Part shown: in pieces, positions 1 to 64,000 of the stretch | How positions within the stretch are numbered: the stretch's first letter is position 1 | Layout: every line of letters starts with the position of its first letter | Source of the DNA: Parcubacteria group bacterium | GTDB lineage: Bacteria; Patescibacteriota; Patescibacteriia; UBA2169 | DNA length: 64,000 bases | Assembly (NCBI GenBank): GCA_016181765.1 | Contig: JACOYR010000004.1 | Location: 115,937-179,936 of the forward strand | Direction of reading: 5' to 3' | Made by a program: the position numbers and the translations under genes | Notes under the pieces: generated by a model | What the model saw: the letters and a program-made list of their open reading frames with translations, nothing else | Told to the model about the DNA's origin: nothing | Database searches by the model: none

Positions 1-58
1 ATCTCATCCTGGTTGGCGCTCTTGGAAACGCCTAGTATTTGATAATAGTCTTTTGCCA
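1..58 (-). CDS. dnaJ: Chaperone DnaJ, N-terminal fragment (J-domain start MAKDYYQILGVSKSANQDEI); gene runs off the window
   Basis: Reverse-strand translation from ATG at 58 gives the canonical DnaJ N-terminus; completes the hrcA-grpE-dnaK-dnaJ operon order. Confidence 0.8.
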
Positions 59-66
59 TATGGTTT

Positions 67-102
67 CCCCCTCCTTTACCAAGGAGGGGGTCAGGGGGTG
101 GT
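67..102 (+). repeat. Palindromic GC-rich repeat copy 1 (ccccctcctt-tacc-aaggaggggg-tcagggggtggt)
   Basis: Hairpin plus conserved YNAGGGGGTGG tail; intergenic between dnaJ start and upstream ORF. Confidence 0.7.
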
Positions 103-104
103 CC

Positions 105-407
105 TTATTTCCTGTCCTCAAACCCCAAGCCGGTCTGCGTTTGCGGAGCATCTGCCGCCTTGATCTCACCAAAACGCTCTTCGTACTTTTTGATGTTATC
201 CGCAAGCGCCGCCACAATGCGCTTTAAGTGCCCGGGGCTGGTTTGTACTTTGCTTACGACCTTGCCGGAAAGCCCGGCAACGTTCATGAATACCATCATG
301 AACTCTTCCTGGGTGTGGCTCACCTGCATCATGTTCGCGTACTCACCGCCCGGGATGTTGTCCGCGATTTTAATTTCCTGCCTTTGGGGCTGCTGTTCGT
401 TTGCCAT
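105..407 (-). CDS. Hypothetical small protein (100 aa), AT-richer than surroundings
   Basis: ORF in AT-rich block inserted between dnaK and dnaJ; no recognisable motifs. Confidence 0.4.
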   Translation of the reverse strand: MANEQQPQRQEIKIADNIPGGEYANMMQVSHTQEEFMMVFMNVAGLSGKVVSKVQTSPGHLKRIVAALADNIKKYEERFGEIKAADAPQTQTGLGFEDRK

Positions 408-413
408 ATAATC

Positions 414-1124
414 TTATTTTAATATGATAGTCGGTTCAATGATTTGCTGCATCTCATAACAACCATGCGGTAATCCAGACCCATCATCAAAGCCTGTCCC
501 GCAGGCTGACGCAAAAAGCAAATAATTTCTAGAAACTAACAATGGATACCGAATGCCTCCGGCGAAACACAAATCAAAATCATTTTTAAACTGGTCCATG
601 TTAATATATCCAAGTTTATTTGGAATTGCAGTGACCTTCCAATCTCCCTCTTGTGATTGGCCGTCATAAGCAAAAGAGTATGCCGTACCCATGTCGTTCT
701 CGGTATACGCGGACAATAATTGCTGAAAATACTGCTTGTCTTTTTCTATTCCGCTCTCATTGACGTCTTTTCCAATCGTACATTCAGCGCTGTTCGCCGC
801 AAGTTCGCTCGGTTTCATGGCCTCAAGCACGGCAAAGTTTCCCTCCGACATATCAAAGTTTCTTCCCGCATCCGAATACGCAAAAGCATCTGTAGATTTC
901 TCATTTATTGATGTTTCTTTTGGGTTTAATAGACCAGGGGCTGCTTCTGATTGGCTTGACTGTCTTGGATTAGCTGATTTATTTAAAACAGAACAACCTG
1001 ACACAACAAGCACAACAAAAACCCCGATAAACAAATACAGAAAATATGCATTCATTCGTGGCTTATTTGGTTGTGCTTGTTCGTTTGCCATAATATTTTC
1101 ATTTAGACCATATTGGCTTACCAC
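414..1124 (-). CDS. Putative lipoprotein (signal peptide with LVVSGC lipobox); start probably internal (MANEQ... or MNAYF...)
   Basis: N-terminal hydrophobic stretch followed by Cys lipobox; AT-rich composition. Confidence 0.5.
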   Translation of the reverse strand: MVSQYGLNENIMANEQAQPNKPRMNAYFLYLFIGVFVVLVVSGCSVLNKSANPRQSSQSEAAPGLLNPKETSINEKSTDAFAYSDAGRNFDMSEGNFAVLEAMKPSELAANSAECTIGKDVNESGIEKDKQYFQQLLSAYTENDMGTAYSFAYDGQSQEGDWKVTAIPNKLGYINMDQFKNDFDLCFAGGIRYPLLVSRNYLLFASACGTGFDDGSGLPHGCYEMQQIIEPTIILK

Positions 1125-1545
1125 CAGCGGCCCTTATAAATTGACTAACACCTAGTTGACCTCGTACATTTCGAGCTTTTGACCCTGGCTTTTTCAATTC
1201 TTCTTCAATTTTTGACCTAGAAGCTTTGTAAATATCTGAAACCTGATACCTTTCGTCTAGAAGAACGAGTAAAGTACTGTCCCATTCTTTTGACAAGTCA
1301 ATGCTTCCTAACCGACCACCATTTATTCTTCCGCTAATGATTCTGCGAGTCTTAATCTGAATTTTTTTCTTTCCTTGTGTTGCGTCATACCCATCCTGAC
1401 GGGCAGGAGCTAAACGAAGATTAAGCAAACGACACGCTTCGTATTCACCTATCTCGCCAGTGACGCCAAGCGGACGACCAGTCAAATTATAATATCTCTT
1501 GGCTAACGATTTTATCTGACTAATCAATTTCAGTTTTTGATTCAT
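1099..1545 (-). CDS. Hypothetical protein (148 aa), possibly restriction-endonuclease-like fold
   Basis: ORF with weak D...QIK motif pattern; AT-rich; in inserted block. Confidence 0.35.
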   Translation of the reverse strand: MNQKLKLISQIKSLAKRYYNLTGRPLGVTGEIGEYEACRLLNLRLAPARQDGYDATQGKKKIQIKTRRIISGRINGGRLGSIDLSKEWDSTLLVLLDERYQVSDIYKASRSKIEEELKKPGSKARNVRGQLGVSQFIRAAGGKPIWSK

Positions 1546-1551
1546 ATCCTA

Positions 1552-1586
1552 CCACCCCCTAACCCCCTCCTCATTAGAGGAGGGGG
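1552..1586 (-). repeat. Palindromic GC-rich repeat copy 2, inverted orientation (ccaccccctaa-ccccctcctc-atta-gaggaggggg)
   Basis: Reverse complement matches the family consensus; lies just downstream of dnaK stop, may act as its terminator. Confidence 0.7.
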
Positions 1587-1596
1587 AACCAAGAGA

Positions 1597-3522
1597 TTAC
1601 TTTTTATCATCTTTCTTAACTTCCTCGTACTGGCCTTCCACGGCTTCTGACTGCTTGTCATTTGACGATGAAGCATCGGCTTTCGCGCCGGATGATGATT
1701 TGGCAGCCTCCTCCTGCGCCATCTTGTTCAGGACTTCTCCGATCTTCTGCATCTCTTTGGAGAGCTCCTCGGACGCCTTGTTAATGGCTTCCCTGTCATT
1801 CCCGTCCTGCACTTTCTTCAGAGCATCAATCTTGGCCTGGATGCCTTTTTTGACGTCATCGCCAACTTTGTCGCCTGCATCTTTCAGAGCCTTATCTGCT
1901 GTGTACGCCAACTGCTCCGCAAGGTTGCGCGATTCAATCAGCTCTTTCTTTTTCTTGTCCTCTTCCGCGTGAGTGGCAGCATCCGCCTTCATCTTTTCCA
2001 CTTCCTCCTCGGACAAGGACGTGGTTGCAGTGATGGTGATTTTTTGTTCTTTGCCGCTGGTTTTGTCTTTCGCCTTAACATTCAGGATGCCGTTCGCGTC
2101 AATGTCAAACGTCACCTCAACCTGGGGCATGCCGCGTTGAGCCGGCGGAATGCCGTCCAGAATAAAGCGGCCCAAGGTCTTGTTGTCGCTTGCCATCTGC
2201 CGCTCCCCTTGCAAGACGTGGATTTCCACTGATGTCTGGTTGTCTGCGGCAGTTGAGAAAATCTGGGACTTTGACGTAGGAATGGTGGTGTTGCGATCAA
2301 TCAAGGGCGTGCGCACCCCGCCCAACGTTTCAAGCCCGAGCGTCAGAGGCGTTACATCCAAGAGCAGAACGTCTTTGACATCCCCCTGCAGAACGCCTGC
2401 CTGCACTGCCGCGCCAAGAGCAACCACTTCATCCGGGTTGACTCCGAGATGCGGCTCCTTGCCGAAGTAGGCCTTGACCTTTGCCTGCACCAGAGGCATG
2501 CGCGTCATGCCCCCGACCAAGACCACTTCATTGATGCTGTTCGGAGTCCAGTTCGCATCAGCCATTGCCTGCTTTACCGGGCCAAACGTCTTTTCCACCA
2601 AGCCCCCCACCAGCTCCTCCAGTTTGGCGCGCGAGAGTTGCATCACCAAGTGCTTGGGGCCGTTCGCGTCAGACGTGATGTACGGCTGGTTGATTTCCGT
2701 GGTGGCGGAAGAGGAGAGTTCGTGCTTTGCCTTTTCAGCTGCTTCCTTGATGCGCTGGAGTGCCAATGGATCCTTGGAAAGGTCAACACCTTCGGCCCGT
2801 CCGAACTCATCAACAATCCATTTGATGATGATCTGGTCAAAGTCATCCCCTCCGAGGTGCGTGTCCCCGTTCGTGGCTTTCACTTCCACGGTGTCTGCGG
2901 AAACTTCCAAAAGCGAAATATCAAACGTGCCGCCGCCGAGGTCATAGACCGCGATCTTTTCGTCCTTTTTCTTATCAAACCCATACGCCAAGGCTGCTGC
3001 GGTCGGCTCGTTGATGATGCGCTTGACATCCAAGCCCGCGATCTTGCCCGCGTCCTTGGTTGCCTGGCGCTCGGAGTCGTCAAAGTACGCAGGCACGGTG
3101 ATGACTGCTTCGGTAATTTTTTCTCCCAAACGCGCTTCTGCGTCCGCTTTCAGTTTGCTCAAAATCATTGCCGAGATTTCCTGGGGCGTGTACTCCTTGT
3201 CCGACATTTTGATTTTAACCCCGTCCCCGGACTGCGTGATTTCGTACGGCACCATGCCCCGAGTCTTGGCGACTTCCGCATCCCCAAACCTGCGGCCGAT
3301 GAGGCGCTTGATGGAATACAGCGTATTGCGCGGGTTGGTGACTGCCTGGCGCTTTGCGGACTGCCCAACCAAACGCTCGCCGTTTTTGGCGATGGCAACC
3401 ATGGACGGCGTGGTTCTCGCGCCTTCCGCGTTTTCTATAATCTTCGGCTTGCCGCCCTCCACAATGGCCATTGCCGAGTTGGTGGTGCCGAGGTCTATTC
3501 CGAGAATTTTTCCCATATGCAT
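1597..3522 (-). CDS. dnaK: Molecular chaperone DnaK (Hsp70); probable true start [14 protein letters not shown] at 3516
   Basis: Full-length Hsp70 signature motifs ([30 protein letters not shown]). Confidence 0.97.
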
Positions 3523-3579
3523 ATATGATTAATTGATGTCGTTGCGAGGCGCCGATTCGGCGCCCCGTGGTGAAACCAA

Positions 3580-3993
3580 TTACTTTGCGGCAATCTTGAT
3601 CTGCTTGGGCTTTGCGCGCTCTTCCTTGGGAATGGTGATTTTCAAAACACCATTCGTGTAATCCGCTTTCGCGCCTTCGCCGTTAACGGACGCAGGCAAG
3701 GCAACCGCGCGGTGGAATGCGCCATGCCGCACTTCCTTGCGGTAGTAGTCTTTGTCATCCACCTCTGATTCCTTCTTGGTTGCGCCCTCAATGGTGAGCA
3801 CGTCGTTTTCAACGGAGATGTTCACCTGGTCCGGATCAATGCCCGGCAAAGGCGTTTCCACGATTACGTGGTCCTTGTCCTGGTACACGTCCAGGGCAGG
3901 GACAAACCCTTGGGCGCCGCCTCCCCACTCCTCAAAGAACTTGTCAAAGTCCGAGAAGGGGTCAAGCATGGGCCGCCATCGTACGATAGACAT
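3580..3993 (-). CDS. Small heat shock protein Hsp20/alpha-crystallin family
   Basis: 137 aa with ACD domain pattern; positioned between grpE and dnaK. Confidence 0.85.
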   Translation of the reverse strand: MSIVRWRPMLDPFSDFDKFFEEWGGGAQGFVPALDVYQDKDHVIVETPLPGIDPDQVNISVENDVLTIEGATKKESEVDDKDYYRKEVRHGAFHRAVALPASVNGEGAKADYTNGVLKITIPKEERAKPKQIKIAAK

Positions 3994-4014
3994 ATGATTG
4001 TCTCCTTTCCTTAA

Positions 4015-4497
4015 TTAATGATGTGTGCCTTTAGAAACGATTACGCGGCTGGGCCGAATGAGCCTGTCTTTCATGGCGTATCCGACCTGTACTTCCTTGA
4101 TGACGTGCCCCTCGGGCACGGTTTCGGACGGCTCGTGGCCCACGGCCTCGTGCTGGTGCGGATCAAAGCGTTTGCCTTTTGATTGGACGCGCTCAATGCC
4201 CAAGGTCTCAAGCATCTCATCCCGCTCTTTTTGGACCTGGAACAAGCCCTTTGCCCACTCCGAGCTTTTGGCATCCTCGGGCAGGTGCAGAAGCGCGAGC
4301 TCAAAGTTATCAATCACCGGCATGAACTTGGCGATGATGTCCGCGGCCGCGTACTCCGCGATGCTCGCCATGCGCCTGGCGTATTCTTTTTCCAGGTTTT
4401 GGTAGTCTGCCTGGGCCCGCTTCCAGCCCGCCAGGTATTCGTCCGCCTTGGTTTGCAGTTCCACAAGCTTTGGGTCCTCGTCTTTTTTATGGTGCAT
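4015..4497 (-). CDS. grpE: Nucleotide exchange factor GrpE
   Basis: Size, coiled-coil N-terminus, C-terminal GrpE motif; operon context. Confidence 0.9.
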   Translation of the reverse strand: MHHKKDEDPKLVELQTKADEYLAGWKRAQADYQNLEKEYARRMASIAEYAAADIIAKFMPVIDNFELALLHLPEDAKSSEWAKGLFQVQKERDEMLETLGIERVQSKGKRFDPHQHEAVGHEPSETVPEGHVIKEVQVGYAMKDRLIRPSRVIVSKGTHH

Positions 4498-4500
4498 AAT

Positions 4501-5175
4501 TTACGAAAGTAATGTTTTGATGTGCTTCAAAAACGCAATGTTCCGGCCGTAATCCATGCGCATGGGCCCGAGCATGCCGATCACCATGCCGCCTCGGGCG
4601 AGCGTCAGCACGCTTGCGCACTCATCGCCGAACGGGTTGTCGCTGCCGAGCAGAACCGAGATGTCGTCATCCAGCATGGCCCCAATACCGGACATCACCT
4701 CATCCAAGTGGTCAATAATCCGCGAGATGCCCACCACGCTGTCGTGATCCGTGAATTCCGGCTTGGCAAAGATGTTGGAGAGGCCCGTGTAGAACACGTT
4801 GTTCGGGTTGAACCCCACGACCACGGCTTCGCCCGAAAGCTCGGCTCCCTTTTTGGCGACTGCTTTGATGCCGTCCACGGACGTGCTGCCCCACGCCTCG
4901 GAAAGAGCTTTCTGGTGCTTCGGAGAAAGCGCCCTCTCCGGCAGCATCTGCTGGATGTATAAGCGGTACCCGGCTTCAGTCGGGATCCTGCCCGCCGAGG
5001 TGTGGGGGTGCGTGATAAACCCTTCCCGCTCCAGCTCCTGCATCCAGTTGCGCACCGTTGGCCCGGAAACATCCTTGAAACAGTGCTCCGCGATAAACGC
5101 CGAACCAACCGGCAGAGCGGTTTTTACGTGCGATTCAATGATATGGCGTAAAAGCTCTTTTTGGCGCTCATCCAT
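4501..5175 (-). CDS. hrcA: Heat-inducible transcription repressor HrcA
   Basis: N-terminal winged-helix HrcA signature (ELLRHIIESHVKTALPVGS); first gene of chaperone operon. Confidence 0.9.
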   Translation of the reverse strand: MDERQKELLRHIIESHVKTALPVGSAFIAEHCFKDVSGPTVRNWMQELEREGFITHPHTSAGRIPTEAGYRLYIQQMLPERALSPKHQKALSEAWGSTSVDGIKAVAKKGAELSGEAVVVGFNPNNVFYTGLSNIFAKPEFTDHDSVVGISRIIDHLDEVMSGIGAMLDDDISVLLGSDNPFGDECASVLTLARGGMVIGMLGPMRMDYGRNIAFLKHIKTLLS

Positions 5176-5199
5176 AGTATAGTTACTATAGCTGACAGA

Positions 5200-5226
5200 T
5201 TATCACTCGTCAAGGGTGAGTGATAA
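5200..5226 (-). promoter_or_regulatory. CIRCE-like operator TTATCACTC-N9-GAGTGATAA upstream of hrcA
   Basis: Perfect 9-bp inverted repeat with 9-bp spacer, one mismatch per arm to CIRCE consensus TTAGCACTC-N9-GAGTGCTAA. Confidence 0.6.
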
Positions 5227-5230
5227 TTCC

Positions 5231-5258
5231 ACTATACAAAACTTGTTTTTCGTGTCAA
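5231..5258 (-). promoter_or_regulatory. Putative sigma70-type promoter for hrcA operon (TTGACA-N16-TATAGT on minus strand)
   Basis: Consensus-like -35/-10 immediately 5' of CIRCE element. Confidence 0.35.
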
Positions 5259-5321
5259 GGCGCAAAAAAAGCCAGCGGGTTTGTTTCCGTTGGCTTAACT
5301 GCCATACTTCTCTACGGAAAT

Positions 5322-5708
5322 TTAGCTTTCTATAACAATCTGCCGTGTCTTTTCCTTAAAACTGATAATAAACGGGACAAAAAAGTTATCCCTGCCGAGC
5401 AGATTGAAAGATACATTGAACTCGGGAGAGAAAATAATTTTGCAGGGGAATTTTTTGGAGCCGAACTGCACAGTGAGGGTATGCAAGTAGCCGGTTATTT
5501 TACCGCCGATGCCCGAAAGCTGGATGCGCGCGCCGTTCGTGATGGGGATTCCCAGGTATTCTGCCACTTCCGGACGAAACACCGAAAAAGACGCCCCGGA
5601 ATCAATGAGCGCTTCTATGGTAATTCTGTTGTTTCCTCGTGTCAGTGTGACCGGAACAATGGGGAAATGCTGGCTTCCCTTTTTGAAGTAGGGAAATGCC
5701 TTTTTCAT
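5322..5708 (-). CDS. Retropepsin-like (clan AA) aspartic protease; likely start MKKAFPYF
   Basis: IDSGAS active-site motif and single-lobe size typical of bacterial retropepsin-like proteases; AT-richer segment. Confidence 0.6.
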   Translation of the reverse strand: MKKAFPYFKKGSQHFPIVPVTLTRGNNRITIEALIDSGASFSVFRPEVAEYLGIPITNGARIQLSGIGGKITGYLHTLTVQFGSKKFPCKIIFSPEFNVSFNLLGRDNFFVPFIISFKEKTRQIVIES

Positions 5709-5917
5709 ACCCAGAGCACGTAGGGACCCTCGTTTTTTCGGGGAACCAAAAACACGGAGGCCTTGTCCTGCAGGCCCTTTTTCTCCACCTGCGCCATGGT
5801 TTTTGGGAGGGTTTTGTCGTGCGCTACCACACTGTTCTGCACAAACGCAACCCACTCACCGGTGTATCGGGAAAGATTTCTCCTGGTCCGTGGCCTTGTT
5901 TTGGTCCGTGTCGCCAT
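5705..5917 (-). CDS. Small conserved protein (70 aa, GEWVAFV..VVAH pattern, DUF5678-like), overlaps start of aspartic protease
   Basis: 4-nt overlap with downstream protease gene suggests an operon pair. Confidence 0.4.
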   Translation of the reverse strand: MATRTKTRPRTRRNLSRYTGEWVAFVQNSVVAHDKTLPKTMAQVEKKGLQDKASVFLVPRKNEGPYVLWV

Positions 5918-5937
5918 ATAGTAACATTGTACGCGTT

Positions 5938-6168
5938 TTAGTCTCTAACCGTCAAGCCACGATTCTGGCAGTCCCGCGCAACCCATACTACAAACCACAG
6001 GTGCGCCTCTACGAGCGCGTTGTGGGCCGCTTCGTCGCCTGCTTGGATGCGTTGCGCAAGCTCGCACTCCTCTTCGCGCGACAATCTGCGGCCCGAGTAC
6101 TTCCGAAGATCATCAAAGTACGAATCCTCCACAGAAGGAGGACCAAAACGCCGCTTGGTGCCGGCCAT
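5938..6168 (-). pseudogene. Truncated sigma-70 paralog fragment (regions 1.2-2.2 only, 76 aa)
   Basis: LSREEECELAQRIQAGDEAAHNALVEAHLWFVVWVARDCQNRGLT is clearly homologous to residues of the adjacent full sigma factor (LSREKEAELALRIHEGDAKARNELVEANLRFVVSVAREYQGRGLT) then terminates. Confidence 0.5.
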
Positions 6169-6368
6169 GGCGTTCCTCCTGTCTGGTGGACGTGAAATGA
6201 GCTTGGAAAAGACCTGCCCTCATCCTAGCAAAAAGATGTCCTGATGTGAAGCTCCCGTGGAAAATATACCGGCCAAAAACAAGGCTGTCAAGGATAAAAA
6301 AGGCCCACGGAACCTCGCGATTCCGTGGGATGGGAAACAGGCGTCGGAGCGCCTCAACATTGAAGCGC

Positions 6369-7376
6369 TTACTGTTGGGCCAAGGCTAGGCTCTTTCTCG
6401 GCCTTCCGGCGCGCCTGGCGCCGGGTTTATTGGAAGCAGGGCACTTCCGGTGCGCTTGGGTATACTTTGCCCGAAGCGCCTCTGCCGCGTCCAGCCGGGC
6501 CGATTCTCCGCCTGCGCCGTCAAACACGGCTAAGCGCTTCGCATTCGCACCGGCGCGGAGCAGATGGAGTGCCCGCTCCTTGATCTGACGCGCGCGCTCG
6601 CGCGTGACGTCTAACCGATGGCCGATCTGTTCCAAGGTCATGGGCAATTCCCCGTCCAAGCCGAAGTAGAGCCTCAAGACTTCAGCTTCCCTTCGGGGAA
6701 GCCTGTAAACCGCGGCATCAATCTGCGCGCGCATATCCTCCTGGTCCAGAACTTCATCCGGCGGCTCGGCGGATTCGTCCGCACGCCTTTCAAACAAGCT
6801 ATTGCCCGGATCACCCTGTATAGACGCGCTTCCGCTTGCGCCCCCTGCCTCCGCATCAAGGGAAATGGCGGGCTTGCTTGCAACGATTGAGCGTTCCACC
6901 TCATCCTCCGCGATGCCGAGATTCCCGGCAATATCCTCTGTTGTGGGGCTGGCACAGCCGCTGTGCTGCAGCTCGCGGGCGGCTTTGGATATCTTCAAAA
7001 GCAATTGGCTGGTGCCCGCGGAAAGCGGGACAACCCTGTCTTTCGCAATCGCCTGAAGCATTGCCTGCCTGATCCACCACACCGCGTAGGAGATGAACTT
7101 GAAGCCGCGCGTCTCATCAAAGCGCTCCGCGGCCGTGACGAGCCCTGTGTTGCCGGCGCTGACGAGCTCGTCCATGGTCAGCCCGCGGCCCTGGTACTCT
7201 CTGGCCACGCTCACCACGAACCGCAGGTTTGCCTCCACCAGCTCGTTGCGGGCTTTTGCATCGCCTTCGTGGATGCGCAGCGCAAGCTCTGCCTCCTTCT
7301 CGCGCGAGAGCGGAATTGAGTGCATGATGATGTTGAGGTAATGCCCCAACCCGTCCACATCGCTCCTGGTATTCAT
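6369..7376 (-). CDS. RNA polymerase sigma-70 family factor (regions 2-4) with basic C-terminal extension
   Basis: Region 2 (FISYAVWWIRQAM), region 3 and 4.2 HTH motifs present; 335 aa. Confidence 0.9.
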   Translation of the reverse strand: MNTRSDVDGLGHYLNIIMHSIPLSREKEAELALRIHEGDAKARNELVEANLRFVVSVAREYQGRGLTMDELVSAGNTGLVTAAERFDETRGFKFISYAVWWIRQAMLQAIAKDRVVPLSAGTSQLLLKISKAARELQHSGCASPTTEDIAGNLGIAEDEVERSIVASKPAISLDAEAGGASGSASIQGDPGNSLFERRADESAEPPDEVLDQEDMRAQIDAAVYRLPRREAEVLRLYFGLDGELPMTLEQIGHRLDVTRERARQIKERALHLLRAGANAKRLAVFDGAGGESARLDAAEALRAKYTQAHRKCPASNKPGARRAGRPRKSLALAQQ

Positions 7377-7501
7377 TCCCCGCCTCTCTTGTCCGTGAAA
7401 GTGAAAAGGGTATGGTTAGCCGCTTGTCAAAGTACAAAAACAACGCTGCCCTCTGTACCTGTTTGCAAACCTACCAAATAATGCGTATCAACGCAAGGCG
7501 C

Positions 7502-7816
7502 CTATAGTTCGCCAATCTTTGCGGCCAGCGCAAAATCCGCTTCCGTGAGTCCTTGCCGGAAATGCGTGTACAGCACAATATCAGCATATTTGAAACTGAA
7601 CGTGATGTCCGGGTGGTGGTTCGCCTGTTCCGCAAGCGCGGACACCTTGTCCACGAACACCTTGGATTCTTTGAAATTATTAAAATCAAAATGCTTAAAT
7701 AGTTTTCCGTCTCTGATGCCCCAGGACGGACCGAGCTCTGCCTTAAGCGCGCTGACCTCGTCATCCGTAAGTTTTGGGCCGTGGTCTTCTGGCGTGCGTT
7801 GTGAAAGTTTTATCAT
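7502..7816 (-). CDS. Pterin-4-alpha-carbinolamine dehydratase (PCD/DCoH); start at MIKLSQ
   Basis: Conserved PCD core including HHPD motif; upstream part of long ORF overlaps TPM gene and is not coding. Confidence 0.8.
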   Translation of the reverse strand: MIKLSQRTPEDHGPKLTDDEVSALKAELGPSWGIRDGKLFKHFDFNNFKESKVFVDKVSALAEQANHHPDITFSFKYADIVLYTHFRQGLTEADFALAAKIGEL

Positions 7817-7823
7817 AGGATAG

Positions 7824-8723
7824 TTACCACCTGCCGCTTGCTCCGCCCCCGCCGGAAAGCCCGCCGCCAAATCCTCCGAAGCCGCCTCCTTTATCCCACC
7901 GGTGCGGGCCGCCTCCCATAAAAAATATCCACGGGAATAGGGAATGATGCTTTGTGGAGCCGTCCTTGTGGAGAAACAAGCTGCGGTACTTTGTTGATAC
8001 CAGGTAGTCAAGCCCCAAGCCCGCGGCAATAAGAATCGGCAGCCACCACCACCCGCCGGTTGCAAATCCCGCGATCATGCCGCCTGCTGCGCCAACCACG
8101 CCGCCGAGCCACCACGAGCGCGAACGCGCGAACACGGAAGCGAGCCAGATGAAGATAAAAATAAAGACCCAGAAAAACTCGCCGATAAACGAGCCGGTGC
8201 CCCCCTGGCTTTGCGCAACTGCCGCGCCAACAGACGCATCCGCCCCAACCGCCTGGAGCATGCCGATGACGCCGGCGCGCACGCCGCCGCCAAAGTCGCT
8301 TGATGCAAAATATGGCGGAATGACCGTGCTTACCAGATGCTTGGCTTCCACGTCCGTGAGATCCCCTTCCAGGCCATAGCCCACCTCAATGCGCATTTCC
8401 CTGTCAGCCACCGCAACCACAAAGAGCGCGCCGTTATCCCGGCCCTCGGCGCCGATTCCCCACTCTTGGAACAGGGCTGCTGCGTACGTTTCAATGGTTT
8501 CATCCCCGACTGAATTGACTATGGCCGCCGCAATCTCGTTTCCGGTCTGCTTCTGGTACTCCGAGAGCAGCTGCTCCAGGCTCGCTCGTTCCTCCGATGA
8601 GAGCACGCCCGCAAAATCGTTCACAAACCCGGTTGGCGCGCCCGGGGAAACGTACGCGGCTGCTGAAAGCGGCAGCGCGAGCAAAATTGTCGCGAGCCAG
8701 AGCCGCATGGAATTAGCTCTCAA
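7824..8723 (-). CDS. TPM-domain (TLP18.3/Psb32-like) protein with signal peptide, C-terminal TM helix and Gly-rich tail
   Basis: TPM domain pattern (FVNDFAGVLS...IVNS...FVVAVADREMRIEVGYGLEG). Confidence 0.75.
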   Translation of the reverse strand: MRANSMRLWLATILLALPLSAAAYVSPGAPTGFVNDFAGVLSSEERASLEQLLSEYQKQTGNEIAAAIVNSVGDETIETYAAALFQEWGIGAEGRDNGALFVVAVADREMRIEVGYGLEGDLTDVEAKHLVSTVIPPYFASSDFGGGVRAGVIGMLQAVGADASVGAAVAQSQGGTGSFIGEFFWVFIFIFIWLASVFARSRSWWLGGVVGAAGGMIAGFATGGWWWLPILIAAGLGLDYLVSTKYRSLFLHKDGSTKHHSLFPWIFFMGGGPHRWDKGGGFGGFGGGLSGGGGASGRW

Positions 8724-9279
8724 AATCTACGGCCGGAGCTGCTTCCGCGCCTGCTGATGCCTCAAACAGCTCGTGCGGCCCGAACCCAAACACACTGGCT
8801 ATGATGTTGCGGGGAACTTTCCGGATTGCCACGTTGTAGTCGCGAACTTTTTCGTTGTAGCGCATGCGCTCAACGCTGATGCGGTTCTCGCTCCCCTCCA
8901 GTTCCGCGATCAGGGCCTGGAACGATTCCTGGGATTTGAGCGTTGGGTAATTTTCCACGATGACCAAAAGCCGCGCGAGCGCTGATTCAACCTGGGTCGC
9001 GGCTGCCGCCTGCTCATCCGTTGACCCGGCGCCCGCGTACCGCGCGCGCGCGTCCGCTAAATCGCCGAACACTTTTTCGTCCTGCGCCGCAGAGCCTTTG
9101 ACCGTGTTCACGATATTCGGGATGAGGTCCAACCGGCGCTGGTACACGGACTCAATGTTGGCCCACTGGGCCAAGACTGCCTCGTCGCGGGACACGAGCC
9201 CGTTATATCCGCTCCAGAGCCAGAGCACGGCCAGCGCAATGGCACCTATGATGATCCAGGATGTCTTGATCTTTGGCAT
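8713..9279 (-). CDS. lemA: LemA family protein
   Basis: N-terminal TM plus LemA domain; frequently paired with TPM protein. Confidence 0.85.
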   Translation of the reverse strand: MPKIKTSWIIIGAIALAVLWLWSGYNGLVSRDEAVLAQWANIESVYQRRLDLIPNIVNTVKGSAAQDEKVFGDLADARARYAGAGSTDEQAAAATQVESALARLLVIVENYPTLKSQESFQALIAELEGSENRISVERMRYNEKVRDYNVAIRKVPRNIIASVFGFGPHELFEASAGAEAAPAVDFES

Positions 9280-9386
9280 ATACTATTGATGATTAATGGT
9301 ATGAAACCAGTATAGCAAACGGTTGCATTTTCCGCAAAAATCCGCTATAGTATGCCGTATAAATCACAGCGTCCCTGCGACAGCAC

Positions 9387-9461
9387 GCCGCTATCGTCTA
9401 ATGGTCAGGACGCCAGGTTCTCATCCTGGCAATCGGGGTTCGATTCCCCGTAGCGGTACCA
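9387..9461 (+). tRNA. tRNA-Glu (anticodon CTC), CCA encoded
   Basis: Cloverleaf: acceptor GCCGCTA/TAGCGGT, anticodon loop TTCTCAT, T-loop GGGGTTCGATTCCCC. Confidence 0.85.
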
Positions 9462-9465
9462 ACGC

Positions 9466-11043
9466 ATGCCTTCCATCACCCAGCCAATCCAGGCGCTGGT
9501 CCAGGCCGCGCTCGCTTCCAAGCGCGAGCAGGACATTGACCCGCAGGAGCCCAAAATAGCCATTCCCACGCGCGCGGCGGCCGCGAGTTTTGTGTATGAG
9601 CGCATGCGGAACGCGGTTGACTACAAAGAAGAGCACCTCATCCGCCGCAACGCCATTGAGCGCATTTTGCGCAGGATGCTCTCCCAAGGAGAGCGCGAGA
9701 ATATCGCGGAGAACCTGGTATACGAACTCATCCACGCGCGCTATTTGCCGAACAACGCCATCCCCCAACGCAAACTCGGGGACCTGAAAAAAATCTTTGA
9801 CAAGTACGTTGCCATTCTCGGGTTTGCGCATCTCAAAGACGCGGCTGATCGCGCGAGCCTGCCCGGATTCATGCTCGGGATATTTGCCACGGAGGTTGAT
9901 GAATTTTTGGTGCCTCCGCACGTGATGCACGCGTCCATCAACGCCATGTACGAGTCTATGGACCGGCACATGCACATTGAGCGCGCGGGCATTCCGCCCG
10001 AGGACCGCGCGAAACAGATTTACCTGGCCGCATCGCGCGCCCTCTACAAGAACGACAACGACACGCTCGCCTACCACTTGATGCTCGTCTACTGCCCGCG
10101 CTGGAGAAACGCGGACCCAAGCCTCATCCGGGACGTGGGCGCGCGCCTGGAGGAACTGCGGCAAAAAATCAGCGCGGACCTGAACCACCCGCTCAAAGAA
10201 AAACTCGCGGCCGCCCTGCGCAAGCGCGTGGCGTACTTCGCCATAGTGCGCGACATCATTGTAGGCGATCCGAGCAACGCCTGGCACGACCTGCAAACTC
10301 CAGGCCTTGCGTTTGAAGCGCGCATCCGCGAGCGGTGCGGAGAAAACTACAAAGCGTCCCGCACGAGCCTCCACCGATCCATCACGCGCTCCATCATCTA
10401 CCTCGTCATCACCAAGTTCCTGCTGTTCCTGGTGCTGGAAATTCCGGTTGACTACTTCATCATGAAGCACTTCGCCCTTGCACCCATTGCCATCAACCTC
10501 CTGTTCCCGCCGAGCCTGCTCGCCATCATTGCGCTCTCCACTAAGCTGCCGGACGAAAAAAACACGGACCTCATCGTAACGGGCATCCAGGACATTGTGG
10601 AGGGCCGCGGGGATCTGGTGCAGGTCGCGAAGAGCGCCCGGCGGAGCCTGGTGCGCGGGGCCGTGTTTATCGTGCTCTATGCCATGCTCTTCGCGGTCTC
10701 GTTCGGACTCCTCATCTATATTTTGCAGCTTTTGGAGTTTACCGCGGTCTCTATTTTGGTCTTCCTCTTTTTCCTATCCTTGGTTTCTTTGTTTGCGTAC
10801 CGCATTCGGCTCGCAAACCAGGAGTTGATTGTGACCCCGCCCAAGCGCGGCATGTTCCGCGCGCTGTGGAGCTTTTTTACGCTGCCGGTGCTGCACGCGG
10901 GCAAGTGGATGTCCACACGCTTTGCCCATATCAACGTATTTATTTTTGTGCTGGACTTTGTGATTGAAGCGCCGTTCAAAGCCTTCATCAAAGTGATTGA
11001 GGAATGGATGAATTATGTGTACGAGAAAAAGGAGGAGATTTAG
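9466..11043 (+). CDS. Hypothetical integral membrane protein (525 aa; cytoplasmic N-domain plus C-terminal multi-TM region)
   Basis: Long ORF with coding-like composition and multiple hydrophobic helices; start adjacent to tRNA is uncertain. Confidence 0.45.
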   Translation: MPSITQPIQALVQAALASKREQDIDPQEPKIAIPTRAAAASFVYERMRNAVDYKEEHLIRRNAIERILRRMLSQGERENIAENLVYELIHARYLPNNAIPQRKLGDLKKIFDKYVAILGFAHLKDAADRASLPGFMLGIFATEVDEFLVPPHVMHASINAMYESMDRHMHIERAGIPPEDRAKQIYLAASRALYKNDNDTLAYHLMLVYCPRWRNADPSLIRDVGARLEELRQKISADLNHPLKEKLAAALRKRVAYFAIVRDIIVGDPSNAWHDLQTPGLAFEARIRERCGENYKASRTSLHRSITRSIIYLVITKFLLFLVLEIPVDYFIMKHFALAPIAINLLFPPSLLAIIALSTKLPDEKNTDLIVTGIQDIVEGRGDLVQVAKSARRSLVRGAVFIVLYAMLFAVSFGLLIYILQLLEFTAVSILVFLFFLSLVSLFAYRIRLANQELIVTPPKRGMFRALWSFFTLPVLHAGKWMSTRFAHINVFIFVLDFVIEAPFKAFIKVIEEWMNYVYEKKEEI

Positions 11044-11053
11044 ATTCCACGTT

Positions 11054-11087
11054 CCCCGCCTTACTAAGGAGGGGTTAGGGGAGGTTG
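11054..11087 (+). repeat. Palindromic repeat copy 3 (ccccgcctt-acta-aggagggg-ttaggggagg), supplies SD for dus
   Basis: Family consensus with minor degeneration, immediately upstream of dus ATG. Confidence 0.55.
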
Positions 11088-11091
11088 TACG

Positions 11092-12129
11092 ATGAATTTC
11101 TGGAATGACCTTCCACGCCCCTTTTTTGTATTGGCCCCCATGGCCGATGTCACGGACGCGGCATTCCGGCGTTTGATTGCAAAATACGGCGGGCCGCACG
11201 CCATGTGGACTGAATTTGTGTCTGCGGATGGTTTGTTTTCCGCGGGGCATGATGCCGTGGTAAAAGATTTGGCATATGATGAGAGCGAGCGCCCGATTGT
11301 GGCCCAGCTCTTTACGTCCAAGCCCCACGTGATGGAGAAAGCCGCGGCCATGATTCAAAGTATGGGCTTTGACGGGTTTGACATTAACATGGGCTGCCCG
11401 GACCGGGCCGTGGAAAAGCAGGGATGCGGAGCCGCACTCATGAAAGACCATAAGCTCGCGCAAGAATTGATTGCCGCGGCAAAACAGGGCGCGCCCAAGC
11501 TGCCAATCTCGGTTAAGACTCGGATTGGGTATCGTACCAATGAACTTGATGCATGGCTGCCTGCTCTGCTTGAGGCTGAACCTGCTGCCGTAACCTTTCA
11601 CTGGCGCACGCGGTCTGAACTCTCGGATGTGCCCAGCCACTGGGAATTGGCGCATGACGCGGTGCGTATTCGGGACGACATGCATGCAAAGACGCTGATA
11701 GTGGGCAATGGGGATGTTTTGTCCCTGGAAGACGCGCAACGAAAAGCTGATGAGACTGGAGTGGACGGAGTCATGGTCGGCAAAGGCATCTTCGGCAACC
11801 CCTGGCTCTTCTCCGGCCATGTGCCGACTGTTGATGAAAAGCTAGCTGTTTTGGTTGAGCATTGCCGTTTGTTTGAGAAACTCGTGTCCCACAAACGGTT
11901 CCACGTCATGAAAAAGCACTTCAAGGCGTACGTCCAGGGATGGGACGGGGCTAAAGAGCTACGCATGAAACTGATGGAGTGCGAAACCGCGGATGAGGTG
12001 GAGCGTGTGATTAGTGTGGCAATGGTGGCCAATGGAATGGCAACGACACGGAGCGGGGCCTTGAGTCAAGAAACCCAACATGCTATAATGGCTCCATGGA
12101 TAACCAAAACGAACAAGACCAACCGGTAA
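11092..12129 (+). CDS. dus: tRNA-dihydrouridine synthase (Dus family)
   Basis: FMN-binding TIM-barrel motifs (LAPMADVTD, INMGCP) and C-terminal helical domain. Confidence 0.9.
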   Translation: MNFWNDLPRPFFVLAPMADVTDAAFRRLIAKYGGPHAMWTEFVSADGLFSAGHDAVVKDLAYDESERPIVAQLFTSKPHVMEKAAAMIQSMGFDGFDINMGCPDRAVEKQGCGAALMKDHKLAQELIAAAKQGAPKLPISVKTRIGYRTNELDAWLPALLEAEPAAVTFHWRTRSELSDVPSHWELAHDAVRIRDDMHAKTLIVGNGDVLSLEDAQRKADETGVDGVMVGKGIFGNPWLFSGHVPTVDEKLAVLVEHCRLFEKLVSHKRFHVMKKHFKAYVQGWDGAKELRMKLMECETADEVERVISVAMVANGMATTRSGALSQETQHAIMAPWITKTNKTNR

Positions 12130-12398
12130 CCCAACGAGAATTCAAGAAGGATATCTCGGATGTCAAGGAATCCATTGATTTTATTATTCAAAACGCGGCC
12201 ACCAAAGAAGACTTAACGCAGTTTAAGAGTGATATTCTGACGGGCGTGGACAAAGTTTTTAAGGAAGTCAAAACCATGCGCGAGGAGCAAACCATGAAAG
12301 TCGCGCGGGACGACCGGCAGGATGATGAAATCATAGGCATCAAGCGCCGCGTGACGCGCGTTGAAACGCATGTCGGCCTTGAGCCGCTGGCGGGCTAG
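12096..12398 (+). CDS. Hypothetical small charged protein (100 aa)
   Basis: ORF only; overlaps dus 3' end, start may be downstream. Confidence 0.3.
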   Translation: MDNQNEQDQPVTQREFKKDISDVKESIDFIIQNAATKEDLTQFKSDILTGVDKVFKEVKTMREEQTMKVARDDRQDDEIIGIKRRVTRVETHVGLEPLAG

Positions 12399-13651
12399 TT
12401 CAAGCGGCGGGGCTCGGCCATGATTTCTTTGACGATTGCCTCCATCTTCATGCCGCGCGAACCCTTGACCAGCACCAGGTCCCCTTTTTCCATTCTCTGC
12501 TGGACAAACAAGCCCGCTTCCTGCGTGGCGCCAAATTCAAACACGCGCTCCTCTTCCATGCCAGCTTCCCGCGCGCCGGCCGCAATGTCCCTGGCGCGCT
12601 CCCCGACCGTAATGAGCACGTTAATCCCGGAAAGTGACGCAATGAGCTGGCCTATGGCGCGGTGCTCGCCTTCGCTCAAACTCCCGAGCTCAAGCATGTC
12701 CCCGAGCACGGCAAACACGGTTCCGTGGCGATGCAAATCCGCAACTGCCTGCAGCGCGGCTTTCATGGAAGCCGGGGACGCGTTGTAGGTATCATCAATA
12801 ATGGTGGTGCGCTTAATGCCGGGAAGCACGCGCATCCTGCCCGGCTCAAGTTTGAGCTCGCGTAAGCCCTCCGCAACCTCAACCATATTCACCCCCAGTA
12901 TGCCGGCGACGCTCGCCGCAACCAGCGCGGGGTAGGCCCAGTGGCTGCCCAGCGCATCGCGGATCAAAACGGGCGTGACTGACCCGGCCGCGTGCACTTT
13001 GAACGACATTCCCGCGATTCCTGTTTCAGTATCATTGGTTTCGCTTACCAGGATATCGGAGGCAAAGACATCAACCCCCTCTGCCTCTGACAGCGCATAG
13101 CTGACCCTTTGCGCACGTGACGATTCGGCGAGCTTCGCCACTTCCGCATCGTCCCGGTTCACCACAATCCACCCGCCCGGCCGCACTGCGCGGAACAGGG
13201 CGCCCTTTTCCTTTGCCACGCCCGCGGCATCGCCGAACGCTTGCGTGTGCGCCGTAGAGATCGCGGTGATAACGGCAATGTCCGGCGGTACAAAAGCTGT
13301 TAAGGCCGCAATGTCCCCGGGCTTGTCCGCTCCCATCTCAAGGATGAGCACCTTGGCGTAATTGCACGGCCGCACAAGCAAACTCGCCGCGCGCAGCAAC
13401 ACAGCGCACCACCGCACCGGCGATCTGCCCGGCATCCAGCCTATGTCAAAAATGGCGAGCGGCACGCCGATTTCCGTGTTGAAATTCCCGCGGCTCCGGC
13501 GGGTTTTGAACTTCTTCTTAATGGCCGCGTACACCGCCTCTTTGGCCGCGGTCTTGCCCACGCTGCCCGTAATGGCGATAACCGTGGGCCGGTACTTCTG
13601 TATGACGCGGCGCGCGAGTACCGCGAGTACTATTATGACTATGCGCTTCAT
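12395..13651 (-). CDS. murF: UDP-N-acetylmuramoyl-tripeptide--D-alanyl-D-alanine ligase (Mur ligase family, MurF-like)
   Basis: ITGSVGKT P-loop, GNFNTEIGVPL motif, dcw cluster position after ftsI. Confidence 0.8.
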   Translation of the reverse strand: MKRIVIIVLAVLARRVIQKYRPTVIAITGSVGKTAAKEAVYAAIKKKFKTRRSRGNFNTEIGVPLAIFDIGWMPGRSPVRWCAVLLRAASLLVRPCNYAKVLILEMGADKPGDIAALTAFVPPDIAVITAISTAHTQAFGDAAGVAKEKGALFRAVRPGGWIVVNRDDAEVAKLAESSRAQRVSYALSEAEGVDVFASDILVSETNDTETGIAGMSFKVHAAGSVTPVLIRDALGSHWAYPALVAASVAGILGVNMVEVAEGLRELKLEPGRMRVLPGIKRTTIIDDTYNASPASMKAALQAVADLHRHGTVFAVLGDMLELGSLSEGEHRAIGQLIASLSGINVLITVGERARDIAAGAREAGMEEERVFEFGATQEAGLFVQQRMEKGDLVLVKGSRGMKMEAIVKEIMAEPRRLN

Positions 13652-15402
13652 AGTGCTTCATCCGGCGGAACTTCGTAGTACTGCATAATGAATTTGGCAA
13701 TGTCCCCGAACAGAGGAGCGGCAGTTCCCGACGCAAACCTGCCGTTCTCGGGGGCATCCAATTTGATGAGCATGGCGAACCGCGGAGCATCCACCGGGCC
13801 GTAGCCCGCAAACGAGTGCATGGTCTTTCTGCCGTACGCCCCGCCCTCCGCAATCTGCGCGGTTCCGGTCTTGCCCGCAATGTAGTACCCTGGCACGCCC
13901 CCGTGGTTATCATACCCCTCCCTGACCACGGACACGAGCATGCCCGAGATGATGGCAGACGTGCGGGGGCTTACAACCGTATCCACGGCTAAGGGCTCAG
14001 TGCGGCTTACCACAGCATCAGACCGCCGCTTTTCGGCAATAATATAGGGTTTCATCAGTGTACCACCATTTGCCAGGGCTGCATATCCCATCACAATCTG
14101 GAGCGGAGTTACGGTGATTCCCTGCCCGAACGAGGCCGTGGCAGCCCAGATGTCGCCCCGCTTTTTGAGGGATGAAATGTTCCCGGAAACCTCGTTCGGC
14201 AGCTCAATGTCTGTACTCCTGCCGAACCCGAACGTCTCCACGTACTCGCGGAACGTGCCTGATCCGATGCTCTGCTGGGCAAACACCGCGCCCGTGTTGA
14301 GCGACTGCTCCAACACGGCAACCATGTCCACGAGCCCGCGCCCCTGTCCGTCAAAATTATTCAAACGATGCTCTCCGACAACCATAAACCCCTCGTCTGT
14401 GTACGTGGTCTGCGGGGTGAGCGCCTCCTCGTTCAAGGCAGCTGCCATGGTAAACGGCTTAAAGATTGAGCCCGGCTCATAAGTTCCGGCAATGGCCGGG
14501 TTCAAATACACGCTGATGTCCGCAACCTCGTTGTAGTTATTCGGGTCAAAGCCGGGAACCGAGCACATCACGAGCACGGCCCCGCTTGCGGGGTCCACGA
14601 TAATGGCGGTTCCGCCGGAAGCGGCCACCTGGGCAACGCGCTCCGAAAGCTTTTGGCACGCGTATGTCTGCAAGGTCCGGTCTATGGTGAGGACAAGGTC
14701 AATGCCGGGCTCGGGCTCAATGCGTTCCAAGGCCGCGTTCTGTATGAGCCTCCCGGACGAATCCGTGGCCCCGGAAATGGATCCGTCTTTCCCGGCGAGC
14801 TCTGCATCAAAGAGCCTCTCAAGCCCGTACTGCCCTGTTTTCTCTTCGCTTGCGGACCCCACAAACCCGGTGACGTGGGCCACGAGCCCGCCCTCCGGAT
14901 AGTAGCGCCACTCTTCGGGTTCCCATGCTAATCCCGGCATGCCCAGCTGTTCAAACGGCGCCAACTCCTCTTTGGTGAGTTTATGCAGAAGCGGCTCGTA
15001 GATATCGTTCTCTTTGCCCAGGCGATAGCGCAGCGTTTCTCCATCCAGGCCGTACGGCTCAAGGAGCGGCACAAGCGCGGTAAACGCGGCTTCCGCATTC
15101 CCGATATCTTTAGGCACAATGTACAGCTGGCTGAACGCGCGGTTTGTGGCAACCGGATATTCGGTGCCGGATGCGCGCTCGCCGATGAATATCTTGCCCC
15201 GTTCCGCCATCAACACGCGCACGGTTCCGTGCTGGCTTTGGGCGCGCTCCAGAATCTCGGCCGCGCGCAGAATCTGCAGATCCGCGAGCCGGTATGCAAG
15301 CGTTGCCCCGAATATAAAAATAACCCCAATCATCAAACTGAGGCGGACCGGCGAGAGGGACGCGGACGCGTTAAGGCGAGAGCGGGGAACCATACGCGGC
15401 AA
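13648..15402 (-). CDS. ftsI: Penicillin-binding protein 2/FtsI transpeptidase
   Basis: SxxK (SIFKP), SxN, KTGT motifs; N-terminal TM; dcw context. Confidence 0.9.
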   Translation of the reverse strand: MPRMVPRSRLNASASLSPVRLSLMIGVIFIFGATLAYRLADLQILRAAEILERAQSQHGTVRVLMAERGKIFIGERASGTEYPVATNRAFSQLYIVPKDIGNAEAAFTALVPLLEPYGLDGETLRYRLGKENDIYEPLLHKLTKEELAPFEQLGMPGLAWEPEEWRYYPEGGLVAHVTGFVGSASEEKTGQYGLERLFDAELAGKDGSISGATDSSGRLIQNAALERIEPEPGIDLVLTIDRTLQTYACQKLSERVAQVAASGGTAIIVDPASGAVLVMCSVPGFDPNNYNEVADISVYLNPAIAGTYEPGSIFKPFTMAAALNEEALTPQTTYTDEGFMVVGEHRLNNFDGQGRGLVDMVAVLEQSLNTGAVFAQQSIGSGTFREYVETFGFGRSTDIELPNEVSGNISSLKKRGDIWAATASFGQGITVTPLQIVMGYAALANGGTLMKPYIIAEKRRSDAVVSRTEPLAVDTVVSPRTSAIISGMLVSVVREGYDNHGGVPGYYIAGKTGTAQIAEGGAYGRKTMHSFAGYGPVDAPRFAMLIKLDAPENGRFASGTAAPLFGDIAKFIMQYYEVPPDEAL

Positions 15403-15718
15403 CGGTGCTGAATCCCAGGTGCACGTACGTAACCTCCTGGGGCGCCTGCAGCGCCAGGCGCTCGGCGCGGCGCGCCACCGCGGCGAGCGAACGCGCCTGG
15501 GAGAGCTGCAAATTTAAATCACGGATCTCGCCCGCAAGCTCCGTGCGCCGCGCCTCCAGGTCGCGGATGGAAAATGTGTGCCCTGCCTCGGAGTTGAGCT
15601 GCCACACGTATACCGCGGCAAATCCGACCAACAACAGGATGAGGATGGCGTGCCATTTTACCAAGCCTGTGTTGTGCGATCGGGAATAGTGCATGGGCAA
15701 CGCGTAAGCCCGCTCCAA
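15371..15718 (-). CDS. ftsL: Cell division protein FtsL-like (single TM plus coiled coil)
   Basis: Size, topology and position between rsmH and ftsI. Confidence 0.55.
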   Translation of the reverse strand: MERAYALPMHYSRSHNTGLVKWHAILILLLVGFAAVYVWQLNSEAGHTFSIRDLEARRTELAGEIRDLNLQLSQARSLAAVARRAERLALQAPQEVTYVHLGFSTVAAYGSPLSP

Positions 15719-15729
15719 GCGCAGCGCGG

Positions 15730-16668
15730 CTACGTTTTTTGTATAATGCGCAGCTTGGCGCTCCGCGAAGGCTTGTTCGCGAGCGCCTCGGCGCGGGTTG
15801 GTTTCTTGACTTTCTTGTTTACCAGGGTGATGGTTGGCGCTTGGGCGCGCGCCGCATCCCTAAAAAAGAATTTCACGATGCGGTCCTCCAGGGAATGGAA
15901 CGATAATACCGCCATGCGCCCGCCCGGAGCGAGCAGCGAAACCAGCTCGGGCAGGGCCCTCTTGAGGTTTTCCAATTCACCGTTGGTAGCTATGCGCAGA
16001 GCCTGGAAAATGCGGGTAGCGGGGTGGATGCGGTACCTACCGCGCCCTCCGGCTCCGCGCACAACTACGTCTGCCAGTTCTCGGGTGGTGTTGATGGGCG
16101 CGCGCTTGCGCGCAGCGGCTATTGCCTGTGCTGCGCGAGCGGCGTGCCGCTCTTCACCATATTCGGTGAATATTCGTTCCAGAGATTTCTCTGGCCAGGT
16201 GTTCACTATCTCGCGCGCGGTTAGCGTCCCCTGGTCAGAAAACCTCATGTCTAGCGGTCCTTCAGTGTTGAAACTAAATCCTCTAGACTCGTCTTTGAGT
16301 TGATCGCGAGATACACCCAGATCCAGTAGTACAGCGCTAACCGGATAAAATCGTTGTTCATACGCAATTCGTTTTGTTTCGGTATAATTTGCTTGTTTGA
16401 AGATGACTCTCTTTGCTTCCCCCTCCTTTGTCCTCAAGGAGGGGGCGAGGGGGTGGTTGTACTTTGCAAGGCGTTTTTGTGAACGCCCGATCGCGTCCTG
16501 GTCCCAGTCAATGGCGAGGAGCCTCCCGTTTGGGGCCGTTGCGTTAAGGATCGCTTCCGCGTGTCCCCCTCCGCCCACGGTTGCATCTATGACAAGCGCT
16601 CCGGGTTTCAAATTAAGCCCATTAACTGCCTCCTCAAGCATGACGGGAATTTGTAGGGATTCACTCAT
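15730..16668 (-). CDS. rsmH: 16S rRNA (cytosine1402-N4)-methyltransferase RsmH, containing an in-frame palindromic-repeat insertion
   Basis: RsmH motifs (DATVGGGGH, LLDLGVS, GFSF); repeat copy 4 at 16419-16457 translates as NHPLAPSLRTKEGEA. Confidence 0.9.
   Translation of the reverse strand: MSESLQIPVMLEEAVNGLNLKPGALVIDATVGGGGHAEAILNATAPNGRLLAIDWDQDAIGRSQKRLAKYNHPLAPSLRTKEGEAKRVIFKQANYTETKRIAYEQRFYPVSAVLLDLGVSRDQLKDESRGFSFNTEGPLDMRFSDQGTLTAREIVNTWPEKSLERIFTEYGEERHAARAAQAIAAARKRAPINTTRELADVVVRGAGGRGRYRIHPATRIFQALRIATNGELENLKRALPELVSLLAPGGRMAVLSFHSLEDRIVKFFFRDAARAQAPTITLVNKKVKKPTRAEALANKPSRSAKLRIIQKT
16419..16457 (+). repeat. Palindromic repeat copy 4, located inside rsmH coding sequence in frame
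   Basis: ccccctcctt-tgtcctc-aaggaggggg-cgagggggtggt matches family consensus. Confidence 0.7.
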
Positions 16669-16817
16669 GGCATTAAAAAGGAGCTCTTACAAAAGCTCCA
16701 CTAAAAAACAATGCAAAACAGTCATGCGAAAAAAAACTGGATGTGTTTTGTTTTTGTTTTTTGGCGTAAAGCCTTTGGGTCATAGCGCGAGCTGCCTCGC
16801 GGTATGATTGAAAGACA

Positions 16818-17246
16818 TTACACTCCGAGCTCTTCCGCGATTTTGGCGGAATCTTTCTCGGTAGCAAGCTTGTACTTTTCCCAAGTCTTGGCATCCCACA
16901 CTTCCAAGCGGTTGTGCAAACCCGCAATGGTGGTGTCTTTTTTGATGCCGGCAAATTTTCTCAAATACTCCGGGATTAAGATGCGGCCCTGGCTGTCCAG
17001 TGACACGTCCATGGCGCCGGCGAGCATAAGGCGGCTGAATGCGCGCGATGTGCCTTGCGAGAGCGGGAGGCCGGAAAGCCTCTCTACAAATTTTTTCCAC
17101 TCATCCGGGGTGTACACGAACAAGCAGTTATCAAGTCCCCTTGTGACGATTGCCCCTTTTTTCAAAGTCTGGCGGAATTTGGCGGGAATTGCCATTCTGC
17201 CTTTCCCATCAATGGAATGTTGGTACTCTCCGATGAACATGGCCAC
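16818..17246 (-). CDS. mraZ: Transcriptional regulator MraZ
   Basis: Tandem MraZ repeats with DxxxR motifs (IDGKGRMAIP, LDSQGRILIP). Confidence 0.9.
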   Translation of the reverse strand: MAMFIGEYQHSIDGKGRMAIPAKFRQTLKKGAIVTRGLDNCLFVYTPDEWKKFVERLSGLPLSQGTSRAFSRLMLAGAMDVSLDSQGRILIPEYLRKFAGIKKDTTIAGLHNRLEVWDAKTWEKYKLATEKDSAKIAEELGV

Positions 17247-17380
17247 TCTTTATCAACAGTTTTGGTGACTTATCCCCACTTCCATCCACCTTTCACCACT
17301 GTGCAGGTATTATACACCACTTTGCATTTCATCACAACCCCCTGCAAGAGGGGTTTTACGCACAACTTATTCACAACAGC

Positions 17381-17456
17381 ATTCCCCCTCCTTGATTTAA
17401 GGAAGGCTTGACTAAACATTCCCCCTCCTTGATAAGGAGGGGGTTAGGGGGTGGTA
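17381..17456 (+). repeat. Palindromic repeat copy 5 with partial tandem duplication, upstream of mraZ
   Basis: cattccccctccttgat occurs twice (17380 and 17418); second unit completes aaggaggggg-ttagggggtggt. Confidence 0.65.
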
Positions 17457-17489
17457 AAAAAAAAGCCAATCCATGTAGGTCTGGATTGG
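17453..17489 (-). terminator. Rho-independent terminator (hairpin gccaatcca...tggattggc followed by T-run on minus strand)
   Basis: 9-bp stem plus poly-T on minus strand, downstream of small membrane protein gene. Confidence 0.5.
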
Positions 17490-17666
17490 CCGTGGTATAT
17501 CTGCAACGGCGGCGCTTGACTTTGTCAAGGTCCACGTTGGTAAGGAGGCGGTAACGCGCCTGCTGCGCCATGGGCCCCGTCCCCTTGCGGGGCTTAGCTA
17601 CGGACGAAGAACAACTGGCTTGTCAGTCCCGCGCCAGCTTCGGTTTGTAGCGGAGTAGATGACTCC

Positions 17667-17903
17667 TTATCTCCCCCAAATCTCACCCGCAAGCCGAACG
17701 GGTATTGCAAGAACAGACAACGCCAAAAACACAAGAAATCCCAGAAGCAGTGCAGTTGCTGCTGCCTCTCCCGCTCTACCTAAGGGGCCATGCCGAAGGC
17801 CGATCTTAGAAGTATCATTCATGAATGAGCGGAAGATGAATAGAGAGATGATGAGCGATATCACTATCAACCATGGGTTCATAGCTGACTCTCCTTGACC
17901 CAT
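17667..17903 (-). CDS. Small membrane protein (78 aa, two TM helices)
   Basis: Strong SD (AAGGAGA) 7 nt upstream of ATG; hydrophobic. Confidence 0.45.
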   Translation of the reverse strand: MGQGESAMNPWLIVISLIISLFIFRSFMNDTSKIGLRHGPLGRAGEAAATALLLGFLVFLALSVLAIPVRLAGEIWGR

Positions 17904-17970
17904 GTGCTCGGTCCGGTGAGGGTGAAAAAACGTAGCCTAACTTGTTGACAAAATACAATTTTAACCTATC

Positions 17971-18111
17971 TAGGACTTACGCGTTTGCCGTCATTCTGGA
18001 GCGAGGGTACTCCCGAGCGATAGAATCTATGCGTTTTTCACGGAGATTCTATCGGCTTTGAGTACAAAGCCTCCAGAATGACGACTATTTTTGTCAAACG
18101 CGTAAGTCCTA
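17971..18111. mobile_element. MITE-like 141-bp element with 17-bp terminal inverted repeats (TAGGACTTACGCGTTTG ... CAAACGCGTAAGTCCTA) and nested internal palindromes
   Basis: Directly visible TIRs plus a second inner inverted repeat (CCGTCATTCTGGAG / CTCCAGAATGACG) and a central palindrome (cgatagaatct / agattctatcg); non-coding. Confidence 0.5.
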
Positions 18112-18114
18112 TAA

Positions 18115-18375
18115 TTGTCATTACCATATACTGCTTTTACTACTAACTGTATGAAAATCAAGTACGACAAAACAACTGACACGCTTTACGTTGAATTTTT
18201 GGATACCACGGTCACCACCAAGCGGCTATCGGACGACATTGCCGTTGATTATGATGCCGCCGGAAAACTGGCCGGCATTGAGGTGCTGGGCGCGAAACAT
18301 CTCGTTTCAGAGGAATGGCCCAACCGGCATGTGGAATACCAGGAAGACGCGCTTGCGAAAGTGCAGCGGCTCTAG
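18115..18375 (+). CDS. DUF2283-family small protein
   Basis: MKIKYDKTTDTLYVEF... pattern typical of DUF2283. Confidence 0.55.
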   Translation: MSLPYTAFTTNCMKIKYDKTTDTLYVEFLDTTVTTKRLSDDIAVDYDAAGKLAGIEVLGAKHLVSEEWPNRHVEYQEDALAKVQRL

Positions 18376-18408
18376 CGGCTGGCGTGTGCTTTGCGAACGG
18401 ACGCGGCG

Positions 18409-18819
18409 TTAACCGCGCTTTTTTGGGATGATGTCCGGCTCACGCCCGTACTCGGGTATGATGATGGCTGGGGTTTTTGACGTTTTGCGGCGGCGTTTGA
18501 ACAACACAGCTATTTTATCAATCCCCTGTTCTTTTGAAACGCCGACAACAGGAATCTGCAATGCGTATGCCAAGGCATTGGCCGTTGCAATGCCGATGCG
18601 CAGGGACACGAACGAACCCAGGCCGCGGACGCAGGCGATGCCGCGTATATCTGACAGTGACGCTTTTGCCTGCGAAAGCATGCGCTGAATTGACGCTAAT
18701 AATTTTTCCGAATGCTGGCGGTTTGATGCGACGGTTTTTGTGCGGACGACTCCCCCGTCATTCACCAGTGCGACGGCAAATGAGTCGCGCTCGGTTGTAT
18801 TGATATAAAGATACATCAC
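18409..18819 (-). CDS. tsaB: tRNA threonylcarbamoyladenosine biosynthesis protein TsaB (YeaZ-like)
   Basis: N-terminal Kae1/YeaZ fold pattern (LYINTTERDSFAVAL...GSFVSLRIGIATANALAYAL). Confidence 0.8.
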   Translation of the reverse strand: MMYLYINTTERDSFAVALVNDGGVVRTKTVASNRQHSEKLLASIQRMLSQAKASLSDIRGIACVRGLGSFVSLRIGIATANALAYALQIPVVGVSKEQGIDKIAVLFKRRRKTSKTPAIIIPEYGREPDIIPKKRG

Positions 18820-18852
18820 GGTGATAGTAGTATTTCAGGAGCAAAAAGTAAA

Positions 18853-18878
18853 CCCCGCCTTATCCGAAGGCGGGGCCT
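18853..18878 (-). terminator. Stem-loop ccccgcctt-atccg-aaggcgggg downstream of hypothetical gene
   Basis: 9-bp perfect stem. Confidence 0.35.
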
Positions 18879-19245
18879 AGTGGTTTGCGTGGTTCGGAAA
18901 CCGCTCACGCAGTTTTTGCGGAAAGTTCGGGTGCCGGGCATACTCGCGGAACGCCCTGCGCTCAACGCCGGCTGGGGCGCGCGCCATTGCCCGCGCGAAC
19001 GCGCATGCGAGCTTCCATACGCCCCTCGCAACAGTCCTCCCTTCCGCATGCTCAATGAGCGTCCTGATGTGCGGGAGGTAGCGCGCGATGTACACCCACG
19101 AGAGCGCCGCGGCGCGCACCCACCGGTGCGTTGCCCAGTGGAGCAGGTACTCCTCTTCGGAACGCGGGTACGCGTACCGCGCGAGCCGGGACACGACAAC
19201 AAGGAACAATTGCAGCCCTGTAAGCGCTCCGAGAAATTGGAGCAC
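18877..19245 (-). CDS. Hypothetical protein (122 aa, GTG start with strong GGAAGGAGG SD)
   Basis: Consensus SD 6 nt upstream of GTG; N-terminal hydrophobic segment. Confidence 0.4.
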   Translation of the reverse strand: MLQFLGALTGLQLFLVVVSRLARYAYPRSEEEYLLHWATHRWVRAAALSWVYIARYLPHIRTLIEHAEGRTVARGVWKLACAFARAMARAPAGVERRAFREYARHPNFPQKLRERFPNHANH

Positions 19246-19292
19246 GCTTTACCTCCTTCCCGTGTAAGTGAACGGGTAAAAAGGCGCCGTGG

Positions 19293-19320
19293 GCAGCAGG
19301 CCACGGCGCCGATGTCTCTG
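19293..19320 (-). terminator. Rho-independent terminator of dapB (ggcgccgtgg...ccacggcgcc plus T5 on minus strand)
   Basis: 10-bp GC stem followed by TTTTT. Confidence 0.55.
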
Positions 19321-19413
19321 CGGGGAACCCGCCTTGAGAGAGGTCCGCGGCCACCGCGGGCTGCCAGGCTCCCAGAGCCGCGACCGGTGAGGATGCGCGG
19401 CTCGCGCAGAGGC

Positions 19414-20289
19414 CTACGTCCAGATGTGCATGTTCGCGGGATTGGGCAGGCGCATCACGTCCCGCATGCGGTACACCTTCCCCTCAAAGCCGCCCGCGAC
19501 CGGCCCGGACGAGAGGGGCGAGCAGAACATGATGGCCAAAAGCGCGCCGAGCGCGAAACTCACTGTTGAGTATGCGCGCTGCTCCAGCACGAGCAAATCG
19601 TGCTGGCCTGCGAAATACACCTCATGCTCTCCAGGAAGTCCGCCGAGCCTATGCCCGGTAACCGAGATGTCACTCTCCTTGCGTTCCGCTCCCGGCCGCG
19701 CCCCGTGGCGCTGGATGACGGCTTCGGGATCAAGTCCGCGTCCTCGGGCAATGCTCCGCGCATACATCAGGGCGGTCCCGCTTAAGGGGCCCGCTTTCCG
19801 GTTGTGGTGCTTGTCCGTAACCCCAGCGTCATAGCCCGGAAAAACCTTGGCCCAGACCTCGGCGGTCCAGTCAACAAGCGTAGCTGCGGGGCTGAAGTTC
19901 GGCGCGTCCAGCACCAGCTCTCCGCGCACGGCCATCTCCTTTAGGTACTGCACGGTCGCGGGCGGAAGATCTGTGGAACCCACCACATGCCTTTTGAACC
20001 CGTTCTGAACCGCCTCCTGCATGCGTTTCAAAACTTGGTCGCCCTTTGTGGCATAGAGCACTACGGTTCCGTCCCGGTTGGAGACAAAGGCACTGGACTC
20101 GCGAGCGAGCGACGCGAATGATCCGGCCACTGCTACTCCTCCGAGTTCCTGGCTACGTTGTACGACGCCGCCATTGGGGCTCGTTACCCCGCCGACGAAC
20201 GCGCACGCTTCGGACTCAAGGATAGCACGGCACACGGGTCTGCCCAGCGCCTTCCCGTACGGACCTACCACTATGACCGGGATTTTCAC
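19414..20289 (-). CDS. dapB: 4-hydroxy-tetrahydrodipicolinate reductase (DapB)
   Basis: N-terminal Rossmann motif (IVVGPYGKALGR), HHNRKAGPLSGTA matches DapB HHRHKxDAPSGTA signature. Confidence 0.85.
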   Translation of the reverse strand: MKIPVIVVGPYGKALGRPVCRAILESEACAFVGGVTSPNGGVVQRSQELGGVAVAGSFASLARESSAFVSNRDGTVVLYATKGDQVLKRMQEAVQNGFKRHVVGSTDLPPATVQYLKEMAVRGELVLDAPNFSPAATLVDWTAEVWAKVFPGYDAGVTDKHHNRKAGPLSGTALMYARSIARGRGLDPEAVIQRHGARPGAERKESDISVTGHRLGGLPGEHEVYFAGQHDLLVLEQRAYSTVSFALGALLAIMFCSPLSSGPVAGGFEGKVYRMRDVMRLPNPANMHIWT

Positions 20290-21176
20290 TACTCACCTCC
20301 CTTTCGGGTTGGGGTTATCCTGCGTTGAGGTTGAACAACGTCAGTCACATCATCCTTAAACCCCCCGTGCTCGCGCGGCCAATCGTGGATGGCATTCACA
20401 AGCGTGTCATAGGGATAGATAAACTCTTCACCGCGCCGTGTGCCAGGATCATTGGTGATAAACTGCGTTGGCGTGTACCCGCGGATGATGAGCATGTGGT
20501 ACAGGGGCCCGTCTCCGGTAAAATTTGGGTTCCCGAGCATCCGGCCCGCAGCAGGGATAATGACGAGCTTGTTTGATGAGATGCGGCGCTTGATGTTATC
20601 AACGCTCACATCATCATCCAGCACTGCGGAACCCTTAAAATATTCCTGCCAGATGAACGCCACTTCTGCGGCTGTGGTGTCTTCGTAGTACCCGAACGTA
20701 TTCTGCTCCCAGGCAACCAGTTCTCTGATTGCCTCATCCATTTGTTCCGCGGACAAACTCTCGCCGAAAAAAAATCTATCAGCCATGATAAGGGACGCTT
20801 CTTCGCACGCTTCCTGATAGGGCAATGACCAATCAGCATGCGGAGCTTGGGATTGGAACGGGACCGCAAGGTTGTACTCAACCGGAATTCCCCCTCCTGT
20901 AACTCCGGGGTCCCCAGAAACTGCCGAAGGCATTTCTGGGGTGGAACTGAGGGGGACGGGGGGTGGTGACGCGCCCTCGCTGTCATTGCGAGGAGCCCCG
21001 TCCGGCGCATCATTAAGATTGCTTCGCTCCCCCGCCGAATCGGCGGGTTCGCTCGCAATGACATCAGAGTATGGAACAGCCTCCGGCAAACCAGGCTCTT
21101 GGTTTGCATACCAAATAATTACAGCCCCTATAATGACGATAATTACAAAAATTTTTTTCATAAAAAAGTTATCCAC
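20289..21176 (-). CDS. Membrane-anchored secreted C39-like peptidase domain protein with low-complexity linker containing an in-frame repeat copy
   Basis: N-terminal TM, candidate Cys (EACEEAS) and His (YHMLIIRGY) of C39_2-like fold; repeat at 20890-20968 encodes PPPVPLSS...GGGI. Confidence 0.5.
   Translation of the reverse strand: MDNFFMKKIFVIIVIIGAVIIWYANQEPGLPEAVPYSDVIASEPADSAGERSNLNDAPDGAPRNDSEGASPPPVPLSSTPEMPSAVSGDPGVTGGGIPVEYNLAVPFQSQAPHADWSLPYQEACEEASLIMADRFFFGESLSAEQMDEAIRELVAWEQNTFGYYEDTTAAEVAFIWQEYFKGSAVLDDDVSVDNIKRRISSNKLVIIPAAGRMLGNPNFTGDGPLYHMLIIRGYTPTQFITNDPGTRRGEEFIYPYDTLVNAIHDWPREHGGFKDDVTDVVQPQRRITPTRKGGE
20890..20968 (+). repeat. Palindromic repeat copy 6, expanded by ~50-bp internal insert, inside C39-like peptidase gene
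   Basis: ccccctcct ... gagggggacggggggtggtg flank an inner hairpin ccagaaa..ttctgg. Confidence 0.55.
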
Positions 21177-21185
21177 AATAACCTA

Positions 21186-21214
21186 TTTGACTTTCGGTTT
21201 TTCTTCGGCTATTA
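21186..21214 (+). promoter_or_regulatory. Putative sigma70-type promoter TTGACT-N17-TATTAT upstream of the 111-aa ORF/lexA operon
   Basis: Near-consensus -35 and -10 hexamers with 17-bp spacer. Confidence 0.4.
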
Positions 21215-21244
21215 TAAAACCATAACAAACGAAAAGAAAAATAT

Positions 21245-21580
21245 ATGGCAACCTCCCTCTTCCAACTCACGCTCGCGATTACCCCGGCTCTCCTGGTGGG
21301 CGCTTTTTTAAAGCGCGTAACCATGCCCTGGGAAAAAGAGAAGCGCCCCAATGAGCGCGCTATTCTACTCCGCATGCTCGCCAAGGACGTAAGCCGCGTC
21401 AAAACCATTATGGCCGCAAACATTGCGGCAGTCAACCAGGGCCGCGCGTGCACCGTACGCAGGCTCCCCCTCTCCAACTGGAACCGCCTCAAAAAAGACA
21501 CGCGCTTCCACAAGTATTCAAGCGAACCCATTTTCCGGCACATGATCAGCCAGTTCCGCGAATGGGAGCGCGCCTATTAA
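21245..21580 (+). CDS. Hypothetical protein (111 aa) immediately upstream of lexA
   Basis: Stop 2 nt before lexA start; same strand. Confidence 0.3.
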   Translation: MATSLFQLTLAITPALLVGAFLKRVTMPWEKEKRPNERAILLRMLAKDVSRVKTIMAANIAAVNQGRACTVRRLPLSNWNRLKKDTRFHKYSSEPIFRHMISQFREWERAY

Positions 21581-21581
21581 T

Positions 21582-22169
21582 ATGACCATCATCTTACCAA
21601 ACAAAAAACAGCAGCTGCTTGATTTTTTGAAATCATACGTCAAGGACCGGGGATACGCGCCCACGCTCTCGGAGATCGCGAAAAAATTCAAGGTCTCGTC
21701 CCTAGCTACGGTGCACGAGCACATGGCGTTTTTGGAGAAGCACGGGTTCATCAAGCGCACGGGCAACATCCAGTCCCGGGAACTTGAAATTGTGAGGAGC
21801 GGAAGCAATGTGGAACCAACCTTCCTGGAAGGCAGCATGCACTCCCTGCCCCTGGTTGGATTGATTACCGCAGGAGCGCCCATTGAGGCAGTGGAGAACC
21901 GCGAAGCGGAGATCGCGGTGCCCGCGGAGATTACGCGCGGCAGGCAGTGCTATATGGACGGGGATTTGGTGATTGTGGAAAAAACCGAATACGCCAAGAA
22001 CGGGGACATGGTGGTTGCGGTGCTGGATGATGGAACCGCGACTCTGAAGAAGTTCTACAAGGAAAAGAACTACGTGCGCCTTCAGCCCGCGAACGCCAAG
22101 TACCAACCCCTGATGGTTGAGAATGTGATCATTCGCGGCAGGGTGGTGGGGATTATCAGGAAGTACTAA
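21582..22169 (+). CDS. lexA: LexA-like repressor (wHTH plus S24 peptidase domain)
   Basis: N-terminal LexA DNA-binding domain (GYAPTLSEIAKKF), Ala-Gly site (ITAGAP), MDGDLVIV and Lys (TLKKFYK) of S24 fold. Confidence 0.8.
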   Translation: MTIILPNKKQQLLDFLKSYVKDRGYAPTLSEIAKKFKVSSLATVHEHMAFLEKHGFIKRTGNIQSRELEIVRSGSNVEPTFLEGSMHSLPLVGLITAGAPIEAVENREAEIAVPAEITRGRQCYMDGDLVIVEKTEYAKNGDMVVAVLDDGTATLKKFYKEKNYVRLQPANAKYQPLMVENVIIRGRVVGIIRKY

Positions 22170-22208
22170 ATTTTGGGTGCAAGCAGTTTTTTCTGCTATA
22201 ATTTAGAT

Positions 22209-23165
22209 ATGCCGAAAATACATAAAAAAAGAAAAACGGTACTGGAACTTTGCGCGGGCGGTGGTGGACAATTTTTAGGATTAGAAGGGGCGGGATTTGA
22301 TTGTGTCGGCGCTGTTGAAATAGAGGAAGAGTATTGCCGAACTCTTACGCACAACCGACCCGGCCTAAACGTTATAAATTACGATTTAAAGCAATTTAAT
22401 GCGAAAAATTTTTTAGGGGTTGATTTAGTCGCAGGCGGGGTTCCCTGTCCTCCATTTTCCATTGCGGGCAAACAGCTAGGACAAAAGGACGATAGAGATT
22501 TATTTCCCTATGCGCTCAAAATAATAGGGCAAGCCGACCCAAAAGCGGTATTGCTTGAAAATGTTCCCGGCCTGGCTTCGGCAAAATTTGCAACCTACAG
22601 AAGAAATATTCAAAAAAAATTAACTGATTTGGGTTATTGGTCTGATTGGAAAATATTAAATGCTTCCGATTTTGGGGTGCCGCAATTGAGGCCTAGATTT
22701 ATATTGGTGGCGGTAAAAAACGGATTAAAAAATTTTTTTGAATGGCCGAGGACTCTCTCAACTAAAGTTACGGTTGGAGAAGCCCTCTTTGATTTAATGT
22801 CAGCCAATGGCTGGACAGGCGCGCATAAGTGGTTGAAAAAAGCAAACAATGTCGGCCCAACCTTAGTGGGAGGTTCAAAAAAACACGGCGGGCCTGATTT
22901 GGGGCCAACACGAGCGCGAGAGCAATGGAAAAATTTGGGAGTTGACGGATTAGGCATTGCCGATTCTGCTCCGGAAATAAAATTTCCACATAACAAACTA
23001 CCAAGGTTGACCGTGCGCATGACTGCCCGTATCCAGGGCTTCCCGGATTCCTGGCATTTTCCGGGGCGAAAAACTTCATCATACAGGCAAATTGGCAACG
23101 CTTTTCCACCCGCAGTCGCCAAAGCAGTTGGGTTTAGAATCATCAAAGCCATCCAAACAACATGA
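22209..23165 (+). CDS. DNA (cytosine-5)-methyltransferase (type II R-M, M subunit)
   Basis: Motif I LELCAGGGG, motif IV GGVPCPPFS, motif VI ENVPGL; AT-rich island. Confidence 0.9.
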   Translation: MPKIHKKRKTVLELCAGGGGQFLGLEGAGFDCVGAVEIEEEYCRTLTHNRPGLNVINYDLKQFNAKNFLGVDLVAGGVPCPPFSIAGKQLGQKDDRDLFPYALKIIGQADPKAVLLENVPGLASAKFATYRRNIQKKLTDLGYWSDWKILNASDFGVPQLRPRFILVAVKNGLKNFFEWPRTLSTKVTVGEALFDLMSANGWTGAHKWLKKANNVGPTLVGGSKKHGGPDLGPTRAREQWKNLGVDGLGIADSAPEIKFPHNKLPRLTVRMTARIQGFPDSWHFPGRKTSSYRQIGNAFPPAVAKAVGFRIIKAIQTT

Positions 23166-23734
23166 AAAGAGACAGGGAGAAAGGATCAAAACAAAAAATT
23201 CTTGATTTCCTTACCGATAATATCGGGAAAGTCGTAAACTCAAAGGAAATTCAAGAGGCTTCTGGCTGGGCCGCTGAATGGGCACGGCGCGTCCGTGAGC
23301 TGCGCGATGAACAGGGGTATCAAATTCTGTCGCACAAAGACCGCGCTGATTTGAAGCCAGGACAGTACATAATGGCCACCAAAAAAAGAAAACCGGCTTT
23401 TGCTCGCGGCATTTCCAAGGAAACAAAAGCTATAGTGTTGGAAAGAAACGGTTTTACCTGTCAAAGCTGCGGCTTAGCAGCAGGCGATCCCGACCCTTTT
23501 CACACTGGCAGGACTATCCGCCTTACTATGGGCCATATTATTGATAAATCAAAAGGCGGTCCAGATTCTCCCGAAAATTTAAAAGCTATGTGTACAAACT
23601 GTAACGAAGGATTACAGAATGCCGCCCTACCAAAACCCAATACAGTCCAGCTTCTGGCGCAGGTCAGAAGAGGCACCATTGAGAGTCAACAAGCCGTTCT
23701 TGATTGGCTTATAAAAAAATACAAAAAGCATTAA
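23162..23734 (+). CDS. HNH endonuclease, probable cognate restriction enzyme (ATGA start/stop overlap with methyltransferase)
   Basis: CxxC...H-N..CxxC HNH motif (CQSCG...GHIIDKSKGG...NLKAMCTNCN) preceded by wHTH-like domain. Confidence 0.75.
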   Translation: MKRDREKGSKQKILDFLTDNIGKVVNSKEIQEASGWAAEWARRVRELRDEQGYQILSHKDRADLKPGQYIMATKKRKPAFARGISKETKAIVLERNGFTCQSCGLAAGDPDPFHTGRTIRLTMGHIIDKSKGGPDSPENLKAMCTNCNEGLQNAALPKPNTVQLLAQVRRGTIESQQAVLDWLIKKYKKH

Positions 23735-23743
23735 CACTAGTAC

Positions 23744-24202
23744 ATGCAAGTTCACAATCCCGATTACTATAACGTTGCGCTCAAAATTATCTTAAAAAAT
23801 AAAAAAGGGAAAATTTTAGTACTCAAAAACGCCGAAGAGACCGGGGAAGGTGATTATTATGATATGCCCGGGGGTAGAATTAACACGGATGAATTTACCA
23901 CTCCATATGAAACACTTATTGACCGAGAATTAAAAGAGGAGATTGGAGGAGATGTAAAATATAAATTATCGCTTGATCCAGTTTCGTTTGGGCGACATGA
24001 ATATTTTTCTGTACGTCAAAAAAAAGAAATCCGCGTATTCTACCTGCTCTTTGAGGCAGAATATATTGCAGGTGTCCCCATAGTATCTCATGAGCACAGC
24101 GGCTATAAATGGTTGCGCCTAGAAAATATTCCATTTGAAAAATACTTTATAAAGGGAATGCTTGAGTCTGTGAAGCGATACGCGGCAAATCAAAAATCTT
24201 GA
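23744..24202 (+). CDS. NUDIX hydrolase
   Basis: Nudix box GGRINTDEFTTPYETLIDRELKEEIG. Confidence 0.85.
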   Translation: MQVHNPDYYNVALKIILKNKKGKILVLKNAEETGEGDYYDMPGGRINTDEFTTPYETLIDRELKEEIGGDVKYKLSLDPVSFGRHEYFSVRQKKEIRVFYLLFEAEYIAGVPIVSHEHSGYKWLRLENIPFEKYFIKGMLESVKRYAANQKS

Positions 24203-24263
24203 TTCACAAACAAGTATCTGATATAATGCAAACGTACTAGCGCAACTACAGATACCAGTTCAG

Positions 24264-24296
24264 AAAAACAGCCGATGCTATCGGCTGTTTTTCTTT
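24264..24296. terminator. Bidirectional rho-independent terminator (aaaaacagccgatgctatcggctgttttt)
   Basis: Perfect stem flanked by A-run and T-run between convergent nudix and rluB. Confidence 0.7.
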
Positions 24297-25021
24297 TTGA
24301 GTGATGCAATCTCCTGCGGAGTAAGTTGCCGGTACGCGCCCTCCTTGAGGCCGCCGAGTTTGATCGGGCCCATGCGTACGCGCGTGAGGGATACCACGGA
24401 TGCGCCGATGGCGTTGATCATCTGCCGCACCTGGTGCTTGCGGCCCTCGTGGATGGCGATGCAAATGAGGTACTGGCGCGCTCCAATCTTTTTGATGAAG
24501 CGCGTTTTGGCGGGGCTTGTTCTGCCGGTGGTGATCTTCACACCCTGCCGGAGCCGCTCCAGCCCTTTCTTGAGAAGCCCGGCTCCCCAGTTGCCCGGAA
24601 TCTCCACCACTGCCTCATATTCTTTCTCGTGCTCAAACTTTGGGTGCGTGAGCTCGTACACGAGCTCCCCGTCGTTCGTGAGAATGAGGAGGCCCGTGGT
24701 ATCAACATCAAGCCTGCCCACCGGAACGATCCGTTCCCGCGTTTTGACGATATCTAAAACTGTTGTGCGGCCGCGGTCATCATGCGCGGTTGAGAGCACG
24801 CCTTTGGACTTGTGCAGCAAAAAATAGACTTTAGAGCCTTCGTGTCCAAGCGGTTTGCCGTTTATGGTGATGCGGTCGCGCTGTACCTCAACCCGCGTTC
24901 CGAGTTTCGTGATCTTTTGGCCGTTGACCTTGACTCTGCCCGCACGGATCAGTTTTTCAGCGGCGCGGCGCGAGGCAGCCCCGGCGTCCGCAATTGCTTT
25001 CTGCAGCACCACTCCCTCCAT
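24278..25021 (-). CDS. rluB: 23S rRNA pseudouridine synthase RluB/RsuA family
   Basis: S4 domain plus catalytic VGRLDVDTTGLLILTNDGEL motif. Confidence 0.9.
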   Translation of the reverse strand: MEGVVLQKAIADAGAASRRAAEKLIRAGRVKVNGQKITKLGTRVEVQRDRITINGKPLGHEGSKVYFLLHKSKGVLSTAHDDRGRTTVLDIVKTRERIVPVGRLDVDTTGLLILTNDGELVYELTHPKFEHEKEYEAVVEIPGNWGAGLLKKGLERLRQGVKITTGRTSPAKTRFIKKIGARQYLICIAIHEGRKHQVRQMINAIGASVVSLTRVRMGPIKLGGLKEGAYRQLTPQEIASLKKKNSR

Positions 25022-25022
25022 G

Positions 25023-25652
25023 CTACACTCCGAGCTTGTTAATGACGGTAATCTTACGGCCGTTCAGAATGGTGAAGATGAACCTGTCCCCAAGCTCCAC
25101 GCGGTGCTGAAACTCTTTTTTGTTCATGACCGTGTACTTTAAGTCGCGGCCGCTCTCTTTGAGGTAATTTTTTACGAACTGCTCCAGCTTGGGCTTTTGC
25201 ACGCGGCCCACGATGAAAATGTCAACCGGCGATTCTGCCTGGCCCACGAACGAGCCGGCGAGCACTAAGAGGTCCATGGTGCCCACCTTCTCCAGCTGGC
25301 CGACCAGCTTCTGCTCCCCGAGCTCGCGCGACTTTAAGAGCAGGGACTTGAGCTCCGGCACCAGCAAAAAATCTTTGTTCACGCCGTAGTACTTGCGCTT
25401 GTCCTTTTCCTGGGACACCACAAGCCCCACGTCTTCCAGATTTTCCAGCTCCCGGCGCACTGAATTCAAATGCTCCCCGAGGATGCGGGCAAGCTCGCGG
25501 ATGTAGTAGTCCCGTTCGTCCGTGGGGCCCGCCAAAAAGAGCTTTAGGAGCTTTACCCGAACCTTTGACCCGAAAATGTGCTCAAGCATACACAAAATTT
25601 GTTCACTGATAGCAGATGTAGTATAATACCTTGATACCCCCACGTCAACCAC
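25023..25652 (-). CDS. Winged-helix (ArsR-like) transcriptional regulator with C-terminal nucleotidyltransferase-like domain
   Basis: HTH region (RDYYIRELARILGEHLNSVRRELENLEDVGLV) then DLLVLAGSFVGQAESPVDIFIVG. Confidence 0.4.
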   Translation of the reverse strand: MVDVGVSRYYTTSAISEQILCMLEHIFGSKVRVKLLKLFLAGPTDERDYYIRELARILGEHLNSVRRELENLEDVGLVVSQEKDKRKYYGVNKDFLLVPELKSLLLKSRELGEQKLVGQLEKVGTMDLLVLAGSFVGQAESPVDIFIVGRVQKPKLEQFVKNYLKESGRDLKYTVMNKKEFQHRVELGDRFIFTILNGRKITVINKLGV

Positions 25653-27835
25653 GGCCCCAAAAAAACAATATGAAAAGCCGCCAATCCACCATTGTTTCCA
25701 CGGAGGTTTTAAGGCAGTCCGGAGCCCCGGGCACGCTTGAGGTGTTTGATCTCTCCCACGAGCGCGCCCGGGACAAAAAACTCGTGGTGCTTGTGGAAAT
25801 AGAGATCTCAGACCGCGACAACGAAATCATCGTTGAGGATATCGTCCGGGAATTGGAGTACCAATTTTTTAACGCGCCCACCCAGGAAACGGAGTACGCG
25901 TTTGAAAACGCGCTCGCCAAGGCGAACATCAAAATCAAAGATACGCTGCTCGGGAAACCGAAAAACTGGCTGAACCGCATCCACATCGCGGTGCTCGGGC
26001 TCGCGGAGAGCGAGGTGCACCTCGCAGCAGTAGGCATGGTGCACGCATTTTTGGTGCACAACGAAAAAATCGTGGACGTGCTCAAATCTCCGAACGATGC
26101 ATCCGCGCCCAACCCCATTAAGCTCTTCACCAACATCATAAGCGGCAAACTCACAAACGAAACCGCACTGGTGCTTACCAATGAATCCGTGCTTGACTAC
26201 CTCTCGGTGGAGCGTATCCGGAAGTGCGCCCGGGAGTTTGAGGCCCCGGAGGCGTGCGCCGCGCTCACCGAACTCCTGGCGCGCGCGCCGAGCCACAAGC
26301 AGTTCGCCCTGGCGGTCGTCTCCCCCGCGCGCGCGAGCGTGGAGCCGCGCGAAACGGCGCGCCCAAGCGTACCCAAAGCGCGGTACGCGGAAGAGGCAAC
26401 GCTGGCCGCCGAATACCAGCCCGCGCTGCCCGAAAGCGCGCCCTACCCCGAGGCGATCACGCGTTTTGAAGAAGGCGGACAAACAGCCCAAGCCGTTCTT
26501 GCGCGAATGGGGCAATATTCCCGGGCAGCCTTGACGTTTATGCTCGCGACACTCGCAAAGCTCCTGGAAGCGTTCCAGAGAGCGCTCAAACGCGCCATCC
26601 CGGCCATGGTGGCTTTTGAAAAAACCGTCGCAGCAAGCCTGAAAAACGGCAATACCCGATCCTATATGCGGCAGCGGATCAAAAATACGGCGGCCGCGTG
26701 GACCCGCAACCTTGTGTACGGGCAATCTAAAAAACGGAAGCTCGCCGGGCTCGCCGCGGTGGCGCTGGTACTCGTGTTCGCGGGGAGCATCGCAGTGCGC
26801 GCGCGCCGGCAGAACCAAGAAAGCCGGATTGCGGAATTTCAGGGGCGCATCGCGAGGGTTGAACAAAAGGTGAGCGAGGCGGAAGCGTCCCTCATCTACG
26901 GAAACAAAATCAAATCCCAAACACTGCTTGCCGAAGTGCAGGCCCTGATTGCCGAGCTTGAGCGCGAATTTCCGGACGAGGAAGCGCGGTACCAGGCGCT
27001 CGCGGGCGCCATCGCAACACTTCAGAATAAGAGTGAGAAAAAGCAGCCTATAAGCGACATTGCGACTGTTGCAACCATCATTCCCGCGCCCATTTCCGCG
27101 AACGAATCCGGGCTTGCCGCGCTCGGAGAAACCATATTCTTCTACGACGGGGTGCAGGAAAAAATCGCGAGACTGGATGCCGAAAACGGGCTCCTGCTTT
27201 CGCTCGCCCTTACACCCTCGGGCATGGCCCCGTTCAATACCGCGCTTCCCCTTGAGGGAAGCGCTATCGCGGCCCTGGCTCCGCAAGCCGCGCTCATTGT
27301 GGACGCGGATGGCGAAACCGTAGCGCGCCAGGAATTCCCCTATGCCCCGGAGAGCGCCAAGCCGTTCGCCGCGTACGGCACCAGTTTGTACACGTGGAGC
27401 GCTGAAGAAAACCAGATTATCAGGTTCAGGCGGGCCGGAGCAGGCTTTACCGCGCCCCAAAAGTGGCTCACCGGAGAGTACGAGTTCGCCACCATGCAAG
27501 ACATTGCGGTTGACGGATTCGTTTACCTGCTGGACTCCCAGGGCACCATACACGCGTTCCTGCGCGGGAGCCTGAACAAGACCATCCCCTGGGGCGCGAT
27601 TGAACTGCCCGGAGACTACGTGCGGCTCTACACCACGGAACAAGGAACCCGGCTGTATGTCCTGGATCCCGCGTACAGCCGCGTGGTGATCACGAGCAAA
27701 GAGGGTGAACTTCTGACCCAGCTCACCAACCCCATTCTGAATGATGTGACGGACCTTGCGATTGGCGCGGACGAAAAGAGCCTGTACGCGCTCGCCGGAG
27801 ACAAAATCTACCGCATCAACATTCCGGACTACTAA
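25631..27835 (+). CDS. Large hypothetical membrane protein (734 aa: cytoplasmic N-domain, one TM, coiled coil, C-terminal beta-rich domain); start may be at 25670
   Basis: Coding-like composition, TM helix LAGLAAVALVLVFAGSIAV, followed by strong terminator; antisense 694-aa ORF judged spurious. Confidence 0.5.
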   Translation: MIPPRQPRPQKNNMKSRQSTIVSTEVLRQSGAPGTLEVFDLSHERARDKKLVVLVEIEISDRDNEIIVEDIVRELEYQFFNAPTQETEYAFENALAKANIKIKDTLLGKPKNWLNRIHIAVLGLAESEVHLAAVGMVHAFLVHNEKIVDVLKSPNDASAPNPIKLFTNIISGKLTNETALVLTNESVLDYLSVERIRKCAREFEAPEACAALTELLARAPSHKQFALAVVSPARASVEPRETARPSVPKARYAEEATLAAEYQPALPESAPYPEAITRFEEGGQTAQAVLARMGQYSRAALTFMLATLAKLLEAFQRALKRAIPAMVAFEKTVAASLKNGNTRSYMRQRIKNTAAAWTRNLVYGQSKKRKLAGLAAVALVLVFAGSIAVRARRQNQESRIAEFQGRIARVEQKVSEAEASLIYGNKIKSQTLLAEVQALIAELEREFPDEEARYQALAGAIATLQNKSEKKQPISDIATVATIIPAPISANESGLAALGETIFFYDGVQEKIARLDAENGLLLSLALTPSGMAPFNTALPLEGSAIAALAPQAALIVDADGETVARQEFPYAPESAKPFAAYGTSLYTWSAEENQIIRFRRAGAGFTAPQKWLTGEYEFATMQDIAVDGFVYLLDSQGTIHAFLRGSLNKTIPWGAIELPGDYVRLYTTEQGTRLYVLDPAYSRVVITSKEGELLTQLTNPILNDVTDLAIGADEKSLYALAGDKIYRINIPDY

Positions 27836-27840
27836 CCAAA

Positions 27841-27877
27841 AAACACCGGGGAGCCGTGCGGCTCCCTGGTGTTTTTG
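27841..27877. terminator. Bidirectional rho-independent terminator (aaacaccggggagccg-tgcg-gctccctggtgttttt)
   Basis: Long perfect stem with A/T runs between convergent genes. Confidence 0.75.
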
Positions 27878-27892
27878 TAATGCGCGGAACAA

Positions 27893-28324
27893 TTATTTGA
27901 GTGCAACCGTGGCGCCCGCTTCTTCCAATTTCTTCTTCAGAGCCTCGGCGTCTTCTTTCTTGACGCCTTCTTTTACGATCTTCGGAGCGCCGTCAACCAA
28001 ATCCTTGGCTTCTTTCAAGCCGAGCTCCGTGACCTCGCGGACCGCCTTGATAACCGCGATCTTGGTGGCACCGGCGCTCACGAGCTCAACGTCAAACGTT
28101 GACTTCTCTTCCTCGGCCGGAGCAGATGCGGCTGCGGCTCCCGCCATCATCATAGGAGCTGCGGCTGACACGCCGAACTTCTCCTCCAAAATCTTTACGA
28201 GCTCCGAGAGGTCCAAGACGCTCATCTGCTCTATTTTTTCAACGAGGTCCTTGAACTTTGCCGGAACCTCTGCTTTCTTTTCGCCCTCTGCCGCGGCAAT
28301 AGGCTGCTTTGCTTCGTCTGCCAT
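27893..28324 (-). CDS. rplL: 50S ribosomal protein L7/L12
   Basis: Canonical L7/L12 sequence including hinge [14 protein letters not shown] and C-terminal domain. Confidence 0.95.
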
Positions 28325-28368
28325 AGTATGTCTCCTTAAGTTATGGGTGATAGATGAATAAATTGACG

Positions 28369-28890
28369 TTATGCTTTTGCGTCCCGGATGCCTCCCAGCA
28401 CTCTTACCAGGGCGCGGATCGTTCCGGCGAGCACATGCACAAACCCGGAAACCGGGGCATTGATTGAGCCCGCGAGCTTACTGTACAGCTCCTGCTTTGA
28501 GAGGAGCTTTGAGAGCGCCACAACCTGCGCCTCGCCAATGAACGCACGCTCCATGATGCCGCCGTAGAGTCGTAACGCTTCGTTCTCCTTTTGGAACTGC
28601 GCGAGCACCTTGGCCGCTGACACCTCATCCGAGAGGGCAAACGCGACTGCCAGGCCTTCGCCCAGATTTTTGACGTCTACCTCAAGCTTGGCTTCGTCCA
28701 AGACCCGCTTAATAAGGGTTTTTTTGATGACCTGAAACGCAACCTGCTCGGCCCTGAGCTTCCTGCGGAGCTCGGAGAGCGCGGCCACGGACAGGCCGTG
28801 GTAGCCCACGAACACCATTGATTTGGCGTCTTTGACGTATTGGCTCGCCTCTTTGAGCGCCTCTTCTTTTTGCTTTCTTGTTTTTGGCAT
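28369..28890 (-). CDS. rplJ: 50S ribosomal protein L10 (start at [10 protein letters not shown])
   Basis: L10 family sequence, directly upstream of rplL. Confidence 0.9.
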
Positions 28891-29072
28891 ATGGCGTGGA
28901 TGAGACAAACTAAAAAATCTGCGGAAATTCCGCAGACGGGGCATAACAGCTGATCAACCGCAATGGGCTCTACCTGCTGCTTGTTCCTCGGCAGGTCATT
29001 GAGCTCCGGAGAGCGCCTGCTGTCTGCGGAAACATAGGTTTAAGGGCATACTACTACAACCCGGGAATGGTG
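28891..29072 (-). promoter_or_regulatory. Possible rplJ leader / L10 autoregulatory structured 5' UTR
   Basis: ~180-nt untranslated leader with hairpins (atctgcggaaattccgcagac) before rplJ; identity not verifiable by eye. Confidence 0.25.
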
Positions 29073-30119
29073 TCAAGGCTGCCGCAAGTGCCGCGCTTTT
29101 GCGGCGTTGTGCTCCCGAAGGGTGCGGCTGAATATGGTCTCCCCTTCCGGGGTTGAGAGAAAGTAGAAATAGTCGGTTTTTGCCGGGTATATGGCTGCCT
29201 GGATTGCAGAGGCCCCCGGGTTTCCGATGGGCGTGGGCGGCAGGCCGCGGTACTTGTAGGTATTGTAGGCGGAATCAATCTCAAGCTGTTCCAAGGTCAA
29301 AGCCGGCGAATCGCCGCCAATGATGTAGTTGAGCGTCGCGTCTGACTGCAGGGCCACACCGCTCTCAAGGCGCGACCAGAAAATGTCCGAGACGATTGCG
29401 CGGTCAGATTCGTGCGGCACCTCGGCCTCAATGATGGACGCCATGATGAGCACGCTGTAGAAATTTTTGCCCTGCCGCACGATCTCCTCCCGCAGATCCG
29501 CGGTGAACTCTGCATCAAAGTGCGCGACCATTTTTTCTATCACGTCCCGGGGCGCGGCGTCTGCGTACACCTCATAGGTGTCCGGGAACAGGTACCCCTC
29601 TAATGGGGCTGCCGCGGCCCGGTACACCAGGGGCTGGTGGCGGCCTACAAGCTCATTGTAAAAATTGTTGTCCGCGGAGCCGAACGCGCCGGGTACGCCC
29701 GTAAGCCGCAAAAACTCGCCTTGGGGAAAAAGCCCCTCGCGTTCCAAATACGCCGCAATGTCGCCGATCCCCCACCCCTCAAGAATGATAATGGTGCGGA
29801 CGTCCTGGCGAGCGCCGCTCGTGAAGAGCGTAATGAGGCCGGACGGAGAAACGCGTTCCGGCAGGTCAAAGGTCCCGGCTAAAAATCGGCTCTGCTTCTG
29901 TTTGAGCCACACCAGGGTCCTGAACCAAAAATCGCTCCTGATGATGCCGCGCTCGGCAAGTTGCGCGCTTATCTCTTTGACCGGGGTGCCCGGGGACACA
30001 GTAAATGCGCGGAACTCGCCTGGGACCGGAACGCTCCCGACGAGACGGAATGAGACGTACGCCGCGGATACAACCGCGAGTGCGGCAAGGGCTATGATGG
30101 CGCGTGCCTTTGGGGCCAT
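29073..30119 (-). CDS. mltG: Endolytic murein transglycosylase MltG (YceG family)
   Basis: N-terminal TM plus YceG domain signature. Confidence 0.85.
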   Translation of the reverse strand: MAPKARAIIALAALAVVSAAYVSFRLVGSVPVPGEFRAFTVSPGTPVKEISAQLAERGIIRSDFWFRTLVWLKQKQSRFLAGTFDLPERVSPSGLITLFTSGARQDVRTIIILEGWGIGDIAAYLEREGLFPQGEFLRLTGVPGAFGSADNNFYNELVGRHQPLVYRAAAAPLEGYLFPDTYEVYADAAPRDVIEKMVAHFDAEFTADLREEIVRQGKNFYSVLIMASIIEAEVPHESDRAIVSDIFWSRLESGVALQSDATLNYIIGGDSPALTLEQLEIDSAYNTYKYRGLPPTPIGNPGASAIQAAIYPAKTDYFYFLSTPEGETIFSRTLREHNAAKARHLRQP

Positions 30120-30120
30120 A

Positions 30121-31194
30121 CTACAAATACTCCTTCTTGCCTCGCAGGACAAGTTCCGCGACCAGGGCCTTTACCTCCTGTGCGCGGCCTTTATCCGCCA
30201 ACAGTATCACATCGCGCGTCTGCACCATCACCAGGTTGCGCACGCCGAGCGAGGCGACCAGCGTGCCGGGTTGCGCGGAAAAATAGTTGTTGCTTGAGTC
30301 CAGCAGGACGGATTCCCCAACCACCGCGTTACCGTCGCGATCTTTCTCGGACATTTCAGAAACAGCGCGCCAGTGGCCGATGTCAGACCACTCAATGCGC
30401 GTGGGGATCACCAAGCGCTTGCCCGTCTTCTCCAAGATCCCGCGGTCAATGGAAACGGAGGGCAGTTTGGGGAACTCGCGCTTGATGGCGGCAGTGCGGC
30501 CGCGGCCGGTGACCCTCGCGATTGCCGAGAGCGGGCCGTAGTGTTTGGGAAGATGCATGCGGTACAGTTCCAAAAGCGCGCCAACCTTCCACCCAAACCA
30601 TCCCGGATTCCAGAAATAATTTTTGTCGCGTACAAACCGCTCCGCAAGCGCTTGTTTCGGTTTTTCTATAAAGCGTTTGACCGAGTACACCGAGTGGCCG
30701 GCAAGCCGTACAACTTTTTTGTTCAGCTGGATGTAGCCGTATCCGGTTTCGGGGTACGTGGGCGGAATGCCGAAGAGGAGCGTGTGCTCCGGGTAGCGCA
30801 GAAGCGCGCTGTGTGCAGCGTGGATGGCGGAAACGAACGGCTGCTCATCCGGAATCCATGCATCAGCGTGCACCGAGATGAGCACCTCTTCGGGACAGCA
30901 CTGCGCAAGGAGCGCCGCGGCAAGCCCGATGGCTCCGGCTGAATCCCGGCGCACCGGCTCAACGAGCATATTCTCGCGCGGCAGGCCCGGGAGCTGCCGC
31001 GCGACTGACCGCGCGTGCGCTGCTCCGGTTGAAACCAAAATATCCCGATGCGAAACCACGCGGCGTACTCTCTGGAACGTCTGCTGCAGAAGCGTACCCT
31101 TTCCTAAAATTGTTTGAAGCTGCTTGGGGCGCTGTTCGCGTGAGAGCGGCCACAGCCTCCTTCCAACGCCCCCGGCGAGAATGACGACTTTCAT
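30121..31194 (-). CDS. Mannose-1-phosphate guanylyltransferase-like sugar nucleotidyltransferase
   Basis: MKVVILAGGVGRRLWPLS nucleotidyltransferase motif and GMP-like length. Confidence 0.75.
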   Translation of the reverse strand: MKVVILAGGVGRRLWPLSREQRPKQLQTILGKGTLLQQTFQRVRRVVSHRDILVSTGAAHARSVARQLPGLPRENMLVEPVRRDSAGAIGLAAALLAQCCPEEVLISVHADAWIPDEQPFVSAIHAAHSALLRYPEHTLLFGIPPTYPETGYGYIQLNKKVVRLAGHSVYSVKRFIEKPKQALAERFVRDKNYFWNPGWFGWKVGALLELYRMHLPKHYGPLSAIARVTGRGRTAAIKREFPKLPSVSIDRGILEKTGKRLVIPTRIEWSDIGHWRAVSEMSEKDRDGNAVVGESVLLDSSNNYFSAQPGTLVASLGVRNLVMVQTRDVILLADKGRAQEVKALVAELVLRGKKEYL

Positions 31195-31295
31195 GAAAAG
31201 ATTGTAGCATCTCTTGACTTTGTGTTCAAGGTGTGCTATACTTACCTTATTGTTTCCTCGCGAGACCCGTGTTTAACCCAAAAAAACACGGGTTT

Positions 31296-32342
31296 ATGTT
31301 TATATCACTATTCTCCAACCTACTACTCTCGTTTCCCCTCTGGAAACTCTGGAAACGCGGCCTTGCGAATTGTGCGGCCCTCTCCATTGCAGGGGGCATT
31401 CTGTTTGCGCCGGCCATAGCCCTTGGGGCGAGCATTGAGGCCTCTGACCTCATCCTCTTCACCAACCAGGAGCGCAAAGCGCTCAAGCTGCCGGAGCTTG
31501 TCCCGAACCACGACCTCACCCAGGCGGCCCGGGCAAAAGCCGCTGACCTCTTGGAACAATCCTACTTCAGCCACACCACCCCCCAAGGAAAACCGTTCTA
31601 CGAATGGATAGAAGAAGCCGGCTACCGCTACCTGTATGCCGGCGAAAACTTAGCCATTGATTTTGCGGACTCCCGCGCCCTTATGGCCGCCTGGATGAAG
31701 AGCCCAACGCACCGCGCCAACATCGTAAATGATCACTATACGGACATAGGCATTGTGGCGTTGCGGGGCGCGTGGGACAACAGGGAGACGACCGTGGTGG
31801 TGCAGCTCTTCGGTTCCCTGCTTACGGATGCGCCCACGGTGCTCGGACAGGCCTTTGAAAACGCGAGCGCGGGATTGGGGCTGCGCCGGGAGTCGCTCGC
31901 AACGCTCGCCGCGGATTTGGTGCTCCTGCCGAGCCTTGCCGGCAACCGCTACTTTGACGTGATGGTGCGCCCGAAGAACACTGCCACGCTCGCGGCATCC
32001 AACCTCTCGCCGCAGGCAATCGCGCAAGTTCCGTTCACAAAAATTGTACAAAACGAAACGTACCAGACCCTGCTCAAAGCAAGCTCCGAGTGCTGCTACC
32101 CCGAGACTGCGTTCGCGCTCACCGAAGAACGCTACGGCGCCCTTGCCTCCACCCCAATCTCCTACCCCACGCTTGCGTATGTGTTCTCGCGCGTGGCCGG
32201 CACGGCATCCGGAGCGCTCCCGGCGTTTCCGCAAACGCTCGCAACCAACCTGGCCATCGCGGGCATTGCAGCCCTGCTGCTGCTCGCGGCGTTTGAAGCG
32301 GAAATCAGGCGGGAGTTTCTGCGGCTCAACGCGAAACGATAG
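31296..32342 (+). CDS. CAP/SCP (YkwD-like) domain protein with N- and C-terminal hydrophobic anchors
   Basis: CAP motifs (SYFSHTTPQGKPFYEWIEEAGY...GENLA...HRANI). Confidence 0.65.
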   Translation: MFISLFSNLLLSFPLWKLWKRGLANCAALSIAGGILFAPAIALGASIEASDLILFTNQERKALKLPELVPNHDLTQAARAKAADLLEQSYFSHTTPQGKPFYEWIEEAGYRYLYAGENLAIDFADSRALMAAWMKSPTHRANIVNDHYTDIGIVALRGAWDNRETTVVVQLFGSLLTDAPTVLGQAFENASAGLGLRRESLATLAADLVLLPSLAGNRYFDVMVRPKNTATLAASNLSPQAIAQVPFTKIVQNETYQTLLKASSECCYPETAFALTEERYGALASTPISYPTLAYVFSRVAGTASGALPAFPQTLATNLAIAGIAALLLLAAFEAEIRREFLRLNAKR

Positions 32343-32850
32343 CGCGCACCCGCGCAATACGCAGGGACAACCGGACCGCGAGAGCCGCGCCAAGGCCCAC
32401 CAGCGCGCCAACTGCCGCATCCTCAACGAAGTGGACGCCGGCAAGCACGCGTCCCACGGACACCAAAAACGCCATGCCCAAAAATAGCCAGGCGTTTTTT
32501 TGTTTCATCAGGGCATAAGCGCACCCGAGCGCCCACGCGATTGCGGCATGGTCCGAGGGGTACGAGCCCCCTAAGTGCGCGGTGCTGATGAGAGCATGCG
32601 CAACCTCGCCCGAAACAAACGGCCGGGGGCGGACGATTAGGAAGCCAATCAGCGCATTAGCGCCGTACGCAAGAAGGGCGCTCCCAGCAAGGAGTATTGC
32701 CGCGCGGCGCGTGGTCCGGGCGCGCCAGAGCGCGATCAAAAGCAAAACGGCCATCACCCATATCAAATAGGACGCCAAAAAAACAACCAGGGATTCGGGC
32801 AGGCGCTCTCCCGCCTCAAACAGGGCACGGCTTGCGGATGGGCCAATCAT
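32326..32850 (-). CDS. PAP2-family phosphatase (undecaprenyl-diphosphatase-like)
   Basis: PAP2 motifs KX6RP (IVRPRPF), PSDH (YPSDHAA), SRX5HX3D (GRVLAGVHFVEDA). Confidence 0.8.
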   Translation of the reverse strand: MIGPSASRALFEAGERLPESLVVFLASYLIWVMAVLLLIALWRARTTRRAAILLAGSALLAYGANALIGFLIVRPRPFVSGEVAHALISTAHLGGSYPSDHAAIAWALGCAYALMKQKNAWLFLGMAFLVSVGRVLAGVHFVEDAAVGALVGLGAALAVRLSLRIARVRAIVSR

Positions 32851-34427
32851 ACGAGCGAGCGGGAGGCCATGTCCGCGGGAATGGGCAGGCCGAGGATAGT
32901 GAGGATGGTCGGGGCAACGTCCGAAAGCACGCCCCCAACCGTCATCTGGTGCAAGGCGAGATCGCGCTCAAGCGGTTCCGCGCGCTTGAACGCGTCCCCC
33001 ACCAGGGTGCACGGCACCGGATTGGCGCTGTGCTCTTTGATGATGTGCCCGTTTTCCCAATTCACCATCTCTTCCGCGTTTCCGTGGTCAGCGGTTATGA
33101 TGAGCACACCGCCCCGCTTGGCAACGGCGCGGGCGACCGCGGCAAGGGATTCGTCCACCGTGCGCAAACCCTGGATGGTTGCCGCGAGGTTGCCGGTGTG
33201 CCCCACCATGTCCGCGTTCGCGAAATTGGCGATGATCACGTCGTGCGCCCGGGACTGGAGGGACTCAAGGATCTTCCTGGTGATGTCCGGGGCAGACATC
33301 TCGGGCTTGTCCGCGTACGAGGCAACGCCCGCGGAGGGCACGATCACGTTCTCCTGGCCTTGGTAGCTCTTGTCCTCGCCCCCGTTGAAAAAGTAGGTCA
33401 CGTGCGCGTACTTTTCGGTTTCCGCGATATGGAGCTGTGAGAGCGAGGCTTCGGAAAGCACGCGCGAAAGCGGGTACGCAACGATTTCTTTTTTGAACGC
33501 GACCCGCACCGGAAGGTCCAGGCCGTAGGAAGACATGGCCACGAAGTAGAGGTCCGAGAGCAGGGTCCGGGGAAACTTATTGAACCCCGGCAGCACGAAC
33601 GCGGCAGTGAGCTCCCGGGCGCGGTCCGGCCGGTAGTTCGTAAAAATCACTGAATCCCCGGGCTGGACCCGGCTGGTGCCGGGATCTCCCGGATGGGAGA
33701 TGGCTGCGGGAACAAACTCCTCGTCGTACACCCCGCGTCCGTAGCTTGCCGCAAGCGCGGCAAGCGCGTCCGGAAACGTTTCCGCGGACTCGCCGCGCGC
33801 CATGGCGCGGTACACCTGCTCAATCCGGTCCCAGTGGTTGTCGCGGTCCATGGCCCAGAACCGCCCGGAGAGGGTGGCAATGGTTCCGGCCCCGAGCCGC
33901 TTGATGGCTTTATCAAGCTGCTTGAGGTAGGTTGCGGCGCTATTGTACGGCGTATCCCTGCCGTCCAGGATGAGGTGCAAAAAAACCCGCGAAAGCTTTG
34001 CCCGCGCAGCCAGTTCCAAGGTGGCGTAGATGTGGTCCGCCTGCCCGTGGATCCCCCCGTCAGAGAGGATGCCCGCAATGTGCAGACTGGAATTATGCTT
34101 CTTGCAGTGCGCAATGGCCCCCGCGAGCTCCGCGTTCTCAAAAAAGCTTCCGTTCTCAATGGCCTGGTTGATGCGCAACACGTCCTGGTACACGATCCTG
34201 CCGGCCCCGAGGTTAAGGTGCCCCACTTCGGAGTTGCCGGGCTCGCCCCAGGGCAATCCCACCGCCTCGCCGCTCGCGGCGAGGCTGAATGTCTGGTACT
34301 GCTTGAGCAAGGAGCCGTAAAACGGCAGGCGCGCCTCGGTGATGGCGTTGCCGCGCGAAGGAGGGGCAATCCCGAACCCGTCCAGAATCACGAGCGCGAG
34401 CGGTAGGTTGTTGGCGGATGCGGGCAT
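32847..34427 (-). CDS. gpmI: 2,3-bisphosphoglycerate-independent phosphoglycerate mutase, paralog 1
   Basis: Full-length iPGM with metal-binding and phosphoserine motifs. Confidence 0.9.
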   Translation of the reverse strand: MPASANNLPLALVILDGFGIAPPSRGNAITEARLPFYGSLLKQYQTFSLAASGEAVGLPWGEPGNSEVGHLNLGAGRIVYQDVLRINQAIENGSFFENAELAGAIAHCKKHNSSLHIAGILSDGGIHGQADHIYATLELAARAKLSRVFLHLILDGRDTPYNSAATYLKQLDKAIKRLGAGTIATLSGRFWAMDRDNHWDRIEQVYRAMARGESAETFPDALAALAASYGRGVYDEEFVPAAISHPGDPGTSRVQPGDSVIFTNYRPDRARELTAAFVLPGFNKFPRTLLSDLYFVAMSSYGLDLPVRVAFKKEIVAYPLSRVLSEASLSQLHIAETEKYAHVTYFFNGGEDKSYQGQENVIVPSAGVASYADKPEMSAPDITRKILESLQSRAHDVIIANFANADMVGHTGNLAATIQGLRTVDESLAAVARAVAKRGGVLIITADHGNAEEMVNWENGHIIKEHSANPVPCTLVGDAFKRAEPLERDLALHQMTVGGVLSDVAPTILTILGLPIPADMASRSLV

Positions 34428-34436
34428 AGAGGGGGC

Positions 34437-36008
34437 TTACGCCTTAAACAGGCTCTTGCCGGTCATCTCCTCGGGCTTCCGGATGCCGAAAAGGTCCAGG
34501 ATAGTGGGGGCCACATCCCCGAGGATCCCCTCCTGGCGCACCCGGGGCAGGGCAGGCCTGCCCGCGGATTCGGCGGGCCAGATCCAGCACGGAACCTGGT
34601 TCTTGGAGTGCTCGGTGTCAACGCGCCCGCTGGACAAATCTTTCATCTCCTCAATGTTGCCGTGGTCCGCGGTCACGATGAGTACGCCGCCCCTGCGCGC
34701 AACCGCATCAGCAACCGCGCCCACGGCCGCGTCCGTTGCCTTAAGCGCGATCCGTGCCGCCGCAAAGTCGCCGGTGTGCGCCACCATGTCCGTGGCCGCA
34801 ATGTTCGCGGCCACAAAATCATACCCCTCGGAAAGGGCGCGCACGATTGCTGCCGCGATTTGGGCGGTTGCCATTGCCGGAGCCTGGTCGTAGCGGTCAA
34901 CCGCGGGCGACGGGATCATGAGCCGCTTTTCGCCGGCGACCGGATCCGCGTACCCCCCGTTGAAAAAGTACGTCATGTGCGCGTACTTTTCGGTTTCCGC
35001 GATGTAGAGCTGGCGCTTGCCCGCGAGTACTGCGGGCAGGGTGCGGGTGACGTCTATGCTCGGGTAAGCCGTGAGAATGCCTTCCAGGTCCGGCCCGAAG
35101 TCCGAAAGCGCCACAAACTTCAGATTTTTTATGACCTTTTTTGGCTTGAACGTTTCCGAGTTCTTTCCGATGAAATCTTTCTGCACAAAAGGCTTGGTGA
35201 GCTGGCGCGCCCGATCCGACCGGTGGTTGAAAAAGATGATGGAATCGTTATCTTGGATCGTGCCGATGGCCCTGCCGCCCTCGCAAATGACTGTGGGCTC
35301 TATGAACTCGTCCGTAACGCCATTTTCGTAATTTGCGTCAAACACTGCAAGCGGCTCTTGGGCGCAGGGCCCCTCGCCCAAGACAATCGCGTTATAGATC
35401 CGCTCGGTCCTTGCCCACTCTTTTTTGCGGTCCATGGCAAAGAACCGGCCCGTGATGCTCGCGATTGCCTGGCCCGGGGCGAGCCGCCGCGCGAGGGACG
35501 CGCAGAGCTCGCGTCCCGCGCGCGGCGAAGAGTCCCGGCCGTCCGTGAACAAATGCACGTACACGCGCTCCACGCGTTCCCGGGACAGGAGTGCAAGCAG
35601 CGCGTACAGATGCTCGGGCGTTGCATGCGCGCTCTGGCCGTCCGAGAGCATGCCCATCAAATGCACGCGTGAGTTATTCCGCTTGGCATGGCCAATGGCT
35701 TCGCGGAACGCGGGATTTTTGTTAAAAGTGCCATCCGCGATTGACTCCGAAATGATCACCGGGTCCTGCTTGACCACCCTGCCCGCGCCCAAATTAAGGT
35801 GCCCTGCCTCGGAGTTCCCGTCCTGGTCCTTGGGCAGGCCAACGTACTGGCCGTGCGCCCAGAGCCGCGCGGTCCGCGACTCGCCCTCTATTTTATTGAA
35901 CAAGGGCAGCTCGGTTCTTGTGATGGGATTTGATTCGGAATCCGGAGCAAGCCCAAAGCCGTCCAGGACGAGCAGCACGACCGGCCCTAAAATTTTTGTG
36001 TTCTGCAT
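34437..36008 (-). CDS. gpmI: 2,3-bisphosphoglycerate-independent phosphoglycerate mutase, paralog 2 (divergent, roughly 45% identity to paralog 1 by eye)
   Basis: Same domain architecture; tandem with paralog 1. Confidence 0.9.
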   Translation of the reverse strand: MQNTKILGPVVLLVLDGFGLAPDSESNPITRTELPLFNKIEGESRTARLWAHGQYVGLPKDQDGNSEAGHLNLGAGRVVKQDPVIISESIADGTFNKNPAFREAIGHAKRNNSRVHLMGMLSDGQSAHATPEHLYALLALLSRERVERVYVHLFTDGRDSSPRAGRELCASLARRLAPGQAIASITGRFFAMDRKKEWARTERIYNAIVLGEGPCAQEPLAVFDANYENGVTDEFIEPTVICEGGRAIGTIQDNDSIIFFNHRSDRARQLTKPFVQKDFIGKNSETFKPKKVIKNLKFVALSDFGPDLEGILTAYPSIDVTRTLPAVLAGKRQLYIAETEKYAHMTYFFNGGYADPVAGEKRLMIPSPAVDRYDQAPAMATAQIAAAIVRALSEGYDFVAANIAATDMVAHTGDFAAARIALKATDAAVGAVADAVARRGGVLIVTADHGNIEEMKDLSSGRVDTEHSKNQVPCWIWPAESAGRPALPRVRQEGILGDVAPTILDLFGIRKPEEMTGKSLFKA

Positions 36009-36024
36009 AGTATGCGTACTGATA

Positions 36025-37284
36025 TTATGCGGACTGGCGCTCTATGTCCATAAGCCTATTATACTTTGCAACGCGCTCGCCTCGCGAGGGGGCGCCTGCC
36101 TTGAGGTACTCTGCCCCAGAAGCCACGGCAAGATCACTGATATATGCGTCATTTGTTTCTCCGCTGCGGTGCGAGACAACCACGATGATGCCGTGCTTTT
36201 GCGCGAGCTTGATGACCTCCATAGTCTCGGAGAGCGTGCCGATCTGGTTTGGTTTGACGAGAATGGCGGTCATGGCCTTCTCTGCTATCCCCTTTTCCAG
36301 CCGCTCTTTGTTGGTGGCGAGAAGGTCATCCCCAATCACCATAATACCTTCCTTCGCAACGCTGCCCGTGAAAGCGCGGAACGAATCCCATGCGTCTTCG
36401 CTAAACGGGTCCTCAATGCTCGCAAGCTGGTACTCGCGAATCCACCGGCTGTAGAGCTCCCCGAGCGTTTCCGTGGTGTACGTTTTTGCGGGCGGGGCAA
36501 CGGTGTACGCTCCATCAGTATAGAACTCGCTCGCTGCCGCGTCTATGCCCAAGGCCACGTCTATGCCCGGGGTAAAGCCCGCGTCTATGATGCTTGAGCC
36601 GAGCAGGTGGAACATGTCCTCCACGTCCGGGACGTCCGGAGCATACCCTCCCTCATTGCCCACGTCGCTGTCCAGGTCGCGCTTGACCAGTTCCCTCCCG
36701 AGCAGGTGGAAAATCTCGCTTCCGATTTCAATTTTTTCGGCAATTGTTTCCCCGGCGCGCGGGATGATCTGGAACTCCTGGACCGTAAGATTTGTGTCCG
36801 CGTGCCTGCCGCCGTTGACCAGGTTCATGATGGGAGCGGGCATTGAGGCGTGGCGCTTGAATCCAAACGTCTCCTGCAGGGAACGGTAGAGCGGCAGGCC
36901 CCGCCCAACGGAAACCGCGCGCGAAACCGCGAGGGAAACCGCGAGAATGGCATTTGCGCCGAGCTTGGATTTGTTCGGGGTGCCGTCCAAGCGGTTCATA
37001 ATGCGATCAATGCGTTCCTGATCCTCTCCATCTTCGCCAAGCAACGCTCCCGCGATTTTGACATTCACGTTGCTGCACGCCTTGAGCACGCCTTTCCCGG
37101 CATACCGGTCCGGATTGTTGTCGCGCAGCTCAAGGGCCTCGTGCGTGCCTTTAGACGCGCCCGAGGGCACGGCTGCCGCGGCTTTAGCGCCGTTTAAGAG
37201 GCGGACCGTAGCCATGACCGTGGGCTCGCCCCGCGAATCCAGTATTTCCCCGGCTTCAATGTGAGTTATGGCAAACTTATTCAT
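36025..37284 (-). CDS. eno: Enolase
   Basis: Canonical enolase signature throughout (SHRSGETED-like, LLLKVNQIGT-like). Confidence 0.97.
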   Translation of the reverse strand: MNKFAITHIEAGEILDSRGEPTVMATVRLLNGAKAAAAVPSGASKGTHEALELRDNNPDRYAGKGVLKACSNVNVKIAGALLGEDGEDQERIDRIMNRLDGTPNKSKLGANAILAVSLAVSRAVSVGRGLPLYRSLQETFGFKRHASMPAPIMNLVNGGRHADTNLTVQEFQIIPRAGETIAEKIEIGSEIFHLLGRELVKRDLDSDVGNEGGYAPDVPDVEDMFHLLGSSIIDAGFTPGIDVALGIDAAASEFYTDGAYTVAPPAKTYTTETLGELYSRWIREYQLASIEDPFSEDAWDSFRAFTGSVAKEGIMVIGDDLLATNKERLEKGIAEKAMTAILVKPNQIGTLSETMEVIKLAQKHGIIVVVSHRSGETNDAYISDLAVASGAEYLKAGAPSRGERVAKYNRLMDIERQSA

Positions 37285-37313
37285 AATTTACAACTCCTGC
37301 ACACCTCTTATTA

Positions 37314-38471
37314 TTACAAGGAAACAGCCGCGAGTCCTGGCATATCTCCGCCGACTAAGAACGTAAGCATAGCGCCTCCGCCGGCTGACACAAAACCAAA
37401 CTGATCAATCAATCCGAGCCGTTCAATGAGCTCCACGGTTTCCCCGCCTCCGGCAAGGGTGCGGCTACGCCGGTTCTTTGCAATGGCCCGGGCAACCTCC
37501 TCTGACCCGCGGGCATAGGCGCTCTCTTCAAAGGCGCCCAAGGGGCCGTTCCATAGGATGGTTTTTGCCTCGGCAATGCGCTGTACAAAAAGTTTGGTCG
37601 TTTCCGGGCCGATATCAAGCACCGCCTGGTTGGAACTGACCGCCCCAATGCCAACGACTTTTCCGCCTGCGGCAACCGCGTCACTCGGAAGCACGAATGC
37701 CTCCCCGGAGAGTTCGGACGCTCTGTTGAGCATGGCCTCTTCCACGAGCGACGCTCCCATGGAAACTCCGCGGCTTGCGAGGATTGTGTTGGCGAGCGCG
37801 CCTCCTATGAGGATGCTCTGGCTCACGCGCGCGAGTAGGGAGAGCAGTGGAAGCTTGGTGGAAATTTTTGCTCCCCCGACCACGGCGACGAACGGCTCCT
37901 TGATGCCGCCTAAAAACGACTCAAGCTCTTCTGCCTCGCGGGCAAGCGCCGGGCCCGCGAACGCCTGGCTCAAGGCGCGGGGCAGGAGCACCAAGGACGC
38001 GTGCGCCCGGTGGCTTGAGCCGAACGCATCATTCACGTACACCTCGCCCCATTGGGCGAGCTTTGATGCAAATCCTGAATCAGCGGCTTTCTCCCCGGGG
38101 TTAAAGCGGAGATTTTCCAGCATCACGAGGTCCTGGTCGCGGTGGCCCGAAGGCTCAACACTGCTGTCCTCAACAAAGGCAATGGGCTCATCCAGCCCTT
38201 CGGCGCGGCAAAGCTCCGCAAGGCGGTCGCACACGGGCGCGAGCGAGTGCTCCGGCGCGGCAGTGCCCCCGGGATTGCCGCGGTGGCCCATCATGACCAC
38301 TTGCTTGGCGCCGAACGAAAAAAGTCCAGAAAGAGTCGGGACAATGCGCTCTAACCGCAAATCGTGGAACTCGTCAACCCTGCCATCGCTCCCTACGGCA
38401 ACGTCCAAATCGCACCGCAAAACAACCCGTTTTCCCCGAATGTCTTCTTGTGTATAGCGCGCGAATTCCAT
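37314..38471 (-). CDS. pgk: Phosphoglycerate kinase
   Basis: PGK N- and C-domain motifs. Confidence 0.95.
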   Translation of the reverse strand: MEFARYTQEDIRGKRVVLRCDLDVAVGSDGRVDEFHDLRLERIVPTLSGLFSFGAKQVVMMGHRGNPGGTAAPEHSLAPVCDRLAELCRAEGLDEPIAFVEDSSVEPSGHRDQDLVMLENLRFNPGEKAADSGFASKLAQWGEVYVNDAFGSSHRAHASLVLLPRALSQAFAGPALAREAEELESFLGGIKEPFVAVVGGAKISTKLPLLSLLARVSQSILIGGALANTILASRGVSMGASLVEEAMLNRASELSGEAFVLPSDAVAAGGKVVGIGAVSSNQAVLDIGPETTKLFVQRIAEAKTILWNGPLGAFEESAYARGSEEVARAIAKNRRSRTLAGGGETVELIERLGLIDQFGFVSAGGGAMLTFLVGGDMPGLAAVSL

Positions 38472-38497
38472 GCGCTAAGTATAGCAGAAAGCGCGTG

Positions 38498-39643
38498 CTA
38501 CCTCAATTTTCTAATCTCCTCGGAAAGTACGGGTACCAAACGCTTAAGGTGCCCGAGCCGGGTGGATGCGCCCAGGGTTATGCGCAGGCTCCCTTGGGCC
38601 GCGTTTTTATCCAGTCCGCAGGCAAAAAGCACGTGCGAAGGGTCCAGGCTCCCTTCAGAGCACGCGGAGCCGCTTGAGCACCAGAATCCGCGCTCCGAGA
38701 GGCGCAGCACCAGGTGCTCGCCGGAAATCCCGGGAAAGCAGAATGATGCGCTGTTTGGGAGGCGCTCGGACGGATGGCCGGTCAATAGTGTGTCTGGAAT
38801 CCGGGACATGACTTCCTTGATGAGCCAGTTGCGCAGTTTTGACAAACGGGCGGCTTCTTTCTCCCGATGGCTCTCCGCGCGCTCAAGCGCGATTGCGGCG
38901 CCGACAATTCCAGGCACGTTTTCCGTGCCTGACCGTAACCCCCGCTCGTGCCCGCCGCCCTGCATCTGCGGCGAGACGTGCGTGCCGCGTTTAACATACA
39001 CTATGCCCGCGCCCTTGGGGCCGTAGAACTTGTGCGCCGAGAGGCTCATCAAATCAATGTGCAGCTTATTGGCAGCAAGCGGCAAAAGCCCCGGAGCCTG
39101 CACCGCGTCCGTGTGCATGAGGATCCCCTTTTTCTGCACCAGGTTTCCGATTGTTGCAATGTCCTGGATGGTGCCGATCTCATTGTTCGCGTACATGATG
39201 GATACCAAAAATGTATCATCGCGGATTGCGGCTAAGACATCCTGAGGATTCACGCGGCCGTACGCATCAACCCCGACAATGGTGGCTGATACGCCGCGCA
39301 TTTTGAGGCGCCCAACAACTTCCAAGACGCTCGCGTGCTCAATAGGGCTCGTGATGATGTGGCCTTTGCAGCCATGCGCTTCCGCAACGCCGGCAAGAGC
39401 CAGGTTGTTTGATTCGGTTCCGCCGGACGTGAACACCACTTCATCCGGATTGCAGCCAAGAACACCCGCGATTTTTTGGCGCGCCGCAGCAACTGCTTTT
39501 TTCGCGTTATGCCCGCTTGAGTGGATGGATGAGGGGTTTGCGAACTCTTCGGAGAAATACGGCCGCATTGCGGAAAACACCGCCCTGTCAAGCGGCGCAG
39601 CGGCTGCATAATCCAAGTATACGCGTTGGCGTGCCTGAAACAT
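38498..39643 (-). CDS. Cysteine desulfurase (NifS/IscS family, class V aminotransferase)
   Basis: PLP-Lys motif SAHKFYGPKG and catalytic Cys loop. Confidence 0.9.
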   Translation of the reverse strand: MFQARQRVYLDYAAAAPLDRAVFSAMRPYFSEEFANPSSIHSSGHNAKKAVAAARQKIAGVLGCNPDEVVFTSGGTESNNLALAGVAEAHGCKGHIITSPIEHASVLEVVGRLKMRGVSATIVGVDAYGRVNPQDVLAAIRDDTFLVSIMYANNEIGTIQDIATIGNLVQKKGILMHTDAVQAPGLLPLAANKLHIDLMSLSAHKFYGPKGAGIVYVKRGTHVSPQMQGGGHERGLRSGTENVPGIVGAAIALERAESHREKEAARLSKLRNWLIKEVMSRIPDTLLTGHPSERLPNSASFCFPGISGEHLVLRLSERGFWCSSGSACSEGSLDPSHVLFACGLDKNAAQGSLRITLGASTRLGHLKRLVPVLSEEIRKLR

Positions 39644-39695
39644 ACATCTGAACTCTAGTTCAGATGCGGCAAAAAATCAAATAACGTAACGCGCG

Positions 39696-40052
39696 CTACT
39701 CAAGGCTCTTTGACCATGCAACGCACGCCTGGTAGTTTTCGCTCTGCTCGCAGTAGCCCGCGCACTCTTCCCAGTTCCTGCACCCCGCGAGCTGGGCTAT
39801 GGGGAACGGCGCTGTTTTGGCGTCTACCGCTTCAAACGGGTTTTGGTAGTATGGGCCCGCTCCAGTGCCGAGCACGCGCGTTACAGGTACGGTCGTTGCC
39901 AAAGCGCGGTTCACCGCCTCCTCGGAGAACTCAAAGAGCGCAATGCTGTATCCCCAGACTCCGCCGACAATCAAGAAAGCCGCCGCGATAACCGCGGAGA
40001 GGAACTTTTCGTTCAACGATGCGATGGAGAATGATGTGATGTGGCGTTTCAT
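39696..40052 (-). CDS. Small membrane-anchored protein with C-terminal Cys motif (CRNWEECAGYCEQSENYQACVAW), co-directional downstream of giant surface protein
   Basis: TM helix plus Cys module resembling CTTPEQCEQYCTANPGVRGCEW in the giant protein. Confidence 0.45.
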   Translation of the reverse strand: MKRHITSFSIASLNEKFLSAVIAAAFLIVGGVWGYSIALFEFSEEAVNRALATTVPVTRVLGTGAGPYYQNPFEAVDAKTAPFPIAQLAGCRNWEECAGYCEQSENYQACVAWSKSLE

Positions 40053-40061
40053 AATTGCGCG

Positions 40062-43000
40062 TTAGAGGCCTAAGAGTGATTTGATGGGCGCGAACACGCG
40101 GAACGGGTTAAAGCCGGATCCAGAGGAACCCCGCTTAGTGGAAGCTCCCTGCACGGTCCCGCAGTCAGCCGGGCAGGATGACGTGGTTTCTCCGGTGCCG
40201 CAGTATGCGTTGCCGCACGTTTCCGAGGTATAGGAACTACTCCCGCAGTCGCCCGGGCACTTGGAAGAATCTTCCCCGTTGCCGCAAACGCCATCGCAAC
40301 TCGGGCCGTAATCATAGCTGCCGCTTCCAGTGCTTCCACTGCTTCCGCAGTCGCTCCAGCACGACGTGGATGTTTCGCCGCTGTCGCACGCGCCATTTCC
40401 GCAGTATGATCCCGAACTTCCGCCCGTGGCGCCGGTGCTGGAACAGCCGGTTGCGGGCGTGGCGGCACAGGAATACAGGGTTCCGTTCGCGGTGTAGTAA
40501 TTGAGCATGGACGAATCAAAACAGTTGCCGTCCGAACCCATAGTGTGCCAGCCGCTCCCGTATTTGGTGTCACAACTAGAGGTTGTTGATGTCGTGCCGC
40601 CGGTGAATGCGGAACAGCCAGGGTCCGCCGCATCAATGAAGCCATCAGCATCATTATCAACGCCGTCCGCGCATTTGAGCTGCGTGTCTTCGTAGCTGCT
40701 CGCCGCCGTTCCGCACCCGGATGATGAGTAATAGCAGTAGCTCGTTGAACCACTGCTGGTACTGGCGTACCAGCAACAATTTGAGGCAGCGGTGCACGAC
40801 GCCTGGCCAGCATACGAACCGCATGAGCCATACTGGCCGCTTGAGCCGCCGCAGTCGCTTGGGCAGCTTGAGTACGATTCATTGGACTCGCACACGCCGT
40901 CGCTGTCGCAGAATGAGCCGCTTCCCCCGCTCGTGTACGCGGAACAGCCCGGGTCCGCCGCATCAATATAGCCATCAGCATCATTGTCAACGCCGTCCGC
41001 GCATTTGAGCTGTGTGTCTTCGTAGCCGCCGCTCGTGGTTCCCCCGCAATCAGCAGGGCACGACGTGGAAGATTCGCTGGAACCGCAGATGCTGTCCCCG
41101 CACGTGTCGGTCCTGCACGCCGTAGGGCAGCCCGTGCTGCTGTAGGTACAGCCACTCGGGCACTTTGAATAGGAGCACGAGTAGGAGCCCGTGTTGTTGT
41201 TGTACGCGTTGATGGGGCACACCCCGCCGGAAGAGAGGCAGCTCGCCGGGCACCCGGTTGAATCGTAGTTGCACCCATTCGGGCATGCCTTGTAGTTGCA
41301 CGTGGTTCCGGTGGTCTGGTTGTTGTACTGGTTCGCCGGGCACGAAGGGGCGGTGTAGCAGCCCGTGGTACAGCCGGTTGAATCATAGCTGCACCCTGAC
41401 GGGCACTTCTTGTAACTGCACGAGTAGCCGCTGGTATAGTCGTTAAACTCAGTTGCCGGGCACGAAGTTGTTGTGCCGGACTTGCAGTCGCTCGGGCAGG
41501 ACGACGTGGTTTCTCCGCTTCCGCAGAATCCATTGCCGCATGTCTCCTTTACTTCTACTTCACTGGCGCCAGAACAATCCGGAATGCCGAAGTTCCTCCA
41601 GTCTCCGTCATCCCCTGCGTTGGATTTCCAGGAAAAATTCGCTTTTGGAACCTTGGTGCACTGCGCGGCAACGCCTGCGATGAAGCTTATGTACTCGCTG
41701 TCCGTGCGGTTCAAAATGTATGAGGTTTCAGTTTGGCCGTCGCTGAACTTCCAGGTCTTGCTCACCCAATTCTTGCTGCCCGGGTCTTCTGGGGCTTTCT
41801 CCGGGGCTGTGCACTTGCCCAGGAACTGGTCGTAATAATCCCCCGGGGCGCAGGTTGGGGAGCAACCCTTGGCGCAGCCAAAATTATCGTACAAGCAGTA
41901 GCTTGAGCCGCTACACGAGGGCGTGCACGAGAGCGGGCAGTTGCCCACCACCGAACTGTCCTGCCTGCAGTACCCACTGTCGTCCCACACCCAGCCGCGC
42001 TCGCACGAGCCCTTGCTTGGTGGTACGTAATCACTGCTGTTCAGGCACTTCTTGATCTGCTGTGCCCAGAACTGGCCCTTGGCGCACTCCTGGATAAAGG
42101 TTCCGCACTGCCCAAAGTATTTAACCGCAACGCCGCGAGCGCGCGCCTTGCAGTCATTGTCATAGGTGGCGTTGTCGCTGCCGCACACCGGACTGTAGAC
42201 ATCCGGGCAACCAGTTCTTCCCGTTGACTGGATGCACTCGCCGAATCGGGCGCACCCCTGCGAATCTTTGACAATGTCGCGCACCTGCCCCTCGGGACAC
42301 CCGAGCGGCGATTGCGCCGAAAGGTCCGGGCAAATGGCTACCTGCTGTATGCACGAGGGCTGGCCGCAGGGATCCCCGGGCCGGGGTGGAACAGGCTGTT
42401 CTCCGGGATTGCACGCCCGCGGCGGATTGTAAACCGCCGGACAGATGAGCGTCTGTTCGCAATACCCTCGGCTTGAGTTCCACCGCTCAAAAGGACCGCA
42501 CTGCGCAAAACCAACCGGTGGACGGTAGTAGGGGTCAACCGCGCACGAAGTTCCATTCCAGTACTGGCCAGCTGCGCATGAAACACTCGCCAAGTCAATC
42601 TCATTTTGGTACACGCACTGGTTGCGCCCCTGGTCAAAAAAGCCGCCCGGGCCGCAATCCTTGAACGTGTGTTCAACCGTTGCCCACTCGCACCCCCGAA
42701 CCCCGGGGTTCGCCGTACAGTACTGCTCGCACTGCTCCGGGGTAGTGCACTTGCCGGCCAGGGGGTTGTTCTCTTTGAAATCTTTCCGCTCCCGCTCAAT
42801 GCGGTTGCGCTCCCGCACCAAGTCGTCCGCCAGGCGCTCTTTTTCGTGCCGCGCCTCCTGCTCCAAAAACGTCAGCTGTATCTGGCGGCACGCGCTGTCG
42901 CACCAGGGGTCATTTTGCATGCGAGCCTCAAAAATCCGCTTGCGCTCGCCAAACACCTCGTCAGACCGCGATACCTGATTATTGATTTTTTCTTCCCACA

Positions 43001-44948
43001 GCGCCTTTCGGGTTCCAAAGTCTTCCCAGGAAATATCGTTGAGCTTCTCAAAAAATGCCTCCTCTTCCTGGCGCTGGACACGGTCCACCTGGAAGTTCAC
43101 CTCCCGCTCTTCATAGTCCAGCGCGGCCCGCGCAATCTCCCGCTCGCGCTCAAACTTCTGCTGTTCAACCTTGCGGACCTTGAACTGCAAGGCATCCTGG
43201 AATCCGCTGTCGCGGGCCCTGATGTCGTTGATGACGAACTCCGGCACGTCAAAGAACCGCTCGTGGAACCGGTCAAACGCTGCCGGCTCGGAAACGTCCT
43301 GCATGAACACTTTGTATTGTTCCGTGTTCTTGCGCACGAATTGGTCCTGGAACTCATCTCCAAACTGCAGATCCGCAAGAATCGCCATGTCAGAGGGATC
43401 CAGGGTTGCCACCTGGTTCAAAAACCGGTCCCCTTGCCGGCGATACTGGCTCTCAAACTGCTGGGTCATGGCCTGCTCTATCTGGTCCAAGAACTCCCGC
43501 TTTGCCGGGTCGGCTTGAACATCCTGTTCAAGGGAAGCAATCAGCTTAAAGGTCTTTGGAGAGGGATTGTTCAAAAAGTCGTCAGAGAGTTTTTGAAACC
43601 TCGCTGCCTGGTCCTGGGACTCGGCATCCTTAAACCGCTGCTTGAACGCGTCAACCGAACGGCTGTGCACCCCCTCAACGAGCTTGAATTCCTCCGAATC
43701 GGCGCTCATGCGGTTCTTAAACTCATCAAGCACAACCAAGTCCGCAACATCGTCGGTATCAAAAGACCGAAAGAACCGGTCAGAAACCTCGGGGTCGTCA
43801 ATAAGGGAGAGCTTGTCCTCAAACTTGCGGACCGCAATTTCCTTGGCCTCTTCTATCTTTGCGAGGATGTCGTCCGAAATGCCGCTTGACCGCTTGATTT
43901 CTTCCAGGATCCCGAGGAGCCGCGTTTCATCAATGGCCGCGTGCTCCAGGTACTGGGAAAACTTCTGGCCGCGCACGGCCTCGGGAATGTTCTGGATGCG
44001 GATCTCAAACTTTTGGATGGTGTTCTTTTTGGCCTGCGCAATCGCGTCTTTAACCGTAGCCGGAGCGCTGTCCCGCATGGCCTCAAGGATTTCCAAATTC
44101 TTAAGCTCCTTAAACTCGGACCCGGCCTGCTTGTCAAAGGCGCGCGTCATGCGGACGCGGACCTGATCCGGCTCATCTTCCACTCCGGCCAAGAGCTCGG
44201 TAAAATTTCCAATGGTTTTTTCCTTGGCGTCCGAAACATGCGCCACCACCTGCTCAAGCCCGGCATCCGGCTCCTCGCCCGTATCCCGCGCAAGCTGGCG
44301 CGCTTTGACTGCCTCGTCCGAAATGTCCTCCAGCACCTGCCGGTGCTTGATCTGCTTGTCCGCCACCTCGTCCAGCACGCGCTCCACCTCAAGCGGGTTG
44401 TCGGCCTTGGCGCTCTTGAGACGGGCCGTGGTCGCCCGCACATCCTCAAACTTCTTCTCAAACCGATCAATGGCGCGGTTCAGCGCGCCCGGATCCACTT
44501 GCGAAACACCTCGCTCATCAACCATCTGCTTGACCTCGGAAAGCTCCTGGTTCGCGTGCTTGAACTTAAGCTCCGCGTCCGCGACCGAGTCAAAAGTGAA
44601 CGCCTCCTGGATGCCCCAGCCAAAACGCTTGAACACGTGCAGAGGGTTATCAGGCAGGATGCGCGCCTCGCTGGTTCCCAAATCTTGAAGGCTGACACTG
44701 AAGTCCTGCACCACCTCAAGCGGAGGCTCATTTGACTGGGCTGCGGTCTGGGTAGCGCCGTCAGAAACCGGTTCTTGAGTTGCAGATTCAGCATCGCCCG
44801 CAGCCTGGTCCTGTACTGCTTGGTCTTGCGCCCCCGCAATCCCAACAAACAAAAAAGCCGCTGACAACGCGGCTACGAAAACAGACAACAACGAAAATCG
44901 TGTTGTTTGGCGGTTTAAGCGTACACTACAATATGTGCCAACCCCCAT
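40062..44948 (-). CDS. Giant membrane-anchored surface protein (1628 aa): N-terminal TM, ~700-aa charged helical stalk, C-terminal mosaic of Cys-rich modules including a Kazal-like domain, tandem ~38-aa Cys repeats, Asp-rich Ca-binding-like motifs and CGNGxCxxGET..CPxDC repeats
   Basis: Uninterrupted ORF; CPDVYSPVCGSDNATYDNDCKARARGV matches Kazal consensus; KCADGVDNDADGYIDAADPGCS occurs twice; repeats CP..YN..TG..C.Y..CP.GC.YDSTGC three times. Confidence 0.7.
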   Translation of the reverse strand: MGVGTYCSVRLNRQTTRFSLLSVFVAALSAAFLFVGIAGAQDQAVQDQAAGDAESATQEPVSDGATQTAAQSNEPPLEVVQDFSVSLQDLGTSEARILPDNPLHVFKRFGWGIQEAFTFDSVADAELKFKHANQELSEVKQMVDERGVSQVDPGALNRAIDRFEKKFEDVRATTARLKSAKADNPLEVERVLDEVADKQIKHRQVLEDISDEAVKARQLARDTGEEPDAGLEQVVAHVSDAKEKTIGNFTELLAGVEDEPDQVRVRMTRAFDKQAGSEFKELKNLEILEAMRDSAPATVKDAIAQAKKNTIQKFEIRIQNIPEAVRGQKFSQYLEHAAIDETRLLGILEEIKRSSGISDDILAKIEEAKEIAVRKFEDKLSLIDDPEVSDRFFRSFDTDDVADLVVLDEFKNRMSADSEEFKLVEGVHSRSVDAFKQRFKDAESQDQAARFQKLSDDFLNNPSPKTFKLIASLEQDVQADPAKREFLDQIEQAMTQQFESQYRRQGDRFLNQVATLDPSDMAILADLQFGDEFQDQFVRKNTEQYKVFMQDVSEPAAFDRFHERFFDVPEFVINDIRARDSGFQDALQFKVRKVEQQKFEREREIARAALDYEEREVNFQVDRVQRQEEEAFFEKLNDISWEDFGTRKALWEEKINNQVSRSDEVFGERKRIFEARMQNDPWCDSACRQIQLTFLEQEARHEKERLADDLVRERNRIERERKDFKENNPLAGKCTTPEQCEQYCTANPGVRGCEWATVEHTFKDCGPGGFFDQGRNQCVYQNEIDLASVSCAAGQYWNGTSCAVDPYYRPPVGFAQCGPFERWNSSRGYCEQTLICPAVYNPPRACNPGEQPVPPRPGDPCGQPSCIQQVAICPDLSAQSPLGCPEGQVRDIVKDSQGCARFGECIQSTGRTGCPDVYSPVCGSDNATYDNDCKARARGVAVKYFGQCGTFIQECAKGQFWAQQIKKCLNSSDYVPPSKGSCERGWVWDDSGYCRQDSSVVGNCPLSCTPSCSGSSYCLYDNFGCAKGCSPTCAPGDYYDQFLGKCTAPEKAPEDPGSKNWVSKTWKFSDGQTETSYILNRTDSEYISFIAGVAAQCTKVPKANFSWKSNAGDDGDWRNFGIPDCSGASEVEVKETCGNGFCGSGETTSSCPSDCKSGTTTSCPATEFNDYTSGYSCSYKKCPSGCSYDSTGCTTGCYTAPSCPANQYNNQTTGTTCNYKACPNGCNYDSTGCPASCLSSGGVCPINAYNNNTGSYSCSYSKCPSGCTYSSTGCPTACRTDTCGDSICGSSESSTSCPADCGGTTSGGYEDTQLKCADGVDNDADGYIDAADPGCSAYTSGGSGSFCDSDGVCESNESYSSCPSDCGGSSGQYGSCGSYAGQASCTAASNCCWYASTSSGSTSYCYYSSSGCGTAASSYEDTQLKCADGVDNDADGFIDAADPGCSAFTGGTTSTTSSCDTKYGSGWHTMGSDGNCFDSSMLNYYTANGTLYSCAATPATGCSSTGATGGSSGSYCGNGACDSGETSTSCWSDCGSSGSTGSGSYDYGPSCDGVCGNGEDSSKCPGDCGSSSYTSETCGNAYCGTGETTSSCPADCGTVQGASTKRGSSGSGFNPFRVFAPIKSLLGL

Positions 44949-45066
44949 GTGTTTTATTTTTGATTTCTTTTAGGTTGTGAGTGAAGAGGTACACTACTAT
45001 TACACCACATGCGCGGTGTTTGCACAAATGGAGTTGTGGATAACTACGCCTGGGGACTTTTGACCT

Positions 45067-45172
45067 CAATCGGCAGTGTAAATGTAAACATACTCCCCTT
45101 GCCCTCGCCCTCTGATTCGGCCCAGACGCGGCCGCCGTGCGCTTCTATAATTTTTTTGGCGATGAAAAGCCC
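45067..45172 (-). repeat. Diverged duplicate of the histidine kinase 3' end (encodes ...[40 protein letters not shown] on minus strand)
   Basis: ~106 bp aligning to 46263-46368 with differences concentrated at codon third positions. Confidence 0.75.
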
Positions 45173-45247
45173 TCTTCCGGACCCACCGGAAAATTTTGAC
45201 AAAAAACCAACACGGAATTTTCATTAACTCGGCAAGAGAAATTTAAC

Positions 45248-45285
45248 AATCAACGACCTCGGGCAGCAATGTCCAAGGTCGTTTT
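45248..45285 (+). terminator. Stem-loop acgacct...aggtcgt followed by T6
   Basis: 7-bp stem plus TTTTTT at the cassette edge. Confidence 0.4.
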
Positions 45286-45912
45286 TTACAGCGTCTTTAT
45301 CACTCCTTCAATTTTCTCTCGATCGGCCGTATTAAAATGACAGGTATCAATAAAGTGAGTATATTTTCCCGGCTCAACAGACAGCTCTCCAGCTACATAC
45401 CGTTGCAATGCCACGAACTCATTCATATTCATGAGCAGCTTTCCATAACAATCACTGGCACGCATATGTACGTGAATATCAAGCTTTCCGTCAATAATCT
45501 GAAACCATAGGATCTGTAAGCAAGGAGCTATGGATCCATGAATATCCACTTCTTGTTTCCAAATAGAGGCTTGCGCTCGTTTTCCGTTTGGTTTTTCTCT
45601 GAGATATTCAATAACATTTTGAATTTGATTTGGCTCACTGTCAAACAGGCGTTTGCGATATATCTTGGTCCAGTCATGGGTTACTTGATCTGCATGCTCA
45701 CCTGTCAGTAAGTAGTGGCTAATAGTATCTACCTGGCCTTTCGGCATACCAAAACGAATATCAAACAAATCTTGAATCGCATCTTCTACCTCAATAATCA
45801 TCGCTTCATCGCGGAATATTTCGTCATTCTCCGTGGCGCGGCCATTGTTATACAAGTCTTTCATGGCTTTTCGCCATGCCTGGCTGATAGTTGCTGTTTT
45901 TATGGTAAGCAT
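45286..45912 (-). CDS. Short thymidylate synthase-like protein (ThyA fold, methanogen-type size, 208 aa)
   Basis: SIAPCLQILWFQIIDGKLDIHVHMRASD aligns with ThyA catalytic-Cys segment (APCHxxxQFYVxDGKLSCQLYQRSxD); AT-rich. Confidence 0.55.
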   Translation of the reverse strand: MLTIKTATISQAWRKAMKDLYNNGRATENDEIFRDEAMIIEVEDAIQDLFDIRFGMPKGQVDTISHYLLTGEHADQVTHDWTKIYRKRLFDSEPNQIQNVIEYLREKPNGKRAQASIWKQEVDIHGSIAPCLQILWFQIIDGKLDIHVHMRASDCYGKLLMNMNEFVALQRYVAGELSVEPGKYTHFIDTCHFNTADREKIEGVIKTL

Positions 45913-46013
45913 TATACTGAATTCATAGTTGGTTAGGCAGTACTGCGTCCATGCCAGGGGCTAGCGGAACTCTTTTTAGTATACAACCTCTGGCGCGGAA
46001 AGGAAATCACACA

Positions 46014-46277
46014 ATGGAGCCATATATCGGTATCACCGGATTTACCACAAGGAAACAAACGGTGGTGATTGCCGACGGACTCTCGGCTGGTACTATTACG
46101 TTCCTTGATCCTTTGACCATGCATTCCTCTAAGTTAAGTATTGATGCCGAAAGTCGGCTGCGGACCGCAGATGATGAGCTCGATATAGAACGCTGTCGTG
46201 CGTATATAATTCAATCATTGAAATTTTTTAGCAGATTTGGTGCGGCCACTCTTATTCCACCGCAATCGGCAACGTAA
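46014..46277 (+). CDS. Hypothetical small protein (87 aa) inside the cassette
   Basis: ORF with plausible SD (aaggaaa); no motifs. Confidence 0.3.
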   Translation: MEPYIGITGFTTRKQTVVIADGLSAGTITFLDPLTMHSSKLSIDAESRLRTADDELDIERCRAYIIQSLKFFSRFGAATLIPPQSAT

Positions 46278-48432
46278 ATGTGAACATGGAGCCCTTGCCC
46301 TCGCCCTCTGATTCGGCCCAGACGCGGCCGCCGTGCGCTTCTATAATTTTTTTGGCGATGAAAAGCCCGAGGCCCGATCCGCCGGTGTGAATGCGCGTGG
46401 TTGCCTCTGCGCGCGTGAACTTCTGGAACAGCCTGTCCATTTCAATGGGGTCAATGCCCATTCCCGAATCCCGCACCTCAAACGTGATGAGCGACTTTGA
46501 GCGCGCAAGCCGCACGTTGACCCATCCGGTATCAGTGTACTTGATGGCATTGTCCACCAGGTTCATCATCACGTCGTGGATCTTGTCCCTATCAAGGCTC
46601 ATCGCGGGCAAAGGCCCATCCGGCTTCTGCACCGTAAGCTCTAATCCCTTGGTCTTTGCCTGATGCTGCAAGTCCCCAACCACCTCATCCACGATCTCCT
46701 CAAACCGGACGCTTGACTTGGTGAGTTCCAGCCTGCCCGTCTCAATGCGCGACACGTTCAAAAACACGTCAATGAGGCGCGTGAGCCGGTCCGAGGAGCG
46801 GAAAATGCGCTCCAATTCTCCGCGCTGTTCCGGAGTGAGTACTCCGTAATCGCCATCCAAAAACATGGACACATAGCCCTTGATGCCGGTGAGCGGAGTG
46901 CGCAATTGGTGCGCGGCGATGGAGAGGAACTCGGATTTTGACTGGTCCAGCTGCTTTAAGTGGGCGTTTGCAACCTGCAGTTCCGCGGTCGCATCATCCA
47001 CTTCTTTCTTGAGTTTGACCGCGAACTGCTGGGCTTCGTCGTAGAGCTTGGTGCGGCCCAAGGCGGTCGCCATCTGCGGGGCAAGCACGTCAAACGCATC
47101 AATAAGTTGCCTATCAAAAATATCTTTGGAAAGTTTTGGCCCCAATGCCACGATGGCAACCAGATTCCCCTCAACCATCACGCGCCGCGCAAGCGAAATG
47201 TCCAAGCCGTGGAGTTCATCAACAAGGAGCCCAATCCGCGCGTACTCGCCCTTGGTCGGAGCCTCGTTCTGCTCAAGCTCAACCTCTTCGGCCACGAGCA
47301 CCGGCTCGCTTGAGAGCGCGGAAACGAGCGTTGAACCGGCCGCAATGGCGCCCGTATCCCCGGCAAGCAGGGCATACCCGCCGCTCGCCTCATCCAGGAT
47401 GTAGACGCGCGCGTGGCGCACCTTGAGCCGCTCTTGAAGCATCATGGACACCGCGCGCACCAAACCCTCCTGGCTCACCTCCTCGGAAATGGACAGGCCC
47501 ATGTCGCGCAAGAGCTTCTGGTAATCCGGCTGGCCGCGGAAAAAAATGTTCGCCGTGATTGTGGCAAATAGCCGATCAAACGGGTCGTGTAAAAAGATGA
47601 CTAAGAGCGCGAGCACGCCCCCCACCAAGAGCGACTGCGTGCTGAATAGGTCCCTGCCGAACGCGCCGAACGCGAAGAGTACAATCTGCACGAACACGAA
47701 CGACGTTGCGAACGAAAACGCGTACTGCAGCAGGCGGCTCGCGACCAGCCGAATGCTCATAAGCTTGTACCGCACAATGGCAATGGCGATGAACGTAATC
47801 AAGAAGAGCGTAAACAAAGGCCCGAGCCAGATGTAGCGGTAGTCGCCGACCAAGGGCAAGATGAGGTTCGTGGTTGCGCCGCCTGCGGTGGTGATGAGCG
47901 TGCCCAAGAGCACGTACCGAATCTGCAGCTTCCGGATGCCGATGGACTCTCTGCCTTTGCGCCAGAGCAAAAAGAACGCAATGCCCATGTACATGATAAA
48001 GTACACAGTGTACACTACATACCCCCACCCAAGTATCACATCCTTGCCCCAGGGCTGGATGAACAGGGCCTCAATGTGGAGCGGGGTGAAGACCATGATG
48101 CAGATGGCGAGGAACGGAACTCCGAGGGCCGCCTCGGAGAGGCGCGAGATGGGGTTCTTGGCGTACGGGAACGCGCGCGCAAACAGCAGGAACACGTATG
48201 CGATGAATGCCGCGGAAATGTAGTAGAGCCGGGCCCAGTTGAGGGCGTGCGAGAGCGTATCCGTGCTCTCAAAAAACGCCAATCCGAGCGACCAGCCGAA
48301 GATGCCCAAGGTTACCAGGCCGAATGCTACGTTGATGCGGCTCCTCGCGAGGCGCGCGAAAATCAAAAACCCAAGGACAAGGTTGAGCCCTCCAAACACC
48401 AGCAAAACTATGTCCCTGGGGTCAAACGCCAT
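46252..48432 (-). CDS. Sensor histidine kinase with multi-TM sensor domain (7TM-like), HisKA and HATPase_c domains
   Basis: H-box (SIAAHQLRTPL), N, G1, G2 boxes (GGSGLGL); N-terminal ~7 TM helices. Confidence 0.9.
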   Translation of the reverse strand: MAFDPRDIVLLVFGGLNLVLGFLIFARLARSRINVAFGLVTLGIFGWSLGLAFFESTDTLSHALNWARLYYISAAFIAYVFLLFARAFPYAKNPISRLSEAALGVPFLAICIMVFTPLHIEALFIQPWGKDVILGWGYVVYTVYFIMYMGIAFFLLWRKGRESIGIRKLQIRYVLLGTLITTAGGATTNLILPLVGDYRYIWLGPLFTLFLITFIAIAIVRYKLMSIRLVASRLLQYAFSFATSFVFVQIVLFAFGAFGRDLFSTQSLLVGGVLALLVIFLHDPFDRLFATITANIFFRGQPDYQKLLRDMGLSISEEVSQEGLVRAVSMMLQERLKVRHARVYILDEASGGYALLAGDTGAIAAGSTLVSALSSEPVLVAEEVELEQNEAPTKGEYARIGLLVDELHGLDISLARRVMVEGNLVAIVALGPKLSKDIFDRQLIDAFDVLAPQMATALGRTKLYDEAQQFAVKLKKEVDDATAELQVANAHLKQLDQSKSEFLSIAAHQLRTPLTGIKGYVSMFLDGDYGVLTPEQRGELERIFRSSDRLTRLIDVFLNVSRIETGRLELTKSSVRFEEIVDEVVGDLQHQAKTKGLELTVQKPDGPLPAMSLDRDKIHDVMMNLVDNAIKYTDTGWVNVRLARSKSLITFEVRDSGMGIDPIEMDRLFQKFTRAEATTRIHTGGSGLGLFIAKKIIEAHGGRVWAESEGEGKGSMFTFTLPIAVE

Positions 48433-48435
48433 AGG

Positions 48436-49200
48436 CTAGGTTTTTTTTGACGAGAGCACCAGCGCCTGGTTCGCAAACGAGTATGCGGTCCGGGTGCTTG
48501 AAAATCCGGCTTCAGAAAGCAGCTCAACAAACCGCGCTTCCGGCAAAAACTGGTACTCGCCCTTTTTCCCTTTTTTTTGTATCTTGAGCGCGTACCGCAG
48601 GATCGCCGGGCCGTAGAAGAGGTTGTAGTACTTGCGCGGATCAAAAATTTCGCGCCACGAAGCCGCGAACACTCTGGCGAAGTTGACCCGGTATTTTGGC
48701 GTGCTCCACACGAACTGTCCGCCAGGCTTGAGGATGCGGCGCACTTCGCGGAAGATGGCGCGCAAAGACTCTATGCCCTTATTGCCCTCGTGCTCCTCAA
48801 TGTAGGTTAACACCAGGCTTGCGGTTACTCCATCAAACGAATTATCTGCAAACGGCAGGCGTTTTGAGAGGTTATGTTTGACTAAGGTGATGTGGTGCTC
48901 GCTCGGCGCGGGCTCAAGCGCGGGAAGGCGCTTGCGGAGATGCTCAAGCATTACGTCCGTGAGGTCCAGAGCCACAATCTCTTTAACGCGGCCACCTGAC
49001 TTATTCCAAATGAGGTCAACTAAGGCACCGGAGCCGGTTCCCAAATCAAGCCACCGCTCCCCAGGTTTCGGGTCTATGTATTCTGCTATCTGTTTGAGCA
49101 GTTTTTTGTACGGAGTTGCATCCTCAAGGTACGGATAGATTGACCCATACTTGGGCCCCCAAAACTGTTCGTCTGTGGTGAGATGTTGTTGTGTAGCCAT
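48436..49200 (-). CDS. Class I SAM-dependent methyltransferase
   Basis: Motif I LDLGTGSGALV. Confidence 0.8.
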   Translation of the reverse strand: MATQQHLTTDEQFWGPKYGSIYPYLEDATPYKKLLKQIAEYIDPKPGERWLDLGTGSGALVDLIWNKSGGRVKEIVALDLTDVMLEHLRKRLPALEPAPSEHHITLVKHNLSKRLPFADNSFDGVTASLVLTYIEEHEGNKGIESLRAIFREVRRILKPGGQFVWSTPKYRVNFARVFAASWREIFDPRKYYNLFYGPAILRYALKIQKKGKKGEYQFLPEARFVELLSEAGFSSTRTAYSFANQALVLSSKKT

Positions 49201-49304
49201 GCGTTGATTATACTAAAAATACCTCTTTTGGGCAAAATAAAACGCCCGCCTCCCCAGGTGAGAAGCGAGCGGCCTCGATAGATAGATAGAAGCATCCTCA
49301 TCGG

Positions 49305-49991
49305 TCAAGCGAGCAATTGCGCGTCAAGGCGCCTGGCTTCCTTCTTGAAAAATGCCTTGATGGTTTTCCAGTTTGCATCAAAGTAGGTCTCTGGCATGGG
49401 GTCATTCTCCGCATCATCAAAGTACGCAAGGCTCTTGATGAAGTGCGGAACGTTGTGCTCCTGATCGGGATACTGGTTCGGGACGCGCTTGAGAACGCCA
49501 ATGAGCGGCTCCCGATGCTTCGCGTACCAGTACAAATCAACAAAATCCCGCTTGCGGCCGCGCTGGGAAAGGGCAATGATTTTCATGACCGCAATGTCTT
49601 CCGGAACCAGCATGCGCACGTTGCCGCATGCGACGAGCCGAGGCGACGGGCGGAAAAAGGGATAGGCGATAAAACTCATTTTCACGCCTTTCAGCGTTCC
49701 GTAGAGCGTTCCGTTTTCCTGGTACGTAGTTTTCCACTGTTCAGTTGCGACAAGCGACCGCTCCAGCAAGGCTTTATTGAACTCGGCGTACGGGATGAAG
49801 AAATCAAGATCAACGGATTTCCGGTGCCCGACCTGCAGCGCGAGCGCGGTGCCGCCAGCGAGGTACCAGTCTGTGTTTTTGAGCAGCGGCAACTCGGCGA
49901 GGTACAAAAATGCCCGCCCGGTTGCGCGGGGGAGCGCATCAAGATGCAAATCATCGGGATTGGCTTTTTCTACCGAAAGACGAGCGACCAT
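49305..49991 (-). CDS. AbiEii/DUF1814-family nucleotidyltransferase (type IV TA toxin-like), copy 1
   Basis: YLAGGTALALQVGHRKSVDLDFF motif. Confidence 0.65.
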   Translation of the reverse strand: MVARLSVEKANPDDLHLDALPRATGRAFLYLAELPLLKNTDWYLAGGTALALQVGHRKSVDLDFFIPYAEFNKALLERSLVATEQWKTTYQENGTLYGTLKGVKMSFIAYPFFRPSPRLVACGNVRMLVPEDIAVMKIIALSQRGRKRDFVDLYWYAKHREPLIGVLKRVPNQYPDQEHNVPHFIKSLAYFDDAENDPMPETYFDANWKTIKAFFKKEARRLDAQLLA

Positions 49992-50248
49992 AGTGATCGT
50001 GATTTATCGTGAAGCACACGCGATTTTTTAACAACCTTACTGATTCGCCTTGGCGTGTAGTATCGCCGCATCCATTTGACTTCGTTTGTCCTGCCAAAAT
50101 CCAAAATCCGCTCAATGATGTAGGTTGAGTGCTTCTTGGGATCAATCTTTTTGGGGTCAACGTCCCAGAACAAAGACTGCCTGAATGCGATGACCGGCTT
50201 TTGGCGTTTCGCCTTGCTGGTTTTCTTTTTTATAACCGGCATATACAT
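49970..50248 (-). CDS. Small basic protein (92 aa), probable partner/antitoxin-like of AbiEii copy 1
   Basis: Overlaps downstream AbiEii start by 22 nt. Confidence 0.35.
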   Translation of the reverse strand: MYMPVIKKKTSKAKRQKPVIAFRQSLFWDVDPKKIDPKKHSTYIIERILDFGRTNEVKWMRRYYTPRRISKVVKKSRVLHDKSRSLWSLVFR

Positions 50249-50320
50249 TCAGTATAACACAAAATAGAGCTCTCTGCAAAGGTTTTCAAGGGAATGGCGC
50301 TGTGCTCCATCCTTAGGCTG

Positions 50321-51016
50321 TTACTTATCGCTCTCAAGACGCGCCTTTAGCAAAAAAATGGTTTCCGAGCGGAGTTTTGCCCGGGCCCAGTCTTTCTGGC
50401 TCTCAGTCAAAAATTCGCCGAGGCCGTCCAAGATGCTCCGATTGTTCATGCGCTCCAAGAGCTCAATGCACTTCTGCGCCGTTTCCGCGTACGGCATGCC
50501 TGCTCTCTTTTCCACGATCTTTCTGTTAATCGGCCAGTTGTTTTTTGCAAAAAAATACACGTCAAAAACATCCCGGCTCGTTTTGCCGAGGCGCTCGTAC
50601 AAAGCCATGAGCTTATTGGCAAACATATCTTCGGCAACCTGCACCAGCATGGAGATGCCGAGCAGCGTTTTGAGTTCATAACGGGAACCGAATGTCCTGC
50701 GGTTGACCTCAATCTTTATGTTTTGGGCCCTGGCATCGTAGGAAAGAATGATGATTGCGCTGTAGCGCTTGAGCCGCGACTCCCGTATGTCGCCGTAGCC
50801 GCGGGCAATCGTTTCCAGTTTCTCAAATACTTCTTTTTCTTTGCGTTCGTCCAAGAGATCAAAATCAAGATCAACCGAATAACGGTTCAAATGGTAAAAC
50901 AGGAGCGCCGCGGTTCCGCCTTTAAAGCCGAGGTGCGGGGCAATGGCTGTGTCAGTGTATATGTCCTTGAGCATCCGGAGCTGTATGTTTTTGTGTTTTG
51001 AATAATCAAATGCCAT
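50321..51016 (-). CDS. AbiEii/DUF1814-family nucleotidyltransferase, copy 2
   Basis: GFKGGTAALLFYHLNRYSVDLDFD motif. Confidence 0.7.
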   Translation of the reverse strand: MAFDYSKHKNIQLRMLKDIYTDTAIAPHLGFKGGTAALLFYHLNRYSVDLDFDLLDERKEKEVFEKLETIARGYGDIRESRLKRYSAIIILSYDARAQNIKIEVNRRTFGSRYELKTLLGISMLVQVAEDMFANKLMALYERLGKTSRDVFDVYFFAKNNWPINRKIVEKRAGMPYAETAQKCIELLERMNNRSILDGLGEFLTESQKDWARAKLRSETIFLLKARLESDK

Positions 51017-51019
51017 AGG

Positions 51020-51616
51020 TTATGCGGCGCTCTTGCAGTGTTTGAAATATTCGGCAACCTTCTTTGCCATGCTCTTGTTGTTGTAGATGGGCAAAATCTC
51101 AAAAACCCTATCCCAGTCCAAGGGATCCAAATGATCAAAGTGGTACTCTTTGCTTGCATACACCCGGTCTAAAAATGCCCTCTCTTTTTCGGCAATGGCG
51201 TAGCCTGCGGCATGGTCAATGCCGATGGTATTGGACAGCACATAATCTTTCATCCGTATGAATGCGATTTTTTGATCACCCACGCGTATCTCTCTTGAAA
51301 CGTATGACGCGACAAAAATAGTATCGTAATACTGGAACGTAATGCCGACGCGAGCCAAAACAGTCTCAAAGCTGACATACGAGGGCGTGTAGATCCTTGT
51401 CGCCAGTTCAAATGCGTCATACTTTTTATCTTTGGCATACAAGCCGCGGCGCACCCTAACCAGTTTTCCTGCCGCAACGTATTTATTCAACCGCGCGCTG
51501 ATGGCGCTCTCTTTTTCCTCGCCCCACAACAAAGCGGCATCTTTGGTGGAAAAGACGGTCCTGGGTGATCTTAACAAAATCCCCAAGTATTCCCCTTTTT
51601 TAGGTTTTTTATCCAT
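51020..51616 (-). CDS. AbiEi-family antitoxin/transcriptional regulator (wHTH)
   Basis: N-terminal AbiEi_4-like LVRVRRGLYA motif; 4-nt gap to AbiEii. Confidence 0.65.
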   Translation of the reverse strand: MDKKPKKGEYLGILLRSPRTVFSTKDAALLWGEEKESAISARLNKYVAAGKLVRVRRGLYAKDKKYDAFELATRIYTPSYVSFETVLARVGITFQYYDTIFVASYVSREIRVGDQKIAFIRMKDYVLSNTIGIDHAAGYAIAEKERAFLDRVYASKEYHFDHLDPLDWDRVFEILPIYNNKSMAKKVAEYFKHCKSAA

Positions 51617-51714
51617 TTTTGTACTGGAAATTACCTTAAAAGTAATTTACAGTTCATATAGTAACATAAATCAATATCAAAAGCAAGTGTGCCGCATCTA
51701 AAATTCAAGAAAAA

Positions 51715-53316
51715 TCAAAACAAGGTTCCGGCTTTGGCCGACCCTCCTGCTTCGGCATGCGCCCAGGCCGCGAGGAAGCGGTTCAAAAATTCCTGGGACC
51801 CGTCCCGGTCTTCCAAAAACTGCGAGAGCACCAGGGCTACGGAAATGACGATGTGGTACTCCTCCATGCCGCGCTGTTTGGCTTTTGCCCAGGCCGGGTG
51901 CAGGGTGTTGACGGTAAGCACATCATCAATGATGCGGCCCAACGCCATGTCCGGAGCATCCACCATGTCCGCCAGCTCAATGGCAAGTCCGCTGGTCCTG
52001 GCGCGGATTTCGCGCTTTTTGGCTGCATCCGCAACGCCAAAAGGCGGCCTGCTTTTCCCTGCATCCTGGCCGGAAGCGCCGTGGCGGCCGCCTGCTTTTT
52101 CCTCTGAAGCGCCCGATTGTTCTTCCTCTCCTAGCACAGCTTTCTTGGACGCGGCTTGGGGCTTCTCTTTTCTGCCAAGCGTTTTTGCGCGCCCGGCGCC
52201 GATGAGGCCTTCCAACTCCGGGAAATCGCCAAGCAAGCCATCTAGCGCGCCGCTGATGACGCGCCGGAGCGGCCTGACCAGCTGTTCCGGAGACGCGGAT
52301 GCGGACGGCGCGCGCTCCCCCAGGCGCTCCAGAATCAGCACCACTGCCTCTTGCACGGCCTTGCGGAATTTGTAGTATTTTTTTAAGGACCCGGAATCAG
52401 TCAAAAAATCATTCTTGTTGGTGGTAAGAATTTCCGACAGCCCGGGAATCTCCACGACCCCGGAAAGGCTGTCCGCGTGGCTGGGAATGATCCCCAGCCA
52501 CTCCCAGCCGCCCTTGATGATTTTGCCGAACGTGGAAACGTACAGCCCGGCCGGCAGGGACGTGGCAATGATTTTTTTGCCCAAAAAATTCTCCAGCCAA
52601 TTTCCCTGCATGTCGGTTTTGGCCAGAAACCCGATGCCGGCCGGACGCCGGGTTTTGCCAACGCTCACCTTGAACCAGTGCTGAAGCGCGTCCTGCCCGG
52701 ACTCCGGCAGTTCAATCTTTTTTCCGTTGATAAAAAAATAAATAGGCTTTTTGTAGAAATAACGCAGGAACTCGGCGTGCATGGTCTGGTTCAGCAGAGG
52801 ATAAAAATGCCTGATAACGGTGCGCCGCACAAAATCCGGCTTGAGAAGATGCGACTGGCTGTCGCTGAAATGCATGCTGACCGAAGTGCCGCGGGGTCCG
52901 GAAACAGCGCCCGAAAAAGACACGAATTTCCACGGCGCCCGGTACGCATTTGACAGGCGCCACTCGGTTGCGCACCGCGAACCATACCCGCCCTTGCTCT
53001 CGGTAACCACCCGCTCGGCCAAAAGCAAGGAGAGCTTTGCTCCCACGCCGGCGAATCCGATGCCCGCGCCCCGGCGCTTGGCCGTGGACGCGATATTGTG
53101 GTACTCCCGCAGAACAGAACGCTTCATGCCTTGGCCGTCGTCCGCGCACCGCAGAACTTTGCTGTCGGCGTCAACCGAAAAATGAATGGAGCTGGCCTTG
53201 CTGTCCAGCGCGTTTGCGATAAGCTCGGTTACAATAACCTCTTCCAGGGACGAAGCGTACGCGTCCCGGATATCCTCCAGAAGGTGTTTTAGATTGACGC
53301 GGGTTTCGTTGGGCAT
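51715..53316 (-). CDS. Standalone GHKL-family ATPase (HATPase_c_3 / MORC-like Bergerat fold) with long C-terminal region
   Basis: Bergerat motifs ELIANALD (N box), DDGQGM (G1), GFAGVGAK (G2); no kinase H-box. Confidence 0.6.
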   Translation of the reverse strand: MPNETRVNLKHLLEDIRDAYASSLEEVIVTELIANALDSKASSIHFSVDADSKVLRCADDGQGMKRSVLREYHNIASTAKRRGAGIGFAGVGAKLSLLLAERVVTESKGGYGSRCATEWRLSNAYRAPWKFVSFSGAVSGPRGTSVSMHFSDSQSHLLKPDFVRRTVIRHFYPLLNQTMHAEFLRYFYKKPIYFFINGKKIELPESGQDALQHWFKVSVGKTRRPAGIGFLAKTDMQGNWLENFLGKKIIATSLPAGLYVSTFGKIIKGGWEWLGIIPSHADSLSGVVEIPGLSEILTTNKNDFLTDSGSLKKYYKFRKAVQEAVVLILERLGERAPSASASPEQLVRPLRRVISGALDGLLGDFPELEGLIGAGRAKTLGRKEKPQAASKKAVLGEEEQSGASEEKAGGRHGASGQDAGKSRPPFGVADAAKKREIRARTSGLAIELADMVDAPDMALGRIIDDVLTVNTLHPAWAKAKQRGMEEYHIVISVALVLSQFLEDRDGSQEFLNRFLAAWAHAEAGGSAKAGTLF

Positions 53317-53334
53317 ACGGCGCGCGGTCCCAAT

Positions 53335-53763
53335 TCAAGAGAGGTGCGTAAGAATCTGCTTCTGAAATTCCTCCAGTTCCCCTATCCGGGTGGTGAGAAT
53401 CTCGTACACCTTTTTCCGGTCAATCGTGCCGTACTCGTGCACCAGAATATTGCGCAGACCCACCATCTTCGTAAGCGCATCCGCCAGAGATTCAGAAATA
53501 ATGCCCTGGCCGCGCAAAAGCGAGACAGCCTCGTAGTTGTCATCCGGGCGCTGTATGCCTTGGTCAATAATCACCAGATGCGCGCTGTCAATGATTGATT
53601 GCGCCGAGAGCTGGAGGTAGCGCTCCGCGTTTCCGAACAAATGAAAATCAGCAAGAAACTGCGCCTCGCTTTTTGCTTCTGACCGGAGCGTCTTGAGGTA
53701 TGATATGTACTCCTTTAAACGTTCCAGTTTTTCAAAAATTTTCTGCCTGCCGAGCTTGGTCAT
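53335..53763 (-). CDS. hepT: HepT-family RNase toxin (DUF86) of type VII TA system
   Basis: RX4HXY motif (LRNILVHEY). Confidence 0.8.
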   Translation of the reverse strand: MTKLGRQKIFEKLERLKEYISYLKTLRSEAKSEAQFLADFHLFGNAERYLQLSAQSIIDSAHLVIIDQGIQRPDDNYEAVSLLRGQGIISESLADALTKMVGLRNILVHEYGTIDRKKVYEILTTRIGELEEFQKQILTHLS

Positions 53764-54170
53764 ACGGATTGCGCCAGGCGGGCGCGGTACTGCGCAAGCA
53801 CCGGCTGGTAATCAAAGTACTCGTTGAGCGCCTTTAATTCAAAATCAATCCGCGCTTCCCGGGACCCCTCAAACGCCACAATACCCTCCCGCATTGCCAC
53901 GTACCGCAAAAACGGCGCAGCCGTATTGAGCACCACCACGTCGGCCTCGCTCCCCAGGGAGCGGGTGAACTGCTCAAGAAGCTCCAGACGGATGTCAAAA
54001 AAACGCGCGCGGAACGCAGGGTCCAGGTACACGGCTAGGTCAACATCACTTCCTTTGCGGCTGCCGCCGGTTGCGGCAGAGCCGAACACATAGCCGAATA
54101 AAACGTCTTTTCGGGCGGCCAGCACCCGTGCCGCGGCATCGGTTATTGTTGCGATATCGCTCTGTTCCAT
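53760..54170 (-). CDS. mntA: MntA-family minimal nucleotidyltransferase antitoxin
   Basis: GSAATGGSRKGSDVDLAV (GSx10DxD) motif; 4-nt overlap with hepT. Confidence 0.8.
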   Translation of the reverse strand: MEQSDIATITDAAARVLAARKDVLFGYVFGSAATGGSRKGSDVDLAVYLDPAFRARFFDIRLELLEQFTRSLGSEADVVVLNTAAPFLRYVAMREGIVAFEGSREARIDFELKALNEYFDYQPVLAQYRARLAQSV

Positions 54171-54258
54171 AGGCTTTCATCATAACATATAAAATAAGCC
54201 CGCTCAAGGTTCTGAACGGGCTTTGTCAACGGGGAATAGAAATGTCACCTTTTGCGGG

Positions 54259-55056
54259 CTATGTGCGGCGCGGTTTCCAGGCCGGGAATGTTGTGCCGAT
54301 TTGCTTGCCCCGCAGAATAGGCATAATCACCTCTTTGCCGGGGCGCGCGATATGCGCGGTGATGCCCGCTTTCTGCAGGCGGTCCGCAACCTTAAGTTTT
54401 GAACTCATGCCGGTCGGGCGGGCGGACGCATGGTCGCGCACCATACTCCAAACGGCTTTGGTAACGCGCGGGATAACCGGAATCGGGTCGCCCAGCGGCT
54501 TGCCCGAGGGACTCATTTCGCACACGCCGGGCACGTCCGTGAACAGAAACACGCGTTTGGCCTTCATTGCCCGGGCAACGCGGCACGCGAGCTGGTCATT
54601 GTCGCCTTTCTCGTTAATGTATGCCTTCATCTCCTCCGCGGAACGGGTATCGTCTTCGTTGATGATGGGCACGCCGCCGCACCTCGCGAACCGCTCCAAG
54701 AATGCAATGGACTCTGCGGCGGTTGACCCCCTTCCGAAATCCGCGTGCGTGCGCAACACCTGTCCCGCAAAAATTCCGCGCCTGGCGAATGCTTCAATCC
54801 ATGCCTGCACAATGGTCGGCTGGCCGACAGATGCCGCCATTTGCTTGCGCCAAACCTCGCCTCCCGCAGGTACCAAGTGCGCCTCGGCGCGCATGCCCGC
54901 GAGTGTGGCGCCGGACGTGATAATAATCACCCGGTACCCGAGCGCGTGCGCGTGCGCGACCTCATCCACGATCCAGCCAATCACCTTGCGGCGCACGGTA
55001 CCGGCCGGAAAAACCAGCGCATTGGAACCAATTTTGATTATGATGAGCTTGCGCAT
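54259..55056 (-). CDS. proB: Glutamate 5-kinase (ProB, no PUA domain)
   Basis: AAK-family motifs LIIIKIGSNAL, GDNDQLA, TGMSSKL. Confidence 0.75.
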   Translation of the reverse strand: MRKLIIIKIGSNALVFPAGTVRRKVIGWIVDEVAHAHALGYRVIIITSGATLAGMRAEAHLVPAGGEVWRKQMAASVGQPTIVQAWIEAFARRGIFAGQVLRTHADFGRGSTAAESIAFLERFARCGGVPIINEDDTRSAEEMKAYINEKGDNDQLACRVARAMKAKRVFLFTDVPGVCEMSPSGKPLGDPIPVIPRVTKAVWSMVRDHASARPTGMSSKLKVADRLQKAGITAHIARPGKEVIMPILRGKQIGTTFPAWKPRRT

Positions 55057-55338
55057 CACTTTTGCCTCCCTTGCGTATGAATGAACGATTCCGCACATAC
55101 CAAAAAACCAGCCCGGAAGCTGGTTTGCAAGGTAGTGCGTGGGTTACGAAATACAAATTATGCCAACTTCCGGTCGGGTTGTTTCGGCTGCGGCGGGGTT
55201 GTGATAATCGTGTATTCCATAGGTGGTGGAAGTATAGCAGTAAAGAGGTTATGCTGCAAGTAGAAACCACATAATTAATTAGCCTTGCTTTTTTACATGG
55301 AAGCGGTACTCTATAATAGAATATACCTCAATACCTAT

Positions 55339-55800
55339 ATGCCTGACTGCATTTTTTGCGACATCGTGGCCGGACGAGCCCCAAGCCACACCATCTGGGA
55401 AGACGAAAAGCACCTCGCCTTCCTTTCCATTTACCCGAACACCGAAGGATTTTCCGTGGTTGTTACCAAAGAGCACTACCCAAGCTACGCGTTTGACCTG
55501 CCGGATGAGGTATTGGCAAATTTGGCGCTCGCCGCAAAACGCGTGGGCAAGCTGCTTGATGGGCGTTTGGATGGCGTTGGCAGGACCGGCATGATACTGG
55601 AAGGCTACGGCGTGGACCACGCGCACGCAAAGCTCTTTCCCATGCACGGCACGGCCAAGGAAACGGAATGGCAAAAACGCGCGTCAAGCGTGGACAAGTA
55701 CTTTACGGAATACGAGGGGTACATTTCTTCGCATGACTACAAGCGGGCGGATGATGCTGCGCTCGCGGAGCTTGCAAAAAAAATCCGCGCGGAAACATAA
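55339..55800 (+). CDS. HIT-family hydrolase-like protein
   Basis: N-terminal CIFCDI and histidine triad-like segment GVDHAHAKLFPMH. Confidence 0.65.
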   Translation: MPDCIFCDIVAGRAPSHTIWEDEKHLAFLSIYPNTEGFSVVVTKEHYPSYAFDLPDEVLANLALAAKRVGKLLDGRLDGVGRTGMILEGYGVDHAHAKLFPMHGTAKETEWQKRASSVDKYFTEYEGYISSHDYKRADDAALAELAKKIRAET

Positions 55801-55858
55801 TGCTACGCCAGCCGCGGCACATCCAACAGGGCAACCGAAGTCAATCAAATGAAAAAGG

Positions 55859-55896
55859 AAAGCACGGGCGCACTCAAAAGAGCATGCCCGTGCTTG
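55859..55896. terminator. Bidirectional terminator hairpin (aagcacgggc...gcccgtgctt)
   Basis: 10-bp stem between convergent genes. Confidence 0.5.
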
Positions 55897-55988
55897 CATA
55901 AACAGCGCACTTTACTATACTACCTATCGCAGGGATGCGGATGCGTGAATGCCTAATCCCCAATTGGATTCACGCTCCCGCCCTGTTT

Positions 55989-57341
55989 TTAGGTTGCCTC
56001 CTGCCAAACGCACGCGCTCAAGTACGTGTCGCGCGCGCCGTGCACCAGAGAAGAACCGGGCCGCAGCATCACCTCGCACCCGGCCACTTCCCCTCCGTAA
56101 AGAAAGGCGCCATACTTGGTGTGGCCTTCTAGTTTCTGCGGAGACCCATCCGGCCCAAGCACCAACGCGGTTTCTTTGATGTTAAAGTACTCCTGCACCA
56201 CTGTCCCCGCACTCTGCGGAGAACAGCAGAACTCGTCCCACTTTCTCTGCGAACACGAACGGCCGATCATAATGCCGCGCGCGCACGCGCCGGAGGGCGG
56301 CTTTAAGAGCCAGCCCTTGCGGTTCAAATCCTGAATGGAGACGGCTCCATCCGGAAAAGAAACCGTGCCGCCACGCTCCAGGATGCCGGTCTTCGGAATC
56401 GCCTCATCCAGAACGCGGTACGCGTCCTGACCGAGCCGATCCTTAAAAACCTCTCTGAACCCCGGCATACGCAGTGCCACAAACCAGAACTTACTGCCCA
56501 AGAAACGGCGCCCGGGAGGGCTCATCACCGCATACCGATGAGGGGCTCCCTCCACAAGCCGCTGGAACTGCGGATGCCCGAACTTCACCTGGCTGCGCAG
56601 AACGCAGTTAATGCCGGAAGAGTCGTCAGGAACGTCTCCGATCATGCGCGCCGCGACGCCGCGCCGATTGAGTTCCTTTTCCAAGACGTGAAAGTTGTGC
56701 CACTCTCCTGCGTAAGCGTCAATAAGGATGCCCACGCGCGCTGCACTCTCCGCGGACCCGTACCGCGCTTGCCATCCGCGAAAACACTGCAACACGGTTT
56801 CCGCGAACACGCCGCCAGCGTCAAAACCGTTGAAAAGCGAATTGCGCAACCGATACTGCCTATCCAGCAACAGGTAATCCCCAAGGCCCAACGGGCACGT
56901 GGTGTTGATGTCAATGACCCGGAACCCCTCCTGCGTCCGGATCATATCAAGCCGAATGAACGGGGATACCGGCGACATATACCCAGGATCGTTCAGCGCA
57001 ACAGCGCGCTCACGCGCCGGCACCACCGCATCCGCAAGAACGGCGCATCGCGCATCGCCTCCGGAAAGCCCCTCCTGCACAAGTTCCAGCTGCACGCGGG
57101 TGAACTGATCCCATGCGAGCGCGAGATTCCGCAACTGCGCAACCTCTTGGGCTTCAAGCACAAAAGGCTCAAGCGTGGGCTGAATCAGCTCCTCAACGCA
57201 TTCCCCTTCGGCCCACCTTTTGCGCCGAGGAGACGGAAAAAGGGTTGCCGACTGATCCTTGAGTGCGTTCCACCGCTCCATGCTGTGCCGGTACACATGC
57301 CCGGCGTCAAAGAGCTCCTGCATATCTGCCTGCGTAAGCAC
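55989..57341 (-). CDS. Circularly-permuted ATP-grasp-like family protein (450 aa)
   Basis: Size and DINTT-containing segment suggest CP ATP-grasp/GSP-synthetase-like fold; weak. Confidence 0.35.
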   Translation of the reverse strand: MLTQADMQELFDAGHVYRHSMERWNALKDQSATLFPSPRRKRWAEGECVEELIQPTLEPFVLEAQEVAQLRNLALAWDQFTRVQLELVQEGLSGGDARCAVLADAVVPARERAVALNDPGYMSPVSPFIRLDMIRTQEGFRVIDINTTCPLGLGDYLLLDRQYRLRNSLFNGFDAGGVFAETVLQCFRGWQARYGSAESAARVGILIDAYAGEWHNFHVLEKELNRRGVAARMIGDVPDDSSGINCVLRSQVKFGHPQFQRLVEGAPHRYAVMSPPGRRFLGSKFWFVALRMPGFREVFKDRLGQDAYRVLDEAIPKTGILERGGTVSFPDGAVSIQDLNRKGWLLKPPSGACARGIMIGRSCSQRKWDEFCCSPQSAGTVVQEYFNIKETALVLGPDGSPQKLEGHTKYGAFLYGGEVAGCEVMLRPGSSLVHGARDTYLSACVWQEAT

Positions 57342-57459
57342 GGCGTACTCCTTTTCATAGTGTGGCAGGTTATGTCCTCATCGGGACTTAGCGATCCGCA
57401 GAACGTTTCTGTAGACCGCTTCGTCCCGACGAGAAGCAGGGACGAAACTACATACATTG

Positions 57460-58419
57460 TTAAAGAACGTCTTTTTGTTCACCTATGCTCCCCAACCTGC
57501 TCCCGGTGCGAACAAAATCACGAAACCGAACAGTGAGGAGTATTCCGGAAACTGGAGCGCGTACCGGCTCTTCTGCGAATGTCCGGATGTCAGCCACCGA
57601 CCCAAGCACATCACCTTTGCGCACTTCATCAAAAACATTTTTAGAAGGGACAAAGATGCCGCCCCCGTCCGTATAGAGGTAGTGGGAGACAAACACCGGG
57701 ATTTCCTTTTGAGGAACATCGCTCAAGGAAACATCGGACATGCCGTACGAGGAGAGGAGCCGGAAAAGAGAGTTGGCAATCCGGGAGATTGTTTCCGAAG
57801 AAATGGTCAGGTGGCGCTCCATCTCAAGCGCAATTGCGGGAACGCCCTCCTGAACCAGCGCGAGATCCAATGCTCCGGAAAAATGTTTGTCCGCATCTCG
57901 CTCCATATCAATCTGCCAGATACACTCCGGAGCAATTACCCGCAAAGCCTTTGAACATATCTGTTCCATCTCGCCGCCTGTTTTTACCAGAATGCCCAAG
58001 AATGGGCACTGCCGTGAAAAGGTGTGTAAATCCACAACCAAATCAGCCTTTCTCGCCTCTCCAAACACGGCAGAGGCAATGCGTTTCCCTAAATCTTTTT
58101 GGGAAGACCCGGGAAACGAGCGGTTCAAATTATCCCCATCAAGCGGCTCTTGCCGCGAGTCAAAAAGAAGACCTAAGGGATTTGCGGTAGAGATAATGAC
58201 AACTGTGCCCTTTTTGAGGGGGTATTTTTTAAGAAGCGCCAACAGCTCCTTGAGCACAAAGAGCGGCGTTATCTCGTTCCCGTGTTGATTGGCAATAAAG
58301 ACAATCCGAGGGCCAGGCACGCCCGAAGAAACCTCAATGAGCGGGAGAGATAAGTCAACGACCCCCAAAGAGCCGATAGTGAGTTGTTTTGACTGTATTT
58401 TCATATAAAATAAACACAA
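57460..58419 (-). CDS. Succinylglutamate desuccinylase/aspartoacylase (AstE_AspA) family zinc hydrolase
   Basis: NQHGNE zinc-binding motif and DLHT motif. Confidence 0.7.
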   Translation of the reverse strand: MCLFYMKIQSKQLTIGSLGVVDLSLPLIEVSSGVPGPRIVFIANQHGNEITPLFVLKELLALLKKYPLKKGTVVIISTANPLGLLFDSRQEPLDGDNLNRSFPGSSQKDLGKRIASAVFGEARKADLVVDLHTFSRQCPFLGILVKTGGEMEQICSKALRVIAPECIWQIDMERDADKHFSGALDLALVQEGVPAIALEMERHLTISSETISRIANSLFRLLSSYGMSDVSLSDVPQKEIPVFVSHYLYTDGGGIFVPSKNVFDEVRKGDVLGSVADIRTFAEEPVRAPVSGILLTVRFRDFVRTGSRLGSIGEQKDVL

Positions 58420-58448
58420 AACAAGTCCATCCGCCAGATGGACTTGTT
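58418..58448. terminator. Stem-loop acaagtccatc-cgcc-agatggacttgt between tRNA-Trp and AstE/AspA gene
   Basis: 11-bp stem. Confidence 0.4.
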
Positions 58449-58669
58449 ATCATGTTTTACCTTACGTGTTTAGCGTTTTTATGGTGTGTAAACGCTAGTG
58501 TTAGACAAAAATAGAAAACAACCTTCCGGCGGAGGGGTTTGTACGGTGCCAATAACGATATGCCGAAAAGGTATTCATAATGATTCAAGTATAGCTGAAA
58601 GAAAAAAGTTGTCAAGTGAATGAGAAAAAATTCGGCCATGATCGCTTATCGCAACCATGGCCGATATGA

Positions 58670-58747
58670 TGGCAGGGAGGGAAGGATTTGAACCTTCATC
58701 CTCTGGCTTTGGAGGCCAGCGCTCTAGCCTTTTTGAGCTACCTCCCT
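58670..58747 (-). tRNA. tRNA-Trp (anticodon CCA), CCA encoded
   Basis: Reverse strand cloverleaf: AGGGAGG acceptor, anticodon loop CTCCAAA, T-loop GAAGGTTCAAATCCTTC. Confidence 0.85.
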
Positions 58748-59147
58748 ATTCCTACGCTACTCCTGGTGCCTATGCGGGGACTGTTTTGGAACGGACAGTG
58801 CCGTTCGTGGATGCTCACTGACTGACTTAGAGCACGCATTCTGGAGAGCCACTGAATGACGTGCTCCACACGCGGAACACTCTCTCACGGTATGTGAGTT
58901 GCCCCATCCGGCCCGTACTACAACTAATTCCATTTGATGTGTAGAGTGCGCCATCGCAGCCCCCTTCCCAAGTGAAAGAACAAACAAAAATCCCGTCCCC
59001 GAAGCACAACAAATAATTGCGCATCAAGGGCGGGATTCTTTAATCTCGCGGTACCACCTTGGTTGCTGAACCGATTTTTGACGGATTTATTCAATGTGCA
59101 GGGATTGATGGAGGCGCAAAAATGTGAATATTGGCCCTCAAAACCTG

Positions 59148-59173
59148 CAAAAAAATCCGTCAGTAAAACGGAT
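59148..59173 (-). terminator. Rho-independent terminator on minus strand (atccgt...acggat plus T7), 160 nt downstream of msrA
   Basis: Hairpin followed by TTTTTTT on minus strand. Confidence 0.5.
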
Positions 59174-59332
59174 TCAAGCCACTTTACCGACTCTGGCTCC
59201 ACCTCATCGGTGGACGACATCAGCTAGGATAAGGTTACGGATCCTGCCGGGTTCGCACTATCGCACGAACCTCCTCACTCTGCCCAACCCCCAGCTCGCG
59301 CCAGGGACAGAGATCAACGGATTTTAGAATTG

Positions 59333-59908
59333 TTAATGTAACCCCAGTATAGCACGCCTGCGGAATTTGTCAAGAGGTCGCAAAAATTTTGCAAACTTCT
59401 CCCGCAGCTTCGCGACTTTGGGGTTGATGATGGCCTGGCAGTATGCCTGGTCCGGATTTTTTTTGAAGTAGTCGTGATGATAATCCTCTGCCTCGTAAAA
59501 CTCACCGAGTGGCTCAACTTCGGTGATGACCGGGCTCTCAAACGTCTTGGCATCCTCAAGCTCGCGGATGAAGCGTTCAATCTCCTGGCGCTGGTCGTCC
59601 CGAGTGTACAGGATGATGGAGCGGTACTGGGTTCCCGCGTCATTCCCTTGCCGATTTAAGGTGGTCGGGTCATGCACACCGAAAAATATGGACAATAAAT
59701 CCTGGAACTTTATTTGGTTTGGGTCGTATTCCACGCGGATCACTTCCGCGTGGCCAGTTGAGCCACTGCAAACTTGATCATAGGTTGGGTTTTTGACGGT
59801 GCCGCCCGCGTATCCTGGGGTGACTGACGTAACGCCGCGGAGCATCTGGAATGTTGCCTCGGTGCACCAGAAGCATCCCCCGCCTAAGATGATAGTTTGT
59901 GTTTGCAT
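59333..59908 (-). CDS. msrA: Peptide methionine sulfoxide reductase MsrA
   Basis: GGGCFWC active-site motif. Confidence 0.95.
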   Translation of the reverse strand: MQTQTIILGGGCFWCTEATFQMLRGVTSVTPGYAGGTVKNPTYDQVCSGSTGHAEVIRVEYDPNQIKFQDLLSIFFGVHDPTTLNRQGNDAGTQYRSIILYTRDDQRQEIERFIRELEDAKTFESPVITEVEPLGEFYEAEDYHHDYFKKNPDQAYCQAIINPKVAKLREKFAKFLRPLDKFRRRAILGLH

Positions 59909-59944
59909 AGAGTGCTTTTTGAACGAGGGATTGTCAAGGTGCTG

Positions 59945-61159
59945 CTACTGGATTTTCTTCTGGCCTGCCATATAGTCCCGCAGGACTTTTGGGATTTCAA
60001 TGGACCCGTCTTTTTGCTGGTAATTTTCCATGATCGCAATCATGGTGCGCCCCAGGGCGCATACCGTGTTGTTGAGGGTATGGACGAATTTTGGCGTGCC
60101 GCCGTCTTTGTACTTGATGTTGAGGCGGCGGGCCTGAAAATCCGTATCATTGCTGCAAGATGCGAGCTCACGGTACGCATTCTGGCCCGGAAACCAGCCC
60201 TCTATATCGTACTTCTTGGCGTTCGGCGCGCCAATGTCGCCGGAGCACATGTTGAGCACGTGGTACGGAATCTTTAGTGATTGCCAGAACTCTTCCGAGA
60301 TGGCGAGCAGGTCCTCGTGCATGTCCCATGACTGGCCTTCTTTACAGAATACGAACATCTCCACTTTATCAAACTGGTGGCCGCGGATAATGCCAGTTGT
60401 GTCCTTGCCATAGGTGCCGGCCTCGCGGCGGAAGCAGGAGGAGAAGCCGAAGTACTTAAGCGGCCCTTCAGAAAGGTCAATGACTTCGTCCGCGTGGTAC
60501 GAGGCAAGCGGCACCTCGGCCGTGCCGATGAGGTACAAATCATCCTCGTCCGCGTTGACCTTGTAGATTTCATTCTTGTCCGCCGGGAAAAATCCGGTGC
60601 CGAACATGGCGGCCTCGCGCACGAGCATGGGGGGCAGTATGGGCGTGAATCCTTTGGCCCGCATGAAGTGAGCGCTGTACTGGATAAGCGCAAACTCAAG
60701 CATGACCAGATCGTTTTTCAAGTACCAGAACCGGGCGCCGGACACTTTGGACGCTCCCAATTCCGCGTGGTCGCGCACTTTAAAATCAAACGTTGGTTTT
60801 TCGCCCCATGTTTTGACTTCCTGGTTGCCGGTTTCATCTGTGCCGACTGGAACAGACTCGTGCGTGATGTTCGGAAGCTGGATCAAGAGCTCGCGCAATG
60901 ATGATTCAACAGGTGCGAGCTTCTGCTCCAAAATTTTCACGGCATCGCCGAGCGCCTTTAACTTCTTGATTTCTCCGGGCGAGGGTTTTGACTTGGAGCC
61001 TGCTTTGAGCGCGGCGCGCTTCTCGTCAATCTCGGTGATAATGCTGCGCCGCTCGGCGTCCAATTTCAAAATTTCATCCACTGATGCGGCGCATTTGCGG
61101 ATTTTGTTGTTTGCTTTGACTTTGTCCGGGTGCTCCCGGATAAATTGCATGTCCAGCAT
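59945..61159 (-). CDS. serS: Seryl-tRNA synthetase (start at MLDMQF)
   Basis: N-terminal coiled coil and class II motifs 1-3. Confidence 0.95.
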   Translation of the reverse strand: MLDMQFIREHPDKVKANNKIRKCAASVDEILKLDAERRSIITEIDEKRAALKAGSKSKPSPGEIKKLKALGDAVKILEQKLAPVESSLRELLIQLPNITHESVPVGTDETGNQEVKTWGEKPTFDFKVRDHAELGASKVSGARFWYLKNDLVMLEFALIQYSAHFMRAKGFTPILPPMLVREAAMFGTGFFPADKNEIYKVNADEDDLYLIGTAEVPLASYHADEVIDLSEGPLKYFGFSSCFRREAGTYGKDTTGIIRGHQFDKVEMFVFCKEGQSWDMHEDLLAISEEFWQSLKIPYHVLNMCSGDIGAPNAKKYDIEGWFPGQNAYRELASCSNDTDFQARRLNIKYKDGGTPKFVHTLNNTVCALGRTMIAIMENYQQKDGSIEIPKVLRDYMAGQKKIQ

Positions 61160-61160
61160 A

Positions 61161-62408
61161 CTATATATTTGAAACCAGCTCTGTTTCTTTTGCGCCGCGC
61201 TTTTTGGCTTCAATCTTGCCTTTGGTCTTGGGGCTTATGACGAGCCGGGTTGGAATGCCGATTAAATCCGCATCTGCGAACTTTTCCGCGTTGGACGCTT
61301 CACGCCTATCATCCCATAACACTTCTTTTCCGCCCGCGGCCAGCGACTCGTACACTTTTTCGGACTGCTGGTATACTGCATCATCATCGCCCAAGCTAAC
61401 CAGGTGATAAGCAAAAGGCGCAACTTCCTCGGGCCAGATGATGCCATGCTCGTCATGGTGCACTTCCACGATCGCGCCCATTAAACGGGAGATGCCGATG
61501 CCATAGCAGCCGATGATGACCTCTTTTGATTTCCCGCTTTCATCCGTAAACTTGAGGCCGAAATCTTTGGAAAACTTGGTTCCCAAATCAAAGATATTTC
61601 CGACTTCAATAGTCTTGAGCTCTTTGACGGGTGTGCCGCAGTCAGGGCACGCCACCCCCCCTTTCTTCCCCCCCTTACCAAGGGGGGGATTGAGGGGTGG
61701 TAGATTTGCGATTTCCTTATTTTGCGCAAACCCGCAATCGCACGCAAAAATCACATCTTCCCCGTTCTCGGTTGCAACCTGGAACTCGTGCGAGTACTCT
61801 TTGGTGAATGACCCGCCCGATGCCTCGGTGATGATCGCGTCCAAGCCGCAGCGCTTGAAAACTTTTGCGTACGCGCCTTTCGCCTTTTCGTAGTATAGCT
61901 TGAGATCTTCGGCAGACGCGTGGAAGCTGTACAAATCTTTCATCAAAAATTCGCGGCCGCGCAGCAACCCGGCTTTGGCGCGCAGCTCATCCCTGAACTT
62001 GGTCTGAATCTGGTACCAGGCCCGCGGCAAATCGCGGTAGGAATTAATGTGCTTTTTGGCCAAAGGCACAATCACCTCTTCGTGGGTCGGGCCCAGGGCG
62101 TACTCGGATCCCGCGCGCGAGGGAACTTTGAACAGCACGTCCATGCTGTCCCATCGCCCGGTCTTCTGCCAGTTCTCTTTGGGGTGCAGGGCGGGCAGGG
62201 AAACTTCCTGCCCGTTGATTGCATCCATCTCCTCGCGCACAATAGCGCTGATATTTTCCAGAACCCGGACGCCTAATGGCAGGTATGAATACACGCCCGC
62301 CATCAACTGGTCAACAAACCCGGCGCGCACTAAAAAATTGTGGTTTGCGCTCTGCGCGCTCCCCTCGCCGGTTTTGCTTGTTTTGCTGAAGAGAAGCGAC
62401 TGCCGCAT
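61161..62408 (-). CDS. proS: Prolyl-tRNA synthetase, minimal form lacking editing insertion, with in-frame palindromic-repeat insertion between two Cys pairs
   Basis: ProRS class II motifs (MRQSLLFSKT, FRDE, SFH); repeat copy 7 encodes LPPLNPPLGKGGKKGGV. Confidence 0.9.
   Translation of the reverse strand: MRQSLLFSKTSKTGEGSAQSANHNFLVRAGFVDQLMAGVYSYLPLGVRVLENISAIVREEMDAINGQEVSLPALHPKENWQKTGRWDSMDVLFKVPSRAGSEYALGPTHEEVIVPLAKKHINSYRDLPRAWYQIQTKFRDELRAKAGLLRGREFLMKDLYSFHASAEDLKLYYEKAKGAYAKVFKRCGLDAIITEASGGSFTKEYSHEFQVATENGEDVIFACDCGFAQNKEIANLPPLNPPLGKGGKKGGVACPDCGTPVKELKTIEVGNIFDLGTKFSKDFGLKFTDESGKSKEVIIGCYGIGISRLMGAIVEVHHDEHGIIWPEEVAPFAYHLVSLGDDDAVYQQSEKVYESLAAGGKEVLWDDRREASNAEKFADADLIGIPTRLVISPKTKGKIEAKKRGAKETELVSNI
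61654..61703 (+). repeat. Palindromic repeat copy 7 inside proS coding sequence
   Basis: cccccccttaccaaggggggg-attgaggggtggtag, family consensus with C/G-homopolymer stem. Confidence 0.65.
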
Positions 62409-62444
62409 ATAGGGATATTCTACCACGCACGCTCTAAAAATCAA

Positions 62445-63266
62445 TCAATGCCTAACAAATCCCGGATCCCTCTGTGCGCCGCCATGTCGCGGTACCCCAT
62501 TTCGTAGGTTTCCAACATGCTCTTTTTGGTGCGCTGAAGCGTGGACACCGGAATCCCGCTTACAGGCGCAAGCCGCTCTATGCGGACCCCCTTGGGAGCT
62601 TCGTAGTGCACGAGACGCGGCCGGGCGGAGCCGGAGCCACGCTCCCATGGCAAGGCTCGCCTCCAGGCGGGGAACGGAATTGTTGATGGCAATGATGCGC
62701 TCGGCGCCGCGGCGCACAGCCTCGCGGATGTGCGCGCGCAGATCAGCGGAGAGTTCGGAATCGCAGTACCTTCCCCCGTCCACGGCAATGAGCTTCCCGA
62801 ACGCAATGGGCATGGCCTTGCTCGCGCGCAAGAGCTCAAAAATTTCTTCTTCATCCTCCCGTTCTTTATCCGAAAAGTACACGATCCCGCCGGTGTCCGC
62901 GTTCGTGGCCGCAATCAAGAGCTCGGAGGGCGAAGTTTTGACCTTGCGCAGGACAAGCGGATTGTCCTGCTTCATGATCACGTCAATCAAATAGTCCACG
63001 TCAATGATTTTCCACAGGCGCAGGCGGTTGATGAACTTGCGCGCGGCGAGCGCCTCGGTCCACACGCGCGTGATGGCATCGTACTGCTTGGCCGCATAGT
63101 ACGCGAACGTCCCGGTTGAGCCGGAACCCGCAATCAAAAAATCCGGCTCCTTGAATCCGTATTCGCGCGCCAGGGCAACCATGGCGCCTGCCGCGTAGCC
63201 GCAGGACATGCCGCCCCCGCTCGCCACCACCGCAATCTTTCCGTTCCCTTTCTGTTGTACCGGCAT
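62445..63266 (-). CDS. Patatin-like phospholipase, probable frameshift near 62640 (C-terminus continues in another frame)
   Basis: GGGMSCG oxyanion motif, GSGST (GxSxG) nucleophile, DGG catalytic Asp; two overlapping reading frames both ending at 62441-62447. Confidence 0.65.
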   Translation of the reverse strand: MPVQQKGNGKIAVVASGGGMSCGYAAGAMVALAREYGFKEPDFLIAGSGSTGTFAYYAAKQYDAITRVWTEALAARKFINRLRLWKIIDVDYLIDVIMKQDNPLVLRKVKTSPSELLIAATNADTGGIVYFSDKEREDEEEIFELLRASKAMPIAFGKLIAVDGGRYCDSELSADLRAHIREAVRRGAERIIAINNSVPRLEASLAMGAWLRLRPAASRALRSSQGGPHRAACACKRDSGVHASAHQKEHVGNLRNGVPRHGGAQRDPGFVRH

Positions 63267-63304
63267 AATCCAAAAAAACGCGCACACGCGTAAAGCGCCC
63301 AACA

Positions 63305-64000
63305 TTAAATGATTAAATGGGACACCATGTCCACGAGCCGGTTCGCATACCCCCACTCGTTGTCGTACCACGCGAGCACCTTGAGCAAGTTGCCGGAAAC
63401 GACGCGCGTATATTCCAAGTCTACGATTGCGGAGTGCGGGTTGCCGATGATGTCCGAAGAAACCAGAGGCTCGTCAGACGCCTCAACAATGTTCTTGTAG
63501 GGATACGCTTTGGCCTTTTCTCGGAAGAGCGCGTTGACCTCCTCTTTGGTCGTGTCTTTCTTGAGCAGGAACGTAAAATCCGAAATTGAGCCATTGATGG
63601 TGGGCACGCGCAGGGCAATGGCGTCAAACTTGCCTTTGAGGCCGGGAATGGTTTTGGCGGTGGCGATTGCCGCGCCCGTTGACGTGGGAATGATGTTGTG
63701 GCTCGCGGCGCGGGCCCTGCGGAAGTCCTTGCTCGGCCCATCCACCAGGTTCTGGGTTGAGGTATAGGAATGGATGGTGGTGATCATCCCTTTTTCTATT
63801 CCGTATGCGTCATCAATGATCTTGGCGACCGGACTCGCGGAGTTCGTGGTGCAGGACGCGTTGGAGACAATGGCGTCCTTGACCCCGTCCAGGGTGTTTA
63901 CGCTGATGATGCGGGTGCTCGTTTCCTCGTCTTTGGCCGGAGCCGAGATGATGACGCGCTTGGCCCCTGCCTTGAGGTGGGCTTTGGCTTTCTCGGTGGT
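63305..64000 (-). CDS. gap: Glyceraldehyde-3-phosphate dehydrogenase, partial (N-terminus beyond window end)
   Basis: SNASCTTN active site and WYDNEWGY C-terminal motif. Confidence 0.9.
   Translation of the reverse strand, partial: TTEKAKAHLKAGAKRVIISAPAKDEETSTRIISVNTLDGVKDAIVSNASCTTNSASPVAKIIDDAYGIEKGMITTIHSYTSTQNLVDGPSKDFRRARAASHNIIPTSTGAAIATAKTIPGLKGKFDAIALRVPTINGSISDFTFLLKKDTTKEEVNALFREKAKAYPYKNIVEASDEPLVSSDIIGNPHSAIVDLEYTRVVSGNLLKVLAWYDNEWGYANRLVDMVSHLII

Follow-up and report, generated by a model that had tools for sequence, protein, structure and literature searches.

A cassette behind the histidine kinase gene

The window, by which we mean the whole 64-kb stretch of DNA analyzed here, contains a histidine kinase gene with an intact open reading frame (ORF), a small cassette behind it, and a second copy of the kinase 3' end beyond the cassette. 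In the reading direction of the kinase, the features are as follows.

46252..48432, minus strand: histidine kinase gene, 726 aa (HisKA_7TM, HisKA, and HATPase_c by Pfam; ORF list; orthologues at 83 to 50% identity)
46369..46385, minus strand: left edge of the proximal repeat copy, T-GGSG-L codons, assigned as native (11 to 13 of 15 nt shared with the closest orthologues, L012, L017, and L009)
46292..46368: repeat core, copy 1 (orthologues differ at 6 to 23 of 77 positions)
46252..46291, minus strand: replacement tail of the kinase, ending in AVE and a stop codon, assigned as imported (25 of 28 nt shared with L017 and 20 of 28 with L012)
46014..46277, plus strand: 87-aa ORF, geneX remnant (tblastn and tblastx against L014, 485-1228)
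45913..46013, minus strand: thyA upstream region, likely promoter (conserved with L013, L014, and L004)
45286..45912, minus strand: thymidylate-synthase-like gene (thyA), 208 aa, short archaeal-type form (PF00303)
45252..45283: strong hairpin (-18.4 and -20.7 kcal/mol on the two strands; z = -4.2 and -4.7)
45187..45243, plus strand: probable relic of 19 codons from the C terminus of pyrF (OMP decarboxylase) (against RKLLNSEGLGVFVNSSRGI of L014 pyrF, 22.7 bits)
45173..45189, minus strand: left edge of the distal repeat copy, S-GGSG-R, assigned as imported (8 of 15 nt shared with the proximal copy and 8 to 10 of 15 with every orthologue)
45096..45172: repeat core, copy 2 (identical to copy 1)
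45044..45095, minus strand: displaced kinase tail, ending in EVKSPQA and a stop codon, assigned as native (26 of 28 nt shared with L012)
40062..45043, minus strand: native downstream neighbor, comprising the intergenic region and the gene for a giant DUF5667 surface protein, 1,628 aa (synteny)

In four relatives (L009, L012, L017, and L018) the kinase gene is followed directly by the giant DUF5667 gene, with no cassette. This uninterrupted order, which an earlier reading of the sequence alone had proposed as a check, indicates that the site was originally empty. The gene upstream of the kinase is a methyltransferase gene in the window, L017, L018, and L033 and a hydrolase gene in L028.

Divergence of the two repeat copies

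The repeat finder returned a single family, a direct repeat of 127 nt with 88% identity (45063-45189 and 46259-46385) and a spacing of 1,196 nt. Both copies lie on the minus strand and encode the GGSG[L/R]-type C-terminal peptide of the kinase, so the duplication described in the sequence-only reading is real. Formal alignment of the copies over 42 codons yielded 16 nucleotide differences, distributed 3, 3, and 10 over the three codon positions; 11 are synonymous and 5 are nonsynonymous (dS, 0.49; dN, 0.054; Nei-Gojobori), giving a dN/dS ratio of ~0.11. The codon examples cited in that reading (AGT/TCC, CTG/TTG, and GGT GGG TCC GGA versus GGC GGA TCG GGC) are correct. Its statement that almost all differences fall at third positions holds insofar as most are synonymous (11/16), whereas the third-position share was overstated (10/16). 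In the L/R codon every position differs, and the serine switch AGT/TCC also involves positions 1 and 2.

All differences lie toward either edge of the repeat, around an identical center of 77 nt (45096-45172 and 46292-46368). None of the 25 core codons is changed, compared with 13 of the 17 codons in the flanks (Fisher P = 9e-8). Since orthologues differ from the core at 6 to 23 of its 77 positions, the identity of the core within this genome is secondary. The low dN/dS ratio, together with a ratio of ~0.13 for the repeat copies of locus L028, indicates that the copies diverged while each belonged to a working kinase.

Native and imported parts of the kinase

The two copies have opposite polarities. 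The left edge of the proximal copy (46369..46385) shares 9 to 13 of 15 nt with the full set of relatives. The left edge of the distal copy agrees with native sequence only where coding for GGSG demands it, and all four third positions differ. The tails show the reverse arrangement, the proximal tail being nearer L017 and the distal tail nearer L012. In addition, the displaced tail and the intergenic sequence that follows it (GTTATCCACA...GTGGTGTAATAGT) align with the sequence after the kinase stop codon in L012, L009, and L017. These alignments indicate that the outer halves of the two copies are native and that the inner halves arrived with the cassette. The kinase thus retains an intact ORF, its last 13 codons and stop codon are imported, and its own end has been displaced, as expected for an insert that carries a replacement target end. 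The serine switch and the L017-like tail likewise support the proposal that the duplicate is the kinase 3' end of another lineage and not a fresh target-site duplication.

The imported kinase piece is itself a patchwork of three lineages: its left edge is at synonymous saturation, its core is identical to that of the host, and its tail resembles L017. The AVE ending was found in no orthologue examined, and these orthologues include no candidate donor lineage for that tail. The 90% protein cluster of the kinase has no second member with which to compare tails, and the exact protein is indexed on no contig. In this kinase family the tails after TLPI are hypervariable, with 3 to 31 residues of low complexity. 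Beside the distal fragment, kinase homology is limited to residues 683 to 726; a longer second kinase pseudogene, which would have undermined the sequence-only reading, was looked for and is rejected on this basis.

Origin of the cargo

The cassette has a GC content of 42.9%, compared with 55.6% for the window, and its only intact cargo gene is thyA. The thyA product matches the Pfam family Thymidylat_synt (PF00303) with 52.9 bits against a cutoff of 24.3 and the methanogen-type NCBIfam equivalog TIGR03283 with 96.6 bits, which is under the cutoff of 174.55. It also matches PHROG thymidylate synthase families and aligns to solved thymidylate synthases with the active-site Pro-Cys retained, and probably supplies thymidylate synthesis, a specificity predicted from these matches. 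There are 74 homologues besides the window protein, and the named ones are mostly from CPR bacteria. In seven contigs (L004 to L008, L014, and L037, with the same protein in L005 to L007), thyA adjoins gmk-pyrF-ribA.

Nucleotide homology with L013, L014, and L004 extends past the thyA start codon to 46009-46048. Upstream of thyA lies the 87-aa ORF listed in the sequence-only reading. The ORF is present, but it is not a separate gene: it corresponds to residues 1 to 23 and 192 to 247 of the 247-aa geneX product, joined by an in-frame deletion of residues 24 to 191. In relatives, geneX lies divergently upstream of thyA. The remnant has lost its own stop codon, and its reading frame runs into the kinase tail. 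A word-based search of 5.8 billion proteins yielded no homologue of the ORF, a result later explained by the translated comparison with L014.

On the other side of thyA, none of 200 shuffled sequences was as stable as the hairpin at 45252..45283, which has a U run on the plus strand only. Homology with the gmk-context loci continues through the hairpin, which is the terminator of an ancestral convergent thyA/gmk pair. A simple terminator scan missed it because the loop is too long for the scan; folding recovered it. The thyA-like gene, the terminator, and the AT richness of the cassette noted in the sequence-only reading are therefore all confirmed. An Rfam scan of 44800-46500 gave one sub-threshold chance match only.

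Next to the distal repeat copy, 45187..45243 is a probable pyrF relic, colinear with the ancestral order thyA-gmk-pyrF. Its score is marginal but was reached in 0 of 200 shuffles. The relic joins the kinase fragment at a CCGG microhomology. Taken together, these comparisons trace the cargo to a chromosomal block of lower-GC Parcubacteria, geneX-thyA-(gmk)-pyrF, of which the cassette holds an eroded copy.

Other cassettes at the same kinase end

At other loci, different cargo is bracketed by copies of this kinase 3' end. L028 has three kinase fragments, and its cargo consists of toxin-antitoxin pairs, Bro-N, and ORF6N; the newest cassette of this array adjoins the intact kinase gene. L031 carries RhuM, and L033 carries a radical SAM gene and a methyltransferase gene. 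The repeats vary among loci (127 nt; 173 nt at 87% identity; 146 nt at 100% identity), as do their left boundaries (GGSG, FQKFT, and AEAV), and the tail of the window distal copy differs from that of L028 fragment 2. The window and L031, which have kinases of the same clade and different cargo, share a left boundary, CCGG before GGSG, and L028 and L033 share another. These recurring boundaries could point to preferred cutting sites. Outside the kinase pieces, the cassettes of different loci have no sequence in common, and a shared cassette backbone is rejected for this reason.

Three further loci (L020, L025, and L030) have cargo 3' of the kinase and no detectable orphan fragment within the sequence examined. 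The 12-mer AAGAAATAAACC, found at three cassette boundaries of L028 and L031, is unconvincing as a boundary signal, as it represents two independent occurrences at lysine-rich gene ends.

Searches for a recombinase

Neither the cassette nor the ~45 major ORFs scanned across the window yielded a recombinase. None was found in or beside the L028 and L033 cassettes (scanned ORFs, with ~12 kb beside L033) or in the single L031 cargo gene scanned. No cognate integrase-bearing element using the kinase site was found at 17 metagenome loci (Pfam covered L028, L031, and L033, with ORFs in and close to their cassettes), at 4 genome loci, in the viral contigs scanned, or in collections of phages and plasmids. 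A degenerate peptide pattern of the kinase core matched 0 viral contigs. BLAST searches with the whole cassette returned nothing from phages and one irrelevant 100-nt kinase-like match from plasmids.

The repeats of four loci have no dyad-symmetric site in common, and two of these loci have only a weak, nonconserved inverted pair. A dif/Xer-like core was considered and rejected, since no such core was found in the repeat. A transposon or insertion sequence is also rejected: there is no transposase, there are no inverted repeats, and the duplication spans 127 nt with diverged copies. The sequence-only reading had likened the cassette to a tRNA-targeting integrative island. That part of it is not upheld, given the absence of an integrase from the cassette and the scanned window ORFs, a content of eroded ordinary Parcubacteria chromosome instead of a mobile-element backbone, and the patchwork structure of the kinase piece.

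A proposed model of insertion by homologous recombination

We favor homologous recombination as the explanation and regard it as reasonably probable that the cassette entered by a single-crossover, Campbell-type insertion of foreign DNA. According to this model, ~1.2 kb of foreign DNA would have entered by one reciprocal crossover within the last 43 kinase codons, bringing its own kinase 3' end from GGSG through the stop codon. The resulting kinase gene would be native up to the core and then continue into the imported tail (AVE and stop). The native tail (EVKSPQA and stop), preceded by the imported left edge and a second core, would be stranded 1.2 kb downstream as an untranslated orphan. The repeat, the empty sites, the native and imported polarity, the source of the cargo, the recurrence at other loci, and the lack of a nearby recombinase are direct results of the comparisons above. 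What we infer is the enzyme, a circular intermediate, and how the DNA entered: the crossover would be made by general homologous recombination, and the substrate would be circular or repeat-ended DNA acquired from a relative. Such a substrate would form whenever two cassette-flanking kinase copies recombine. The same process could place different small cassettes at this kinase 3' end elsewhere, sometimes building arrays with progressively decayed fragments. The patchwork kinase piece implies that crossover positions shifted, and it fits crossovers at varying positions better than one fixed attachment core. Along with the variable boundaries and repeat lengths, it is counted in favor of homologous recombination.

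At L013, the thyA cassette is inverted relative to the kinase fragment, an order not expected from homology-driven insertion in its simple form. At this locus, the 94 nt that lie beyond thyA match nothing.

The main rival is a recombinase acting in trans. The cassette would then be an integrase-less satellite (of the cis-mobilizable or cargo-only tycheposon type) moved by a site-specific recombinase encoded elsewhere or on a helper, an explanation that we consider possible but distinctly less probable. The geometry is exactly that of attL and attR, with the target restored and a fragment displaced; the L028 array has its newest cassette beside the intact gene; the cargo at other loci (toxin-antitoxin pairs, Bro-N, ORF6N, and RhuM) is of a mobile-element type; and unrelated cassettes have the same left boundaries. 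Against it stand the negative recombinase scans of the window, L028, and L033 ORFs covered and of the one L031 gene, the absence of the kinase-core peptide from viral contigs, repeats that lack a dyad-symmetric core conserved across loci, and arm sequences that the cassettes do not have in common. Moreover, the imported left edge keeps GGSG with synonymous changes only, and a fixed crossover site would not preserve GGSG.

Local illegitimate or homology-facilitated illegitimate recombination, with the target duplicated in place and the copies later diverging or being patched by gene conversion, is improbable. It would suit a cargo made of ordinary chromosomal DNA whose ends are eroded, the CCGG microhomology at the pyrF relic/kinase fragment junction, and left boundaries that differ between loci. 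However, a dN/dS ratio of ~0.11 is unexpected for an untranslated orphan drifting after local duplication, and the AGT/TCC serine switch and L017-like tail mark a separate lineage origin. The polarity test also disfavors it, as both edges differ and their native/foreign polarity is opposite.

The cassette was recovered at 100% identity from 3 runs in independent Logan assemblies; the Logan k-mer is shorter than the 77-nt core, so that Logan contigs cannot separate an integrated form from a circle. An assembly artefact, in which the empty site is real and the contig wrongly incorporates a separate small molecule or strain variant that shares the 77-nt core, would explain why Logan contigs L002 and L003 end exactly at the core and is not contradicted by the single-member kinase cluster. 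It is very improbable, given that the core is shorter than ordinary reads and hence resolvable, that L001, from an independent run, continues from the cassette through the distal copy into the giant gene (100% identity), and that four other assemblies from other sites have the same architecture with longer repeats. Even then, there would still be an element with a kinase 3' end.

Implications for gene gain

CPR/Patescibacteria have tiny genomes and few recognized mobile elements, and gene exchange among them is, to our knowledge, poorly known. The locus offers a concrete route of gene gain: thyA, which is missing at this position in four relatives, was added by a recombinase-free cassette and the host gene was not disrupted. 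In other groundwater lineages, the same kinase end bears arrays of accessory genes, toxin-antitoxin pairs among them. If insertion was driven by homology, as we favor, the locus illustrates in detail how genes can be added through recombination at a conserved coding end, and it would supply a simple rule for searching metagenomes, namely, to look for orphan 3' fragments of a neighboring gene. Should a recombinase act in trans instead, its attachment site would be the kinase end.

More tentatively, the kinase 3' end may serve in CPR bacteria as the recombination site of a cassette-capture platform that is independent of any recombinase or uses an unknown one. DNA between two kinase-end copies would then become a portable cassette that loops out and reenters the kinase ends of relatives, building integron-like arrays and continually rewriting the kinase tail.

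Comparison with known systems

In Escherichia coli, e14 and phage 21 integrate at the 3' end of icd, and the end that they bring differs from that of the host chiefly at synonymous sites. The tDNA islands defined in Islander integrate into gene 3' ends and restore the target (PMC4383910). As in those systems, the kinase target is split and regenerated by insert-borne sequence, a displaced fragment sits at the far end, and the site is unoccupied in relatives. Unlike them, the kinase insert has no integrase inside it at one end, consisting of thyA, the geneX remnant, and the pyrF relic in 1.2 kb of eroded chromosomal DNA, and its duplication is long (127 to 173 nt), with variable boundaries and a patchwork of lineages.

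Cis-mobilizable elements of Streptococcus ICE families lack an integrase and have attachment sites at both ends. The kinase cassette resembles them in that attachment-like repeats flank it and recombination genes are absent from it. Like these elements and the tycheposon cargo arrays at tRNA genes of Prochlorococcus (bioRxiv 10.1101/2020.12.28.424599), the kinase loci have cargo-only units between target 3'-end repeats, with tandem buildup beside the intact target at L028. The kinase loci differ in having a protein-coding target and a CPR host, and both known systems have an identified cognate integrase-bearing element at the same site, whereas none was found for the kinase cassettes in the loci and collections searched.

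Integron arrays are similar in their small, mostly co-oriented, toxin-antitoxin-rich cassettes at one fixed site with the newest at the insertion point, as seen in L028. The kinase loci differ in lacking intI (the upstream genes encode the methyltransferase or hydrolase), attI, and attC hairpins (there are no inverted repeats in L028, no shared dyad, and no Rfam match), and the repeated unit is a coding 3' end.

The cdiA and rhs genes have arrays of orphan C-terminal modules downstream, the acquisition of which is ascribed to homologous recombination in conserved regions without a dedicated recombinase (PMC4927057, PMC6336857). The kinase loci differ in that their tails are short and nontoxic, the following genes are not cognate immunity genes, and the cargo (thyA, toxin-antitoxin pairs, RhuM, and radical SAM) is unrelated to kinase function, with no toxin domain and immunity gene pairing of the cdiA/rhs kind. 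They share with cdiA and rhs an intact gene with a hypervariable C terminus, followed by cargo and then by 5'-truncated fragments that keep some of the conserved region and have an alternative C terminus, as in the window distal copy and L028 fragment 2.

Two diverged copies of the kinase 3' end

The window, part of a Parcubacteria-group MAG whose proteins include HYT31_03305 and HYT31_03310, contains the following kinase features.

46252-48432, minus strand: histidine kinase, 726 aa, with HisKA_7TM, HisKA and HATPase_c domains
46259-46385: proximal copy of the repeat, at the kinase 3' end
45063-45189: distal, orphan copy of the repeat

The last 43 codons of the kinase have a second copy 1196 nt downstream, and a repeat finder paired the two over 127 nt at 88% identity. 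Codon-by-codon comparison showed that the GGSG-to-LPI peptide is the same in both copies except for one L/R change. Across 42 codons, the copies differ by 11 synonymous and 5 nonsynonymous changes (dS 0.49, dN 0.054, Nei-Gojobori). The repeat, the codon comparison and these counts all bear out the observation of the sequence-only reading that two diverged kinase ends are present. To that observation we add that the central 77 nt are identical between the copies (45096-45172 and 46292-46368), with every change confined to the edges on either side; in the core 0 of 25 codons are changed, against 13 of 17 in the edges (p = 9e-8). Since no other kinase homology was found next to the distal fragment, it is not a piece of a longer kinase pseudogene, an alternative that the same reading had raised.

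Insertion into an empty site

The cassette, the DNA between the copies, was reproduced at 100% identity in three Logan assemblies from other runs. Contig L001 joins the cassette to the distal copy and, beyond it, to the giant gene, which encodes a DUF5667 surface protein and is the native downstream neighbor of the kinase; L002 and L003 end within the core, where a k = 31 graph is bound to break. The empty site is the ancestral state, because in four relatives what directly follows the kinase is the giant gene or the conserved intergenic sequence that precedes it.

Relatives with an empty site
L012: 90% identity (amino acids, C-terminal part)
L009: 84% identity
L017: 83% identity
L018: 68% identity

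The repeat was split into left edge (GGSG coding), core and tail (to the stop), and each part was compared with the relatives. The distal tail is identical to L012 at 26 of 28 nt and is followed by the intergenic motifs GTTATCCACA...GTGGTGTAATAGT, the same as in L012, L009 and L017; it is native. The proximal tail matches L017 at 25 of 28 nt and L012 at only 20 of 28, and its AVE-stop ending was found in no orthologue; it is imported. The left edges show the reverse arrangement: the proximal edge matches the closest orthologues (L012, L017 and L009) at 11 to 13 of 15 positions and all relatives at 9 to 13, whereas the distal edge matches every orthologue only at the 8 to 10 positions required to encode GGSG. 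By this part-by-part polarity, the outer halves of the copies are native and the inner halves came with the cassette. Such a polarity is the product expected of one reciprocal crossover between the chromosome and incoming DNA carrying its own kinase 3' end.

Cargo of the cassette

The cassette and its distal border contain four features.

45286-45912: thymidylate synthase superfamily gene, 208 aa (PF00303, PHROG, solved structures)
46014-46277: "87-aa ORF," residues 1 to 23 and 192 to 247, in frame, of the 247-aa gene upstream of thyA in contig L014
45252-45283: hairpin, the old thyA/gmk convergent terminator
45187-45243: probable relic of the pyrF C terminus (22.7 bits; 0 of 200 shuffles reach the score)

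The 208-aa protein matches PF00303 (52.9 bits) and PHROG thymidylate synthase families, and alignment to solved thymidylate synthases showed that the active-site Pro-Cys is retained. These matches place it in the thymidylate synthase superfamily; the assignment stops short of an exact substrate, because this short form falls below the TIGR03283 cutoff. Where its homologues are named, they are mostly from CPR bacteria. In seven contigs (L004 to L008, L014 and L037, of which L005 to L007 carry the same protein), thyA belongs to an ordinary block of the chromosome and faces gmk-pyrF-ribA convergently. The remnant of the 247-aa gene, the old terminator hairpin and the probable pyrF relic show the window cassette to be an eroded copy of that block. 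Its GC content is 42.9%, versus 55.6% for the window, and the genomes of the gmk-context relatives have 43 to 49%; the cargo is therefore foreign chromosomal DNA and not the backbone of a mobile element.

Occupied sites at other kinase loci

A metagenome scan with a degenerate core-peptide pattern gave 17 loci, and a translated search for further kinase fragments then identified three more occupied sites, L028, L031 and L033. In L028, from Hainich groundwater, the kinase is followed by a Gp49/HigB-like toxin with an HI1420-type antidote, and then by a complete second kinase end (173 nt, 87%) whose differences are spread along its length (dN/dS about 0.13). Next come a Bro-N gene, a third, truncated kinase fragment, an ORF6N gene with a Phd/YoeB pair, a last short repeat and the native downstream gene. 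The L031 kinase is as near to the window kinase as those of L009 and L017 (81.8% nucleotide identity); the copies there enclose a truncated RhuM gene, and the distal fragment has the left boundary of the window, CCGG before GGSG. In L033, the copies are 100% identical over 146 nt and bracket genes for a radical SAM-SPASM protein and a methyltransferase; the short contig L035 agrees with it in kinase tail and in the beginning of the cassette.

Contig L013, which has the giant gene in common with the window (78% nucleotide identity), carries a thyA cassette (82%) at 5577-6484 adjoining a decayed kinase fragment and inverted relative to the window, the fragment and the giant gene. The first codons of its 247-aa gene are fused to GLFIAKKII of the fragment, and the contig stops 94 nt past the thyA hairpin, these 94 nt giving no match. 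Internal deletions occur in several distal fragments (L013, L031/L033 and fragment 3 of L028), as expected, since displaced ends are unselected.

Within the clade of L028, L030, L020, L033 and L025 (80 to 87% nucleotide identity), each member has different genes right after the kinase, and kinase tails past TLPI are hypervariable. Judged by sequence, toxin-antitoxin-like pairs (L025 and L030) or a Trp-repressor-like gene (L020) directly follow the kinase stop, the L025 pair abutting the native aminotransferase gene; no orphan kinase fragment was detectable within the downstream sequence examined in these three loci. L033 also has a free-standing HisKA_7TM ORF of 235 aa (6802-7509); an NAD_binding_4 gene and a methyltransferase gene lie between it and the 554-aa kinase. 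This ORF may represent, on the kinase 5' side, the equivalent of what happens at the 3' end. Among 35 loci, the 12-mer AAGAAATAAACC occurs only at three boundaries of cassettes or kinase fragments (L028 231-242 and 1200-1211; L031 105-116); it could be no more than the lysine-rich end of a gene with its stop codon.

Search for a recombinase

No recombinase was found within the window cassette, in or beside the L028 and L033 cassettes or in the single L031 gene scanned. About 45 major ORFs scanned across the 64-kb window included no integrase or transposase; they comprised housekeeping genes, two AbiE modules and a restriction-modification-like cluster. The tRNA genes are distant from the cassette. 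Nothing relevant came from a viral-contig scan, from Rfam or from collections of phages and plasmids, and the cassettes have no sequence in common outside the kinase pieces.

Other features were seen in the window. Two AbiEii/AbiEi type IV toxin-antitoxin modules and an HATPase_c_3 protein (49305-53316) lie just upstream of the methyltransferase-kinase pair; because L009, L017 and L018 lack these genes, we count the segment as a second variable islet next to that operon. At 21582-23734, LexA, a C-5 cytosine DNA methylase and an HNH endonuclease come one after another and have the appearance of a restriction-modification-like cluster. Two tandem paralogues of cofactor-independent phosphoglycerate mutase (32847-36008; 526 and 523 aa) have a 59-nt stretch in common at 93% identity. 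The giant protein (40062-44948; 1628 aa) contains Cys-rich internal repeats of families D2 and D3, and its length and repeat number vary among relatives: the L013 protein has 1697 aa, and in L018 it is divided between two genes, of 643 and 1175 aa.

Mechanism of exchange

By itself, the geometry fits a site-specific recombinase in trans and general homologous recombination alike. We judge homologous recombination, structural claims included, to be the somewhat better than even choice, because the duplicated segment differs in boundaries and length from cassette to cassette, because the repeats have neither a dyad-symmetric core conserved across loci nor arm sequences, and because the incoming kinase piece is a patchwork. 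In the window, the left edge of this piece is at synonymous saturation yet GGSG coding, its core equals that of the host and its tail resembles L017. Synonymous-only differences in an edge untranslated after insertion imply that this edge belonged until recently to a functional kinase; earlier crossovers must then have fallen to its left, so that crossover positions move. Moving crossover positions are the product of homology-driven cycles of integration and excision. A last reason is that core identity is secondary, since orthologues differ at 6 to 23 of the 77 positions. Integration-excision cycles within a single population could have produced it, or else gene conversion between the two copies, a process that would be unable to reach the ends of homology. 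Recombination of two cassette-flanking kinase copies in a donor would yield circular or repeat-ended DNA, which, given the gene content of CPR bacteria in general, might be taken up by natural competence. The homology model leaves without account the L013 inversion, the first bracketing of cargo by kinase pieces and two recurring left boundaries.

That a site-specific recombinase acts in trans on the kinase end seems to us doubtful, although left boundaries common to different cassettes and the array order in L028 speak for it, and the search covered parts of genomes only. Local duplication followed by divergence and an assembly artifact are both unlikely given the Logan contigs, the synonymous and nonsynonymous counts and the part-by-part polarity.

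Comparison with known systems

Having neither intI nor attC, the kinase locus is not an integron. Prophage e14 and phage 21 regenerate the 3' end of the gene into which they insert, icd. The window locus does likewise, as do islands under the Islander definition (PMC4383910), but without an integrase its insert does not belong among them. Of the integrative element proposed in the sequence-only reading, the replacement end and foreign origin stand, through the native/imported polarity and the origin of the cargo, and its self-contained character falls with the lack of an integrase in the cassette. Tycheposon arrays, in which integrase-less units lie between attachment repeats (bioRxiv 10.1101/2020.12.28.424599), work similarly. 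The orphan C-terminal module arrays of cdiA and rhs genes are recombinase free (PMC4927057, PMC6336857); although their toxin/immunity logic is missing at the kinase locus, they are its nearest structural analogue without a recombinase.

Follow-up and report, generated by a model that had tools for sequence, protein, structure and literature searches.

A putative minimal thymidylate synthase gene, apparently acquired by horizontal transfer, in a Parcubacteria group bacterium

On the 64,000-nucleotide stretch of Parcubacteria-group DNA that we analyzed, referred to here as the window, a short gene probably encodes a functional, minimal, pterin-dependent thymidylate synthase (TS) that was acquired horizontally. 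We give this reading, which draws on sequence comparison, a probability of about 60%. The gene is an open reading frame of 208 aa that runs from ATG to stop at positions 45286-45912 on the minus strand, and it belongs to subtype A of its family, with a Lys111/Ala152/Asn194 signature. An earlier sequence-only reading of the window had given exactly these coordinates, with no strand, and had proposed acquired dTMP synthesis as one possible role. That role is still the most likely one, given residues Asn162, Asp154 and Ile128 of the protein and the pyrimidine-nucleotide neighborhoods of its relatives. If this simple reading holds, an ultra-small, host-dependent bacterium has gained a DNA-precursor enzyme by horizontal transfer, and the footprint of that transfer is unusually clean, consisting of one gene with a terminator of its own and the duplicated end of the target gene. 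As a single gene this is a modest finding; the family-level pattern described below is the part of more interest.

The exact 208-aa protein has a database entry, as a hypothetical protein on a 281-kb contig from a Parcubacteria-group metagenome-assembled genome (MAG). It matches the family profile PF00303 with 52.9 bits (gathering score 24.3; E = 3.8e-14), with only residues 91-202 aligned, and the TS family match that the sequence-only reading anticipated was therefore found. This score, together with the Pro-Cys pair, Arg151 and Arg112, places the protein in the TS/dCMP hydroxymethylase superfamily. Its best NCBIfam match is TIGR03283, the methanogen type, which aligns end to end (residues 3-198 with model positions 2-198 of 201) and scores 96.6 bits (E = 1.3e-27), far less than the 174.55 that its equivalog cutoff demands. 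The sequence-only reading had named this model and likened the protein in size to the methanogen-type ThyA: the full-length alignment and the short, archaeal-type size and architecture bear it out, but the score stops short of the equivalog. The canonical ThyA model TIGR03284 scores 46.8 bits against a cutoff of 108.35, and the PRK01827 models give 50 bits or less against cutoffs of 325 or higher. That both TS equivalog cutoffs are missed counts against a dTMP synthase. An AlphaFold2 model built with 62 homologues has a mean pLDDT of 96.2 and a pTM of 0.92.

To place individual residues, we aligned the protein with the verified E. coli ThyA (b2827), to which it is only 17-19% identical; residue numbers of the window protein count Met1. 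The segment IAPCLQILWFQIIDGKLDIHVHMRASD is present, and Cys131 aligns with E. coli Cys146. Conserved positions are Arg34 (E. coli Arg21), Tyr85 (Tyr94), Arg112 (Arg127'), Pro130-Cys131 (Pro145-Cys146), Arg151 (Arg166), Asp154 (Asp169), Asn162 (Asn177) and His192 (His207). Five others are changed: Lys111 (Arg126'), Leu132 (His147), Ala152 (Ser167), Asn194 (Tyr209) and, conservatively, Ile128 (Leu143). The catalytic motif announced by the sequence-only reading is thus right in its cysteine and wrong in its "RSxD", which reads R-A-S-D, with Ala152 in place of Ser167. Across the family, the equivalents of the catalytic Pro-Cys, Arg166 and Arg127' occur in every member that has a residue at those columns.

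Published rules for the superfamily allow these states to be interpreted. Asn177 selects uracil, and Asp at that position selects cytosine; a hydrophobic residue 143 excludes water and leads to a methyl product, and hydroxymethylases have Asp or Glu there; folate enzymes keep Asp169, which the flavin-dependent 5-hydroxy-dCMP synthases replace by Asn; and the ribonucleotide-preferring enzymes MilA and BcmA have Ala for Ser167 and Lys for Arg126' (PMC13326640, PMC5175136). By these rules the window protein carries the functional signature of a TS, with Asn162 for uracil, Asp154 for the pterin and Ile128 as the water-excluding hydrophobic residue. The hydroxymethylase signature is missing, as Ile128 is not acidic and Asn162 is not Asp, and the D169N and N177D pair of the flavin-dependent synthases is absent at Asp154 and Asn162. 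The deoxyribose-specific pocket is missing as well. All three sugar-contact positions (Arg126' to Lys, Ser167 to Ala, Tyr209 to Asn) differ from deoxy-specific enzymes, which counts against a dTMP synthase; Glu58 cannot be aligned, and the chain is about 40 residues short.

The shortening has a definite pattern. Compared with E. coli ThyA, about 24 residues of internal loops are absent (the Glu58 helix segment, the Trp80/Trp83 insert and the 99-107 loop), as are about 40 C-terminal residues that include the folate-closing tail. The N-terminus, which had been described as truncated, is present but divergent, with the Arg21 equivalent aligned; the losses are internal and C-terminal. The C-terminal substrate-binding region that was said to be retained survives in His207 but not in Tyr209 or the tail, and the folate-binding residues, flagged for inspection at the same time, show the same division, with the Asp169 equivalent kept and the closing tail gone. 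Carreras, Climie and Santi reportedly found in 1992 that L. casei TS without its C-terminal residue loses dTMP formation and keeps partial reactions, so the hydride transfer that a tail-less enzyme would have to perform counts against a dTMP synthase. The ThyAs of Thermofilaceae and Hodarchaeota are likewise short, and the missing Glu58 and C-terminal tail are therefore general to short-type ThyAs.

The protein belongs to a family, here called the mini-TS family, of about 115 clusters at 90% identity in a word-indexed search. Core-family members with a taxon label are all bacterial and come from Andersen-, Magasanik- and Dojkabacteria and other Patescibacteria, as well as from Planctomycetota, Nitrospirota, Bacteroidota, Aminicenantes and Chitinispirillaceae. 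They are on record without a name or with the automatic name "thymidylate synthase", and we found no report on the family in the literature searched. An exhaustive HMM search of 1.84 billion representatives returned only 27 clusters at E <=1e-30, below which it met a long continuum of other short TS-like proteins, and just 14 of 185,579 species genomes carry the family. The nearest homologues of the window gene are CPR genes with 71-76% identity, from genomes of 35-49% GC. Compared with these relatives, the window gene has a dN/dS of about 0.08, a value obtained with saturated synonymous sites and reflecting mostly its history before transfer. All 22 of the 22 family-invariant residues are kept in the window protein. 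As judged from sequence, the gene shows purifying selection and retained function.

No core-family member has the Arg/Ser pair at the two sugar-contact positions; Lys/Ala with the Asn/Asp/Ile states occurs in 69 and Pro/Thr in about 33. The Tyr209 position is Asn in 68 members and His in 36. TIGR03283 scores of the relatives range from 51 to 133 bits, and ten outgroup proteins all fall under the cutoff of that model. The nearest outgroup lies in DPANN archaea (Woesearchaeota and Nanobdellota), whose proteins have Lys/Ala and keep Tyr209; a homologue search seeded with one protein, P0117, returned a single Nanobdellota protein. For archaeal residues we used the Thermofilaceae and Hodarchaeota ThyAs. 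Because these archaeal short ThyAs keep Arg/Ser/Tyr, the change in the sugar pocket is derived in the mini-TS branch. Archaeal short ThyAs are themselves poorly characterized (PMC9012536, PMC9931769). By sequence, we conclude that the mini-TS proteins are a rare bacterial family, kin to the archaeal short ThyAs and closest to those of DPANN archaea.

Across about 50 loci, the sugar-pocket signature predicts gene context. The Lys/Ala(Thr)/Asn genes face a convergent operon of GTP-cyclohydrolase-II-like, PyrF and Gmk-like genes at a distance of 45-100 nt, in 14 of the 15 distinct loci with enough flank. This operon ends in the Gmk-like gene and usually includes PyrF, and a place beside it is the usual CPR home of the gene. 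The neighboring PyrF is a bona fide type-2 enzyme (190.9 bits against an equivalog cutoff of 110.6); the cyclohydrolase-like and Gmk-like neighbors miss their own equivalog cutoffs. The Pro/Thr/His genes have a different partner, a membrane-anchored protein of 228-268 aa encoded upstream, usually 4 bp away, at 10 of 10 loci in at least five phyla. It has no match in Pfam, NCBIfam, PADLOC or PHROGs. The single Lys/Ala/Tyr member, from Magasanikbacteria (L022), is followed 3 bp downstream by a bona fide dCTP deaminase gene (106.9 bits against a cutoff of 92.8), which is translationally coupled to the TS-like gene, and then by a NUDIX gene. In Magnetomonas, the pair immediately precedes dnaE. PADLOC gave no match for the TS-like or partner proteins, and we set a role in a defense system aside. 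The pyrimidine and DNA-precursor contexts of the relatives speak for a role in nucleotide biosynthesis, and the association with dCTP deaminase suggests dUMP as the substrate. None of these partners (Gmk-like, PyrF, Dcd or cyclohydrolase) is encoded within the 64-kb window, which also has no second TS-like gene and no genuine ORF with a ThyX motif. Neither folA nor glyA nor any further folate gene was seen near the TS-like gene, which counts against a dTMP synthase.

The sequence-only reading had put the gene on an inserted cassette, and the anatomy of the locus agrees. A low-GC insert of about 1.07 kb (45190-46258), defined by its GC content and by a direct repeat, holds the TS-like gene, a terminator and a 339-bp non-coding stretch. 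Its GC content is 0.425 against 0.556 for the window, and GC3 is 0.40 in the TS-like gene against 0.76 in the adjoining histidine kinase gene. This neighbor (46252-48432, minus strand) is an intact, full-length sensor histidine kinase of 726 aa, with a HisKA/HATPase-type C-terminus read from its sequence. The insert is enclosed by a 127-nt direct repeat. Comparison of repeats and ORFs shows that the right copy (46259-46385, minus strand) is the 3' end in use by the kinase and that the left copy (45063-45189, minus strand) is an orphan duplicate of it, coding for a 42-letter peptide within a 52-aa ORF at 45044-45202. The copies are 88% identical, with diverged edges and a perfectly identical core of 77 nt (45096-45172 and 46292-46368). 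As in a mobile element, direct repeats thus enclose DNA of foreign composition at a host gene's 3' end, and the 1.07-kb insert contains no recombinase or integrase ORF.

Past the stop codon of the TS-like gene by 3 nt, RNA folding predicts a terminator-like hairpin (45252-45283, minus strand) with an 11-bp stem followed by a U-rich stretch, at -20.3 kcal/mol and z = -3.3. The closest relatives are similar at the nucleotide level (76%) over no more than the coding sequence and 31 nt, up to a point inside their TS-Gmk spacer; in one relative (L011) the similarity reaches 45255, that is, into the hairpin region. On the other side, a non-coding leader of 339 bp (45913-46251, minus strand) separates the kinase stop from the TS-like start and presumably holds the promoter. 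A scan found no recognizable promoter or Shine-Dalgarno sequence for the gene; inspection by eye alone shows an extended -10-like TGTATACT some 70 nt ahead of its ATG. The leader has no nucleotide similarity to the relatives' flanks, and its ORFs at 45951-46277 and 45933-46124 have no Pfam or PHROG match. We also considered a riboswitch or other structured RNA in the leader and rejected it, Rfam having given only a chance lncRNA match (E = 0.47).

Independent assemblies support most of the arrangement. At least three independent read sets yielded the sequence of the TS-like gene. One Logan contig (L002) spans the left flank together with the left repeat and the insert, and two others (L003 and L004) connect the insert with the edge specific to the right copy. 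For the connection between the repeat core and the kinase body, the support is the MAG assembly. An empty site, in which the left flank would run through a single repeat copy into the kinase body, had no match in JGI metagenomes, and the exact kinase protein is not on record on other contigs. The non-coding DNA of the insert matches none of about 55 related loci; we rejected a recurrent mobile cassette, as similarity to these loci is confined to the coding sequence and 31 nt. In every relative the TS-like gene is AT-richer than its flanks, by 5-9 GC points. The contrast in the window is much larger, as would fit a gene that came recently from a CPR donor of lower GC content. An earlier case of a putative thyA passing into Patescibacteria has been published (PMC12455944).

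The enzyme that we propose would be a homodimeric, short-type TS. Its Cys131 would attack C6 of a uracil nucleotide, most likely dUMP, and the methylene would come from a one-carbon donor of the pterin type (methylene-tetrahydrofolate or a similar compound) that Asp154 holds, so that the product would be a C5-methyl nucleotide, dTMP. The gene alone, with its own terminator, would have come from a lower-GC CPR donor. Integration may have proceeded from a small circular DNA that carried a copy of the kinase 3' end, by a single crossover, homologous or site-specific, which would have duplicated the 127 nt and left the kinase intact. Expression of the gene in its Parcubacteria host would complete the scheme.

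The sugar pocket raises the question of whether deoxyribonucleotides are the substrate. The main rival reading, though rather unlikely in our view, is that the enzyme combines TS chemistry with another sugar specificity and converts UMP, or both UMP and dUMP, to 5-methyl-UMP or a related product, which in the native context the Gmk-like neighbor could phosphorylate in a ribonucleotide route to thymine nucleotides or a modified-nucleotide pathway. Lys111 and Ala152 correspond to Lys133' and Ala176 of MilA, and an A176S/K133R double mutant of MilA has its preference reversed from CMP to dCMP (PMC5175136). MilA with Ala176 still takes dCMP, however, so the Lys/Ala pair permits ribonucleotide use and does not enforce it. 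Tyr209, a ligand of the 3'-OH in TS, is replaced by Asn or His in 104 of the 115 members, and the retention of Arg/Ser/Tyr by archaeal short ThyAs marks the replacement as derived; yet the one operonic partner in the Lys/Ala branch is a dCTP deaminase, a supplier of dUMP, and the member beside it keeps Tyr209. The conserved neighbor PyrF makes UMP, and the neighboring P-loop kinase, of a divergent, Gmk/PhnN-like kind, falls short of every equivalog cutoff, but their operon is convergent to the TS-like gene, with no co-transcription. Fold searches place MilA and 9iqc above TS; against this, the DPANN relatives with Lys/Ala are automatically annotated as TS, and a cellular use for 5-methyl-UMP in a minimal genome is not known. 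A broader proposal, which we think unlikely, is that the whole mini-TS family represents new activities that modify uracil nucleotides at C5, marked by remodeled sugar pockets and two exclusive sets of partners. If it were true, for example as methylation at the UMP level followed by phosphorylation and reduction, ultra-small bacteria would have an unrecognized route to thymine nucleotides. For the Pro/Thr/His subtype, a membrane-coupled function apart from housekeeping dTMP supply is possible.

Two alternatives remain. That the gene currently serves no purpose, as a passenger that is silent or redundant with a resident thyX or thyA and bound to decay, seems improbable. It has been parted from the operon found beside nearly all Lys/Ala/Asn relatives, lacks a promoter or Shine-Dalgarno sequence that the scan would recognize, and has an unameliorated GC content that indicates recent arrival; dTMP synthesis is, moreover, already in the core Patescibacteria repertoire (PMC12455944). 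But the ORF is intact with every family-invariant residue in place, it brings its own terminator hairpin, and the sequence reappears in independent read sets; the low dN/dS also speaks for function, with the reservation on pre-transfer history made above. Least probable by far is the phage-derived hydroxymethylase or hydroxylase for DNA hypermodification, which would use folate to make 5-hydroxymethyl-dUMP or -dCMP, or flavin to make 5-hydroxy-dCMP. The sequence-only reading had offered a pyrimidine hydroxymethylase of phage origin, and the acquired DNA with toxin-antitoxin genes near it gives the idea some appeal. It does not withstand the residue states, since the Asn177, Asp169 and hydrophobic Leu143 positions are all in the TS state, or the ancestry of the gene, whose closest relatives are cellular CPR genes and whose family contexts are all cellular. 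A tblastn search of 50,697 phage records and searches of PHROGs and BFVD returned generic TS matches only, at 21-36% identity, with no phage-genome relative above 36%, and we discarded a phage origin. The insert carries no glycosyltransferase, dNMP kinase or other phage gene.

Beyond this locus, the protein, which we prefer to read as a minimal pterin-dependent TS, belongs to a rare, uncharacterized bacterial branch of the TS superfamily that links CPR bacteria and DPANN archaea. This branch misses every curated TS equivalog model and has the residue pair that switches a TS-fold enzyme from deoxyribonucleotides to ribonucleotides. Recent work has shown flavin use and cytosine hydroxylation by short TS homologues, so the name "thymidylate synthase" given automatically to short proteins merits testing, and the mini-TS family, with two contexts linked to signatures, is a tractable test case.

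The solved structures nearest to the protein are superfamily members other than TS: Foldseek lists MilA first and the dCMP hydroxylase of phage HY126 (9iqu) third. This ranking arises largely because of a common compact architecture, and the diagnostic residues differ. The CMP 5-hydroxymethylases MilA and BcmA (PDB 5jnh, 5b6d) resemble the window protein at the sugar-contact pair, where a profile-to-MilA alignment sets GKRAQ against SKRAV and MRAsD against MRAND. MilA, in contrast, has Asp both in place of Asn177 (cytosine) and in place of Leu143 (hydroxymethyl), keeps Glu68 and Tyr218, and is a 318-aa protein of an antibiotic biosynthesis cluster. The flavin-dependent 5-hydroxy-dCMP synthases of phages (HY126 AfhB, PDB 9iqu/9iqc, identified through the PDB titles and PMC13326640; RB69 gp48) have D169N and N177D and keep Ser167, whereas the window protein has Asp, Asn and Ala at these diagnostic positions. 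With canonical E. coli ThyA it shares the fold, the Cys-Arg-Asp-Asn core and the signature residues for uracil and pterin, but it is without Glu58, His147, Ser167, Tyr209, the small-domain inserts and about 40 C-terminal residues.

The likeness is closer to the archaeal enzymes. TIGR03283 describes the TS of methanogenic archaea that use tetrahydromethanopterin. Bacterial hosts of the mini-TS family are not known to have tetrahydromethanopterin metabolism, and the window host is a Parcubacteria MAG outside the archaeal occurrence of that type. Because it scores under the equivalog cutoff, the window protein is not the methanogen-type enzyme itself. Like the archaeal short ThyAs (about 200-235 aa), it has no Glu58 segment, Trp80/83 insert or C-terminal tail, has Leu for His147 and an LQxLWF motif, and keeps Cys, Arg166, Asp169, Asn177 and His207. 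At the sugar contacts, the Thermofilaceae and Hodarchaeota proteins have Arg/Ser/Tyr and the window protein has Lys/Ala/Asn. The short TS-like proteins of DPANN archaea, from Woesearchaeota (MCX6706849.1, our P0118) and Nanobdellota (P0263), which reach about 206 bits in the exhaustive profile search, are archaeal and uncharacterized and differ in keeping Tyr209; they have Lys126/Ala167 and the overall architecture in common with the window protein.

Each mini-TS gene (a short gene of the thymidylate synthase superfamily) of the Pro/Thr/His subtype, named for its residues at the positions of E. coli ThyA Arg126', Ser167 and Tyr209, is preceded by a gene for a membrane-anchored protein of 228-268 amino acids that ends about 4 bp before it. 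This arrangement holds at 10 of the 10 loci counted, with the partner gene at 9310-9996 in L009, at 7190-7996 in L014 and as the gene preceding the TS-like one in L025, L027, L028, L049-L052 and L054. Between L009 and L014 the partner proteins share 40% identity (E = 3e-53), and searches of Pfam, NCBIfam, PADLOC and PHROG returned no match for the protein. The hosts of the pair include Nitrospirota, Planctomycetota, Chitinispirillaceae and Aminicenantes, among others. The membrane-anchored protein and the Pro/Thr/His mini-TS form a conserved two-gene module.

Relatives of the Lys/Ala/Asn subtype, the one to which the window copy belongs, have a different neighbor. This is a conserved operon, always convergent to the mini-TS gene, that encodes a GTP-cyclohydrolase-II-like protein, a type-2 PyrF and a Gmk/PhnN-like kinase, as in L005 (6494-8732) and, equivalently, in L013, L018, L019, L021, L032, L035, L037, L039, L040, L042, L044, L046 and L056. 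Only PyrF scores above its cutoff; the GTP-cyclohydrolase-II-like protein falls below (94 bits against 148), as does the divergent kinase (67-81 bits against 160).

Within the 339-bp non-coding leader of the insert, the low-GC segment carrying the window's TS-like gene, lie two small ORFs of 108 aa (45951-46277, plus strand) and 63 aa (45933-46124, minus strand). Neither matches Pfam or PHROG, and they are probably not genes. Immediately beside the insert, the minus strand encodes a 1628-aa protein (40062-44948) whose N-terminal domain is DUF5667 and whose long, repetitive C-terminal half is rich in Cys, Ser, Thr and Gly; it is probably secreted or surface-located. Elsewhere in the window, on the minus strand, cofactor-independent phosphoglycerate mutase is encoded by two full-length paralogues in tandem (32847-34427 and 34437-36008) that adjoin enolase and phosphoglycerate kinase, an unusual duplication for a reduced genome.

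The region around the insert seems to take up foreign DNA readily. Genes for two AbiEii-family nucleotidyltransferase toxins of type IV toxin-antitoxin systems (49305-49991 and 50321-51016, minus strand) lie 3-5 kb from it in a stretch of lower GC (0.48-0.53). A second low-GC island at 22-24 kb (GC about 0.44) contains a C5 cytosine DNA methyltransferase gene (22173-23165, plus strand; PF00145, E = 3.6e-69) and is probably an acquired restriction-modification locus. In the Bdellovibrionota locus L026, the mini-TS gene has a tyrosine recombinase of the phage integrase family (912-1931) some 2 kb upstream of it, a hint that mobile DNA carries the gene in other lineages too.

An outlying relative with 40% identity, in the complete Saccharibacteria genome CP025011 (L029:9986-10621, and L053), has lost phosphate-binding residues: Arg166 is replaced by Asn (HANSSD) and Arg126/Arg127 by Gly-Glu. 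This protein may have lost its activity or been repurposed. Among the TS-like representatives, many short ones (200-220 aa) combine D169N and N177D with Ala at the Ser167 position (P0144, P0150, P0165, P0168, P0173, P0180, P0183, P0184, P0191, P0204, P0216, P0217, P0225 and P0232). Most have Lys at the Arg126 position, with Arg kept in P0150, P0191 and P0204. These proteins may be 5-hydroxy-CMP synthases instead of 5-hydroxy-dCMP synthases; D169N together with N177D is the signature of flavin 5-hydroxy-cytosine enzymes.

Follow-up and report, generated by a model that had tools for sequence, protein, structure and literature searches.

Toxin-antitoxin modules and an orphan GHKL ATPase in a probable accessory islet of a Parcubacteria genome

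Introduction

In a Parcubacteria genome, a 4.9-kb block carries a GHKL ATPase gene between toxin-antitoxin (TA) modules, which raises the question of whether this ATPase is part of any of them. The first-pass annotation had viewed the block as a phage-defense island with the ATPase as a candidate new component. We analyzed a window of 64,000 nt (the whole stretch of DNA studied) and the wider GHKL family. The reading that we favor, with some reserve, is a small accessory islet that combines three autonomous TA modules with an orphan ATPase that is not a recognized component of any of them.

Results and Discussion

Boundaries and composition of the islet

The seven consecutive minus-strand genes described at 49305-54170 were all confirmed from the open reading frames (Table 1). 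The block is bracketed by strong terminator-like hairpins. The upstream hairpin (54223-54196, 12-bp stem) overlaps a promoter-like site (TTGAGC-17-TATGAT with a TG extension, 54207-54179), while the downstream one has a 12-bp stem with 8 GC pairs and a T-run behind it; all three elements are assigned by consensus match only. Six other contigs from related samples show an identical arrangement over the part of it that each short contig covers. The flanks of the islet are not conserved in the closest relative. With its bracketing hairpins, unconserved flanks and the in-place exchange of the AbiEi-AbiEii genes described below, the block behaves as an accessory islet.

The island had also been reported as AT-richer than its flanks. 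This applies to the genes for the DUF6922 protein (GC 0.455), AbiEi (0.464), AbiEii-1 (0.493) and HepT (0.503), but not to those for AbiEii-2 (0.549), GHKL (0.584) and MntA (0.589), which are close to the window value of 0.556.

Table 1. Features of the islet and its flanks
Feature	Coordinates	Strand	Description	Basis
Methyltransf_11 protein	48436-49200		flank of the islet	Pfam
Downstream boundary	49243..49271	-	terminator-like hairpin after abiEii-2	consensus match
abiEii-2	49305..49991	-	short AbiEii-family nucleotidyltransferase, 228 aa	PF08843
DUF6922 gene	49970..50248	-	upstream partner of abiEii-2, putative non-AbiEi antitoxin, 92 aa	PF21956
abiEii-1	50321..51016	-	DUF1814 nucleotidyltransferase toxin, 231 aa	PADLOC PDLC02324, PF08843
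abiEi	51020..51616	-	wHTH antitoxin/repressor, type IV TA/Abi, 198 aa	PADLOC PDLC02255
Spacer	51617..51714	-	AT-rich, between GHKL and abiEi	read from sequence
GHKL gene	51715..53316	-	orphan GHKL + S5-transducer ATPase, 533 aa	HATPase_c_3, E = 2e-10
hepT	53335..53763	-	HEPN RNase toxin, type VII TA, 142 aa	NF047751
mntA	53760..54170	-	minimal nucleotidyltransferase, type VII TA antitoxin, 136 aa	NF047752
Upstream boundary	54179..54223	-	terminator-like hairpin after proB-like gene, overlapping promoter-like site upstream of mntA	consensus match
AA_kinase protein (proB-like)	54259-55098		flank of the islet	Pfam

Three TA modules

The canonical HepT/MntA pair recognized at first reading is borne out by both NCBIfam equivalogs and both motifs. 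MntA scores 81.2 bits with NF047752 and HepT 106.8 bits with NF047751 (cut-off 60 in each case); MntA also matches Pfam Polbeta and NTP_transf_2, and HepT matches PF01934 (E = 1.2e-27). Regular expressions located the intact GSx10DxD motif of MntA at residues 30-44 (G30-S-x10-D42-x-D44) and the intact Rx4HxY motif of HepT at residues 104-111 (R104-x4-H109-x-Y111). The two genes overlap by 4 nt. MntA is known to adenylylate the tyrosine of the Rx4HxY motif and thereby silence the HEPN RNase (PMC7641770); by homology and the intact motifs, the MntA protein of the islet would likewise keep its HEPN RNase silent. Given the 18-nt gap between hepT and the GHKL gene, the lack of a terminator between them and the promoter-like site upstream of mntA, the genes mntA, hepT and GHKL are probably co-transcribed.

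Of the two AbiEi-AbiEii-like modules proposed previously, only one is a true AbiEi-AbiEii pair. Its AbiEi component matches the PADLOC model over the full length (E = 5.7e-57) and the Pfam AbiEi_4 wHTH at residues 21-61 (23.7 bits, just below the 25-bit cut-off). AbiEii-1, encoded 3 nt downstream, matches its PADLOC model with E = 3.1e-75, as well as the Pfam family, and has the nucleotidyltransferase motif GGTAALLFYHLNRYSVDLDF. This AbiEii subfamily is very abundant, with ∼7000 close relatives and 72-82% identity across several Patescibacteria lineages. The upstream spacer contains a 7-bp perfect inverted repeat, AAATTAC-N7-GTAATTT. AbiEi is reported to autoregulate via inverted repeats (PMC7319586), and by analogy the spacer may contain the abiE promoter and serve as the operator for AbiEi. 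The AbiEi protein would repress its operon by the wHTH and counteract the DUF1814 nucleotidyltransferase toxin.

The other module is a DUF6922-AbiEii pair. AbiEii-2 (PF08843, E = 3.5e-19; motif GGTALALQVGHRKSVDLDF) shares only 28% identity with AbiEii-1 across 133 aa, and GG-x-DLDF was found in both proteins by regular expression. The upstream gene, which overlaps abiEii-2 by 22 nt, encodes a protein matching PF21956 (E = 2e-19) and no AbiEi model in Pfam, PADLOC or NCBIfam; on this match AbiEi was rejected as the partner of AbiEii-2. An overlapping DUF6922-AbiEii pair recurs at all other DUF6922 loci examined. DUF6922 replaces AbiEi in a conserved overlapping pair with AbiEii, and we infer that it acts as the antitoxin. 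Our literature search found no paper mentioning DUF6922.

In-place exchange of the AbiE cassette

A related locus, L009, keeps the gene order of the islet. The identity between L009 and the window is 82% for GHKL, 86% for DUF6922 and 93% for the N-terminus of AbiEii-2, but only 32% for AbiEi and 30% for AbiEii. Between L009 and another locus, L023, the identities of AbiEi (47%) and AbiEii (54%) track that of GHKL (50%). The AbiE genes of the window have a GC content of 0.46-0.49, compared with 0.58 for GHKL. Since L009 retains the gene order at 82% GHKL identity while its AbiE pair is only ∼30% identical, the AbiE cassette was exchanged in place; identity and composition together show that the AbiEi-AbiEii genes of the window are of foreign composition and have replaced an older AbiE pair at this position.

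The GHKL protein

The GHKL protein consists of an N-terminal Bergerat fold with a transducer domain (to about residue 335), a helical segment with a low-complexity linker (∼336-420), and a conserved C-terminal domain (421-533) that gave no significant Foldseek match and no confident relative. The motifs E31xxxN35xxD38, D59xGxG and G87xxGxG were found by regular expression. The closest folds are MORC3, TRAP1 and MutL, and in sequence the N-domain is nearest to Hsp90 and sacsin. The protein is a predicted catalytically intact ATPase of the MORC/Hsp90/MutL type and, judging by fold, would most likely be a dimeric, ATP-driven clamp for nucleic acid or a client protein. Across phyla, the first 20 residues and many motifs have been conserved. 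Such constancy is uncommon among fast-evolving immune proteins; it agrees with a core activity that has been preserved and weighs against the accessory-gene reading preferred below. No PADLOC defence model matched the protein beyond 65 residues of the ATP-binding fold.

TA modules beside GHKL genes

In a set of 125 non-redundant loci, 17 AbiEii- or MntA-family genes lie at most 750 nt from the GHKL unit (15 loci), a density of 0.099 per kb versus 0.008-0.013 per kb at 0.75-5 kb, normalized for the sequence available per distance bin. This corresponds to a ∼9-fold enrichment (binomial p = 2e-7), and a slot-based test placed 9 of 14 modules next to GHKL versus 3.3 expected (p = 4e-4), both figures being derived by crude longest-ORF gene calling from phylogenetically non-independent loci (the window and L009 share ancestry). 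The proposed co-occurrence of GHKL with AbiE or HepT/MntA is borne out to a limited extent and is unspecific: PIN (4 loci) and BrnTA (1 locus) modules also adjoin GHKL, and ∼84% of the loci have no adjoining TA module. Neither AbiE nor HepT/MntA is an obligate partner of GHKL.

The enrichment would also agree with a model that gives the GHKL protein a functional role as third partner of the modules beside it. It would be a chaperone resembling Hsp90/sacsin, or a sensor resembling MORC, that controls when interchangeable toxins (HepT, AbiEii, VapC) are released, by analogy with SecB-type toxin-antitoxin-chaperone (TAC) systems or with sacsin, which joins Hsp90-like modules and HEPN in one protein. 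Tight same-strand spacing suggestive of co-transcription is seen in several distant genomes: in the window (18 nt), in L085 (GHKL-mntA-hepT, 15 nt), L156 (GHKL-p149-mntA, 3 nt) and L056 (60 nt), and GHKL is followed by AbiEi-AbiEii in four loci with GHKL identity of 39-100%; in the window, L085, L156 and these four loci, such spacing could reflect functional coupling and not co-location. The swap of one AbiE cassette for another, without loss, the proximity of the N-domain to Hsp90 and sacsin, and the published GHKL-HEPN links (sacsin and paraMORC-Ymh fusions; PMC3710099) point the same way. However, the majority of loci lack a TA neighbor, and unrelated TA families occur upstream or downstream of GHKL, in some loci on the opposite strand (L047, L062, L159), which is more in keeping with an insertion hotspot or an island than with an operon. 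Moreover, the TA families in question are self-sufficient in published work, and the family is never fused, with no TA-domain fusion among 218 representatives. We consider a third-partner role unlikely.

Distribution of the GHKL family

This is a rare family (218 clusters at 50% identity with E <= 1e-30 among 1.84 billion representatives; 189 matches among 185,579 species genomes), and its full-length members are all ∼500-540 aa long. It is patchily distributed over many Patescibacteria lineages and some ten further phyla; the groups represented include Chloroflexi, Nitrospirae, Omnitrophota, Acidobacteriota, Brocadiia, Gemmatimonadetes, Eisenbacteria and Dependentiae. The family has spread horizontally, and its loci are not syntenic. 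The 143 immediate neighbors belong to 136 Pfam families without a dominant partner, and PADLOC matches among them are scattered. In more distant clades, the GHKL gene and that of an unannotated ∼149-aa protein make up a two-gene operon. This partner is present in 28 of the 125 loci, all with at most 44% GHKL identity to the window protein.

A housekeeping-type ATPase for chaperone function or DNA maintenance, a compact Hsp90 or MutL analogue in reduced genomes, would agree with the high conservation of the family (45-82% identity across Patescibacteria lineages, with invariant N-terminal strap and motifs) and the host-typical GC content of its gene. TA modules would then merely insert beside it, for example in terminator-proximal intergenic regions. 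Purely housekeeping contexts exist, as in L007, where the gene adjoins those for a carbohydrate kinase and riboflavin synthase. In the Chloroflexi and Nitrospirae subclades, synteny with MgsA or a cation-efflux gene is kept at the level of the lineage, and searches of phages, plasmids and IMG/VR contigs yielded no copy. Against this stand the rarity and patchiness of the family, neighborhoods that vary even at 82% identity, scores far under the cut-offs of the curated HtpG and MutL models, and frequent neighbors such as RM methylases (9 loci) and PIF1-like helicases (6 loci), along with a serine recombinase and conjugation genes. A housekeeping role is thus rather improbable. Chance juxtaposition of TA modules abundant in Patescibacteria with an unrelated gene, of no significance, has the numerous relatives of AbiEii-1 in its favor but is already disfavored and very improbable, as a uniform background does not predict the drop of TA density with distance (p = 2e-7).

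In the accessory-islet reading that we prefer, GHKL would be an accessory gene linked to genetic conflict and not a subunit of AbiE or HepT/MntA. TA cassettes would gather around this gene or move together with it. As for the phage-defense island, the TA/Abi modules and the accessory nature of the islet stand, but a defence role of the GHKL protein is still hypothetical, because its association with TA modules is unspecific and non-obligate, gene order and strand vary, and neither a dominant partner nor a matching PADLOC model was found.

Comparison with known systems

The genes at 50321-51616 resemble type IV AbiE systems (Dy et al. 2014, PMC3985639) in their bicistronic organization with the wHTH-containing AbiEi upstream, the DUF1814 nucleotidyltransferase with an intact motif, the inverted repeat in the upstream spacer, and the full-length matches to both PADLOC models. 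The module at 49305-50248 departs from this type by its short, divergent AbiEii-2 and the 92-aa DUF6922 partner. Similarly, mntA and hepT agree with the type VII HEPN/MNT system (Yao et al. 2020, PMC7641770) in equivalogs, motifs and overlapping genes with the antitoxin first; however, the canonical system has two genes, whereas here the 533-aa GHKL gene follows closely without a terminator.

The GHKL protein was compared with the prokaryotic MORC/paraMORC GHKL-S5 ATPases of RM contexts (Iyer, Abhiman & Aravind 2008, PMC2292703). None of the 30 aligned family members has the MORC signature GhXhhpXXRhl. Unlike MORC/paraMORC, the family has no conserved helicase, nuclease or methylase partner, its N-domain is closer in sequence to Hsp90/sacsin, and its recurrent neighbors are TA modules, not RM operons. 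It differs from HtpG by a score of only 14.7 bits with the equivalog model (cut-off 371), a length shorter by ∼100 aa and a low-complexity linker between the middle and C-terminal domains; the sacsin-domain model (Hsp90-like SRR module) is also under its cut-off, and the C-terminal domain sets the protein apart from both Hsp90/HtpG and sacsin.

CapK, a regulator of immune operons, has an HTH-STAS-GHKL architecture with a C-terminal GHKL domain of the anti-sigma-kinase type (Chambers et al. 2026, PMC13373217). The distant-clade GHKL genes followed by a 149-aa protein recall the CapK-CapS order of GHKL and a small putative DNA-binding partner, and in both cases the pair adjoins diverse conflict systems. 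Unlike CapK, our protein carries an N-terminal Hsp90/MORC-type GHKL domain with an S5 transducer; no STAS or HTH domain was detected in it, and the 149-aa partner has no STAS match.

TAC systems include a SecB-like chaperone; they are strictly organized as three-gene operons, and their antitoxin carries a chaperone-addiction tail. The GHKL family is not known to interact with TA modules. It differs from the TAC chaperones by its variable order and strand and by the lack of a TA neighbor in most of its members, but it resembles them in that members of one protein family with chaperone-like origins lie next to TA modules from several unrelated families.

Composition and organization of the islet

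The first-pass annotation described seven consecutive minus-strand genes in the islet (49305-54170), and the ORF listing returned exactly these genes and boundaries. Their products, which were assigned to families using Pfam, PADLOC and NCBIfam, comprise three toxin-antitoxin (TA) pairs and a GHKL ATPase, and the block is flanked by genes encoding a Methyltransf_11 protein and a proB-like amino-acid kinase. The AT-richness proposed for the island holds for DUF6922, AbiEii-1, AbiEi and HepT (GC 0.455-0.503), but not for GHKL (0.584), MntA (0.589) and AbiEii-2 (0.549), which are all similar to the window value of 0.556.

Features of the islet and of other parts of the window
Feature	Position	Strand	Evidence or remark
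Methyltransf_11 protein	48436-49200	-	flank of the islet
Terminator-like hairpin	49271-49243		12-bp stem
AbiEii (abiEii-2), 228 aa	49305-49991	-	PF08843, E = 3.5e-19
ORF, 231 aa	49317-50012	+	taken as shadow ORF
DUF6922, 92 aa	49970-50248	-	PF21956, E = 2e-19
AbiEii (abiEii-1), 231 aa	50321-51016	-	PADLOC PDLC02324, E = 3.1e-75
AbiEi, 198 aa	51020-51616	-	PADLOC PDLC02255, E = 5.7e-57
GHKL ATPase, 533 aa	51715-53316	-	HATPase_c_3, E = 2e-10
HepT, 142 aa	53335-53763	-	NF047751, 106.8 bits, cut-off 60
MntA, 136 aa	53760-54170	-	NF047752, 81.2 bits, cut-off 60
Terminator-like hairpin	54223-54196		12-bp stem
Amino-acid-kinase (proB-like) protein	54259-55098	-	flank of the islet
Unannotated protein, 236 aa	414-1124	-	low GC
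DUF6998 protein	1099-1545	-	low GC
lexA-like gene	21582-22169	+	LexA_DNA_bind plus Peptidase_S24
C5 cytosine DNA methylase	22173-23165	+	PF00145, E = 4e-69, GC 0.44
HNH endonuclease	23162-23734	+	overlaps the C5 methylase gene
ORF, 1628 aa	40062-44948	-	DUF5667 at the N-terminus

The mntA and hepT genes overlap by 4 nt and are followed after 18 nt by the GHKL gene; a spacer of 98 nt separates the latter from abiEi, which lies 3 nt from abiEii-1, and after a further 72 nt come the DUF6922 and abiEii-2 genes with an overlap of 22 nt. A consensus scan detected the terminator-like hairpins that bracket the islet, a promoter-like site upstream of mntA and more such sites upstream of DUF6922. Solely from these consensus matches, three transcription units may be predicted, mntA-hepT-GHKL, abiEi-abiEii and DUF6922-abiEii. 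The islet contains neither tRNA nor integrase genes, nor is it bordered by direct repeats. Strain variation was considered and not seen, as the gene order is unchanged in six other contigs with an identical GHKL protein, as far as each of these short contigs extends. The plus-strand ORF that is almost exactly antiparallel to abiEii-2 led the simple longest-ORF gene calling astray and was treated as a shadow because the AbiEii domain is encoded in the minus-strand frame.

Elsewhere in the window, the lexA-like gene is directly followed by genes for a C5 cytosine DNA methylase and an HNH endonuclease, and these two resemble a type II restriction-modification pair whose composition is foreign. 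The adjacent genes for a DUF6998 protein and its 236-aa neighbor have a GC content of about 0.40 vs 0.556 in the window and look recently acquired. The very large 1628-aa ORF has a single match, to DUF5667.

TA pairs of the islet

Both MntA and HepT exceed their curated equivalog cut-offs. The motifs cited for this pair in the first-pass annotation are present, namely the Rx4HxY RNase/AMPylation motif of HepT (RNILVHEY, residues 104-111) and the GSx10DxD nucleotidyltransferase (NTase) motif of MntA (GSAATGGSRKGSDVD, residues 30-44), and an NTase motif is likewise found in both AbiEii proteins. The pair is a predicted new member of a known family, the type VII TA systems.

Two AbiEi-AbiEii-like modules had been proposed. 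An AbiEii NTase half was identified in both, but the AbiEi-type partner in one only, its counterpart in the second module (49305-50248) being DUF6922. The bicistronic pair at 50321-51616 consists of AbiEi, with an N-terminal wHTH and a C-terminal domain, upstream of a DUF1814 AbiEii whose catalytic motif hG[GS]...DhDh reads GGTAALLFYHLNRYSVDLDF (AbiEii-1 residues 33-52). AbiEi is matched along its full length by the PADLOC model; it scores 23.7 bits with Pfam AbiEi_4, marginally under the 25-bit cut-off, and 36 bits with the NCBIfam TAA_AbiEi equivalog, below the cut-off of 150, and it represents a different AbiEi subfamily. The pair is a predicted new member of a known TA family. The AT-rich GHKL-abiEi spacer contains a perfect 7-bp inverted repeat, AAATTAC-N7-GTAATTT, a candidate AbiEi operator.

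Loci carrying GHKL-family homologs in other genomes and metagenomes are designated by L and a number. The closest relative with genomic context, L009, shares with the window the order GHKL, AbiEi, AbiEii, DUF6922, AbiEii-2. Its outer flanks differ, with ThiF and glutamate dehydrogenase upstream and a CopG-like gene and an unrelated ORF downstream. Divergence of the AbiE proteins between L009 and a further locus, L023, tracks the divergence of their GHKL proteins.

Protein identity between the window and related loci
Protein	Window vs L009	L009 vs L023
GHKL	82%	50%
AbiEi	32%	47%
AbiEii	30%	54%
DUF6922	86%	
AbiEii-2 (N-terminus)	93%	

The AbiE pair of the window is low in GC and belongs to a very abundant subfamily, the members of which are 72-82% identical across Patescibacteria lineages; on these grounds, the best reading is that it recently replaced another pair at this site. 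The AbiE cassette would thus have been swapped in place for a 30%-identical one, while GHKL, DUF6922 and the AbiEii-2 N-terminus stayed 82-93% identical, a clear-cut case of cassette turnover without a change of site in a reduced CPR genome.

The protein encoded at 49970-50248 has no AbiEi match in Pfam, PADLOC or NCBIfam. Every DUF6922 gene examined (the window, L009, L039/L125, L047, L123, L097 from Peregrinibacteria, L098 and L099/L100) immediately precedes a gene for a short AbiEii protein (about 206-230 aa), with an overlap of 11-28 nt; Pfam confirms the pair at L039 and L047. Such pairs occur in several Patescibacteria lineages, and several are embedded among housekeeping genes. In L009 (11593-11790), AbiEii-2 is represented by a 65-aa ORF, which shares 93% identity with the N-terminal part of its window counterpart, beside an intact DUF6922 gene, so that the toxin is apparently decaying next to its kept partner. 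The literature searched makes no mention of DUF6922. The pairing assigns a context to this family, and since DUF6922 is a conserved overlapping upstream partner of the short AbiEii clade, it is probably a new type of antitoxin for DUF1814 toxins. The DUF6922-AbiEii pair is a predicted AbiE variant with a different partner.

The GHKL ATPase

The Bergerat-fold motifs I (ExxxNxxD; E31/N35/D38), II (DxGxG; D59/G61/G63) and III (GxxGxG; G87-G92) are present in the GHKL protein and invariant among 30 homologs; HATPase_c_3 scores 41.1 bits (cut-off 25). A GKxIKGGWEW element is likewise invariant in the family alignment, and so are N470, H473, W476 and H488 of the C-terminal domain. The ATPase domain is followed by a second alpha/beta transducer domain with a conserved basic residue, placing the protein in the GHKL plus S5-transducer subgroup (MutL, MORC, Hsp90 and type II topoisomerases). 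At the sequence level, its only relatives of solved structure are Hsp90 N-domains (E = 2e-7). From the fold alone, we infer an ATP-driven dimeric clamp.

Assignment to a described family was rejected in each case considered. The motif GhXhhpXXRhl, specific to MORC proteins as defined by Iyer et al. (2008), was found by regular expression in none of 30 aligned family members. The protein scores 14.7 bits with the HtpG equivalog NF003555 (cut-off 371) and 26 bits with the MutL equivalog TIGR00585 (cut-off 180), the latter match being confined to residues 28-67. No defense model of PADLOC-DB v2.0.0 matches it at full length, and its sole PADLOC match, TmtA (PDLC03971, E = 8e-6), is local and covers the ATP-binding fold (residues 28-92 against positions 57-129 of a 1782-position profile).

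Distribution and neighborhoods of the GHKL family

Full-length homologs of about 500-540 aa were found in many Patescibacteria lineages (45-82% identity), as well as in Chloroflexi, Nitrospirae, Omnitrophota, Acidobacteriota, Brocadiia, Gemmatimonadetes, Eisenbacteria, Dependentiae and others (37-43%). A profile search among 1.84 billion cluster representatives retrieved only 218 at E <= 1e-30, none of them a longer fused form. Taken together, the family is rare, compact and patchily distributed. A mobile-element origin of the GHKL gene was rejected, as tblastn gave no matches in 50,697 phage and 72,556 plasmid records and none was found in IMG/VR.

We gathered 80 loci from species genomes and 80 from metagenomes, of which 125 were left after de-duplication at 95% GHKL identity. 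In eight direct look-ups the neighborhoods vary, including Phd/PIN, BrnT/CopG, a serine recombinase, TraG/relaxase, type I restriction-modification and PIF1-like helicases and, at some loci, purely housekeeping genes. Among the first 83 loci, 143 immediate neighbors are spread over 136 Pfam families of at most five members each, and PADLOC matches among neighbors are scattered (three AbiEi, three mad2, two SoFic and two each of several PDC candidates). Clustering of all ORFs within 4 kb yielded no conserved partner in the window's clade, and an obligate partner of GHKL is absent there. In 28 of the 125 loci, a protein of about 149 aa (about 141-162 aa) is encoded directly 3' of the GHKL gene, mostly with an overlap of a few nucleotides (L049-L056, L063, L064, L071, L073, L079, L082, L084, L089 and others; e.g. 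L049:7518-7967). This partner, which has no Pfam or PDB relative, is restricted to homologs at most 44% identical to the window GHKL protein and is absent from the window and its clade.

Large N6-adenine methylase or type IIG-like proteins are encoded within 4 kb of the GHKL gene in nine loci (among them L011, L025, L059, L068, L070, L077, L084 and L089), and PIF1-like helicases in six (L003, L012, L026, L059, L061 and L066). They represent a weaker second association of the family with DNA-directed conflict genes.

Adjacency of GHKL and TA genes

Relatives of AbiEii, AbiEi, DUF6922, MntA and HepT were identified in all loci using local HMMs built from the window proteins, and distances were measured from the GHKL unit or from the unit of GHKL plus the 149-aa protein. 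Within 0-750 nt, 17 AbiEii- or MntA-family genes were found in 15 of the 125 loci (0.099 per kb), as compared with seven genes at 0.75-5 kb (0.008-0.013 per kb), a rate ratio of 9.2 (binomial p = 2e-7, normalized for available sequence). When the first data set was tested more crudely, by slots, 9 of 14 modules were adjacent vs 3.3 expected (p = 4e-4). Pfam confirms the MNT-HepT pairs at L020, L062 and L085, and PIN modules (four loci) and BrnTA (one locus) are also directly adjacent.

The arrangements include mntA-hepT-GHKL (window), GHKL-mntA-hepT (L085), GHKL-p149-mntA (L056, L156; p149 is the 149-aa protein), GHKL-abiEi-abiEii (window, L009, L023), GHKL-p149-abiEi-abiEii (L159) and DUF6922-abiEii-GHKL (L123, L125), and in L047, L062 and L159 TA modules lie on the opposite strand. 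The co-occurrence with AbiE or HepT/MntA anticipated from the window is therefore significantly enriched, but it extends to TA modules in general, is facultative and varies in orientation. For these reasons, clustering of the island type or co-transfer seems a better description than a fixed operon, although several very tight same-strand junctions mean that a functional GHKL-TA link may exist.

Interpretation and comparison with known systems

On the best-supported reading, the islet is probably a mini-island in which independent TA modules surround an orphan ATPase associated with conflict genes. The three TA modules are routine in themselves; new are the adjacency statistics, the DUF6922 pairing and the predicted in-place cassette swap, all obtained computationally from uncultured organisms. 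An uncharacterized GHKL-S5 family with intact catalytic motifs directly adjoins several TA families in distant phyla, at a 9-fold local enrichment; if functional, the link would give TA and abortive-infection biology an ATP-driven regulator. The most interesting alternative, that the family works together with interchangeable TA cassettes, is unlikely. The family would then be a dedicated TA-associated ATPase, a sensor or chaperone 'hub' serving MNT-HEPN, AbiE, DUF6922-AbiEii, VapBC and BrnTA cassettes, with the 149-aa partner in other phyla, and the whole would be a modular three-part conflict or defense system of a kind not yet described. As CPR organisms are hard to work with, homologs from Chloroflexi, Nitrospirae or Omnitrophota offer a practical entry point.

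Two described defense systems differ from the mini-island ATPase. CapK/CapS, suggested by the literature as a GHKL protein with a small partner beside immune operons, has another domain order and GHKL subtype: CapK carries N-terminal HTH and STAS domains and a C-terminal anti-sigma-kinase-type GHKL, whereas here GHKL is N-terminal and Pfam detects neither STAS nor HTH. GHKL-Shedu (VcSduA) was likewise rejected, since a DUF4263 nuclease domain is missing from the family, as are fusions of any kind. The protein resembles Hsp90/sacsin modules as well as the MORC and paraMORC proteins of prokaryotes, which are known from restriction-modification contexts (PMC2292703). HEPN domains are tied to sacsin and to some paraMORCs (PMC3710099), and the hub arrangement, if real, would set a prokaryotic precedent for the way in which sacsin combines Hsp90-like and HEPN parts.
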